Program-made: the position numbers and the translations under genes | Notes under the pieces: generated by a model | What the model was told of the DNA's origin: nothing | The model's input: the letters and a program-made list of their open reading frames with translations, nothing else | Databases searched by the model: none | From: a virus | Lineage: Duplodnaviria > Heunggongvirae > Uroviricota > Caudoviricetes | IMG/VR virus record: IMGVR_UViG_2869976549_000001 | Strand: one strand, 5' to 3' | DNA: 39,073 bases | Part shown: positions 1 through 39,073 of the stretch, in pieces | Layout of the letters: the number at the start of each line of letters is the position of its first letter | Position numbering within the stretch: position 1 is the first letter of the stretch

Positions 1-303
1 ATGAGCAGAAAAACCCAACGTTACTCTAAAGAGTTCAAAGCCGAAGCTGTCAGAACGGTTCCTGAAAATCAACTTTCGATCAGTGAAGGCGCTTCCCGAT
101 TATCTCTTCCTGAAGGCACTTTAGGACAATGGGTTACCGCCGCCAGAAAAGGGCTCGGTACTCCTGGTTCCCGCACGGTGGCTGAACTGGAATCTGAAAT
201 TCTGCAACTGCGTAAGGCGTTAAATGAAGCTCGCCTTGAGCGAGATATATTAAAAAAAGCAACAGCGTATTTTGCACAGGAGTCGCTGAAAAATACGCGT
301 TAA
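1..303 (+). CDS. IS600 transposase OrfA (HTH part)
   Basis: 100-aa ORF MSRKTQRYSKEFKAEAV...; A-run slippery site at 252-258 for -1 frameshift into orfB. Confidence 0.85.
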   Translation: MSRKTQRYSKEFKAEAVRTVPENQLSISEGASRLSLPEGTLGQWVTAARKGLGTPGSRTVAELESEILQLRKALNEARLERDILKKATAYFAQESLKNTR

Positions 304-338
304 TCGAACAATGGCGACAACAATTTCCCATTGAAGCG

Positions 339-1157
339 ATGTGTCAGGTATTTGGTGTATCCAGGAGCGGTTATTACAACTGGGTACAGCATGAACCCTC
401 AGACAGAAAACAAAGTGATGAGCGGCTAAAACTGGAGATTAAGGTGGCACATATCCGCACTCGCGAAACATATGGAACCCGGCGGCTCCAGACGGAGCTG
501 GCAGAGAATGGCATCATCGTTGGTCGTGACCGACTGGCACGTCTTCGTAAGGAGCTAAGGCTACGCTGTAAGCAGAAACGCAAGTTCAGAGCGACTACGA
601 ACTCGAACCACAATCTGCCAGTTGCGCCAAATCTGCTGAACCAGACGTTCGCTCCTACAGCACCAAATCAGGTCTGGGTGGCGGACCTGACGTATGTTGC
701 CACACAGGAGGGATGGTTGTACCTCGCTGGCATCAAAGATGTTTATACGTGCGAAATTGTCGGCTACGCCATGGGAGAGCGCATGACAAAAGAGCTGACA
801 GGTAAAGCCCTGTTTATGGCGCTCAGGAGCCAGCGCCCACCTGCCGGGCTAATCCACCACTCTGATCGAGGTTCACAGTACTGCGCATACGATTACCGGG
901 TCATACAGGAGCAGTCTGGTCTGAAAACATCAATGTCGCGTAAAGGTAACTGTTACGACAACGCTCCGATGGAAAGCTTCTGGGGAACGCTGAAAAATGA
1001 GAGCCTGAGCCACTATCGTTTTAATAACCGGGATGAAGCCATCTCAGTAATACGGGAATACATTGAGATTTTCTACAATCGTCAGCGTCGTCACTCTCGT
1101 CTGGGGAATATCTCCCCGGCAGCCTTCAGGGAAAAATATCATCAGATGGCTGCTTAA
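339..1157 (+). CDS. IS600 transposase OrfB (DDE catalytic part)
   Basis: 272-aa ORF in the -1 frame relative to orfA; IS3-family integrase-core motifs (HSDRGSQY, NAPMESFWG). Confidence 0.85.
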   Translation: MCQVFGVSRSGYYNWVQHEPSDRKQSDERLKLEIKVAHIRTRETYGTRRLQTELAENGIIVGRDRLARLRKELRLRCKQKRKFRATTNSNHNLPVAPNLLNQTFAPTAPNQVWVADLTYVATQEGWLYLAGIKDVYTCEIVGYAMGERMTKELTGKALFMALRSQRPPAGLIHHSDRGSQYCAYDYRVIQEQSGLKTSMSRKGNCYDNAPMESFWGTLKNESLSHYRFNNRDEAISVIREYIEIFYNRQRRHSRLGNISPAAFREKYHQMAA

Positions 1158-1200
1158 AAAAAGAACAAATGGTAGTGTCCGCTATTGCCAGTACACCTCA

Positions 1201-1549
1201 ATTGCTCTGCGGCTTCGCTCAGAGCTGGCGTATGTTCCCGGCCTACTGATTCACACAGGTAATCAACGAAACCGGACACCAGTTTTCGTTCGCGAGGCGT
1301 GATCGCCCCACCGACCGGAGTCCAGTAATCGAAACCCAGTTGCAGGAGTTTGAAAAAACGCTTGTGGAATGCGTAGTTACACACACGCTTAAAGTCTGCG
1401 TGTATCCACTCACCTATTTTGATTTGATGCAGAAAATCGCAACTCTCCGGCGTCGCCGGGAGAAGTAATCCGGAAGAGGTTTGTTTGACCAGTTGTATAT
1501 GTGCCATCGGCTTTCTCCGGTGGCACGGTGTTACACAGCAGGAGTTCAA
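1201..1549 (-). pseudogene. Hypothetical prophage protein, 3' end truncated by IS600 copy 1
   Basis: Minus-strand ORF 1154..1549 runs from unique DNA into the IS600 right end, so its last residues are IS-encoded; start overlaps the upstream ORF stop (ATGA coupling at 1546-1549). Confidence 0.35.
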
Positions 1550-1833
1550 TCCTGCTCAAGATTGTAGATGAGTTTATTCTTCAGCAAAAGCAGAAAACCA
1601 GCCTTAAAACCAATCTCTTTCAAAACCCGTAATGATGTGACAAATTCGTCCTCACGCAAAATAAAACCGTCCGTCAGAAGTCCATTACAAAAATAAAATA
1701 ACACAGCACCGCTCTTCCTTTGTTGAGATTGCAAACATCTAATGCGGCAATGGCTGACAATCGCTCCATTCTCAACGCGCACAGCATAGAGGCCATTTTC
1801 ACTAAAAATTTCACGCAATTCTTCGATTTTCAT
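1546..1833 (-). CDS. Hypothetical prophage protein (95 aa)
   Basis: ORF translationally coupled to the downstream ORF; no family recognised. Confidence 0.3.
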   Translation of the reverse strand: MKIEELREIFSENGLYAVRVENGAIVSHCRIRCLQSQQRKSGAVLFYFCNGLLTDGFILREDEFVTSLRVLKEIGFKAGFLLLLKNKLIYNLEQD

Positions 1834-2082
1834 CTTCAGAATCCTTCCAGATAAATAGCTCTCCCCTGTTCGGGGTCCATCCCTCTTCTCCCTGCGCGCT
1901 ACTTAAGTGAGTCGATTCTATCTGCGAAGGTGCGCGAATCAAATTCACCGGAAATAAACAACAAAAAACCCGCCGAAACGCTGAGAGATCACAGCGATGG
2001 GCGGGTTAAGTGCGGGTGCGTTGAGGATGCCTGACACATCAGAGGTGGGCGGGGATGGGATCAGCTCCCCGCCCGGTCACTC

Positions 2083-2238
2083 TTACTTCCTGGATTCGTA
2101 GTCTACGAAGACAGCGACCTCCGTCTGGCCGGTTCGGATTCGTACCTCACAGAGGTCTTTCCTCGTTACCAGTGCCGTCACTATGACGGTTAAACAGATG
2201 ACGATCAGGGCGATTAACATCGCCTTTTGCTGCTTCAT
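2083..2238 (-). CDS. hok: Hok/Gef-family membrane toxin (type I toxin; HokD/RelF-like)
   Basis: 51-aa product MKQQKAMLIALIVICLTVIVTALVTRKDLCEVRIRTGQTEVAVFVDYESRK: single TM helix plus the conserved LCE(V/I)RI...EVAAF-type Hok core. The listed ORF (2083..2295) is a 5' extension, possibly the overlapping mok-like frame. Confidence 0.75.
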   Translation of the reverse strand: MKQQKAMLIALIVICLTVIVTALVTRKDLCEVRIRTGQTEVAVFVDYESRK

Positions 2239-2465
2239 AGCCTGCTTCTCCTTGCCTTTCGGCATGTAAGAGGCTAACCTACATGTGCAAAGCATGAAAT
2301 TGGCCTCAGATTAATGTTAAGCGTCTTGCCGGACGCGTAATGTTAACTGGGGCTTTTCTCTATCTGCCTTTTGGTGTTCATGCCTGAAGCAGATAGCCTC
2401 AAGCACCCGCAGTCATTCTACTTACCTCGCCAATATGAAATCAATCAGAAAGGTGCCCCATAAAA

Positions 2466-3152
2466 TCACTCCTTCTCTTCTTTACCGTAGTGGAGTTGAC
2501 CAATTTTGATAAGAGGGCGTCCCTGAGATTTGCGGTGTAGATTGGTATCGCGCAGAGAATACACACAGCCACAATATTCCTGCTGATAGAATTTTTCGCG
2601 CTTGCTGATTTCAATCATACGGGACGAGCCGCCCTGCTTGCGCCAGTTATAATCCCAGTACACCATGCCCGGATAATGCGCGACGGCTCGCCGCCCACAG
2701 TCGTTAACCTGCTGCATATTTTTCCAGCGTGAAATGCCCAGTGAACTGCTGATCACACTGAAACCATTTTCAGCGGCGTACAGCGCTGTCCGCTCAAAAC
2801 GCATGTCAAAACACATGGTGCAACGGATCCCTCGTTCGGGCTCCCATTCCATTCCTTTGGCTCGTTCAAACCAGTTGTCTGTGTCGTAATCAGCATCAAT
2901 AAACGGCACGCCGTGTTGTTCAGCAAAGCGAATATTCTCATCCTTACGAATTAAATACTCTTTCTGAGGATGAATGTTCGGGTTGTAGAAAAAGATGGTG
3001 TAGTCGATTCCCGAGGCCTGAAGCGCCTCCATCACCTCACCGGAACATGGAGCACAGCAAGAGTGCAGTAGTAGTTTGTTTGCCCCGTTTGGGAGCTCCA
3101 ATTTGGGCCGTTTGAAATCAGCAACTGTCATAAATATGTTTATTGGGGTCAT
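2466..3152 (-). CDS. queH: DUF208 / QueH-like epoxyqueuosine-reductase-family Fe-S protein
   Basis: [11 protein letters not shown] motif near the N-terminus plus downstream RCxxCF and YCGC cysteine motifs typical of QueH. Start codon uncertain (alternative Met at about 3131). Confidence 0.55.
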
Positions 3153-3299
3153 AAAAATATCAAAGAGTGTAGCATTAGAACGGGGCTATCGGAAACAGAT
3201 GTGTGACTGCTCCCCGCCCTTTCGGGTGGTCTCCTGATGATTTGAGGGTGCAGAAATCCCTCCGGTTAAGGATTAAATTTTTAACAGTGCTAAATTTAA

Positions 3300-3713
3300 T
3301 TATTCAGTTCTGGATTTTGTCGCCCTGCGTATCCGCGCTTTCGCGTTACGCTCAATCTGTATCAGCTTTTCTATATTTCTCCGCCTTTCCTGTTCCTCCT
3401 GGCGCAATAGCCTTACATCATCTGCCAGTCTGGTTTCTCTTTTTGCCACAGAGAGCATCCAGTCAAACGGCTCCACAACCGCACCGCAGATTTTACAGCG
3501 GACCTGACGCTCTTTTTCGTCAACCCGTACAGAGGCGTGATGGCAATATGGTCTTTCCGATGGCTCATAAAGAAAATTAACCTGATTACGAGGGTCATCC
3601 TCTTTTACCGGAAATAAAACGATATTGCTTAACTCATCTTCTGGTTTTATTTCCATGCTCCTCTCCTTTGATGCGAATGCCAGCGGTAATTGAAGCCTGA
3701 TAGCTAATTTCAT
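3300..3713 (-). CDS. Hypothetical prophage protein with C-x16-C-x2-C cysteine cluster and basic coiled C-terminus
   Basis: 137-aa ORF abutting the upstream gene stop; possible alternative start at about 3656. Confidence 0.35.
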   Translation of the reverse strand: MKLAIRLQLPLAFASKERSMEIKPEDELSNIVLFPVKEDDPRNQVNFLYEPSERPYCHHASVRVDEKERQVRCKICGAVVEPFDWMLSVAKRETRLADDVRLLRQEEQERRRNIEKLIQIERNAKARIRRATKSRTE

Positions 3714-4136
3714 TCACAGTATCGCCTCCTGAAAATTACCCTGATAGAAAGCCAGTACACGCTGCATAGCTTCGCTCTTCCGGCACTCGCGACAGATTAT
3801 ATTCAGGCGCCTGTCGTAGCGGCGTATTTCTCCGTCAGGTAATGACCAGATAAGGTCCGGATCAACAACAACCGGTTTCCTCACCTTTACTCTCGAGAGT
3901 TTTTTGCGGGCGCTTTGCCAGTCCTTGCGAGCCTGTTCAGACGGGAATAAGCCGTAGCCAGAATTATATACATCACCACTTGCGACCAGTTCTATGCATA
4001 AGCGACCGACAGACGCACGACTGATACCTGTTTCATCTGACAACTGCCGAATCGTGACCCGACCGTCCTGATGCACGAGTTCCACAATTCGCGTCTTCAG
4101 TTCTTCCCGCTGTTCGGGAGTAAAAGGTTTCGCCAT
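3714..4136 (-). CDS. Hypothetical prophage protein (140 aa), in the position of Rac YdaW
   Basis: ORF immediately downstream of the DnaC-like gene, same strand, 14-bp gap. Confidence 0.4.
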   Translation of the reverse strand: MAKPFTPEQREELKTRIVELVHQDGRVTIRQLSDETGISRASVGRLCIELVASGDVYNSGYGLFPSEQARKDWQSARKKLSRVKVRKPVVVDPDLIWSLPDGEIRRYDRRLNIICRECRKSEAMQRVLAFYQGNFQEAIL

Positions 4137-4150
4137 AAATCCTCCTGAAA

Positions 4151-4897
4151 CTACTTAACAACCCTCGAATGGCTAACATTCGGACGCCAGCTCTCCCAGT
4201 TAAAATTCACCCAGCGCCCGCCGTTCATGACCATGCGATCCATCACCCGCTCGCCGAGCAATGTTTTCATCACCTCATAGTTCAGGTTTGTCAGCATCCC
4301 CACGCTGCGCATCGACGCTGTCCGGCGATCAACAATCTGGTGCAGCACCACCTGCTCGTTTTTCGTCTCGCGCTGAATGCCAATTTCATCAAGAACCAGC
4401 AGATCCACTTCGCACAGCTCCCGCAAAAATTTTTCGCCTGACTGCCCGTCGTCATAGCTGGCGTGCAGGGCGCTCATAACATCAGCCACGGTAACCACAA
4501 TCACTGTCTGACCGTCTTTCAGCAGGCGATTCCCGATAGCTGCCGCTAAGTGATTCTTCCCGGTACCAGGTTTTCCGCTGAACGCAAAATTTGTACACCC
4601 GGTCATCAGTTCATCGGCGATGGATTTCGCCTGGCTTAACGCGTATCGCTGGCCGTCGTTCTGCACCTGGTAATTCGCAAACGAGCATTTACGGTGCAAC
4701 GGCTGGATGCCTGAGCGATTCAGAATTTTTTCCACCCGCAACTGGCGATTCAGGCGGTTGATCTCCTCGCTACGTTTCTGGCCTTCAGCAAGTTGCCACT
4801 CGCGCCACTCCGCTACCGTTCTGAATGGGGCGGTTACATGTGGCGGGGTCAGTCGGCGGATGCGTTCCAGAACGCCGCCTGTCGCAATATTTTTCAT
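4151..4897 (-). CDS. ydaV: DnaC-like replication ATPase / helicase loader (YdaV-like)
   Basis: 248 aa; Walker A GKPGTGKNHLAAAIG and Walker B DLLVLDEIG, IstB/DnaC family; sits 6 bp after the initiator stop. Confidence 0.8.
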   Translation of the reverse strand: MKNIATGGVLERIRRLTPPHVTAPFRTVAEWREWQLAEGQKRSEEINRLNRQLRVEKILNRSGIQPLHRKCSFANYQVQNDGQRYALSQAKSIADELMTGCTNFAFSGKPGTGKNHLAAAIGNRLLKDGQTVIVVTVADVMSALHASYDDGQSGEKFLRELCEVDLLVLDEIGIQRETKNEQVVLHQIVDRRTASMRSVGMLTNLNYEVMKTLLGERVMDRMVMNGGRWVNFNWESWRPNVSHSRVVK

Positions 4898-5251
4898 GGT
4901 CCGTTACCCCCTGAAGCCTGGCGGGATCGCACTGTCCGGCAACGAGACGGTGTTAACCTGTCGGAGCAACGTCTCAGGCCGAACACCTTTCGGCGCGAAC
5001 AGGCCCTGGTATTCATTGGCGATGCTGTGTCGAATCACCTGCTCAGGTGTAAAACCCTGCTGACGGAATTTTTCCAGTTCCCGTATCGCCCCGTTAGCGC
5101 CCTGCTCCGTTCGAATCGGTTTTCGCAATGCCTGTCTGAACCGGACCCACTCATGCCAGAGTGTTTCCGGCAACCAATCGGGCAGCTCAATAGCCTCCGG
5201 CTCGAATTTTTTAGACGCTCGTTTTTGGCGAGGGGGAGATCAGTATTTAGA

Positions 5252-5302
5252 TCTTCCTCTTCCTCTTCCTCTTCCTCTTCCTCTTCCTCTTCCTCTTCCT
5301 CT
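5252..5302. repeat. Hexanucleotide tandem repeat (TCTTCC) x8.5; encodes a poly-Glu linker on the minus strand
   Basis: Perfect tandem copies 5252-5299 plus partial copy; in frame (GAG GAA)n on the minus strand inside the initiator gene. Confidence 0.9.
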
Positions 5303-5326
5303 GGTAACGCTTTTTGATCCGTTTGT

Positions 5327-5345
5327 GTAACGCTGGCAGCGTTAC
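5327..5345. promoter_or_regulatory. Palindrome GTAACGC-N5-GCGTTAC, copy 1 of 3 (candidate origin/operator site)
   Basis: GTAACGCTGGCAGCGTTAC next to the poly-Glu repeat; an extra GTAACGC half-site at 5304-5310. Confidence 0.4.
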
Positions 5346-5535
5346 CTTTTCGTTTCAGTTCGCGTATTTTTGTTACTCGCTCGTTTGTAACCGCCCGTTT
5401 TTTTTAGAGCTTTTTCCGTTATGACGTTCAAAGTTAGGTAGAGAAAGCCCTCCGTCATTTTCGACCAGCCATCCAACCTGAATTAACGCATCAGCAAAAC
5501 CAGACATAAAAGTGATGCGATCTATTGCACTTTTT

Positions 5536-5554
5536 GTAACGCCGCGAGCGTTAC
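5536..5554. promoter_or_regulatory. Palindrome GTAACGC-N5-GCGTTAC, copy 2 of 3
   Basis: GTAACGCCGCGAGCGTTAC inside the 5' part of the initiator gene. Confidence 0.4.
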
Positions 5555-5581
5555 AATCTGCATTACCGTCTGGATTTGCCC

Positions 5582-6487
5582 CTATATTTCCAGACATCTG
5601 TTATCACTTAACCCATTACAAGCCCGCTGCCGCAGATATTCCCGTGGCGAGCGATAACCCAGCGCACTATGCGGATGCCATTCGTTATAATGCTCGAACG
5701 CCTCTGCAAGGTTCTTTGCTGCCGTTAACCCGTCTGGTTTGGGCATGATACTGATGTAGTCACGCTTTATCGTTTTCACGAAGCTCTCTGCTATTCCGTT
5801 ACTCTCCGGACTCCGCACCGCCGTGTTCTTCGGTTCAAGTCCCAACATCCGGGCGAACTGGCGTGTTTCATTAGCCCGGTAGCATGAACCATTATCCGTC
5901 AGCCACTCCACTGGAGACGACGGAAGATCGTTGCCGAAGCGGCGTTCCACCGCTCCCAGCATGACGTCCTGTACTGTTTCACTGTTGAAGCCGCCGGTAG
6001 TCACCGCCCAGTGCAGTGCCTCACGATCACAGCAGTCCAGCGCGAACGTGACACGCAGTCTCTCTCCGTTATCACAGCAGAACTCGAACCCGTCAGAGCA
6101 CCATCGCTGATTGCTTTCTTTCACGGCCACTCTGCCTGTATGTGCCCGTTTCGATGGCGGTACAGCAGGTTTTCGCTCAAGCAACAGCGCATTCTGGCGC
6201 ATGATCCGGTAAACACGTTTGGCATTGATCGCAGGCATACCATCAAGTTCTGCCTGTCTGCGAAGCAGCGCCCATACCCGACGATAACCATACGTGGGCA
6301 GCTCTCCGATAACATGGTGTATACGGAGAAGCACATCCGTATCATCAGTGTGACGACTGCGGCGGCCATCCATCCAGTCATCGGTTCGTCTGAGAATGAC
6401 GTGCAACTGCGCACGCGACCCCCGGAGACAACGGCTGACTAAGCTTACTCCCCATCCCCGGGCAATAAGGGCGCGTGCGCTATCCAC
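5582..6487 (-). CDS. insD: IS2 transposase InsD (OrfB)
   Basis: 301-aa ORF, DDE integrase-core motifs; identical to the copy at 14057..14962. Confidence 0.9.
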
Positions 6488-6810
6488 TTTTTTGCCCGTC
6501 CATATTCAACGGCTTCTTTGAGGAGTTCATTTTCCATCGTTTTCTTGCCGAGCAGGCGCTGGAGTTCTTTAATCTGCTTCATGGCGGCAGCAAGTTCAGA
6601 GGCAGGAACAACCTGTTCTCCGGCGGCGACAGCAGTAAGACTTCCTTCCTGGTATTGCTTACGCCAGAGAAATAACTGGCTGGCTGCTACACCATGTTGC
6701 CGGGCAACGAGGGAGACCGTCATCCCCGGTTCAAAGCTCTGCTGAACAATTGCGATCTTTTCCTGTGTGGTACGCCGTCTGCGTTTCTCCGGCCCTAAGA
6801 CATCAATCAT
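6445..6810 (-). CDS. insC: IS2 InsC (OrfA, HTH)
   Basis: 121-aa product from Met [13 protein letters not shown]...; the listed ORF has a 15-aa 5' extension. Confidence 0.85.
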
Positions 6811-6901
6811 CTGTACTCCAATGACTAGTCTAAAAACTAGTATTAAGACTATCACTTATTTAAGTGATACTGGTTGTCTGGAGATTCAGGGGGCCAGTCT
6901 A

Positions 6902-6946
6902 CCGTCTATCATTTGTTGATCCGCCCATGCCCAGAAGCGAATAACC
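6902..6946 (-). pseudogene. 45-bp internal fragment of the replication initiator gene, stranded between IS2 and IS600
   Basis: After excising both IS elements and one copy of each duplication, the fragment reads in frame (...VIRFWAWADQQMID...) between the 8211-8317 and 5373-5570 segments. Confidence 0.55.
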
Positions 6947-7010
6947 TGAGGTAGCCTGAGTTTAACGGACACTCCTTCCTGAAATAGAATGGCATCAGAA
7001 GGAGCTAATA

Positions 7011-7313
7011 ATGAGCAGAAAAACCCAACGTTACTCTAAAGAGTTCAAAGCCGAAGCTGTCAGAACGGTTCCTGAAAATCAACTTTCGATCAGTGAAGGC
7101 GCTTCCCGATTATCTCTTCCTGAAGGCACTTTAGGACAATGGGTTACCGCCGCCAGAAAAGGGCTCGGTACTCCTGGTTCCCGCACGGTGGCTGAACTGG
7201 AATCTGAAATTCTGCAACTGCGTAAGGCGTTAAATGAAGCTCGCCTTGAGCGAGATATATTAAAAAAAGCAACAGCGTATTTTGCACAGGAGTCGCTGAA
7301 AAATACGCGTTAA
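7011..7313 (+). CDS. IS600 transposase OrfA
   Basis: Identical to 1..303. Confidence 0.9.
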   Translation: MSRKTQRYSKEFKAEAVRTVPENQLSISEGASRLSLPEGTLGQWVTAARKGLGTPGSRTVAELESEILQLRKALNEARLERDILKKATAYFAQESLKNTR

Positions 7314-7348
7314 TCGAACAATGGCGACAACAATTTCCCATTGAAGCG

Positions 7349-8167
7349 ATGTGTCAGGTATTTGGTGTATCCAGGAGCGGTTATTACAACTGGGTACAGC
7401 ATGAACCCTCAGACAGAAAACAAAGTGATGAGCGGCTAAAACTGGAGATTAAGGTGGCACATATCCGCACTCGCGAAACATATGGAACCCGGCGGCTCCA
7501 GACGGAGCTGGCAGAGAATGGCATCATCGTTGGTCGTGACCGACTGGCACGTCTTCGTAAGGAGCTAAGGCTACGCTGTAAGCAGAAACGCAAGTTCAGA
7601 GCGACTACGAACTCGAACCACAATCTGCCAGTTGCGCCAAATCTGCTGAACCAGACGTTCGCTCCTACAGCACCAAATCAGGTCTGGGTGGCGGACCTGA
7701 CGTATGTTGCCACACAGGAGGGATGGTTGTACCTCGCTGGCATCAAAGATGTTTATACGTGCGAAATTGTCGGCTACGCCATGGGAGAGCGCATGACAAA
7801 AGAGCTGACAGGTAAAGCCCTGTTTATGGCGCTCAGGAGCCAGCGCCCACCTGCCGGGCTAATCCACCACTCTGATCGAGGTTCACAGTACTGCGCATAC
7901 GATTACCGGGTCATACAGGAGCAGTCTGGTCTGAAAACATCAATGTCGCGTAAAGGTAACTGTTACGACAACGCTCCGATGGAAAGCTTCTGGGGAACGC
8001 TGAAAAATGAGAGCCTGAGCCACTATCGTTTTAATAACCGGGATGAAGCCATCTCAGTAATACGGGAATACATTGAGATTTTCTACAATCGTCAGCGTCG
8101 TCACTCTCGTCTGGGGAATATCTCCCCGGCAGCCTTCAGGGAAAAATATCATCAGATGGCTGCTTAA
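7349..8167 (+). CDS. IS600 transposase OrfB
   Basis: Identical to 339..1157. Confidence 0.9.
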   Translation: MCQVFGVSRSGYYNWVQHEPSDRKQSDERLKLEIKVAHIRTRETYGTRRLQTELAENGIIVGRDRLARLRKELRLRCKQKRKFRATTNSNHNLPVAPNLLNQTFAPTAPNQVWVADLTYVATQEGWLYLAGIKDVYTCEIVGYAMGERMTKELTGKALFMALRSQRPPAGLIHHSDRGSQYCAYDYRVIQEQSGLKTSMSRKGNCYDNAPMESFWGTLKNESLSHYRFNNRDEAISVIREYIEIFYNRQRRHSRLGNISPAAFREKYHQMAA

Positions 8168-8210
8168 AAAAAGAACAAATGGTAGTGTCCGCTATTGCCA
8201 GTACACCTCA

Positions 8211-8317
8211 ACCTTCCCTAATGCGGCATCTGGATCAATATTCAGAATCTCAGCAAGCCTGAATATTTCCGGCTTATCCGGCGTAATAACCTCGAGCTTT
8301 ATCCAGTTTGAAGCCAT
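8211..8317 (-). pseudogene. N-terminal fragment of the replication initiator (YdaU-like): MASNWIKLEVITPDKPEIFRLAEILNIDPDAALGKV
   Basis: ATG at 8317..8315 preceded by RBS AAGGTG; reading frame continues across the IS600 and IS2 insertion sites once the elements are removed. Confidence 0.55.
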
Positions 8318-8330
8318 TTGTTTTCACCTT

Positions 8331-8349
8331 GTAACGCTCGCAGCGTTAC
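8331..8349. promoter_or_regulatory. Palindrome GTAACGC-N5-GCGTTAC, copy 3 of 3, directly upstream of the initiator RBS
   Basis: GTAACGCTCGCAGCGTTAC abutting the AAGGTG RBS (rc of 8325-8330) of the initiator start at 8317. Confidence 0.4.
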
Positions 8350-8394
8350 ATTTAACTGATACCGAACAAAACAATCCGGCACGATTAATTTCAA

Positions 8395-17923: not shown

Positions 17924-19277
17924 TTTCTGGACTATGCGGGCACGTAACAAAGTGCTTTATGGTGGTCGGTCATCGTCAAAATCATGGGATGCCGCTGGCA
18001 TTGCCATATTTCTGTCGAATAAATACACCCTGCGTTTTTGTTGTGCCCGTCAGATCCAGAATAAAATCGAAGAGTCGGTGTATACCCTGCTCAAAATTCA
18101 GATAGACAGGTTTGGTCTGCGGCACCGTTTCCGTATTCTGAACAACAAAATCATTAACCGGGTTACTGGCTCGGAATTTGTTTTTTATGGATTATGGCGC
18201 AACATCGAAGAAATTAAGTCACTGGAGGGGATCGATGTGTTGTGGCTGGAAGAAGCCCACGCACTGACGGAATACCAGTGGAAAATTCTGGAGCCAACGA
18301 TCCGTAAAGAGGGTTCGGAATGCTGGTTCATATTCAACCCCGGACTTGTTACTGATTTCGTCTGGCGCAACTTCGTTGTTGATCCGCCCGAAGGCACTCT
18401 CATCCGCAAAATTAACTATGACGAAAATCCGTTTCTGTCTGACACCATGCTTAAGGTTATCGACGCGGCGCGACGCCGTGATCCGGATGGTTTTAAACAT
18501 GTGTATGAGGGCGTTCCGGAGTCTGATGATGATGCGGCAATCATCAAACTGTCTTGGATAGAAGCCGCAGTGGATGCGCACAAAACGTTAAATTTCGAAC
18601 CCAGTGGAAGAAAGCGTATTGGCTTTGACGTGGCTGACAGTGGTACAGATAAGTGCGCTAACGTTTACCGTCACGGATCCGTTGTTTTCTGGGCCGACGA
18701 ATGGAAGGCCAAAGAAGATGAATTACTGAAGAGCTGCCAGCGTACTTATCAGGCGGCGCTGGAGCGTGAAGCAGATATTGTTTACGACTCTATCGGTGTT
18801 GGTGCGTCTGCCGGTGCTAAATTCTCTGAAATTAACGCTGACCGGAAGAGCGAGAACGCATACGCGCGACGTGTGAATTACCAGAGGTTTAACGCCGGTG
18901 CTGGTGTGCATGAGCCAGATGACGAGTACAACGGCATCCCCAACAAAGACTTTTTCGCAAATCTTAAGGCTCAGGCATGGTGGCTGGTGGCTGACCGTTT
19001 CAGAAATACGTTTAACGCCATTAACAACGGAGAACAGTATCCTGTGGATGAGCTGATCAGCATAGATTCTCGTTGTCCGTTGCTTGAAAAGCTGAAACTG
19101 GAACTGACAACACCTCATCGTGATTTCGACCGTAACGGACGTGTGATGGTCGAAAGTAAAAAAGACCTCGCAAAACGCGAGATACCGTCACCAAACGTTG
19201 CTGATGCATTCATTATGGCCTTCGCGCCAATCGATACATCGCTGGATATCTGGGAACAGCTGGGGAGACAGGCCTGA
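17847..19277 (+). CDS. Terminase large subunit
   Basis: ATPase and nuclease-type motifs (VLYGGRSSSKSWD Walker A-like; DVLWLEEAH). Start uncertain: candidate ATGs at 17835, 17847, 17850, 17856; the listed ORF begins at a TTG at 17766. Confidence 0.8.
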   Translation: MMAMESVTSMTSTLTSKPTLNPALRSFWTMRARNKVLYGGRSSSKSWDAAGIAIFLSNKYTLRFCCARQIQNKIEESVYTLLKIQIDRFGLRHRFRILNNKIINRVTGSEFVFYGLWRNIEEIKSLEGIDVLWLEEAHALTEYQWKILEPTIRKEGSECWFIFNPGLVTDFVWRNFVVDPPEGTLIRKINYDENPFLSDTMLKVIDAARRRDPDGFKHVYEGVPESDDDAAIIKLSWIEAAVDAHKTLNFEPSGRKRIGFDVADSGTDKCANVYRHGSVVFWADEWKAKEDELLKSCQRTYQAALEREADIVYDSIGVGASAGAKFSEINADRKSENAYARRVNYQRFNAGAGVHEPDDEYNGIPNKDFFANLKAQAWWLVADRFRNTFNAINNGEQYPVDELISIDSRCPLLEKLKLELTTPHRDFDRNGRVMVESKKDLAKREIPSPNVADAFIMAFAPIDTSLDIWEQLGRQA

Positions 19278-19453
19278 TGGCACGAAACAAACAAGCCCTG
19301 CGGCGAACTGTGCAGGCCACAGCTGATGGTTATGAGAATTTTATTGCCCGCGTAGGGATGCAGACACCTAACCAGCACTCAGCATCCACCTACCGGGCTA
19401 ATTTCACCAGTCGTAACCGCATGCTGGTGGAATGGTCCTATCGTTCATCCTAA
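19277..19453 (+). pseudogene. Portal gene, 5' segment (58 codons) ending at the TAG that forms the IS630 target
   Basis: ATG overlaps the terminase stop (TGATG); MARNKQALRRTVQATADGYENFIARVGMQTPNQHSASTYRANFTSRNRMLVEWSYRSS then TA(A) at the IS630 junction. Confidence 0.5.
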
Positions 19454-20605
19454 ATAGCTGCGCGGAATAGTAGATCACTTTGAGGGAACTTAGCCCGGAT
19501 TGTGCGATCTGATCAATCGCCAAATCAAAACAAATCACCAACCGGACTGAGCAATGCCGATCATAGCACCAATTTCCCGTGACGAACGACGCCTGATGCA
19601 GAAAGCCATCCATAAAACACACGATAAAAATTATGCCCGCAGACTGACTGCCATGCTGATGCTGCACCGGGGCGACCGTGTCAGCGACGTTGCCAGAACG
19701 CTCTGCTGCGCCCGTTCCTCTGTTGGACGCTGGATTAACTGGTTCACGCAGTCGGGTGTTGAGGGACTGAAATCATTACCTGCCGGGCGTGCCCGTCGCT
19801 GGCCGTTTGAGCATATCTGCACACTGTTACGTGAGCTGGTAAAACATTCTCCCGGCGACTTTGGCTACCAGCGTTCACGCTGGAGTACAGAACTGCTGGC
19901 AATAAAAATCAATGAGATAACCGGTTGCCAGTTAAATGCCGGAACCGTTCGCCGCTGGTTGCCGTCTGCGGGGATTGTGTGGCGAAGGGCTGCGCCAACT
20001 CTGCGTATCCGTGACCCGCATAAAGATGAAAAGATGGCAGCAATCCATAAAGCACTGGACGAATGCAGCGCAGAGCATCCGGTCTTTTATGAAGATGAAG
20101 TGGATATCCATCTTAATCCCAAAATCGGTGCGGACTGGCAACTGCGCGGACAGCAAAAACGGGTGGTCACGCCGGGACAGAATGAAAAATATTATCTGGC
20201 CGGAGCGCTGCACAGCGGGACAGGTAAAGTCAGCTGTGTGGGCGGCAACAGCAAAAGTTCGGCGCTGTTCATCAGCCTGCTGAAGCGGCTTAAAGCGACA
20301 TACCGTCGGGCGAAAACCATCACGCTGATCGTGGACAACTACATTATCCACAAAAGCCGGGAAACACAGAGCTGGCTGAAGGAGAACCCGAAGTTCAGGG
20401 TCATTTATCAGCCGGTTTACTCGCCATGGGTGAATCATGTTGAACGGCTATGGCAGGCACTTCACGACACAATAACGCGTAATCATCAGTGCAGCTCAAT
20501 GTGGCAACTGTTGAAAAAAGTTCGCCATTTTATGGAAACCGTCAGCCCATTCCCCGGAGGCAAACATGGGCTGGCAAAAGTGTAGCGGTATTAAGCGCAG
20601 CTATT
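19453..20605 (+). mobile_element. IS630, 1153 bp, with TA target duplication inside a CTAG site
   Basis: Terminal inverted repeats AAATAGCTGCGC at 19453 and rc at 20605; TA at 19451-19452 and 20606-20607; pre-insertion target reads CCTAGA. Confidence 0.88.
19554..20585 (+). CDS. IS630 transposase
   Basis: 343-aa ORF, Tc1/IS630-family DDE transposase. Confidence 0.88.
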   Translation: MPIIAPISRDERRLMQKAIHKTHDKNYARRLTAMLMLHRGDRVSDVARTLCCARSSVGRWINWFTQSGVEGLKSLPAGRARRWPFEHICTLLRELVKHSPGDFGYQRSRWSTELLAIKINEITGCQLNAGTVRRWLPSAGIVWRRAAPTLRIRDPHKDEKMAAIHKALDECSAEHPVFYEDEVDIHLNPKIGADWQLRGQQKRVVTPGQNEKYYLAGALHSGTGKVSCVGGNSKSSALFISLLKRLKATYRRAKTITLIVDNYIIHKSRETQSWLKENPKFRVIYQPVYSPWVNHVERLWQALHDTITRNHQCSSMWQLLKKVRHFMETVSPFPGGKHGLAKV

Positions 20606-20608
20606 TAG

Positions 20609-20809
20609 ATCATCGGCGAAGCAGTCGATGCTATCCCGGATGATATGACCCGCAAAGGCATTCGCATCACTTCGGAAATTGATGCAAAAGATCGTGGCAT
20701 TCTCGAATCACAACTGGATGAGTTGCAAATCTGGGATGCGCTGAATGACGTGCTGAAATGGTCGCGCCTCTACGGCGGCGCGGTGGGTTTCATCATGATT
20801 GAGGGGTAG
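20609..20809 (+). pseudogene. Portal gene, middle segment (66 sense codons) ending at a second in-frame TAG (20807-20809)
   Basis: Open frame IIGEAVDAIPDDMTRKGIRITSEIDAKDRGILESQLDELQIWDALNDVLKWSRLYGGAVGFIMIEG-TAG, same frame as the portal ORF at 20816. Confidence 0.5.
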
Positions 20810-20815
20810 GCACCA

Positions 20816-21898
20816 ATGACCCCGCTGCGACCCGAAACCATCGGTAAGGGCAAGTTTAAGGGGATTCTCCCGCTCGACCGCTGGATGGTCGACCCGGCAC
20901 TGACCCGCCGCATTAAAGATATGGGGCCGGACCTGGGTAAACCTGAGTTTTACGATGTGGTGACCACAGCAACGGGAATTCCTGCCTGGCGCATTCATCA
21001 CAGTCGCCTGATTCGCTTTGATGGCGTCACGTTGCCATTTCAGCAGAAGATGACCGAGAACGAATGGGGAATGTCGGTTGTAGAGCGTATCTGGGATCGT
21101 CTTACCGCGTTCGACAGCGCTACTGTCGGCGCGGCGCAGCTGGTCTACAAGGCGCATTTGCGTACCTACAGCGTGGAGAAGCTACGCGAGCTTATCGCAC
21201 TTGGTGGTCCTGCGTATGAAGCGTTGCTGAAGAATATCGACCTGATTCGACAGTTCCAGAGTAATGAAGGCATGACGCTCATGGACTCGCGGGATAAGTT
21301 TGAAACCCATCAGTACAGCTTCAGTGGTCTGGATGACATCCTTTCGCAGTTTGTAGAACAGATTAGTGGCGCTGTTGGTATCCCACTGGTGCGGTTGTTC
21401 GGACAGTCCCCGAAAGGATTTTCTACCGGTGATGCAGACCTTGCCAACTATTACGATCGCATCAGTTCGTTGCAGGAGAGGCGTTTACGTCTTCCGGTGC
21501 GGCGGATACTGGACATCATGCATCGTTCGGAACTTGGCAAGCCGCTGCCGGACGATTTCACGTTTGAGTTTAACCCGCTCTGGCAAATGTCTGATGTCGA
21601 TCGCTCAACGGTGGCGTTAAACACCACCAACGCAATCAGTACGGCGCTGGGTGATGGTCTGATGACACTGAAAGCCGCTATGACTGATTTGCGAGAAAAT
21701 TCTGACGTAACCGGCATCGGGGCATCCATTACCGACGAGGACATCGAGAATGCCGAAGATGAAGCGCCGCCCGGCATCGGCGAACCTGATGACGAACCGC
21801 AGGAGCCGTCAGGCGGAAATCCGGTATCGAACCAGCCTACGCAGGATAGCGAGGGCGGTCGGAGACATCGTAAATGGTCGCTACGATGGTTCAAATGA
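20816..21898 (+). CDS. Phage portal protein, major C-terminal ORF (360 aa)
   Basis: Position between terminase and head-morphogenesis genes; acidic C-terminal tail; in frame with the two upstream segments. Confidence 0.65.
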   Translation: MTPLRPETIGKGKFKGILPLDRWMVDPALTRRIKDMGPDLGKPEFYDVVTTATGIPAWRIHHSRLIRFDGVTLPFQQKMTENEWGMSVVERIWDRLTAFDSATVGAAQLVYKAHLRTYSVEKLRELIALGGPAYEALLKNIDLIRQFQSNEGMTLMDSRDKFETHQYSFSGLDDILSQFVEQISGAVGIPLVRLFGQSPKGFSTGDADLANYYDRISSLQERRLRLPVRRILDIMHRSELGKPLPDDFTFEFNPLWQMSDVDRSTVALNTTNAISTALGDGLMTLKAAMTDLRENSDVTGIGASITDEDIENAEDEAPPGIGEPDDEPQEPSGGNPVSNQPTQDSEGGRRHRKWSLRWFK

Positions 21899-22532
21899 CA
21901 GTATCACGGAAATTATTGCGGCGCTGGAGCGTTACAGTGAAATCATCACCCCCTGGGCGACAAAGGTCGCGGAAAACTTTACTGCGGACCTAACCCGGCA
22001 GAACGAGAAAGTTTGGCGGCAACACAGCAAGAACATCAGTCGCGAGCTCCGCAATCTTGTGGAAAGCGCTCCTGTGGGCCAGGTGATGCAATCCATCATC
22101 GCCGAACAGGTCAAGTACATCAAATCTCTGCCTCTCGAGGCCGCAGACAGGGTGTACGACATCCAGAACAAAGCGATAGAGGCTGTTGTCACCGGTGGTC
22201 GGGCGGAGCAGTTTGCTAAAGAGATTGCATCTACCGGCGATGTTGCTAAGTCTAGGGCCGATCTGATTGCCCGAACGGAACTGGGAAGAGCAACGGGCGC
22301 GCTGGATATGGCCCGAGCGATAGCTATTGGCTCGGATGGTTATATTTGGCGTACAGCCGATGATGGCGATGTCCGAGATTCCCACGATCACATGAAAGGT
22401 AAATTCGTCCGCTGGGATTCACCTCCAACTTTGGACGGCATGACCGGCCACGCGGGCGAGCTGCCAAACTGCCGCTGCTATAAAGAGATCGTGTTTGTTC
22501 GCGTTCCATTCGCAATGAAAAGGGCAGCATAA
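21750..22532 (+). CDS. Head morphogenesis protein (Mu F / SPP1 gp7-like minor head protein)
   Basis: 260-aa ORF overlapping the portal 3' end. Start uncertain: no in-frame ATG downstream of the portal stop and before the conserved region. Confidence 0.55.
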   Translation: MPKMKRRPASANLMTNRRSRQAEIRYRTSLRRIARAVGDIVNGRYDGSNDSITEIIAALERYSEIITPWATKVAENFTADLTRQNEKVWRQHSKNISRELRNLVESAPVGQVMQSIIAEQVKYIKSLPLEAADRVYDIQNKAIEAVVTGGRAEQFAKEIASTGDVAKSRADLIARTELGRATGALDMARAIAIGSDGYIWRTADDGDVRDSHDHMKGKFVRWDSPPTLDGMTGHAGELPNCRCYKEIVFVRVPFAMKRAA

Positions 22533-22535
22533 CCC

Positions 22536-23756
22536 ATGAAATACTTTTTTGAGACCAGGCTCGGGGAAACCCGATACCGCCTGGCTGACGGCTCGTTGCT
22601 GTGCAAAGACGTGCCGATAGGACGAACAGGTAAGCAGCTCTATGGTGCTGATGACCTGCCAAAACTGAAACCCGATAAGTTCGGTGAAATAGTCGTCACG
22701 CGTTCTCCTGAGCAGGTATTCCATCCGGCCACGCTTGCCTCATTCGAAGGGATGAGCATCACGATCCTGCATCCTGAAGATGAAAACGGGAATGTGCGGC
22801 TGGTAAATCCCGAGAACTGGAAAGAGCTTGCTGTCGGGCACCTCCAGAATGTCCGGCGCGGGACGGGTGAGCAGTCTGATTTGATGCTGGCTGACCTTAT
22901 CGTCAAAGACGAAAGCGCCATTCAGCTTATCGAAGATGGCCTGCGCGAAGTGTCGTGCGGCTATGACGCGGAGTACGAGCAGACCGAGCCAGGTAAAGCC
23001 GAGCAGGTCGATATTACCGGAAACCATGTGGCTCTTGTCCCTAAAGGCAGAGCCGGAAATCGTTGTGCAATTGGAGACAGAGACACAATGGCAAATCAAA
23101 AGAAAAACTGGTGGAACCGCATGCGTGCGGCCATCAAGACAGGAGATGCCGACACCATGAACGAACTGGTGGAGTCGGCTCCCGCATCGGTTACAGGAGA
23201 TGAGGGGGATTTGCCGCAGGGCGTTAATCTCAACATCAACCTGTCCCCGCAGCAACCACTACCGGACAAAGCACCAGAGATGGGCGGAGATCCAACCGGC
23301 GACAGTGATGATGACCTCAAAACATTACTGAAAGCCCTGCTGGCTAAGCTGGAAAGAAATGCCACGGGCGATAACGATAATAAGCCTGACGATAATCCGA
23401 CCGGTGACGGCGAGGACGATGAAGAGGAAACCACGATTACTGGTGACTCAGCCTGGCGTGCCGAAGTTATCGTTCCGGGTATCGATCTGAGCCGTAAGAT
23501 GAAACCGACCGCGTTCAAACGCGAGGTTCTGGCTTCTGCTGACAAAACGCTGGTTCGCCAGATAGTCGGTGATGCGGATATCCGCAAATTACCGAAACAA
23601 TCGGTCGACATGGCGTTTAATGCCGTGTCTGAGGTTGCCAAAGGGCGAAACACCCGCGCCACCACCGGCGATGCACAGCGCCTAAACATGGGCATGACCA
23701 GTATCGCTTCCCTGAACAAACAAAACGCTGAATTCTGGGCAAACCGTAAAGGGTAA
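22536..23756 (+). CDS. Putative prohead scaffold/protease protein
   Basis: 406 aa with a central acidic low-complexity linker (GDSDDD, GDNDNKPDDNPTGDGEDDEEE); position after the head morphogenesis gene. Confidence 0.45.
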   Translation: MKYFFETRLGETRYRLADGSLLCKDVPIGRTGKQLYGADDLPKLKPDKFGEIVVTRSPEQVFHPATLASFEGMSITILHPEDENGNVRLVNPENWKELAVGHLQNVRRGTGEQSDLMLADLIVKDESAIQLIEDGLREVSCGYDAEYEQTEPGKAEQVDITGNHVALVPKGRAGNRCAIGDRDTMANQKKNWWNRMRAAIKTGDADTMNELVESAPASVTGDEGDLPQGVNLNINLSPQQPLPDKAPEMGGDPTGDSDDDLKTLLKALLAKLERNATGDNDNKPDDNPTGDGEDDEEETTITGDSAWRAEVIVPGIDLSRKMKPTAFKREVLASADKTLVRQIVGDADIRKLPKQSVDMAFNAVSEVAKGRNTRATTGDAQRLNMGMTSIASLNKQNAEFWANRKG

Positions 23757-23759
23757 AAA

Positions 23760-24266
23760 ATGAATAATGTATTTCTGTACCGGATGCCTGTTGGCATTGC
23801 CGGGGCTGTCTCTCGCCCGCAGGACTTAACCGTCGAACCGGTGGTCCTTAAATCCGATAACGCCTTCGCTGCCTATGGCCTGGCTGGTAAATACGATGAT
23901 GACGGTTTTTTCGTGCCGCTGGCAGATGGTGATACCGCAGACAAGGTGAAGGGGATCTACGTGCGCCCTTATCCGACCACGTCGCAGCCGGACATGGTTC
24001 GCCAGGTGGGAACAGGCAAGAACTTCCCGGGCGACGCCATGAAGCGTGGCTACGTGACCGTTAATCTCGGTTCTGATTTTGATGCCAGCACTATCAAAAA
24101 AGGCGATCCGGTATACGTTGTCGTCTCCACTGATGAATCCATCAAAGTGCCGCTGGGTGGATTCATGTCCACGTCAGTCAGTGGCAAAAACGTGGTGCTG
24201 ACCAACGCTGAATTCACAGGTGCCGGTGATGCTGACGGCAATGCAGAAATTTCCTGGAAGATTTAA
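23760..24266 (+). CDS. Phage head structural protein (possible decoration protein)
   Basis: 168-aa ORF 3 bp after the scaffold gene; followed 15 bp later by IS1. Confidence 0.4.
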   Translation: MNNVFLYRMPVGIAGAVSRPQDLTVEPVVLKSDNAFAAYGLAGKYDDDGFFVPLADGDTADKVKGIYVRPYPTTSQPDMVRQVGTGKNFPGDAMKRGYVTVNLGSDFDASTIKKGDPVYVVVSTDESIKVPLGGFMSTSVSGKNVVLTNAEFTGAGDADGNAEISWKI

Positions 24267-24336
24267 GGAACAGACGAATGAGGTGATGCTGCCAACTTAC
24301 TGATTTAGTGTATGATGGTGTTTTTGAGGTGCTCCA

Positions 24337-24612
24337 GTGGCTTCTGTTTCTATCAGCTGTCCCTCCTGTTCAGCTACTGACGGGGTGGTGCGTAACGGCA
24401 AAAGCACTGCAGGACATCAGCGCTATCTCTGCTCTCACTGCCGTAAAACATGGCAACTGCAGTTCACTTACACCGCTTCTTAACCCGGTACGCACCAGAA
24501 AATCATTGATATGGCCATGAATGGCGTTGGATGCCGGGCAACTGCACGCATTATGGGCGTTGGCCTCAACACGATTTTACGTCACTTAAAAAACTCAGGC
24601 CGCAGTCGGTAA
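24337..24612 (+). pseudogene. insA: IS1 insA with in-frame TAA at codon 49
   Basis: GTG start, [22 protein letters not shown]... then GCT TCT TAA (24481-24483) where a sense codon is expected; frame otherwise intact to the normal stop. Confidence 0.7.
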
Positions 24613-25034
24613 CCTCGCGCATACAGCCGGGCAGTGACGTCATCGTCTGCGCGGAAATGGACGAACAGTGGGGCTATGTCGGGGCTAAATCGCGCCAGCG
24701 CTGGCTGTTTTACGCGTATGACAGTCTCCGGAAGACGGTTGTTGCGCACGTATTCGGTGAACGCACTATGGCGACGCTGGGGCGTCTTATGAGCCTGCTG
24801 TCACCCTTTGACGTGGTGATATGGATGACGGATGGCTGGCCGCTGTATGAATCCCGCCTGAAGGGAAAGCTGCACGTAATCAGCAAGCGATATACGCAGC
24901 GAATTGAGCGGCATAACCTGAATCTGAGGCAGCACCTGGCACGGCTGGGACGGAAGTCGCTGTCGTTCTCAAAATCGGTGGAGCTGCATGACAAAGTCAT
25001 CGGGCATTATCTGAACATAAAACACTATCAATAA
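24531..25034 (+). CDS. insB: IS1 InsB frame (167 aa)
   Basis: Full-length InsB-frame ORF; A-run frameshift window upstream. Confidence 0.8.
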
Positions 25035-25065
25035 GTTGGAGTCATTACCAACAGGGGGATTTACC

Positions 25066-25197
25066 ATGCTTATTGGCTATGTACGCGTATCAACAAATGA
25101 CCAGAATACCGATCTACAACGTAATGCGTTTATTTGTGCCGGAAGTGAGTTGATTGTTGAGCGAATGGGAAGTTGGCCAGAAGTTGTTATGGCATAG
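25066..25197 (+). pseudogene. Serine recombinase (Pin/Hin-type DNA invertase) N-terminal remnant
   Basis: MLIGYVRVSTNDQNTDLQRNAF (catalytic Ser motif) then degenerates and stops after 43 codons; begins 16 bp after the IS1 end. Confidence 0.6.
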
Positions 25198-25447
25198 TGT
25201 TTACGGTCGTTGATACAGGTAAACAAAAGCGGGGAGAGTCATACTCCCTGAATAGTCGCGAAAATATCTGTGGCATTGTCAAATTCGTGTCGGTGACTAA
25301 TATTTTAGTAATATGCCATTCGAAATGGAGTGCTAACTTATTGATTTAATTGATGTGCGATATTGTATTTTATCGTGTTTTGTTGTCTGTTTTTTATCCA
25401 GTAAGTGTTGTTATGTGTATGAAAGATAAGGGATTTATCATTTTTGA

Positions 25448-26452
<1,005 letters not shown>

Positions 26453-26492
26453 CCGCTGATTTACCCGGCGCAGTCTCTCCTGCGCCGGTGTA

Positions 26493-27446
26493 TTAACCTA
26501 TCTCCTGTAACGCATGTCTCTGGCGTTCGACGATATTGGTCCACAAATTGTCTTTATCGTCAGTCCACAAATTAATCAGCAAGGCAAAAAAGCGTTCTGC
26601 TGCCGGAGAAAGCACGGCATCTTTGCGGCGAATAATCCCCAATGTCCGACGTATAACGGGTTCCACCAGTGGAATACCAATAATCGAAGAATAGGGCGCA
26701 TGGGGCATTGCCAGACCAGGAAGCGCCGAAATCCCCAGTCCCGCCTCTACCAGTCCTAATGACGTCGAAAGATGACGCACTTCGTAAAACCAGTCCAGCT
26801 TCCAGGGCTTGTCGGCCAGCTGTTGTTCTATCAACAGTCGGTTGCCGCTGGAGGAGCGTACGCCAATCATTTTGTAACCCACTAACTCCTGCCATTCTAC
26901 AAGCTGCTTTTTGGCCAATGGATGGTCACGCCGACAGGCCAGCACGAACGGCTCGTTGACCAGTGGGGTAAAATCAATGGATGAATTTGTGACGTTGTTC
27001 ATGTTTATGCCAAAGTCTGATTCGTTACACAGCACCGATTCCATGCAATTATTCGTGCCTTGTTCCAGAATCCGCACTTTAATATTGGGATACAGCTCAT
27101 TAAATTTACCGATTGCCAGCGGTAAAAAATAAAATACTGCGGTCGGAATACACGCTAACGTCACCATACCACGATGATAAGCATTCATATCACGAATATT
27201 AAAAAGCGTTTCATCGAATTTCTTTATTAATTCCCGCGCCTCCGGGAGCAACCTTTTTCCTGCTTTTGTTAACGTAACCTTGCGAGTTGTACGCTCAAAT
27301 AGTTGAATATGTAAATCTTCCTCCATCTTTTTTATTCTTCGCGTTAATGCAGGTTGCGTAATATTGAGTAATTTAGCGGCATTGTTAAACGAACTGGACT
27401 CTGCCAGTATGACAAATGCCTTCATACTTGATAATTCATGCTTCAT
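26493..27446 (-). CDS. ybhD: LysR-family transcriptional regulator YbhD
   Basis: N-terminal LysR HTH (MKAFVILAESSSFNNAAKLLNITQPALTRRIKKMEE) and substrate-binding domain; divergent from pgl as in E. coli. The listed ORF has a 21-aa 5' extension. Confidence 0.85.
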   Translation of the reverse strand: MKHELSSMKAFVILAESSSFNNAAKLLNITQPALTRRIKKMEEDLHIQLFERTTRKVTLTKAGKRLLPEARELIKKFDETLFNIRDMNAYHRGMVTLACIPTAVFYFLPLAIGKFNELYPNIKVRILEQGTNNCMESVLCNESDFGINMNNVTNSSIDFTPLVNEPFVLACRRDHPLAKKQLVEWQELVGYKMIGVRSSSGNRLLIEQQLADKPWKLDWFYEVRHLSTSLGLVEAGLGISALPGLAMPHAPYSSIIGIPLVEPVIRRTLGIIRRKDAVLSPAAERFFALLINLWTDDKDNLWTNIVERQRHALQEIG

Positions 27447-27646
27447 TATTACTCCGGAAAATGGAAGCGACGATTTTGGGTGGCTGGCCGTTAAAAATTT
27501 TAACTGCATTTAGCCAACTTAAATTAATGAAAAAATGTTATTAATCGTTGAGCTAAAGTCATTAGAGATGCTTTGCCCTTAATGTAACCATATCGCAATA
27601 AGTTATGTTTTTAAATTGAGGGCATTATTATGAAAAAAATACCCTG

Positions 27647-28414
27647 GGTAATGACTCCAACTTATTGATAGTGTTTTATGTTCAGATAATGCCCGATGGC
27701 TTTGTCATGCAGCTCCACCGATTTTGAGAACGACAGCGACTTCCGTCCCAGCCGTGCCAGGTGCTGCCTCAGATTCAGGTTATGCCGCTCAATTCGCTGC
27801 GTATATCGCTTGCTGATTACGTGCAGCTTTCCCTTCAGGCGGGATTCATACAGCGGCCAGCCATCCGTCATCCATATCACCACGTCAAAGGGTGACAGCA
27901 GGCTCATAAGACGCCCCAGCGTCGCCATAGTGCGTTCACCGAATACGTGCGCAACAACCGTCTTCCGGAGACTGTCATACGCGTAAAACAGCCAGCGCTG
28001 GCGCGATTTAGCCCCGACATAGCCCCACTGTTCGTCCATTTCCGCGCAGACGATGACGTCACTGCCCGGCTGTATGCGCGAGGTTACCGACTGCGGCCTG
28101 AGTTTTTTAAGTGACGTAAAATCGTGTTGAGGCCAACGCCCATAATGCGTGCAGTTGCCCGGCATCCAACGCCATTCATGGCCATATCAATGATTTTCTG
28201 GTGCGTACCGGGTTAAGAAGCGGTGTAAGTGAACTGCAGTTGCCATGTTTTACGGCAGTGAGAGCAGAGATAGCGCTGATGTCCTGCAGTGCTTTTGCCG
28301 TTACGCACCACCCCGTCAGTAGCTGAACAGGAGGGACAGCTGATAGAAACAGAAGCCACTGGAGCACCTCAAAAACACCATCATACACTAAATCAGTAAG
28401 TTGGCAGCATCACC
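27647..28414 (-). mobile_element. IS1, copy B, 768 bp, inverted relative to copy A; no target-site duplication
   Basis: rc of IS1 termini at 27647 and 28414; flanks AATACCCTG / CAAAAAAGG differ; carries the same insA TAA (28213-28215). Confidence 0.9.
27662..28165 (-). CDS. insB: IS1 InsB frame
   Basis: 167-aa ORF, identical to copy A except one residue. Confidence 0.8.

Positions 28415-39073: not shown

Follow-up and report, generated by a model that had tools for sequence, protein, structure and literature searches.

What a gene predicted to complete queuosine (Q) synthesis is doing in a decayed prophage, in a host type that already has an enzyme for that step, is the question raised by an open reading frame at positions 2466–3152 (minus strand, uninterrupted, 228 codons) of the window, by which the whole stretch of 39,073 nucleotides analysed here is meant. 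The first-pass annotation had described the product as a QueH-like (DUF208) Fe-S enzyme, encoded as prophage cargo beside a hok toxin gene. QueH is the cobalamin-independent counterpart of the cobalamin-dependent QueG (PMC11906303; PMC13443448), the reduction of epoxyqueuosine (oQ) having been found to be cobamide-dependent in E. coli and Salmonella by Frey et al. (1988), as cited in PMC4646009. Both QueG and QueH are kept in S. aureus, S. pyogenes and S. suis (PMC13443448 being one of the sources).

Judged from its sequence, the open reading frame is a genuine and intact QueH, in agreement with the original assignment. The Pfam family PF02677 (QueH, formerly DUF208) is matched with an E value of 1.9e-65 and 220.6 bits, to be compared with a cut-off of 23.5 bits, which is far beyond chance, and the alignment of residues 27–201 covers profile positions 1–174 of 175. 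The Cys-rich QueH signature, which includes the CCAPC motif, is found at residues 27–37 of the 228-residue product, and alignment showed that all seven family cysteines (C32, C33, C36, C111, C114, C194 and C196) are present. The CCxxC, CxxC and CxC cysteines are those that we take, from the Thermotoga maritima QueH structure, to be the ligands of the cluster and of the adjacent metal. In an alignment of 56 diverse QueH representatives drawn from a library of 1.8 billion proteins, Cys32, 33, 36, 111, 114 and 196 are kept in 52–56 of the 56 sequences and Cys194 in 48, while Arg110, also present in the prophage protein, is invariant; in a second alignment of 40 sequences, all seven cysteines and Arg110 are invariant.

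The structural information points in the same direction. A phmmer search of the PDB returned five T. maritima QueH entries as the nearest solved structures (E = 5e-22), and an AlphaFold2 model of the prophage protein, calculated with the 40-sequence alignment as input, reached a mean pLDDT of 95.8 and a pTM of 0.91. When the model was compared with known structures by Foldseek, the best five matches were all T. maritima QueH (target-normalised TM score, 0.90–0.92; rmsd, 1.3–2.0 Å), with values of 0.92 and 1.3 Å for 7lc5/9d86, followed by other adenine-nucleotide alpha-hydrolase-like enzymes at E values of about 1e-4. Thus, the prophage QueH resembles T. maritima QueH (PDB 7LC5; COG1636) in its predicted fold and in the CC...CxxC...CxC arrangement of the cysteines, and is predicted to catalyse the same conversion of oQ34 to Q34 on tRNA without cobalamin. 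The two proteins are, however, only approximately 30% identical, and the prophage protein has a basic C-terminal tail of approximately 25 residues that T. maritima QueH lacks. They also differ in setting, the T. maritima gene being found in a chromosomal housekeeping context and the present one being encoded by a temperate phage. At the position of Cys36, T. maritima QueH has Asp13, but a Cys is found here in 54 of the 56 representatives, so that the signature singled out by the first-pass annotation is the family norm and T. maritima the exception. A scan of the protein against NCBIfam gave zero matches, which is not counted against membership of the family because of the Pfam, PDB and fold results; the QueH name used by RefSeq must come from a rule other than an NCBIfam model. 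In PHROGs the family is listed as of ‘unknown function’, with a profile that leaves out the CCAPC motif because it begins only at residue 41.

The biological start of the protein is probably not the first ATG of the open reading frame (position 3152) but the second one, Met8, at position 3131, which yields a product of 221 residues (2466–3131, minus strand) instead of 228. This start is favoured because Met8 is the sole ATG conserved in the chromosomal homologues, the upstream ATG being missing in the Enterobacter and Scandinavium copies, because it is the start used by RefSeq, and because codons 2–6 vary among alleles, with four of the 12 variable amino-acid positions of 20 prophage alleles falling there. 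No recognisable Shine–Dalgarno sequence was seen on inspection of the sequence at the queH start codon.

The genes around queH are those of the replication and early region of a lambdoid prophage, all on the minus strand, and the order given initially (a DnaC-like gene, two open reading frames, the QueH-like gene and hok) was correct. In full, the order is: an O-like/YdaU remnant, the DnaC-like gene, DUF977, a 137-residue open reading frame, queH, hok/mok, a 95-residue open reading frame and a DUF1367/NinB-like gene. The C-terminal remnant of the O-like/YdaU replication initiator (4904–5173; phrog_6451 and phrog_678) matches ydaU-like genes in E. coli loci, and the DnaC-like/YdaV replication ATPase (4151–4897) is recognised by NCBIfam PRK12377 (8e-154) and DnaC (1.7e-91) models. 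The DUF977/Ren-like winged helix-turn-helix protein (3714–4136; Pfam DUF977, 1.1e-33; phrog_142, ‘Ren-like’) is encoded by the gene that follows. Of the 83 loci with DNA on the upstream side of queH, 79 have this gene no more than 2.5 kb away, either adjacent to queH or with only the 137-residue open reading frame in between. The latter (3300–3713; 118 residues in RefSeq; phrog_1621, 5e-56, with a weak zinc-ribbon match) has no assigned function and directly precedes queH in 15 of 85 loci.

Downstream of queH, both components of a hok/sok type I toxin-antitoxin system were detected, namely the 51-residue Hok peptide (2083–2238, minus strand; Pfam HOK_GEF, 9.8e-23; NCBIfam Hok family), with the overlapping mok frame (2083–2295, minus strand), and the hok mRNA leader and sok antisense region (2233–2408, minus strand; Rfam RF01794 sok, 117 bits, gathering score 59). 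RefSeq annotates hokD at this position in identical loci. A hok promoter-like sequence, TTGATT-18-TAGAAT at 2444→2415, begins 22 bp past the queH stop, and neither inspection of the sequence nor a scan detected a terminator-like site between the queH stop (2466) and this element (2444). Beyond hok, the DUF1367/NinB-like gene (1154–1549, minus strand; Pfam DUF1367, 1.5e-46, profile positions 1–102 of 198; phrog_319) is truncated by an IS3-family element at 1–1157, where an IS transposase was detected. At Rfam gathering thresholds no preQ1 or cobalamin riboswitch was found near queH, the only matches being sok and, elsewhere, REP-derived naRNA4.

Elsewhere in the window, at least 10 IS copies have broken up the lambdoid prophage, whose lysis, terminase, portal and head genes lie at 15.4–24.3 kb and whose tail-fibre genes, with an IpaH-type effector, lie at 34.2–38.0 kb. 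The phage genes are interleaved with pgl, ybhD, ybhJ, ybhC and ybhB, which mark the lambda attachment region. The window is an IS-scrambled lambdoid prophage remnant in a Shigella sonnei-type chromosome, and the identical QueH protein is found in S. sonnei Ss046 (AAZ87471.1) and S. boydii Sb227 (ABB66311.1). An intact relative of the region is the Rac-like prophage at ttcA of E. coli 042, where the order is ydaU, ydaV, DUF1627, DUF977, queH, hokD, DUF1367, DUF1364, DUF1133, tRNAs and lysis genes. In Escherichia phage HannyBb, an isolated, integrase-bearing siphovirus, queH is at the same position and is annotated as ‘hypothetical protein’.

A survey of the distribution of the gene, as had been proposed at the outset, led to 85 phage and prophage loci and showed how common it is in E. 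coli. By megablast, queH was found in 995 of 5,426 complete E. coli genomes (about 18%), with 985 of the 995 matches at 80% coverage or more and 90–100% identity; nearly all are chromosomal, and the RefSeq label of these copies is ‘epoxyqueuosine reductase QueH’. In IMG/VR at least 188 viral contigs encode a close relative, the best 80 being at least 99% identical, and the 221-residue protein is present on at least 1,000 contigs of the protein collection. Among phage records, by contrast, only one of 50,697 carries a close match to queH; two further records, at 78% identity, are probably bacterial DNA, and the other matches, at 31–50% identity, are to unannotated contigs of putative phage. The gene is accessory, as the first-pass annotation held, but it is common in E. 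coli and already bears the name QueH.

The second enzyme for the same step is present throughout: queG was found in all 5,426 complete E. coli genomes, which, together with the gene context described above, supports the reading of queH as prophage cargo beside hok in a host type that already has QueG. Since queG is universal, queH in E. coli is always a second, non-homologous oQ reductase. QueG and QueH are predicted to carry out the same reaction on the same tRNA substrates, and both are present in carrier strains; they differ in that QueG requires cobalamin, is unrelated in sequence to QueH and is encoded by a core gene rather than an accessory one. The statement that enterobacteria normally rely on QueG thus holds for E. 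coli, but it does not extend to the whole order, where chromosomal QueH is widespread.

In much of the order Enterobacterales, QueH is in fact encoded by an ordinary chromosomal gene. Outside Escherichia and Shigella, the proteins most similar to that of the prophage are those of Enterobacter hormaechei (92% identity), Scandinavium and Kluyvera (91%) and other Enterobacter (86–89%), followed by those of Erwinia, Pantoea, Serratia, Rahnella, Pectobacterium, Dickeya, Proteus, Providencia, Photorhabdus and Sodalis (78–86%). At none of 78 such loci does queH have the phage neighbours that accompany it in Escherichia and Shigella. In Erwinia it lies between dcm-vsr and an HD-domain gene and in Rahnella and Serratia between membrane-protein genes, with synteny at the family level, while in Enterobacter the context is variable, with LysR, GNAT, EAL and GH28 genes nearby. 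One E. hormaechei copy adjoins a short integrase fragment. The chromosomal genes thus encode a near-identical protein, and those of the Enterobacteriaceae share the start codon and the upstream TGCTACAYT motif of the prophage copies, but they are flanked by ordinary genes, whereas in the Escherichia/Shigella clade the neighbours are hok and genes for phage replication. From these comparisons, the most likely source of the prophage gene, and of its putative promoter, is the chromosome of a different species of the Enterobacteriaceae. The base composition is silent on a foreign origin because it shows no anomaly, the GC content over queH being about 0.46–0.53 and that of its neighbours alike.

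The limits of the queH cassette can be read from the mosaic structure of the prophages. Homology to other prophages begins exactly at position 3202 of the window in 64 loci with unrelated upstream sequence, so that the upstream part of the cassette corresponds to 3132–3202 (minus strand), and on the other side it extends to about 2001, a short way beyond hok, in 46 loci and stops at 2303 in 13 loci. The module common to prophages, queH with hok/sok, is accordingly approximately 1.2 kb long (2001–3202, minus strand). Its place is between the replication genes on one side and the NinB/antiterminator region on the other, and the upstream neighbours of queH vary between loci. When the locus was examined for the discrete insertion that a moron would represent, both sharp boundaries and variable presence were observed.

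Within the leader, the sequence TGCTACACT at 3166–3174 (minus strand), about 35–44 nt upstream of the Met8 ATG, is a putative extended −10 element. The upstream alignment, made of three prophage and five chromosomal copies, shows that TGCTACA(C/A)T, which has the extended −10 form TGnTAnnnT, is conserved in queH leaders, about 40–44 nt ahead of the conserved ATG, while the flanking bases diverge: the three prophage copies all have it, as do the four chromosomal copies from Enterobacteriaceae (two Enterobacter species, Scandinavium and Kluyvera), and it is missing in Serratia marcescens. In Erwinia, Sodalis and Acerihabitans the −10 position reads TACACT, TAAACT or TGCTATATT. A generic promoter scan did not call a queH promoter, the putative −10 lacking a good −35, and the argument for a promoter therefore rests on comparative conservation. 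By taking into account that neither a Shine–Dalgarno sequence nor a good −35 was recognised, expression of queH may be low. The nucleotide homology of the phage cassette with the E. hormaechei and Scandinavium copies sets in within 7–23 bp of the phage boundary; since, in addition, the motif is common to the chromosomal copies, the phage appears to have acquired queH along with its native promoter. As a counterpoint to expression in the lysogen, queH lies in the rightward early operon and so could be transcribed mainly after induction.

On these grounds we propose, with a probability of roughly 0.6, that queH is a moron of enterobacterial chromosomal origin that allows lysogens to convert oQ-tRNA to Q-tRNA without cobalamin. 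The cassette would consist of a leader of its own of approximately 70 bp with the extended −10 element, followed by queH and, usually, directly by hok/sok. QueH would reduce oQ to Q at position 34 of tRNA-Asp, -Asn, -His and -Tyr by a chemistry that is predicted to depend on a [4Fe-4S] cluster and an adjacent metal site and to dispense with cobalamin. The substrate would be supplied by tgt, queA and preQ1 synthesis, which are core genes of E. coli and Shigella. E. coli does not synthesize B12 de novo and its QueG depends on cobalamin, and a cobalamin-independent route would for these reasons be the benefit: the lysogen would gain a means of completing Q such that its tRNAs are not stalled at oQ when corrinoids are scarce. 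We infer, then, that the enzyme is active, that it is expressed in the lysogen and that independence of B12 is what has been selected. In the literature consulted, no phenotype was found that separates oQ-tRNA from Q-tRNA in E. coli.

With its promoter-like element, small size and self-contained nature, its placement between operon genes, its variable presence and its sharp mosaic boundaries, queH resembles the morons of lambdoid phages, such as lambda bor and lom and prophage ipaH. It differs from them in that they carry surface or virulence proteins while its cargo is a tRNA-modification enzyme, in that a terminator was not found at queH, and in that its expression in the lysogen is a prediction.

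A gene placed between the replication genes and the Q-like antiterminator, and oriented as a delayed-early transcript, could instead serve the lytic cycle, with read-through of the early operon after induction or infection leading to rapid conversion of oQ-tRNA to Q-tRNA and aiding the NAU-rich genes of the phage. The oQ-to-Q step is indeed regulated during infection in Shewanella, where, according to a 2026 preprint, phage infection raises Q and lowers oQ through induction of queG. The codon data are equivocal overall: NAU accounts for 70% of the Q-decoded codons in the late genes of the E. coli 042 prophage, as compared with 53% in nine host genes, but for 57%, a value near that of the host, in the late genes of HannyBb. 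The occurrence of the −10 motif in chromosomal copies that have nothing to do with phage argues for autonomous expression of queH, and the gene has stayed intact and under constraint even where the prophage, as in this window, has decayed heavily to a remnant that can no longer be induced. Its scarcity at close identity among phage records, with HannyBb as the only cultured phage, also speaks against a role in the lytic cycle, which we consider unlikely. The same constraint bears on whether queH has a function at all in E. coli and Shigella. It might be of no benefit there and persist by linkage to hok/sok and by mosaic exchange in the nin-like region, considering that queG already provides oQ reduction in every E. 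coli, that 70 of 84 loci have hok no farther than 700 bp downstream of queH, and that the two genes usually form one mosaic block. However, at 14 loci the 700 bp that follow queH contain no detectable homologue of this hok allele, and in the 13 loci with a boundary at 2303 the block ends just upstream of the mok start. Furthermore, the open reading frame is intact in all 85 phage and prophage loci, and 20 nucleotide alleles, with a mean pairwise dS of 0.103 (maximum, 0.31) and a dN of 0.0048, give a dN/dS ratio of 0.047 within the prophage clade, indicative of purifying selection. In the same loci the ratio is 0.105 for the DnaC-like gene, 0.10 for the O-like remnant, 0.24 for the 137-residue open reading frame, 0.30 for DUF977 and 0.72 for the mok frame. 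With the lowest value, queH is the most constrained gene of its neighbourhood, which disfavours a neutral passenger and makes this explanation quite improbable.

The first-pass annotation had also raised the prospect of phage-directed 7-deazaguanine chemistry. On a reading of this kind, QueH would act on a modified base of phage DNA or counter a QueC-like defence. Phages do use preQ0-derived bases in their DNA (PMC6884629), and PMC13639016 describes QueC-family proteins in defence systems. [quoted passage not shown] Moreover, QueH acts once the base is already in tRNA, and the prophage protein is 78–92% identical to chromosomal QueH of the housekeeping type. To our knowledge, oQ occurs only in tRNA. 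A role in DNA modification was rejected because the partner genes are absent, and chemistry of this kind, whether in DNA or in defence, is highly improbable.

Provision of a cobalamin-independent oQ reductase to the lysogen is thus the reading that we prefer, and it can be taken one step further, although only tentatively. With an oQ reductase under its own promoter, the moron may rewire tRNA modification in the host, so that in Shigella and about one fifth of E. coli the completion of Q would no longer depend on the supply of corrinoids, which we regard as possible but rather doubtful. In that case, a shifted oQ/Q ratio would alter the translation of NAU-biased biofilm, stress and virulence genes. 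In Shigella, Q-tRNA is linked to expression of VirF through tgt/vacC. On this further reading, a Q-specific enzyme of tRNA maturation would, for the first time, have been shown to serve as a lysogenic-conversion factor.

As to what is new, the enzyme family, the reaction and the name of the protein were already public, while the status of queH as phage cargo with a putative promoter of its own seems to be undescribed. Full-text literature searches on the family in combination with phage or prophage brought up no paper on a queH gene in E. coli or Shigella prophages. The early steps of the queuosine pathway are known to have been adopted by phages for DNA modification, and Hutinet et al. (2019; PMC6884629) found no homologues of QueA, QueG or QueH in the viruses that they analysed. 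The gene queH, which is carried by approximately 18% of the complete E. coli genomes, by Shigella and by at least one phage that is infectious, is a counter-example to that survey.

The enzymology would be ordinary, and the interest of the system lies in the vehicle and in the ecology. Limitation of B12 is realistic in the gut and probably also inside host cells. If the enzyme is active and expressed, the coupling of B12, tRNA modification and translation would be testable with simple strains, and lysogeny would set whether the tRNAs of the host carry oQ or Q when B12 is limiting.

The protein encoded at window 2466-3152 (minus strand), a member of the QueH family, falls in the PHROG family phrog_3217, which is labelled 'unknown function'. 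The profile of this family spans only residues 41-228 of the window QueH, so that the CCAPC cluster motif is left out, a gap that probably stems from gene calls beginning at Met41 in the source prophages.

Downstream of queH, the Rfam 'sok' match (window 2233-2408) lies on the minus strand, which is also that of hok, and its 5' end coincides exactly with the predicted initiation point of a promoter-like site, TTGATT-18-TAGAAT (window 2415-2444, minus strand). On account of this strand and starting point, the match covers the leader of the hok mRNA. Only 22 bp separate the queH stop codon from the promoter-like site, and no terminator was found between the two.

The prophage has been split and reordered by the insertion sequences of the window, where at least 10 copies of IS3-family, IS2-like, IS110-family, IS630-family and IS1 elements are found (1-1157, 5582-6855, 7011-8167, 9947-11801, 12404-13610, 14057-15330, 19554-20585, 24531-25034, 27662-28165 and 33073-34229), and its parts are separated by the host genes pgl, ybhD, ybhJ and ybhC, with a truncated integrase at 32233-33045. 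An Rfam naRNA4 match (REP-derived nucleoid-associated RNA; 30676-30746, plus strand, 63 bits) is located at the 3' end of ybhJ, upstream of ybhC. Adjoining the prophage tail-fibre genes and ybhB, a gene at 36252-38015 (minus strand) encodes an IpaH-type type-III effector of 587 aa with LRR_TTSS and NEL E3-ligase domains; the regions 34245-36072 (plus strand) and 38597-39073 (minus strand) are listed with it. This gene is a classic Shigella chromosomal ipaH, carried by the prophage remnant in the lambda attachment region.

In the intact prophage relatives, tRNA genes are present downstream of the antiterminator region (L002 11276-11586; L001 23332-23485). One relative has genes for Ile, Arg, Thr and Gly tRNAs, and the other for Thr and Gly tRNAs; no Q-modified (GUN-anticodon) tRNA is encoded among them.

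Two phage records named 'Acinetobacter phage MD-2021a', CAKLQH020000001.1 and CAKLQF020000001.1, encode a QueH that shares 78% identity with that of the window and carries the annotation 'putative prophage protein'; the size of these records (328-378 kb) suggests binned bacterial DNA and not a phage genome. The closest non-Escherichia copy (92% aa identity) is that of Enterobacter hormaechei B56 (L005 7283-7885), which has a 200-aa tyrosine-recombinase fragment directly upstream. The upstream boundary of the homology of this queH matches the boundary of the phage cassette within 7 bp, and the E. hormaechei gene may be a trace left by the mobile cassette outside lambdoid phages.

Follow-up and report, generated by a model that had tools for sequence, protein, structure and literature searches.

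What gene once occupied positions 4904-8317 (minus strand) of this prophage, and how was it broken? The window, i.e. the whole stretch of 39,073 nucleotides that was analyzed, encodes proteins identical to Shigella sonnei Ss046 entries and is a heavily IS-scrambled, ipaH-carrying lambdoid prophage in the S. sonnei chromosome. It holds 11 IS copies in 39 kb, and segments of the prophage have been inverted or deleted; in NZ_CP065613.1 the prophage is 99.1-99.8% identical and lacks these insertions. That window 1201-9885 was inverted relative to the rest of the prophage by simple IS600 x IS600 recombination was considered and rejected, since the copies on either side have the same orientation and the inversion history is therefore more complex. 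No exact match to the 71-nt double junction was found in species-representative genomes and both junctions together occurred in no complete E. coli genome, which shows that the window's own lineage is not in those collections. From the evidence below we consider it highly probable that 4904-8317 is the dead remnant of a prophage initiator gene of S. sonnei, disabled by four events and left to neutral decay.

The gene is interrupted by two elements of the IS3 family. IS2 lies at 5571-6901 on the minus strand, with the termini TGGATTTGCCCC... and ...GGGGGCCAGTCTA and with both orfA (6445-6855) and orfB (5582-6487) intact; the products matched 'IS2 transposase TnpB' (1.2e-218) and 'IS2 repressor TnpA' (4.4e-83) in NCBIfam. 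The length of 1331 bp, a 5-bp duplication and the IS2-type OrfA/OrfB identify the element, and it is without a single difference to the second IS2 in the window (14046-15376; 0/1331). IS600 lies at 6947-8210 on the plus strand, also with orfA (7011-7313) and orfB (7349-8167) intact and with IS3-family matches in NCBIfam for both products. Its identity follows from the length of 1264 bp, the 3-bp duplication ACC and a full-length identity of 99.8% to RefSeq elements annotated as 'IS3-like element IS600 family transposase'; compared with it, the remaining IS600 copies of the window have 0-1 differences.

IS2 is flanked by CCGTC (5566-5570 and 6902-6906) and IS600 by ACC (6944-6946 and 8211-8213). 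Uninterrupted homologs (L001-L003) read ...GGGAAGGTTATTCGC...ATGATAGACGGTAATGCAG... over this region, with a single GGT and a single GACGG, and hence the CCGTC and ACC repeats are true target-site duplications. An earlier note, made from the letters of this DNA, had placed the two elements 45 bp apart in a single minus-strand gene, and both the boundaries and the duplications were confirmed here. It had also read the intact duplications as simple transpositions into an already integrated prophage; the insertions do look like simple transpositions, and the prophage was probably already integrated at the time. Other IS copies in the window have no duplications, these having been lost via rearrangement (IS600 at 33030 and both IS1).

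Three pieces of the gene remain, all on the minus strand. The 5' piece (8211-8317, listed as ORF 8192-8317) holds the ATG (8315-8317) and codons 1-36, has the same sequence as the start of the intact homologs L001-L003 and ends with one copy of the ACC/GGT duplication as its last 3 bases. The middle piece between IS2 and IS600 (6902-6946) is 45 bp long including one copy of each duplication, and the 3' piece (4904-5570, stop at 4904-4906) carries two frameshifting lesions and a repeat expansion. Excision of each IS with one duplication copy restored the N-terminus as predicted, identical to homologs through ...HNGKSSKK, and the rebuilt gene aligned end to end with intact 262-aa genes, i.e. it has homologs spanning both IS junctions.

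This alignment to the intact 789-bp genes also defined the lesions. Frame use in the rebuilt pseudogene is 0 -> 2 -> 1, and the coding signal thus passes through two further frames in the order that had been proposed from the sequence. The first change of frame is at the T8 run expected (5398-5405, A8 on the coding strand); intact genes have T6 (A6) at this place, and the lesion is a +2 frameshift instead of a missing single base. The second had been assigned to either a G5 or a T6 run. It is found at the G5 run and is not a homopolymer slip: 10 bp have been deleted between two direct repeats of the 7-bp sequence AGGGGGA (coding strand TCCCCCT), of which a single copy remains as a scar at 5231-5237. 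The T6 run, given earlier as 5208-5213, is really at 5207-5212 and is unchanged compared to intact genes. One added base per homopolymer does consequently not repair the gene. The 3' piece further contains a (TCTTCC)8.5 tandem repeat (5252-5302, GAAGAG on the coding strand) that encodes a poly-Glu linker. This array exceeds that of most intact genes by 30 bp and keeps the frame, and its copy number varies among homologous loci (L001, L003, L006, L007 and L009).

Intact homologous genes of 789 bp, encoding 262 aa, are present in E. coli/Shigella prophages, and at least 80% of the gene is present in 680 E. coli genomes. The intact protein matched PHROG 2509, 'replication initiation protein', in full length (1.2e-89, residues 1-262 against profile positions 1-277), and we infer that the ancestral protein was a replication initiator. 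A single gene of this type, broken by IS2 and IS600, is what the earlier note had described, although the families it named for comparison, YdaU/DUF1376 and lambda O, did not fit. The intact protein had no Pfam match at E<=10, including DUF1376 (PF07120), which K-12 YdaU matches at 2.7e-26, and an NCBIfam scan was also empty. Only the C-terminal 119 aa could be aligned to YdaU (85% identity to residues 167-285). Nor was there any similarity to lambda O, either as a Pfam match to the family (Phage_rep_O), by BLASTP (E 0.95) or by hhalign (probability 0.5%).

The AlphaFold model has an ordered N-domain (residues 11-95) and C-domain (residues 160-235) joined by a linker that is predicted to be disordered and basic/poly-Glu. 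The predicted C-domain consists of three helices (block-mean pLDDT 82-91), and phmmer matched residues 170-262 to DnaT chains (2ru8_A, 9.5e-5; 9zbt_D, 3e-4). By sequence comparison, this three-helix domain is homologous to both the DnaT C-domain and the C-terminal part of K-12 YdaU. The N-domain has no match to any Pfam or NCBIfam model and belongs to another widespread family of putative phage initiators, separate from DUF1376. Foldseek of the model against the PDB gave nothing significant (best E about 0.6-1). The best matches were mostly proteins that we take to be winged-helix carriers (MarR/IclR-type regulators and methyltransferase N-domains), a weak hint that the modelled N-domain might be a winged helix. 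The N-terminal domain is helical with a β-hairpin and is probably DNA-binding.

The neighbourhood is that of a phage replication module, with the gene order cI-like, cro-like, ydaT, initiator pseudogene and DnaC-like ydaV. Immediately downstream lies an intact ydaV/DnaC-like helicase-loader gene (4151-4897, minus strand, 248 aa; NCBIfam PRK12377 in full length at 8e-154, Pfam IstB_IS21 and Bac_DnaA). Upstream lies a ydaT-family pseudogene (8395-8816, minus strand), whose alignment with L005 revealed a 1-bp deletion near 8779/8780 and whose 101-aa remnant matched Pfam YdaT_toxin. The K-12 Rac prophage has ydaT, an initiator-like gene (ydaU) and the DnaC-like ydaV in the same order, the C-terminal 119 aa are shared, and close homologs of the window gene are labelled ydaU or 'YdaU family' in some records. 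However, the N-domain of K-12 YdaU is DUF1376 and that of the window protein is unrelated, and these halves do not align. In papers on Rac the function of ydaUVW is still given as undetermined (PMC11014345), and our literature search on YdaU returned only such statements. As in the E. coli dnaT-dnaC operon, a loader gene comes next, here that of a DnaC homolog, and the DnaT C-domain is the one matched here; the N-terminal half of DnaT is on the other hand unlike the window protein, and DnaT belongs to replication restart rather than to a phage origin-initiation module. The record of phage epsilon15 carries the same HHpred link to DnaT for its homolog.

Although no sequence similarity is detectable, lambda O has the same position just upstream of a helicase-loading gene (O relative to P) and the same layout, in which a flexible linker joins an N-terminal specificity domain to a C-terminal one. 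Lambda has four adjacent iterons within O, and the window gene likewise contains candidate binding sites. These are 19-bp palindromes of the form GTAACGC-N5-GCGTTAC, of which three were found as compared to 0.01 expected, whereas the K-12 Rac region has none. Unlike the iterons they are ~190-220 bp apart in the gene without its insertions, and one is upstream of it. Palindrome A, GTAACGCTCGCAGCGTTAC (8331-8349), is located 14 bp upstream of the ATG, a position conserved in distant homolog loci. Codons 53-59 hold palindrome B, GTAACGCCGCGAGCGTTAC (5536-5554), at a distance of 16 bp from the end of IS2, and palindrome C, GTAACGCTGGCAGCGTTAC (5327-5345), falls in the linker immediately 5' of the poly-Glu repeat.

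In relatives that come from phages of enterobacteria, Xanthomonas and Pseudomonas the 7-N5-7 palindrome does not vary, not even where a codon position is synonymous; selection at the DNA level conserves the three palindromes across distant relatives. A hairpin reading was rejected, as a compensatory change was seen at 0/13 variant sites; in L028 the same non-complementary variant occurs at both sites, which also counts against a hairpin. A literature search on the palindrome sequence returned unrelated papers only, and this strongly conserved set is apparently undescribed for the gene family. The locus, with a loader gene directly downstream and three conserved candidate sites under DNA-level constraint, may work in a lambda O-like way, as an initiator with its origin inside its own gene. 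Whether the palindromes are the origin/operator sites of a widespread initiator family, bound by its own N-domain and with the origin inside the gene, we regard as evenly balanced. In the proteins of such a family a novel N-domain would be joined to a DnaT-like C-domain, and the origin may be lambda-like in placement and built of dispersed palindromes.

Other explanations of the broken gene were also considered. Assembly errors classically arise at homopolymer runs and IS copies, and the GAAGAG copy number is not the same in the window and in L006, an independent short-read Logan assembly (SRR6248939). It is nevertheless hardly credible that artefacts of sequencing or assembly explain either the frameshifts or the way the IS are arranged. 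L006 has the same IS2 junction, A8 run and deletion of 10 bp, and these are therefore not assembly errors. Besides, a 10-bp deletion is no homopolymer error, and the duplications of both IS are clean and correspond to sequences that homologs have only once. The short distance between the two IS could alternatively reflect a preferred target, e.g. bent or protein-bound origin DNA beside palindrome B. IS2 is inserted 16 bp from this palindrome, adjoining a half-site-like GTAATGC, and an S. flexneri contig (L007) starts exactly at GACGG, as expected with an IS at the same point, so that the IS2 site may be a recurrent rather than a random target. The L007 allele is different from that in the window, with A6, the 10 bp present and an 11-bp deletion of its own. 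We still find a preferred target quite unlikely. For 11 copies placed in the 26.6 kb outside the IS, the closest pair falls within 45 bp in 17% of cases by chance, the gene is free of IS in a complete genome of S. flexneri (L009), and the contig end of L007 leaves the repeat beyond it unnamed.

Loss of the initiator could also have been selected, if a prophage that can no longer replicate keeps its ipaH cargo in place and escapes lethal induction. The prophage does carry ipaH, and the same gene has been inactivated independently in S. flexneri, by an 11-bp deletion (L009/L007), and in E. coli 2013C-4974, whose copy has a 1-bp deletion and is annotated as frameshifted. We are doubtful about selection, as four lesions in one gene better fit relaxed constraint after a first hit and as a near-full-length copy is kept in the 680 E. 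coli genomes. Moreover, ydaT is also frameshifted and IS630, IS2 and IS1 interrupt the structural module, showing that the whole element is decaying.

Taken together, our results favor neutral decay of a gene whose ancestral product was a two-domain protein of 262 aa and which lies directly upstream of the gene of a DnaC-like helicase loader. Four independent events accumulated in it: a simple insertion of IS600 with a 3-bp duplication, a simple insertion of IS2 with a 5-bp duplication, a +2 slippage at the A6 run and the loss of 10 bp between direct repeats of 7 bp, in addition to an in-frame expansion of the hexanucleotide repeat. The lesions, the state of the ancestral gene and the relationships of its domains are demonstrated here, and neutrality, like any order of these events, we infer; decay would have set in once the prophage had lost its lytic capacity, and its driving force would have been the expansion of IS that is typical of Shigella and involves IS1, IS2, IS4, IS600 and IS911 (Hawkey et al. 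2020, PMC7373316). IS account for 50% of the pseudogenes of S. sonnei, and another 12% of interrupted genes have both an IS and other inactivating mutations (PMC7373316). The elements (IS2 and IS600), the species and the outcome are all the same here and nothing essential differs, the present case being one locus with two IS and two indels. Breakage by a double IS insertion and indels is ordinary, already known Shigella genome decay.

As such the finding matters little, being a clean case of the IS- and indel-driven prophage decay described for Shigella. It calls for caution in annotation, since the gene is neither of DUF1376 nor of lambda-O type and its frameshifts are not single-base homopolymer errors. 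The palindromes, observed on the side, could matter more than the decay of the gene, as with them a candidate origin and binding site of a common predicted phage initiator family can be put to direct test. If they are the origin, the two IS would have destroyed this S. sonnei replicon both in trans and in cis, the latter because 2.6 kb now separate palindromes A and B.

The minus-strand replication-initiator pseudogene of the prophage (4904-8317, ATG at 8315-8317) is interrupted by two IS elements, and we re-derived their junctions from the sequence. IS2 occupies 5571-6901 (1331 bp) between copies of CCGTC at 5566-5570 and 6902-6906, and IS600 occupies 6947-8210 (1264 bp) between copies of ACC at 6944-6946 and 8211-8213, leaving a spacer of 45 bp (6902-6946) that includes one copy of each duplication. 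The IS2 ORFs matched the NCBI IS2-specific models (TnpB 1.2e-218, TnpA 4.4e-83) and the IS600 was 99.8% identical over its full length to RefSeq elements annotated as IS600. When intact homologs were aligned with the rebuilt gene, GGT and GACGG each occurred only once at the insertion points, and the ACC and CCGTC flanks are therefore genuine target duplications. The coordinates and the single-copy sites agree with the earlier note, which had placed the elements 45 bp apart with these duplications; its reading of both insertions as simple transpositions also holds, since both elements have kept their duplications. Such closeness is unremarkable in the window, as the closest IS pair lay within 45 bp in 17% of simulations (11 insertion points, 26.6 kb of non-IS DNA).

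The gene was rebuilt by cutting out each element with one duplication copy and taking the reverse complement, giving 846 nt whose first frame reads MASNWIKLEV...HNGKSSKK. Matches to this sequence were obtained in 1419 complete E. coli genomes, and in 680 of these they cover at least 80% of its length. Intact copies are 789 bp (262 aa), for example in the uninterrupted loci L002 and L003, and they align across both insertion points; the L002 copy is annotated 'phage replication initiator YdaU family protein'. The rebuilt sequence reproduced the claim that excision restores the N-terminus, after which the coding signal uses two further frames. On the coding strand the window has an A8 run (T8 at 5398-5405) where intact genes have A6, which is a +2 insertion. 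At the second lesion intact genes carry TCCCCCTAAATCCCCCT and the window a single TCCCCCT (AGGGGGA at 5231-5237), a 10-bp deletion between 7-bp direct repeats, and +2 followed by -10 accounts for the observed frames 0, 2 and 1. Frameshifts had been proposed at the T8 run and at either a G5 or a T6 run; the T8 and G5 regions were correctly located, whereas the T6 run, which lies at 5207-5212, is the same as in intact genes. Homopolymer slippage at both places gives way to the +2 in A6 and the direct-repeat deletion, and adding one base per homopolymer, as was proposed, restores a frame but not the ancestral sequence. Taken together, the initiator-gene observation is real and its main interpretation right; corrections apply to how the frameshifts arose and to which family the gene belongs.

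That the lesions might be assembly errors is contradicted by an independent assembly. A chimeric 74-aa ORF (5373-5597), starting inside IS2 and ending at the A8 frameshift, was found on one independent contig, L006 (Logan assembly of SRR6248939), which carries 29 nt of the IS2 end and matches the window at the junction, in the A8 run and in the 10-bp deletion. Its GAAGAG array is four units shorter than that of the window, where the array (5252-5302) has 8.5 units, an in-frame gain of 30 bp relative to L002 and L003. The array encodes a poly-Glu linker and its copy number varies among otherwise near-identical alleles: the uninterrupted locus L001 also has 8.5 units, and L003, L006 and the S. 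flexneri sequences L007 (contig) and L009 (complete genome) have fewer. As unit number differs among L001, L003, L007 and L009, GAAGAG behaves as a variable tandem repeat.

In both S. flexneri sequences 11 bp have been deleted between GGGCG repeats, and the A8 run and the 10-bp deletion are absent; the copy in E. coli 2013C-4974, annotated as frameshifted, carries a deletion of 1 bp. Because these lesions differ from each other and from those of the window, the initiator gene was lost independently several times. Position 1 of L007 (GCA_014406365.1, AAVSXW010000394.1, 530 bp) falls exactly at GACGG, the IS2 duplication, which hints that this strain has an IS there too; if so, an insertion point shared by two Shigella species suggests a hot spot or shared history.

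Proteins of the window are identical to Shigella sonnei entries, including UniProt entries of strain Ss046 for a truncated 726-aa hydratase (Q3Z419) and a 101-aa YdaT remnant (Q3Z436). In total, 11 IS copies make up about 32% of the window. Besides the two in the gene, there are IS600 copies at 1-1200, 9883-10594 (partial) and 33030-34293, IS2 at 14046-15376, an IS110-family element at ~12379-13837, an IS630-family element at ~19452-20607 and IS1 at 24282-25049 and 27647-28414. The two IS2 copies show no difference (0/1331), and the second also retains its target duplication; among IS600 copies, comparison over full length or 1200 nt gave 0-1 differences. At 9883-11835 the match to an IS600 copy stops after the first 712 nt; a different IS3-family element, whose minus-strand transposase ORF encodes 279 aa, follows, making this a junction of nested or truncated IS.

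NZ_CP065613.1, from a strain labelled E. coli that nevertheless has ipaH, carries the best uninterrupted relative, a prophage (L005) with 99.1-99.8% identity to the window. Compared with this prophage, window 1201-9885 (immunity and replication genes) is inverted, also relative to the lysis and head genes (11836-24281). A single IS600-IS600 inversion is insufficient to explain this, because the IS600 copies on either side face the same direction. The tail genes of L005 (29987-44789) are absent from the window, as is L005 19731-21498 with its four tRNA genes. At 24282-34293, inside the prophage remnant, host genes lie between two inverted IS1 and an IS600: pgl, a LysR regulator, the truncated 726-aa hydratase, a putative acyl-CoA thioester hydrolase of 427 aa and a 270-aa integrase-like tyrosine recombinase. 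The flanks of the IS600 at 33030 and of both IS1 copies do not match, so these elements are recombination partners, and their lack of target duplications indicates IS-mediated rearrangement. Rfam matches above the gathering score were obtained for the sok antitoxin RNA (2233-2408, minus; 117 bits), fitting the hokD annotation at the equivalent position of L005, and for naRNA4 (30676-30746, plus; 63 bits).

The gene order is cI-like, cro-like, ydaT, initiator gene and DnaC-like loader. The ydaT-family gene (8395-8816, minus) is itself a pseudogene, split by a 1-bp deletion near 8779/8780 into ORFs of 58 and 101 aa as compared to 140 aa in L005, and the downstream DnaC-like ydaV is intact. A YdaU/DUF1376-type or lambda-O-type initiator had been suggested, and neither assignment fits. 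The intact protein has no Pfam match even at E<=10 and no NCBIfam match, no similarity to lambda O was detected, and K-12 YdaU, with DUF1376 at residues 22-104, aligns over the last 119 residues only (85% identity), so that the gene combines, as a mosaic, a YdaU/DnaT-type C-domain with an N-terminal domain of another kind. PHROG 2509 'replication initiation protein' matches the full length (1e-89), the C-terminal half also matches the PHROGs 'primosomal protein' and 'replication initiation O-like', and in a PDB search residues 170-262 match the DnaT C-terminal domain (2ru8_A 9.5e-5, 9zbt_D 3e-4), a link that the epsilon15 genome record also notes from HHpred for its homolog. An AlphaFold model built from 41 sequences predicts an ordered N-domain with helices and a beta-hairpin (residues 11-95), a disordered linker (96-159) and a three-helix C-domain (160-235, block-mean pLDDT 82-91); Foldseek found nothing significant for it in the PDB. 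The predicted initiator function rests on gene position, database labels and the DnaT link, and recent Rac papers list ydaUVW as genes of undetermined function (PMC11014345). In many E. coli and Salmonella homologs ~115 aa are inserted where the poly-Glu linker meets the C-domain, e.g. proteins P0011-P0058 (376 aa; alignment A1, columns 200-323), which is further mosaicism within the family.

IS and indel decay of this gene is ordinary for S. sonnei, where half of the pseudogenes are due to IS insertion and another 12% of interrupted genes have both IS and other mutations (PMC7373316). The part worth attention beyond this decay is a conserved palindrome, GTAACGC-N5-GCGTTAC, for which our literature search found no describing paper. 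It occurs three times in the window (0.01 expected): site A (8331-8349) 14 bp upstream of the ATG, site B (5536-5554) within codons 53-59, 16 bp away from IS2, and site C (5327-5345) in the linker, immediately ahead of the polypurine GAAGAG array. The 49-kb L005 relative has the same three and no others. Among 23 distant loci (Mixta, Erwinia, Yersinia, Serratia, Pantoea, Pectobacterium and some MAGs; 31-97% protein identity), 20 have the motif at corresponding places, with arms almost invariant and the spacer free, and this positional conservation extends to homologs of about 40% protein identity. The two internal sites are kept in phage TL-2011b, Xanthomonas phage CP2 and Pseudomonas phage PAN70, but not in the more distant epsilon15. 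Although the C-domain and ydaV are also present in the K-12 Rac region, its N-domain is DUF1376 and it has no palindrome site; the motif therefore travels with the N-domain described here.

Within the arms the third codon positions are fixed even where a change would be synonymous (AAC in 18/18 and 16/16 loci, GTT in 16/17 and 16/16), whereas at most other conserved residues they are far more variable, the commonest base typically at 0.3-0.8. As judged from these comparisons, the palindromes are selected at the DNA level. A hairpin would be one reading of such sites, of which 45/58 are perfect and 13/58 variant; however, no variant (0/13) is compensated in the other arm, and one locus has the same non-complementary variant at both sites, which argues for sequence-specific protein binding instead. 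The most economical reading is that the palindromes are candidate binding sites of the initiator itself, where they may serve as origin and/or autoregulatory operator; their placement in and upstream of the initiator gene can be likened to the iterons inside lambda O. If this reading is true, the two IS, which disrupt the gene, would also have broken the replicon in cis, by putting 2.6 kb between sites A and B.

Follow-up and report, generated by a model that had tools for sequence, protein, structure and literature searches.

The window, as the whole 39-kb stretch of DNA analysed here is called, contains a minus-strand pseudogene for a replication initiator, with ydaT immediately upstream and ydaV immediately downstream (Table 1). 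The initiator gene is interrupted by two insertion sequences, one of which we take to be IS600 from its OrfA sequence, while the other is presumably IS2, judging from its end sequences. Excision of both elements restores the reading frame through the short piece of initiator sequence left between them. Two frameshifts also disrupt the gene: a run of eight T (5398-5405) has gained 2 nt, and 10 nt are missing near 5238. The intact initiator of related loci matches PHROG 2509 ('replication initiation protein') over its full length (residues 1-262, E 1e-89), as does a protein of phage epsilon15 (E 5e-92), and its match to PHROG 678 ('O-like') is confined to residues 93-237. A Pfam search with an intact homologue returned no match, the N-domain included. 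Structure prediction weakly suggests a winged helix for the N-domain (residues 1-95) and a disordered linker at residues 120-159. The family defined by this N-domain is large, comprising 4,068 clusters at 50% identity (E ≤1e-10).

Table 1. Features of the initiator locus, with positions in the window
Feature	Position	Strand	Remarks
ydaV, DnaC-like ATPase, presumed helicase loader	4151..4897	-	Immediately 3' of the initiator gene; annotated in relatives as 'ydaV: ATP-binding protein' or 'DnaC-like'
Initiator pseudogene, remainder: rest of N-domain, conserved HNGKSSKKRA motif, linker, C-terminal domain	4904..5570	-	
Polypurine tract, AGAGGAAGAGG..., expanded to 51 nt	5252..5302	-	Proposed unwinding/loading element of the origin
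Array B: P3 (5327-5345) and half-site 5304-5310	5304..5345	.	Half-site abuts the polypurine tract
Array A: P2 (5536-5554) and decayed third half-site GCATTAC (5560-5566)	5536..5566	.	
IS2, 1331 bp	5571..6901	-	Directly beside array A; target duplication CCGTC at 5566-5570 and 6902-6906
Initiator piece of 40 nt between the IS elements	6907..6946	-	Aligns to intact relatives
IS600, 1264 bp	6947..8210	+	Inverted ends, orfA and orfB, junctions; target duplication ACC at 6944-6946 and 8211-8213
Initiator pseudogene, 5' fragment, codons 1 to ~35	8214..8317	-	Translation matches intact 262-aa homologues
P1: palindrome GTAACGCTCGCAGCGTTAC	8331..8349	.	Just 5' of the ribosome-binding site; lineage-specific extra site
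ydaT, gene in the cII position, frameshifted	8395..8817	-	Immediately upstream of P1; Pfam YdaT_toxin

The window contains exactly three copies of the palindrome GTAACGC-N5-GCGTTAC (P1 to P3), where shuffled sequences yield 0.06 on average and never more than 1, and no further match appears anywhere in the window when up to two mismatches are allowed. These three 19-bp palindromes and one additional exact half-site had been listed in the initial annotation, and all four were recovered. All of the palindromes and the adjoining repeat lie within, or just upstream of, the initiator pseudogene, and their placement there agrees with the earlier description. P1 is located 13 nt 5' of the initiator ATG (8317), beside the ribosome-binding site AAGGTGA. 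P2 occupies codons 53-59, in the 5' coding part, and P3 occupies codons 122-128 in the part coding for the linker, 22 nt from the GAAGAG repeat; the additional half-site lies 1 nt from that repeat. The third half-site of array A differs from the consensus at one position and reads GCGTTAC in intact relatives. In the window's lineage array A codes for residues 48-58, a low-confidence loop of the predicted N-domain. The suggestion that the insertions had split a single set of sites also holds, as both elements lie between palindromes and their removal gives distances of 209 and 192 bp, compared with 207 and 192 bp in intact relatives.

Approximately 370 related loci were compared, in three samples, two of which were picked by DNA motif; the third, picked by protein, was small (14 lineages). 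All close relatives carry the sites at -33, +159 and +366 from the ATG, which answers the earlier proposal to look for the palindrome in related prophages. Among these relatives the palindrome arms vary in 7 of 56 columns, whereas the 5-nt spacers vary in 9 of 15. Synonymous-site conservation among them (1/12 versus 30/124, p = 0.3) involved too few sites for significance alone. Beyond the close relatives, about 105 of the 120 viral contigs with an exact 21-mer match carry a homologue of the N-domain (29-100% identity) around it, irrespective of the type of YdaT, C-terminal domain or downstream partner. The remaining 15 or so matches have no initiator gene, a number near a rough chance estimate for 16 specified bases. 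The sites keep steady positions, at about +140 to +160 and +340 to +390, and they follow the N-domain down to 29% identity, rather than the repressor, YdaT or the C-terminal domain. A site of the P1 type, at -33 or -34, is found where the N-domain has 86% identity or more, and in only a few other relatives; across 64 other non-redundant loci, the 150 bp upstream of the gene contain only two sites in all. On this comparison the deeply conserved units are the two half-site arrays inside the gene, with P1 as an addition of the enterobacterial Rac-like lineage.

The two arrays change together. An equivalent of array A, with at least two sites in the part coding for the N-domain, is present in 58 of the 64 non-redundant loci and always shares its half-site with the linker array of the same gene. 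The linker array itself, followed by a purine-rich tract, was found in all 14 phage lineages picked by protein alone, and it occupies the position of array B in nearly all loci picked by the tract. Depending on the N-domain, the half-site in those 14 lineages is GTAACGC, GTCCGCA, GTAGAC, GTCAC or GGACGACC; among relatives at large, GTCCGCA, GTCACGC, GTAGAC and others replace GTAACGC, in both arrays of a gene jointly. The type of half-site also matches the sequence clusters formed by 133 distinct N-domains. This match could partly reflect common descent, and the agreement of the two arrays within one gene is the stronger argument. Half-site density is 40 per kb in the linker array and 9.5 per kb in the N-domain coding part, against 0.5 per kb elsewhere in the same loci, so the concern that the palindrome might be a generic repeat was not borne out.

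The repeat beside array B is (TCTTCC)8 at 5252-5299, which reads (GAAGAG)8 in the sense direction. It belongs to a homopyrimidine tract of 51 nt, the only homopurine/homopyrimidine run of at least 30 nt in the window. Its length varies among close relatives (15, 21, 27 or 51 nt), variation that the initial annotation had proposed looking for. Across the family the tract is fused to the last half-site and has a period of 5 in most members, and of 5 or 6 overall. Of the 135 loci containing the exact tract, 125 encode the N-domain on the strand of the tract and have the tract between +358 and +453; in species-representative genomes, 92 of 120 tract matches have this arrangement of N-domain, strand and position. 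A purine run of at least 15 nt is present in 190 of 214 linkers, compared with 28 of 1175 random windows. Averaged over loci, the 40 bp that begin with the tract are 13-28 points lower in G+C than the locus mean. In the window's lineage the tract itself is 50% G+C, and no obvious easily melted region is seen there. While half-sites differ between relatives, CCAGAG(AAGAG)n is kept.

The initial annotation had described this repeat as a poly-Glu linker. The repeat is real, but poly-Glu is not what is conserved. Across loci the tract is translated in all three frames (149, 79 and 12), and the last half-site and tract together encode LPEEEE, TREEKRRE or YQRREEK according to frame. Therefore it is the DNA, and not a poly-Glu linker, that is under selection, and the conserved feature is best described, from sequence comparison, as a polypurine DNA tract. 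The layout as a whole, in which short initiator-specific repeats are joined to an almost invariant purine-only tract, recurs across many bacterial phyla, in the initiator genes of their phages.

The closest known counterpart of this anatomy is the origin of lambda, in which iterons and an AT-rich tract in the middle of O form the established origin structure (PMC7466680). The six-iteron origins of Stx phages are, like that of lambda, placed inside the initiator gene, in the part coding for the link between N-domain and C-domain. The lambda iterons, at +348 to +432 of O, are followed by ACAAAAGAAAAAAGAAAAGA, and a purine-rich, AT-rich tract lies 3' of them in the sense direction (about +455 to +475), the whole reaching from +348 to +476. 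In the family, array B and the tract together extend from about +330 to +440, after the predicted N-domain and in the predicted disordered linker; array B spans about +330 to +395 and the tract begins at about +390, so that distances from the ATG are nearly the same as in lambda. Both systems have repeated sites with dyad symmetry and a helicase-loader gene after the initiator gene. Differences are also evident. The family profile has no detectable homology to lambda O (hhalign probability 0.3%, E 0.17), and the loader is DnaC-like rather than P. Lambda has four adjacent 18-bp iterons. The sites of the family are more dispersed: they are 7-nt half-sites at intervals of about 11-13 bp, grouped into two arrays some 200 bp from each other, with P1 in addition. 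The lambda tract is simply AT-rich DNA, in contrast to a GA repeat nearly invariant across phyla.

Two further groups of replicons invite comparison. The 'replisome organizer' genes of Gram-positive phages have internal origins, as in SPP1, where oriL lies in gene 38, and in lactococcal P335-type phages. These initiators have an N-terminal DNA-binding domain that binds repeats within its own gene, and no conserved GA tract is known to have been described for them. Iteron plasmids of the R6K, P1 and pPS10 type likewise combine short repeats beside an unwinding element with a winged-helix initiator whose specificity co-evolves with the repeats; unlike the family arrays, their iterons are not part of the rep gene. 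The rep promoters of these plasmids have inverted repeats that serve as operators, to which the P1 palindrome of the window is possibly analogous.

The repeats are probably the cognate sites of the initiator N-domain and, with the adjoining polypurine tract, would form a phage origin inside the initiator gene, as ori-lambda does in O. The lambda-like reading proposed initially, with the origin in the linker-coding part of the gene, gains strong support from the comparison: sites are conserved in place, track the N-domain and are replaced jointly with it. The open-access literature searched gave no account of such an initiator-gene origin with a purine tract, nor a mapped origin for any phage of this initiator family.

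The Rac prophage of Escherichia coli K-12 is relevant here, as it has been reported to have an active origin, oriJ (PMC3945230). The window resembles it in the gene order of racR-type repressor, cro-like gene, ydaT, initiator and ydaV, and the K-12 YdaT and YdaV are nearly identical to those of the window's lineage. The C-terminal domain of K-12 YdaU is 82% identical over 114 aligned columns of the family profile, and 85% identical by tblastn to the intact E. coli protein. However, the K-12 N-domain is DUF1376 (Pfam E 2.7e-26), which the window-type N-domain is not, and only the C-terminal domains align when the family is compared with K-12 YdaU by hhalign. The K-12 Rac initiator gene contains neither GTAACGC palindromes nor a GA tract; its linker-coding part has ATGTTCAAACA three times, followed by an A-rich stretch. 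The earlier identification of the initiator as ydaU is thus correct for the C-terminal domain and for the ydaT-initiator-ydaV order, and fails for the N-domain and the palindromes. By this comparison the window's allele would represent a specificity type different from that of K-12 Rac.

The best surviving alternative, although improbable, is that the sites are purely autoregulatory operators through which the initiator or another phage regulator controls the replication genes, with the origin elsewhere. P1 does lie directly upstream of the initiator ribosome-binding site, in the 77-bp spacer between ydaT and the initiator, and a palindrome spacing of about 200 bp could allow repression by DNA looping. 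Yet a consensus scan found no promoter-like site near P1 and no sigma-70-like match in this spacer of an intact relative. P1 is missing from most of the family while the in-gene sites are kept; these sites do not track the repressor, cro-like or YdaT genes, and an operator model gives no role to the purine tract that is constantly fused to the last half-site. One related locus (L004) has racR and ydaS of the K-12 type and nevertheless carries the palindromes, whereas K-12, with a 96% identical YdaT, has none. Operators for immunity or YdaT regulators were rejected, the palindromes co-occurring with different repressor and cro alleles. The operator reading offered in the initial annotation as an alternative therefore does not fit the in-gene arrays, although P1 alone may be autoregulatory.

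Slightly less probable still is a role for the arrays and tract as another kind of cis site, for recombination, packaging, host-factor priming or as an mRNA element, in place of an initiator-dependent origin. CCAGAG(AAGAG)n is nearly invariant across phyla and accompanies three or more unrelated N-domain families, DUF1376 among them, which does suggest a reader other than the variable N-domain. The tract is nevertheless always fused to half-sites that vary with the N-domain, always in the initiator gene and always with its purine strand as the sense strand; a conserved second element beside iterons is moreover what an origin requires, as the AT-rich tract of lambda illustrates. The region matches no RNA family in Rfam. 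A scan for intrinsic terminators flagged P3 and a hairpin upstream, both on the antisense strand alone, and shuffled sequences were flagged at least as often.

The invariance of the tract also admits a broader reading, on which we would stop somewhat short of even odds: CCAGAG(AAGAG)n or (GAAGAG)n may be a common 'core origin' module to which several unrelated phage initiator families (that of the window, DUF1376 and others) have joined interchangeable DNA-binding domains, each with its own short repeats, in hosts from Proteobacteria to Planctomycetota, Verrucomicrobiota and Firmicutes. If so, its near-invariance would mean recognition by something universal. Four candidates can be named: a stable R-loop that the initiator mRNA itself forms, a structure prone to triplex formation, some conserved basic stretch of the initiator protein, and a replication protein of the host. 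On this reading the charged or poly-Glu linkers would simply follow from selection acting on the DNA.

It is very improbable that the repeats are coding by-products of selection for a repeated peptide motif (NAxxVT) and for a linker of charged or poly-Glu type. P2 and P3 do share one frame in the E. coli lineage (CNARGVT and GNAASVT), and the repeat encodes 8-16 Glu residues. P1 is non-coding, however, spacers vary where arms do not, and nucleotides are kept between phages at about 30% protein identity whose hosts differ in G+C; the use of all three frames by the last half-site and tract, with the period of 5 in most members, ruled out a coding artefact. The prospect that the sites are due to chance or to a generic REP-like repeat, for which nothing but the small motif size speaks, is negligible and is regarded as refuted by their excess over shuffled sequence, all in one gene region, and by the low half-site background outside the array.

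For binding, unwinding and helicase loading, lambda provides the model for how an origin of this kind may work. Early rightward transcription through the cro-like gene, ydaT, the initiator and ydaV would supply the initiator and the DnaC-like loader. Initiator subunits would bind half-sites about one helical turn apart (11-13 bp), filling the two arrays about 200 bp apart in the N-domain and linker-coding parts, to which the Rac-like lineage would add the palindrome at the ribosome-binding site. The nucleoprotein complex would then open the duplex at the tract, which consists of purines only, is locally AT-rich and is fused to the final half-site. Transcription across this tract may aid opening by forming a stable hybrid of purine RNA and pyrimidine DNA. 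Finally, the C-terminal domain would recruit the loader and the host helicase.

In the window itself, the palindromes and repeat most likely represent the origin, no longer active, from which a decayed Rac-like prophage once replicated, embedded in its own initiator gene as in lambda. This origin is a relic: IS600 and IS2 as well as two frameshifts disrupt the initiator gene, a half-site has decayed, and firing would require a related prophage to provide an initiator of matching specificity. In a dead prophage of an IS-ridden genome, probably that of a Shigella, it has small practical meaning of its own. For the family, if the origin reading is true, origins could be read directly from the sequences of its temperate phages and prophages, a very large group that is as yet uncharacterised, and the type of half-site would predict replication specificity and incompatibility groups. 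The natural pairs of N-domain and half-site would provide a ready system for studying how winged-helix initiators change specificity, and the near-invariant purine tract would pose a testable question about how such origins open. The locus would also be a clean example of coding sequence that has a cis-acting DNA element overprinted on it, and this would explain the odd, low-complexity linker of the protein.

The repeats in and beside the initiator gene, together with a purine-only tract in its linker, probably constitute a phage replication origin, as far as comparison of sequences can tell. A pattern scan of the window placed three GTAACGC-N5-GCGTTAC palindromes (P1, P2 and P3) where the initial annotation had them. 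No further copy was found in the window with two mismatches allowed, and dinucleotide-preserving shuffles gave a mean of 0.06 matches and a maximum of one. The fourth exact half-site (the 7-nt palindrome arm) and the hexanucleotide repeat were also present as annotated. The repeat, (GAAGAG)8 on the sense strand, is the sole homopurine/homopyrimidine run of at least 30 nt in the 39-kb window. In the restored initiator gene, P1 ends 13 nt 5' of the ATG, P2 covers codons 53-59 and P3 codons 122-128, with spacings of 192 and 209 bp. P2 and a third half-site form array A in the N-domain coding part, and P3 and the fourth half-site form array B in the linker.

Features of the initiator region in the window
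Feature	Position	Strand	Remark
cI-like repressor	9104-9511	plus	
cro-like gene	8800-9027	minus	
ydaT, frameshifted	8395-8817	minus	ORFs 8395-8700 and 8640-8816, in different frames, jointly span the 140-aa gene of intact relatives
Palindrome P1	8331-8349		
Initiator gene start	8317	minus	
1264-bp IS	6947-8210		in initiator gene; target duplication ACC
1331-bp IS	5571-6901		in initiator gene; target duplication CCGTC
Half-site, one mismatch	5560-5566		array A; GTAATGC on sense strand
Palindrome P2	5536-5554		
Frameshift 1	5398-5405		+2 nt in T8 run
Palindrome P3	5327-5345		
Fourth exact half-site	5304-5310		array B
Hexamer repeat	5252-5302	plus	51-nt homopyrimidine run
Frameshift 2	near 5238		10-nt deletion
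ydaV, dnaC-like	4151-4897	minus	

The two insertions, which we take to be IS600 (1264 bp) and IS2 (1331 bp), do split the site set as annotated, P1 being parted from the rest by both. Excision of both elements and of one copy of each target duplication gave a continuous initiator gene, in which two frameshifts remain relative to intact relatives. The initiator product cannot be made from the window. Array B is undamaged, as is the tract, here lengthened to 51 nt. One half-site is lost from array A, and IS2 is inserted immediately beside that array. The putative origin in the window is a relic. A second IS600-like copy is present (9947-10662 and 10597-11436). A single residue separates its orfA (9947-10249) from that of the first copy, and its orfB is truncated after about 100 residues by a further minus-strand element of the IS3 family. 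The IS density of the window is high, as in Shigella, and Shigella flexneri is the database label of several partial initiator proteins that are nearly identical. A sok antitoxin RNA match (2233-2408, minus strand; Rfam RF01794, 117 bits) indicates a hok/sok-type module at the edge of the prophage remnant. Rfam also matched naRNA4, a REP-derived nucleoid-associated RNA, at 30676-30746 on the plus strand (63.2 against a threshold of 59.5 bits).

At least 80% of the restored region was found at 90-98% identity in 679 complete E. coli genomes and four phage records. The palindromes are kept at -33/-34, +159 and +366 in every intact close copy examined. Among 38 distinct close sequences, 7 of 56 half-site columns were variable, against 9 of 15 columns in the 5-nt spacers. 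The purine tract varies in length among them (15, 21, 27 or 51 nt); the window has the longest form in common with the copy of E. coli 2013C-4974, likewise a pseudogene. Intact relatives carry an 8-bp-stem hairpin, TACCGAAC-N6-GTTCGGTA, between the ydaT stop and P1 (2357-2378 in the intact relative L002), which in the window (8362-8383) has decayed to TGCCGGAT-N6-GTTCGGTA.

The product of intact relatives is a 262-aa protein named 'phage replication initiator YdaU family protein' by NCBI, and PHROG 2509 ('replication initiation protein') covers it from end to end (E 1e-89). It has only the C-terminal domain in common with K-12 YdaU, whose N-terminal domain is DUF1376; a Pfam search of the N-terminal domain of the intact initiator gave no match. 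An AlphaFold model (mean pLDDT 66.5) predicts four helices and a beta hairpin in residues 16-91, a basic helix at 104-121, a disordered linker at 120-159 and a small helical C-domain. Clustering at 50% identity divides the N-domain family into 4,068 groups (E no higher than 1e-10). Three Klebsiella/Enterobacter homologues (P0088, P0100 and P0109) have an 11-residue insertion in the array A loop (alignment A1, columns 52-70) containing additional N-A-x-S-V-T-like segments, and these appear to have gained extra half-sites through lengthening of a tolerant loop.

The sites go with this N-domain. In K-12 Rac, YdaT is 96% identical and the C-terminal domain is the same, the N-domain is different and the palindromes are absent; in E. 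coli PK8276, K-12-type racR and ydaS are joined with a window-type N-domain and the palindromes are present. These combinations rule out that the sites follow the immunity genes or YdaT. Scanning the 21-mer TGTAACGC-N5-GCGTTACA against 2.9 million viral contigs returned at least 120 loci. About 105 of the 120 listed had an N-domain homologue (29-100% identity) around or adjoining the match, regardless of YdaT, C-domain or downstream gene, and the number without one was near a rough estimate of chance matches. Over this identity range the site positions, counted from the ATG, remain near +140 to +160 and +340 to +390; apart from a few others, only the enterobacterial Rac-like group has a site 5' of the gene.

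Other samples were drawn without use of the palindrome. Among 50,697 phage records searched by protein, 61 matched, and from these 14 distinct lineages (26-67% identity) were taken, including epsilon15, TL-2011b, CP2, phiPSA1, Raharianne and a Vibrio phage. In all 14, the linker carries a half-site array and, after it, a purine-rich stretch in which at least 25 of 30 nt are purines; 10 have a pure purine run of at least 15 nt, and 12 carry another array where the N-domain is encoded. The downstream partner varies (DnaC-like, P-like, DnaB or none), and the half-site varies with the N-domain: the closer lineages use GTAACGC; epsilon15, BUCT711, phiPSA1, RPZH6 and Carin1 use GTCCGCA/TGCGGAC; Raharianne has TGTAGAC, the Vibrio phage GTCAC and nd4 GGACGACC. 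In 64 non-redundant loci chosen by their tract, the half-site was defined from the linker array and then counted elsewhere. The linker array was densest with 40/kb, followed by the N-domain coding part with 9.5/kb; the flanks had 0.2/kb (upstream) and 0.4/kb (downstream), and the rest of the locus 0.5/kb. Such a distribution contradicts a generic repeat. The second array held at least two copies in 58 of the 64, with neighbouring half-sites 11-13 bp apart. That the encoded N-domain reads the sites is best supported by the agreement of the two separate arrays of a gene, whatever the half-site. The repeats are thus very probably the initiator's cognate sites, a claim that we hold more firmly than the origin itself.

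Across 133 distinct N-domains, half-site type tracks sequence clusters, some neighbouring types being one base apart (e.g. GTAACGC and GTCACGC). Within single clusters, GTAACGC is used in some loci and GTCACGC in others (L147 versus L120 and L076 in cluster 14; L243 versus L179 and L182 in cluster 15; further loci L205, L213 and L247), and some arrays mix the two. Such loci are, by their sequences, apparently natural intermediates of a one-base change of specificity.

The purine tract belongs to the same element. In 21 diverse genes, up to three direct half-sites (or none) precede the palindrome in the linker-coding part; another inverted half-site comes next, and then the tract, which starts directly after the last half-site as CAGAG or CTAGAG and continues as (AAGAG)n, (GAAGAG)n or similar. 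Its period is mostly 5, but 6 in the E. coli lineage. Each of the three reading frames is used for CCAGAG and its purines (by 149, 79 and 12 non-redundant genes), so that the peptide is TREEKRRE, LPEEEE or YQRREEK. Therefore, the conserved object is the DNA, and not a poly-Glu linker as initially annotated. Codons of purines only encode just Lys, Arg, Glu or Gly, so the tract necessarily gives a charged linker.

Scans with the tract alone (CCAGAGAAGAGAAGAGAAGAG) returned at least 120 loci each from viral contigs and species-representative genomes. Among the matches listed, the N-domain was on the same strand in 125 of 135 tract-bearing viral loci, the tract lying between +358 and +453 (median +388), and in 92 of 120 loci from the representative genomes. 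By record title, the latter came from Gamma-, Beta- and Alphaproteobacteria, Planctomycetota, Verrucomicrobiota (among them an Akkermansia MAG), Flavobacteriales, a Saccharibacteria MAG and an Oscillospiraceae MAG. Also among the matches listed, three to five half-sites of at least 10 kinds occupied the 60-80 bp 5' of the tract, the last always ending in ...AC fused to CAGAG. The listed matches further included tracts in linkers of initiator-like genes with other N-domains: DUF1376 (L265 and L238; Pfam E 3.5e-11 and 9.4e-14), a 'KNWxxFQHFKDRxPPWIKL' domain without a Pfam model (L196, L245, L258 and L318, with the different repeats GATATCA and GCTAGC directly 5' of the tract) and other families (L317, L234 and L211). 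Because of this, the tract looks like a module common to several initiator families.

The origin of lambdoid phages consists of iterons and an AT-rich tract in the middle of O, and two iterons plus the AT-rich tract are enough for unwinding (PMC7466680). In lambda, four iterons at +348 to +432 of O are followed by ACAAAAGAAAAAAGAAAAGA. The proposal of a lambda-like origin within the initiator gene is supported, with corrections: element order and strand asymmetry are the same and the position in the gene is nearly so, although no similarity of the initiator to lambda O was detected. Averaged over loci, G+C in the 40 bp from the tract start is 13-28 points under the locus mean. The linker of the DUF1376-type ydaU of K-12 contains ATGTTCAAACA three times, two direct and one inverted (L005 2925-2992, minus strand), then an A-rich, purine-rich stretch; this is a candidate for the oriJ sequence, with the same plan and a different site. 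We found no description of half-site arrays with a tract in phage initiator genes in the searchable literature, which omits much older phage work, and within that literature the arrangement appears not to have been described before.

The alternative that the palindromes are an autoregulatory operator set does not suit the copies inside the gene. It is still reasonable for P1, a lineage-specific, non-coding copy directly beside the ribosome-binding site. A consensus scan found no promoter there, and P1 might just as well serve the origin complex as a third anchor point. At the putative origin, initiator subunits would bind the phased half-sites of arrays A and B, plus P1 in the window's lineage, and the nucleoprotein complex would open the adjoining purine tract, while the C-terminal domain would recruit a DnaC-like loader and the host helicase. 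As the purines always lie on the sense strand, RNA transcribed across the initiator gene would be purine-rich and may form a stable hybrid with the template. Such a hybrid could be the counterpart of lambda's transcriptional activation.

Follow-up and report, generated by a model that had tools for sequence, protein, structure and literature searches.

An IS630-interrupted portal gene with two amber codons, an apparent pseudogene, in a defective Shigella sonnei-type prophage

Results

The window, meaning the entire 39,073-nucleotide stretch analyzed, contains phage head genes on the plus strand. An intact terminase large subunit gene (positions 17874 to 19277; 467 aa; TIGR01547, PBSX family), placed as in related prophages, ends in a stop codon that overlaps the start of the portal gene. 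The portal sequence follows in pieces: an N-terminal fragment (codons 1 to 58; 19277 to 19450), a full-length IS630 element (1153 bp; 19453 to 20605), an amber codon 59 at 20606 to 20608, codons 60 to 125 (20609 to 20806), an amber codon 126 at 20807 to 20809, and codons 127 to 488 plus the stop (20810 to 21898), all on the plus strand. The 5' open reading frame (ORF) of 58 codons extends to 19453, where its terminal TAA is composed of a TA at 19451 to 19452 and the first A of IS630, and the natural TGA stop of the portal gene lies at 21896 to 21898. The last segment contains a 360-aa ORF, from which a truncated product may conceivably be made; its ATG is at 20816, and a Shine-Dalgarno-like motif, GAGGGG, precedes the ATG by 9 nt. 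A head morphogenesis gene (Mu F/SPP1 gp7-like; 21789 to 22532, plus strand) overlaps the portal 3' end.

In silico deletion of positions 19453 to 20607 yielded one 1467-nt frame of 488 codons, reading ...TCA TCC TAG ATC ATC..., and translation after excision placed all three segments in the same frame, with TAG at codons 59 and 126. The original prediction had described three same-frame segments separated by TAG codons, and a base-level recheck confirmed them with exact coordinates. The length of IS630 plus one TA, said to be a multiple of 3, is indeed 1155 bp (385 x 3). The expectation that excision would leave TCC TAG ATC held both in silico and in natural alleles with an empty site, and the summed length, thought to fit a normal portal, is also that of intact relatives.

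The excised product matched the profile PF06381 (Phage_portal_3/DUF1073) over its full length, with an E value of 5.8e-104 and a score of 348 bits against a match cut-off of 33.8 bits, spanning residues 55 to 402 and profile positions 7 to 355 of 357. Because this single domain runs across both TAGs, the frame shared by the segments is not a matter of chance. Homology to solved portals was also found, namely, to those of cyanophage Pam3 (PDB 8hds) and of 9jlf, 9l01, and E217 gp19 (8fvh). The Pam3 portal is distant (~28% identity in a tblastn comparison with the Pam3 genome) and shows only collinearity, over residues 15 to 413 (E=5.8e-38) with codons 1 to 58 aligned to its N terminus from residue 15, and conservation of Trp and Gln at both mutated positions. 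The gene also occupies the position of a portal gene, with the terminase gene directly upstream and head morphogenesis and scaffold genes downstream. By sequence it is a member of the PF06381 family, but as an apparent pseudogene, its full-length frame being interrupted by two in-frame TAGs and the 1153-bp IS630.

Gene callers annotate ORFs of 58, 54, and 360 aa separately, as would be expected of three unrelated small genes that happen to lie in one frame. This alternative, which the original prediction had kept, is exceedingly improbable, given that the PF06381 and Pam3 alignments are collinear through all three segments and that relatives with 99.8% identity encode one 488-aa protein. The proposed check, homology collinear across both TAG positions with sense codons there in relatives (TGG and CAG), gave a positive result. 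Moreover, the start of homologous portals corresponds to the Met at 19277 rather than to that at 20816, and both upstream segments can be aligned with portal N termini, which leaves the single-gene claim standing.

IS630 is a cut-and-paste element of the Tc1/mariner type. The copy in the window has the ends AATAGCTGCGC... and ...GCGCAGCTATT; its terminal inverted repeats are imperfect as a whole and perfect over their first 11 nt (AATAGCTGCGC). Its transposase ORF (19554 to 20585, plus strand; 343 aa) matched NCBIfam NF033545 (IS630 family transposase) above the cut-off (E=8e-77), and the element, compared from end to end, shares 99.4 to 99.6% identity with copies annotated as "IS630-like element IS630 family transposase." The size of ~1.15 kb, the terminal inverted repeats, and the one DDE transposase gene are all those of IS630, as is insertion at the TA of 5'-CTAG-3' with duplication of the TA (ccTA-IS-TAga in the window versus CCTAGA in S. 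sonnei 53G). The left TA of the duplication (19451 to 19452) forms the junction tcatccTA/AATAGCTGCGC, and the right copy (20606 to 20607), with the G that follows it, makes up the amber codon 59 at the junction GCGCAGCTATT/TAGatcatc. Four independent IS630 copies, the one in the window and three others, sit as cta-IS-tag (4 of 4), in line with the literature, in which IS630 prefers the TA in 5'-CTAG-3'. Relative to S. sonnei IS630 insertions such as that described in fliC (PMC6811581), which show the same CTAG targeting with TA duplication, the element itself is unremarkable. The sole peculiarity of the insertion in the window is that its target is absent from the ancestral gene and was made by a nonsense mutation. 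The window has 9 copies of the tetranucleotide CTAG where about 153 would be expected, and the intact portal gene has none; since codon 58 ends in C, the W59am change created the gene's sole CTAG.

Intact 1467-nt genes with 99.8% nucleotide identity to the excised portal gene were found in Escherichia coli FDAARGOS_944 (WP_000113499.1, a 488-aa DUF1073 portal) and VL40, from which the window gene differs in only 3 bases: TGG (W59) to TAG, by G>A at 19452; CAG (Q126) to TAG, by C>T at 20807; and the missense change A308V (GCA to GTA), by C>T at 21354. Codons 1 to 58 are identical to the 5' end of the WP_000113499.1 gene, with the G>A change lying just past them in codon 59, and codons 60 to 125, inside the PF06381 match, are identical to those of the intact relatives. 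The base change at 20807 distinguishes the window from 14EC029 and phage vB_EcoM-606R2 as well, and because these outgroups have W, Q, and A at codons 59, 126, and 308, respectively, all three changes are derived in the window lineage. Escherichia phage vB_EcoM-606R2 (ON470579.1) has an intact portal homologue with 98.6% protein identity to the window portal. FDAARGOS_944, VL40, and 606R2 share with the window the gene length of 1467 nt and 488 codons and the order terminase, portal, head morphogenesis, DUF2213, and Gp24 cement; the window copy differs from theirs by the two TAG codons, A308V, and the 1153-bp IS630 inside codon 59. In addition, these relatives retain downstream capsid and tail genes, whereas the window lacks them. 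Among 376 E. coli genomes with a homologous segment, none matched at >99.7% (equivalent to 2 mismatches), and among complete E. coli genomes no one-mismatch (single-amber) allele was found.

Alleles with both TAGs and an empty site were found in S. sonnei-type assemblies. In strain 53G, to which HE616528.1 is tied (PMC5447701), the site reads TCC TAG ATC and both TAGs are present without IS630. This genome is otherwise 100% identical to the window over 6466 nt, including both ambers, A308V, and the IS1 after the cement gene, and the 53G-type allele is the immediate forerunner of the one in the window. Eight loci on long contigs were fetched from seven S. sonnei-type assemblies (L005 to L012), and IS630 was absent from the portal site in all eight. 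Seven of them, among them HE616528.1, CP022457.1, and CP044191.1, were base-identical to the excised gene; the eighth, L010, kept both TAGs and had an additional 1-bp indel. When the excised window segment was compared with five loci, four, including 53G, showed no differences over 5177 to 6466 nt, and CP044191.1 showed one. Because the empty-site alleles carry both TAGs without IS630, the amber mutations preceded the insertion. The claim that the first TAG predated IS630 and supplied its CTAG target was thereby borne out directly, by 53G and other genomes.

The exact 58-aa and 360-aa products occur in about 2600 to 2700 blocks of public assemblies (about 2576 for the 360-aa product). A look-up of the 58-aa product for a second occupied allele, in which the longest-contig blocks were read, returned empty sites at all 8 of the places listed; the 2- to 5-kb contig classes (182 to 293 blocks) may hide short-read assemblies broken by IS630. 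The exact IS630/portal junction had no match in GTDB species-representative genomes. Amber mutations in phage structural genes have a classical use in the laboratory, and TAG codons can also arise as sequencing or assembly errors. Either origin has next to no probability here: many assemblies produced independently by different projects, among them 53G and several complete chromosomes, share the identical allele, and the exact cut-short products recur in about 2600 public blocks.

The surrounding prophage is a defective, IS-riddled remnant in an S. sonnei-type chromosome. The phage head module is closed by IS1 (24282 to 25049), directly after the Gp24 cement gene; beyond it, the capsid-to-tail genes of the relatives, about 14.8 kb, are missing, and the host chromosomal genes pgl to ybhC (including pgl and ybhD) are interposed. 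Upstream, an IS2 of 1331 bp (14046 to 15376) splits the prophage holin gene. As judged from its flanks, window positions 13838 to 14045 correspond to positions 15898 to 16105 of a related locus (L003), and those from 15377 onward correspond to L003 from 16101; both flanks fall inside the holin coding sequence (15908 to 16123 in L003), and their 5-bp overlap is the target duplication. The terminase, head morphogenesis, DUF2213, and Gp24 genes are uninterrupted and contain no in-frame TAGs. No tRNA genes were found in the window (ARAGORN twice, Rfam once); the tRNA cluster of related prophages, which has been lost from the window, has the anticodons CAT, TCT, TGT, and TCC/TAC and none with CTA. 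A recoded phage in which TAG stands for Gln was rejected on the basis of the neighboring late genes without in-frame TAG and the TGG and CAG codons of the relatives.

These features also bear on amber read-through, which had been put forward as an alternative and by which the gene would yield a functional portal, at least in empty-site strains, through suppression by a host or phage tRNA or through programmed read-through. The lack of frameshifts, the identity of both stops as TAG, and the share of amber changes among the derived ones (two of three) would all fit such a mechanism. It is nonetheless very unlikely, as the stops lack conservation (TGG and CAG stand at these codons in all the relatives examined, the TAGs being confined to the S. 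sonnei-type allele), no suppressor tRNA is present in the window or in the cluster of the relatives, and the remaining late genes are free of in-frame TAGs. Furthermore, with the major capsid and tail genes missing and the holin split, a portal would have no assembly partners, and in the window IS630 breaks the gene in any case. Of the three alternatives originally proposed, the evidence supports the first, inactivation of the portal through a pair of nonsense changes without any frameshift.

Over the 7.75 kb of late region shared with the nearest relative, 2 nonsense, 10 missense, and 4 synonymous differences were counted, close to a neutral ratio, and the only nonsense differences were the two in the portal gene. 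For the portal alone, two nonsense changes among three derived substitutions exceed expectation under random substitution (P about 0.003 to 0.011, a post hoc value for a gene chosen for its stops), an observation that runs against neutral decay and might point to a process besides neutral drift. Across the whole late region the nonsense count, 2 of 16, is unremarkable and not significant.

Discussion

The best explanation for this locus, to which we assign a probability of about 0.93, is a portal pseudogene that acquired two nonsense changes and then received IS630 in the CTAG made by the first. The ancestor was an intact 488-codon PF06381/DUF1073 portal gene of the kind that survives in phage vB_EcoM-606R2 and in closely related prophages of E. 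coli. The lineage leading toward S. sonnei then fixed three G:C>A:T transitions, W59am, Q126am, and A308V, of which W59am gave rise to CTAG. Finally, IS630 entered the new CTAG in the strain or sub-lineage of the window, and duplication of the TA left a TAA before the element and a re-formed TAG after it. Sequence comparison directly shows the ancestral intact gene, the three substitutions with the direction of each, the intermediate with an empty site, and the anatomy of the target site. Presumably, no full-length portal is made from such a gene, and the changes probably built up by neutral drift while the prophage was losing, or after it had lost, its use as a phage.

The nonsense excess in the portal gene would also suit adaptive inactivation, that is, selection in the S. 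sonnei ancestor for a knockout of the portal or of particle production. This explanation has a small chance of being right: once the first nonsense mutation was present, a second would add no benefit, and loss of the portal would not stop lysis on induction. The late region as a whole, with 2 nonsense changes among 16 and a non-synonymous-to-synonymous ratio of 12:4, looks near neutral, and the portal statistic is post hoc. In addition, reductive evolution has been described for S. sonnei, in which IS630 has interrupted other genes such as fliC (PMC6811581).

For annotation, the 58-, 54-, and 360-aa ORFs should be read as one IS630-interrupted portal pseudogene rather than three genes. Beyond this the locus has little import; it is ordinary gene decay of the Shigella type, and the underlying mechanism is known. 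A broader reading, which we consider improbable, is that the ambers record past amber-suppressed conditional expression of the portal, or a selected knockout, and that the cascade from CTAG to IS630 is perhaps general; if true, the succession of nonsense mutation, CTAG, and IS630 would be a measurable route by which the IS630 of CTAG-depleted enterobacterial genomes is channeled into dead genes. As it stands, the locus is a clean natural case in which a point mutation makes a new target for a sequence-specific IS where CTAG is strongly depleted, and public genomes preserve the gene at all three stages: intact, double amber with the site still empty, and occupied by IS630. The IS630 insertion is a potential marker of a sub-lineage within S. 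sonnei.

Structure and identity of the interrupted portal gene

The portal gene at 19277-21898 opens with a 58-codon ORF running from the ATG at 19277 to a TAA at 19451-19453. IS630 occupies 19453-20605 (1153 bp), has the ends AATAGCTGCGC... and ...GCGCAGCTATT, contains a 343-aa ORF (19554-20585), and is flanked by TA dinucleotides at 19451-19452 and 20606-20607, giving the junction k-mers CTATCGTTCATCCTAAATAGCTGCGCGG and GCGCAGCTATTTAGATCATCGGCG. In silico deletion of 19453-20607 (1155 bp, or 385 codons) produced ...TCA TCC TAG ATC ATC... and a single frame of 1467 nt (488 codons) in which codons 59 and 126 are TAG and the natural TGA lies at 21896-21898, which agrees in coordinates, frame, and TAG positions with the original prediction. 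The divisibility by three of IS630 plus TA follows from the element length (1153 + 2) and is without functional meaning. Directly around the second TAG, a GAGGGG motif (within 20795-20818) ends 9 nt 5' of the ATG at 20816, from which an N-terminally truncated 360-aa portal fragment could arise by reinitiation.

When the restored protein was used as a Pfam query with X at both TAG positions, its sole match was PF06381 (Phage_portal_3, formerly DUF1073; E = 5.8e-104), which spanned residues 55 to 402 against profile positions 7 to 355 of 357 and crossed both TAGs. In addition, the cyanophage Pam3 portal, whose structure is solved (PDB 8hds), was collinear with residues 15 to 413 (E = 5.8e-38), with Trp at position 59 (YRNSW versus YRSSW) and Gln at position 126 (VKDQD versus IEGQA). 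Given this match across both stops and the Pam3 collinearity, the 58-codon segment is the true N terminus of the portal protein. Three separate genes would have predicted homologous portals starting at the Met at 20816, but homologous portals do not start there; the upstream segment aligns with the Pam3 portal, and one gene spans both TAGs. The locus is best annotated as one portal pseudogene interrupted by IS630.

Origin of the two stop codons

Megablast with nt 1 to 594 of the excised gene located a homologous segment in 376 of 5,426 complete Escherichia coli genomes; all matches were annotated as a DUF1073 protein adjoining the terminase large subunit, and the top matches were 99.7% identical (two mismatches). 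E. coli strains FDAARGOS_944 and VL40 carry an intact 1467-nt portal CDS (WP_000113499.1), from which the excised window gene differs by exactly three bases: G176A, changing TGG (Trp59) to TAG; C376T, changing CAG (Gln126) to TAG; and C923T (Ala308Val). All three are G:C>A:T transitions. The more distant copies in E. coli 14EC029 and the sequenced Escherichia phage vB_EcoM-606R2 (portal protein identity, 98.6%) have TGG, CAG, and GCA at these sites, so that all three changes are derived in the lineage of the window. Thus, as anticipated for a single gene, relatives have sense codons at both TAG sites (TGG and CAG in FDAARGOS_944, VL40, 14EC029, and vB_EcoM-606R2). FDAARGOS_944 and VL40, the nearest E. 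coli relatives in which the portal is intact, themselves bear IS600, IS630, IS1, IS2, IS4, and IS150; VL40 has IS150 within a tape-measure-like transglycosylase gene, IS2 within the baseplate J gene, and a 245-kb plasmid with three IS630 matches. This IS complement and the plasmid suggest that both are enteroinvasive E. coli (EIEC) or Shigella-like strains in which decay of the same prophage is less advanced.

Exact copies of the 360-aa and 58-aa products occurred in about 2,600 to 2,700 blocks of a public-assembly collection. Each of the eight long-contig loci fetched had the 58-aa ORF but lacked IS630 behind it, and in most of them a 54-aa ORF was called 37 nt past it. Seven of the eight contained a 1467-nt gene identical to the excised window gene, reading CGTTCATCCTAGATCATC at the first TAG site and GAGGGGTAGGCA at the second; the eighth had a 1-bp indel. 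Furthermore, the window minus IS630 was 100% identical over 6,466 nt to HE616528.1 (Shigella sonnei 53G; PMC5447701), CP022457.1, and GCA_965230885. The double-amber allele is thus the common S. sonnei-type allele. The presence of both TAGs in IS630-free loci identical to the excised gene shows that the IS630 insertion is later than both ambers and not fixed; for the first TAG, these empty-site alleles, including HE616528.1, bear out the order that had been deduced from the junction.

The transposase matched NF033545 (E = 8e-77), and from end to end the element shared 99.4 to 99.6% identity with annotated IS630 copies. According to Tenzen and Ohtsubo (1991), as cited in PMC6811581 and PMC2170065, IS630 prefers the TA of 5'-CTAG-3' and duplicates it, and an IS630 copy at a CTAG-type site has been reported in fliC of S. 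sonnei (PMC6811581). Three independent fetched copies and the window copy were all flanked as cta|IS|tag. No tetranucleotide is rarer in the window than CTAG (9 observed versus about 153 expected from base composition), which is absent from the intact portal gene (count, 0). Since codon 58 ends in C, the TGG>TAG change created the gene's sole IS630 target; that the first TAG supplied this target, as originally proposed, is upheld by the intact gene and by the alleles that have the TAG before IS630.

Selective constraint and read-through

Over the 7,750 nt common to the window and FDAARGOS_944, there were 16 differences (2 nonsense, 10 missense, and 4 synonymous), both nonsense differences being within the portal gene; the 12:4 ratio is about that of unconstrained sequence. 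Nonsense changes made up two of the three derived portal substitutions (P, about 0.003 to 0.011 under random substitution), a post hoc excess that is not read as evidence of selection or suppression because the gene was singled out for its stops and the late-region count is 2 of 16. The lysozyme and Rz-like lysis genes (15399-16363) differed from those of FDAARGOS_944 by seven missense changes (including C18R and W91R) and one synonymous change, all unpolarized, which suggests relaxed constraint there too. We infer that the portal changes are neutral and that full-length portal is not made.

Expression of the portal through amber read-through would also accommodate the absence of frameshifts. 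This is very unlikely, because both stops are unconserved in relatives, no suppressor tRNA lies nearby, and the portal would lack capsid and tail partners with which to assemble. No tRNA genes were found in the window, and the tRNA cluster of related prophages has the anticodons CAT, TCT, and TGT plus either TCC or TAC, with no amber suppressor among them.

State of the surrounding prophage

Against the complete FDAARGOS_944 prophage, the window retains just part of the late region (15377-24281), comprising the lysis genes, a DedA-family gene, the terminase, portal, and head morphogenesis genes, DUF2213, and the Gp24 cement gene. A stretch of about 14.8 kb, starting with the major capsid gene and extending to the baseplate (23851-38653 of the FDAARGOS_944 locus), has no counterpart in the window. 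IS2 (14046-15376, 1331 bp; site, 13838-15399) lies within the holin gene, its flanks matching the FDAARGOS_944 holin CDS with a 5-bp overlap that represents the target duplication, so that the lysis cassette is inactivated too. The head module ends at IS1 (24282-25049) and is followed by the host genes pgl and a ybhD-like LysR regulator, a second IS1 in the opposite orientation (27646-28414) that brackets them with the first, a ybhJ-type hydratase gene, and ybhC. The hydratase begins at profile position 32 and is thus 5' truncated; ybhH and ybhI, which belong here in the K-12 gene order, are seemingly missing. The head module is fused to chromosomal DNA through IS1-mediated rearrangement. An naRNA4 element (nucleoid-associated noncoding RNA 4, REP type; 30676-30746; Rfam, 63.2 bits; gathering score, 59.5) lies between the ybhJ-type gene and ybhC.

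Beyond ybhC are a 270-aa integrase fragment (PF00589; 32233-33045, minus strand) cut off by IS600 (33030-34293), tail-fiber remnants (34245-36072), and, just past these, a 587-aa ORF (36252-38015, minus strand). The integrase fragment looks like the attachment-site end of a prophage on the ybhC side, the att-lambda neighborhood of the K-12 map. The 587-aa ORF, with an N-terminal LRR_TTSS and a C-terminal NEL E3-ligase domain, has the architecture of an IpaH-type type III effector.

In comparison with FDAARGOS_944 and VL40, the early region (1201-13600) has undergone inversion and fragmentation. A sok antitoxin RNA (2233-2408, minus strand; Rfam, 117 bits) points to a toxin-antitoxin locus of the hok/sok type; it adjoins a QueH-like gene (2466-3152), an arrangement shared with relatives (FDAARGOS_944 has hokD and QueH). 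Altogether, the 39 kb contain four IS600 copies, one of them partial (at 1-1201, 6943-8211, 9881-10588, and 33030-34293), two IS2 copies (the second at about 5571-6901), two IS1 copies, and one IS630, so that insertion sequence makes up about a quarter of the window by a rough coordinate sum. The surrounding prophage is dead.

Discussion

Judged by genome comparison, the best explanation is that an intact portal gene acquired three transitions (two nonsense, one missense), which became fixed in the S. sonnei lineage, and that IS630 then inserted at strain level into the CTAG made by the first nonsense mutation. The comparisons show both these decay states and their order. All components are of known kinds, namely, a PF06381 portal, IS630 with its CTAG/TA target, and decay of a Shigella prophage remnant driven by IS elements and nonsense mutations. 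Reductive evolution in S. sonnei, including disruption of fliC by IS630, is treated in a section of PMC6811581.

Cargo such as the IpaH-type effector gene may account for retention of the dead prophage remnant. The locus is mildly instructive only in that public genomes still contain all three evolutionary stages, which document a point mutation creating the target of a sequence-specific IS.

Follow-up and report, generated by a model that had tools for sequence, protein, structure and literature searches.

A nonsense codon common to two neighbouring IS1 copies of Shigella sonnei, probably written into one from the other by gene conversion

IS1A-type elements of E. coli and Shigella are 768 bp long, end in imperfect 23-bp inverted repeats and encode a transposase with a Zn ribbon, an HTH and a DDE_Tnp_IS1 domain, the reading frames of which meet at an A6C motif. 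IS1 forms composite transposons, such as the IS1-flanked Tn9 and Tn1681, and causes intramolecular replicative inversions. Gene conversion among (non-functional) IS copies is reportedly the subject, by its title, of a study of Wolbachia by Cordaux (Mol Biol Evol 26:1679, 2009; cited in PMC3205602). The process has also been discussed for IS copies of Amoebophilus (PMC3196728). The pair of IS1 copies described here resembles those of Wolbachia and Amoebophilus in that sequence appears to have passed non-reciprocally between paralogues without transposition, a process that can propagate or maintain defective alleles; it differs from them in that the strains compared are nearly identical, so that one individual event can be seen and its donor, recipient and tract limits can be named. 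With regard to movement, IS1 transposase acts mainly in cis, and other copies have been mobilised only under strong over-production (PMC12903888). IS copies abound in Shigella, the reference chromosomes of which hold 229-348 IS insertions, with an IS1 share of 46-73% (PMC7373316).

The window, by which we mean the whole stretch of 39,073 nucleotides analysed here, is by its sequence IS-dense chromosomal DNA of S. sonnei. Three bases excepted, 18,259 bp of it agree fully with CP022457.1, the accession of S. sonnei 2015C-3566 (PMC6456863). It also carries ipaH, IS600, IS2 and IS630. Four pairs of 100-aa and 272-aa ORFs, one of them truncated (1-1157, 7011-8167, 9947-10662 and 33073-34229), are presumably IS600, and two pairs of 136-aa and 301-aa ORFs (5582-6855 and 14057-15330) are taken by us to be IS2, in both cases on the basis of ORF sizes. 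An IS630-family element of 1,153 bp (19453-20605, with the transposase ORF at 19554-20585; NCBIfam match) lies in a prophage remnant and is absent from the otherwise identical CP151292.1, and is therefore a strain-private insertion. An IpaH-family effector gene of 587 aa (36252-38015; NCBIfam match) adjoins phage tail-fibre remnants.

Two complete IS1 copies of 768 bp, called IS-L (24282-25049, plus strand, IS1A type) and IS-R (27647-28414, minus strand) in the following, form an inverted repeat with 2,597 bp in between. A single base sets them apart, namely IS1 nt 716, with T in IS-L (24997, plus strand) and C in IS-R (27699, minus strand), the latter resulting in V221A in InsAB'. As in other members of the family, elements of approximately 768 bp are bounded by imperfect inverted repeats of approximately 23 bp (GGTGATGCTGCCAACTTACTGAT / GGTAATGACTCCAACTTATTGAT). 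In IS-L, both of these are intact on the plus strand, the IRL (24282-24304) as an exact 23-mer match and the IRR (25027-25049) as read from the sequence, with the same IRR in IS-R. The A6C (AAAAAAC) -1 frameshift motif at IS1 nt 307-313 is likewise intact, at 24588-24594 (plus strand) in IS-L and, by a coordinate derived from the IS1 numbering, at 28102-28108 (minus strand) in IS-R. The insB ORF of 167 aa, which encodes the DDE part, is open in IS-L (24531-25034, plus strand) and in IS-R (27662-28165, minus strand), and the InsB protein of IS-L is found unchanged in many S. sonnei IS1 copies. In both elements, insA leads through A6C into insB' in the -1 frame, giving the InsAB' fusion typical of the family; conceptual InsAB' of IS-L comprises the Zn ribbon (PF03811, residues 1-36), the HTH domain (PF12759, 43-86) and DDE_Tnp_IS1 (PF03400, 102-232) in Pfam. 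Overall, IS-L agrees with annotated E. coli IS1A-family copies at 766 of 768 bases (99.7% identity). What distinguishes the window copies from that type is a stop codon in insA (Q49*), the lack of target-site duplications and, for IS-R, its position at the border of a deletion from ybhH to ybhJ'.

The insA frames of IS-L (24337-24612, plus strand) and IS-R (28359-28084, minus strand) both have TAA in the place of CAA (Gln) at codon 49. These codons lie at 24481-24483 (plus strand), where the change is C>T at IS1 nt 200, and at 28213-28215 (minus strand); both coordinates, given in a preliminary description of this DNA, were confirmed by translation. The IS1 reference used there proved correct at this codon, as intact IS1A-type copies have CAA (e.g., L011, with an annotated 232-aa transposase and programmed frameshift), and the neighbouring difference at nt 130 is synonymous, as stated there (GCC>GCA, Ala25). 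In IS-R, this nt 130 A (28285, minus strand) is a lineage marker linked to the TAA. When insA is joined to insB' at A6C, InsAB' of IS-L equals the intact 232-aa transposase of E. coli CRE1540 except for Q49*, and that of IS-R departs from an intact 232-aa IS1A-type transposase by Q49* and V221A. Codon 49 is located past the Zn ribbon (1-36) and within the HTH domain (43-86), and the truncated insA of IS-L (24337-24483, plus strand) consists of a GTG start and 48 codons, with the Zn ribbon only, ahead of the TAA. Hence, neither copy has the uninterrupted insA and insAB' of an autonomous IS1. Each is predicted to produce a 48-residue Zn-ribbon fragment only, and neither the InsA repressor nor the InsAB' transposase; in the part of PMC12903888 that cites Ohta 2004, the zinc-finger and HTH motifs are both reported to be necessary for binding of IS1 ends. 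The earlier view that InsA and InsAB' cannot be made by either copy is thus borne out for the full-length proteins, since Q49* is the sole defect relative to the intact 232-aa transposase and PGAP annotates an 'internal stop' for the same allele in E. coli. Since nothing is wrong with their inverted repeats, frameshift site or insB frame, IS-L and IS-R are, in terms of their coding potential, single-hit pseudogenes one nucleotide short of function.

The segment between the two copies (25457-27446) is native DNA, with pgl (25457-26452, plus strand) and ybhD (26493-27446, minus strand) in E. coli order and orientation, and located next to ybhJ-ybhC as in E. coli. IS-R is bordered on one side by codon 6 of ybhH and on the other by a 5'-truncated ybhJ (28415-30581, plus strand) that adjoins its IRL; ybhH, ybhI and the start of ybhJ, present in E. 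coli, are deleted there. Further along, the ybhJ-ybhC intergenic region (30596-30762) contains a pair of direct repeats of 74 nt each, with 92% identity and a spacing of 93 nt, which we take to resemble REP/BIME-type palindromic units. IS-L borders a prophage remnant and, on its other side, a 43-codon resolvase/invertase remnant upstream of pgl (ORF 25066-25194), identified by a weak, below-threshold match to the Resolvase N-terminus (PF00239). In the stretch between IS-L and pgl (25050-25456), E. coli homology begins just 3 nt ahead of the pgl start codon; the native pgl upstream region must therefore have been lost, with prophage DNA replacing ybhA-modC. On the prophage side, a 168-aa 'Phage_cement' gene (23760-24281) precedes IS-L, and in intact prophage relatives (L042, L044-L047 and L049) the next gene is that of a 313-aa major capsid protein. 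Since IS-L is placed in S. sonnei exactly where this capsid gene would start, it marks the point of prophage truncation. An 8-9 bp target-site duplication was found neither in the flanks of IS-L (GACGAATGA / AACAGGGGG) nor in those of IS-R (CCTTTTTTG / CAGGGTATT), an absence compatible with both copies having later undergone deletions or rearrangements. We also compared the flanks with what a simple insertion, a composite transposon or an IS1 duplicative inversion would produce, and none of the three patterns holds.

Orthologous loci were found through exact-sequence look-up of the window proteins, and the sample is what these look-ups returned, namely 14 S. sonnei assemblies with a few dozen IS1 copies. 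A full-length IS-L is present in 13 assemblies (L027-L035, L038, L040, L041 and L043), and codon 49 is CAA in all 13; in the additional one, L036, both IS1 copies are internally deleted. Ten of the 13 have 194T/200C in IS-L, and L028, L034 and L043 have 194G/200C. The IS-R site was found in several allelic states: 130A/200T/716C, identical to IS-R of the window, in L030, L032, L033 and L038; 130C/200T in L028 and L034; and 130C/176A/200C, with an open frame, in L027, L029, L031 and L035. As far as these assemblies indicate, the insertion sites of IS-L and IS-R are fixed across S. sonnei and vertically inherited.

Comparison of the window with its closest relatives narrows the differences to a few bases. 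Against L030 and L033, only 24411 (A/C), 24475 (G/T) and 24481 (T/C) differ in 18,259 bp; against L032, these three bases are joined by 34168, 34317 and 35049, all outside IS1; against L038 (CP151292.1), they are the differences in 20.1 kb, together with the window-private IS630 insertion; and against L040, they differ over 3.1 kb. CP151292.1, the IS-L of which is intact, also shares an identical 6.1-kb stretch with the window. The junctions at the IS-L site are those of the sister strains, and the locus is collinear.

In IS1 numbering, the three bases are nt 130 (C>A), 194 (T>G) and 200 (C>T), and they delimit the minimal conversion tract in IS-L (24411-24481, plus strand). All three changes, within 71 bp, give the state of IS-R, and nt 716 stays T. 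This is the pattern expected of gene conversion, with clustered donor-state substitutions bounded by an unconverted position, a recipient that the event leaves in place with its junctions unaltered, and a donor left unchanged, as IS-R of the window is identical to IS-R of L030, L032, L033 and L038. The tract would measure 71-715 bp, with nt 130-200 as its minimum, a start at nt 1 or later and an end before nt 716, the 3' bound. Given that the site already held an open IS-L and that the nt 716 marker persists, the TAA appears to have been copied in, not transposed. We consider it probable that the shared TAA results from non-reciprocal ectopic gene conversion between fixed neighbouring IS1 copies, from IS-R into IS-L.

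The direction of change is clear from the distribution of alleles among the strain groups. At a flanking SNP (26328), C is found in the E. coli outgroup and also in L028 and L034, and T in the window and the other groups; this T is therefore derived. IS-R of the window shares with the L030 group the derived A at nt 130, and 194T in IS-L is common to two strain groups that differ in IS-R, one of which is without nt 130 A in IS-R. The presence of 194T/200C in ten assemblies across IS-R groups, combined with outgroup rooting, thus makes the IS-L state of the window the derived one. Accordingly ordered, the events may be reconstructed as follows. IS-R would have gained the C>T nonsense change (Q49*, nt 200), followed later by C>A at nt 130, which is synonymous and linked to it; each of these states is seen at that site in other S. 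sonnei. In the window lineage, a tract of 71-715 bp from IS-R would then have overwritten the IS-L allele 130C/194T/200C, disabling a second transposase gene, presumably by RecA-dependent strand invasion or by template switching between the nearby inverted repeats. The donor was probably IS-R, and an unseen third copy with 130A/200T at another place in the genome might instead have been the source. Two successive reciprocal crossovers (inversion and re-inversion) were also considered and ruled out, since IS-R did not receive 130C/194T/200C from IS-L. Among the loci returned by look-ups via the neighbouring phage gene and others, there was no second independent assembly with a converted IS-L, which is seen in the window only. 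An event of this kind adds one more case to a process already described, in an element that is equally well known, and is ordinary in a repeat-rich genome.

We then considered how common the TAA allele is in other IS1 copies. The exact 71-mer with TAA was found in 7 of 8,771 IS1-bearing records (5,426 complete E. coli genomes) and in 2 of at least 5,000 plasmid records, and a search for nt 130 A linked to TAA returned no full-length exact match in E. coli. The same C>T at nt 200, resulting in TAA at codon 49, is present in E. coli RefSeq IS1 pseudogenes (e.g., MLI104K1, CT30, EPSSH018 and plasmid pHH194M-140K). The E. coli TAA copies inspected lie at unrelated sites, at least three in number, and PGAP labels the alleles inspected as pseudogenes, 'programmed frameshift; internal stop'. 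The two that were compared lie on IS1 backgrounds other than that of the S. sonnei allele, with 6-10 differences from the window copy. As backgrounds and sites differ, the mutation is recurrent in E. coli and does not reflect common descent with the S. sonnei allele, so that C>T at nt 200 is, as judged from these records, a rare, recurrent and ordinary null mutation. IS-L and IS-R of the window, having two rare derived states in common (130A and 200T), are therefore not independent of each other. The 13 IS1 copies sampled elsewhere in related genomes (L017-L026) are without exception 130C/200C and equal IS-L minus its two mutations, bar occasional single changes; the null allele is consequently not the one that IS1 commonly has in this species.

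Wider scans returned little. An exact-pattern scan with a TAA 45-mer found no match in GTDB species representatives, JGI metagenome contigs and IMG/VR, where S. sonnei chromosomes of this lineage are probably absent. A scan for nt 130 A in species-representative genomes gave a single match, at a contig end of Kluyvera cryocrescens NBRC 102467 (L016, 1838-1875), presumably an independent occurrence. Moreover, the protein collection lists a 48-aa 'truncated InsA' in 1,748 blocks. In nine of the ten such calls inspected, the frame ends where Ns fill a gap at IS1 nt 200-201 of scaffolded drafts (L002-L010; e.g., L002, 3001-3146), the contigs of which reach approximately 200 nt into IS1 and end by coincidence exactly at codon 49. 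We therefore rejected the 48-aa protein count as a measure of the spread of the TAA allele, as these nine are scaffold-gap artefacts and not TAA.

The preliminary description had combined a functional reading, according to which neither copy makes InsA or InsAB', with an evolutionary one, in which the copies had probably been mobilised in trans or were relics of one defective lineage; the former is supported and the latter is not. Transposition of a defective Q49* IS1 by InsAB' of other IS1 copies, leaving two daughters of one lineage, could draw on the intact IRL and IRR of both elements, on the activity in trans of over-produced InsAB' on immobile IS1 copies and miniIS1 (PMC12903888), and on the IS1 richness of Shigella chromosomes, as given above (PMC7373316). 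However, the IS-L site is held, with the same junctions, by a full-length CAA copy in 13 other S. sonnei assemblies; IS-L of the window retains its site-specific nt 716 T; the sister strains differ only at the 71-bp cluster of IS-R-state bases; the allele is absent from all 13 IS1 copies sampled at other sites in related genomes; and both copies lack a target-site duplication. In addition, IS1 transposase at native levels has little activity in trans (PMC12903888). We thus regard this account as very unlikely, and transposition of a defective copy as the origin of the pair is excluded by the allele comparison. As the ends are intact, mobilisation in trans is possible in principle, although nothing here shows that it occurred, and with a mainly cis-acting transposase it would be unlikely at native levels. 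In this respect, IS-L and IS-R resemble miniIS1 and the 'non-consensus' immobile IS1 copies (PMC12903888), which also combine intact ends with no transposase of their own and are in-principle substrates in trans, but IS-L and IS-R stand at fixed orthologous sites with no sign of movement. An inverted IS1 pair bracketing a segment of 2.6 kb also recalls Tn9 and Tn1681, in which two IS1 bracket a short segment, and might be read as a composite transposon IS1-pgl-ybhD-IS1, or as the product of IS1 duplicative inversion, with both ends derived from one parent. Nevertheless, the passenger here is native DNA in its native place, pgl-ybhD having the E. coli position and orientation beside ybhJ-ybhC, whereas an IS1 composite transposon has a foreign passenger and a flanking target duplication. 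No 8-9 bp duplication surrounds the unit, the outer flanks of which (GACGAATGA and CAAAAAAGG) are unrelated, the flanks are without the relationships expected of duplicative inversion, and sister strains show this architecture too, with IS1 alleles that differ between the two ends. Such an origin is extremely improbable.

Other readings accept the two sites as fixed and question the change itself. An artefact of assembly or polishing, in which IS-L is really 130C/194T/200C and three bases were mis-called from IS-R reads, deserves attention, as the converted IS-L is known from a single sequence and repeats are a classic place of consensus errors. It is unlikely, since mis-polishing by multi-mapped reads should favour the majority 130C/200C allele and not an allele of one copy, the change forms a clean contiguous tract in a locus of which the remaining 18-20 kb are identical to four other assemblies, and IS-L, with just 768 bp and unique flanks, is easily spanned by long reads. 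Parallel point mutations, by which TAA, nt 130 A and nt 194 G would have arisen independently in both copies, have a precedent in that C>T at nt 200 arose independently on at least two other E. coli IS1 backgrounds, at no fewer than three distinct sites. Yet the allele is very rare (7 of 8,771 records), and a threefold match to the paralogue that is confined to 71 bp, when about 20 kb show no further difference, is extremely improbable; by our own arithmetic from the sister-strain comparisons, the rough odds of three independent paralogue-base substitutions in one 71-bp stretch of approximately 20 kb are of the order of 1e-6 to 1e-7, and we consider the possibility negligible. Finally, the allele might be functional, whether by read-through or bypass, by a restart at Met59 or Met61 resulting in HTH-only InsA or InsAB', or through selection for a regulatory 48-aa Zn-ribbon peptide. 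Points in its favour are in-frame ATGs located 27-33 nt past the TAA, a match to the HTH domain that the 33-aa tail still gives, and the retention of the TAA at IS-R by several S. sonnei groups. Against this, the portion of PMC12903888 concerned, citing Ohta 2004, reports that end binding requires zinc finger and HTH together; by eye, no Shine-Dalgarno-like sequence is seen ahead of the internal ATGs; PGAP calls a pseudogene for this allele; no selection is needed for a fixed IS copy to keep a neutral null allele; and some strains have CAA at IS-R. We consider a functional allele highly improbable, and gene conversion from IS-R into IS-L remains our preferred explanation.

The IS-R site may have a more complex history of its own. 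IS-R of L027, L029, L031 and L035 (locus 13685-14452) has CAA together with nt 176 A (L41M), a variant also present in an IS1 elsewhere (L023, 3752-4519), which suggests a second conversion, at the IS-R site, having repaired the stop codon. IS-R of L034 (CP179990.1; 13685-14452) has 200T with 643T/716T, and the 643T/716T pair also occurs in IS1 copies of L018 and L020; this allele looks like another mosaic and fits recurrent conversion. Altogether, the mosaic IS-R alleles (176A/200C, 643T/716T in L034 and 130A/200T) hint at recurrent conversion at this site, although the history of IS-R, with TAA either ancestral and repaired in the 176A group or gained repeatedly, rests on few informative characters. 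In L036 (CP029794.1, an assembly of 4.54 Mb), both IS1 copies have internal deletions of approximately 300 bp, near mirror images of each other and corresponding to 24494-24811 and 27900-28203 of the window; these could be a real paired deletion or an artefact of repeat collapse.

With regard to annotation, IS-L and IS-R should read as pseudogenes, i.e., non-autonomous copies with intact ends. These ends would be usable substrates for the transposase of other IS1 copies and for homologous recombination, and further conversion from any intact IS1 copy could repair IS-L and IS-R; as IS1 is abundant in Shigella chromosomes, donors for further conversion, repair included, are abundant as well. We consider it very unlikely that conversion is a quantitatively important, possibly biased route by which null alleles are spread or purged among the more than 100 IS1 of Shigella, or that the 48-residue fragment is a trans-dominant modulator; if the conversion route were true, conversion and transposition would together determine the active IS1 load of a lineage. 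The finding has little importance beyond bookkeeping, and is a tidy, well-bounded natural example. It is relevant to the use of IS SNP markers in Shigella typing and to inferring IS activity or 'lineages' from copy sequences, as identical defects in neighbouring IS copies need not imply transposition of a defective element; gene conversion can write them in.
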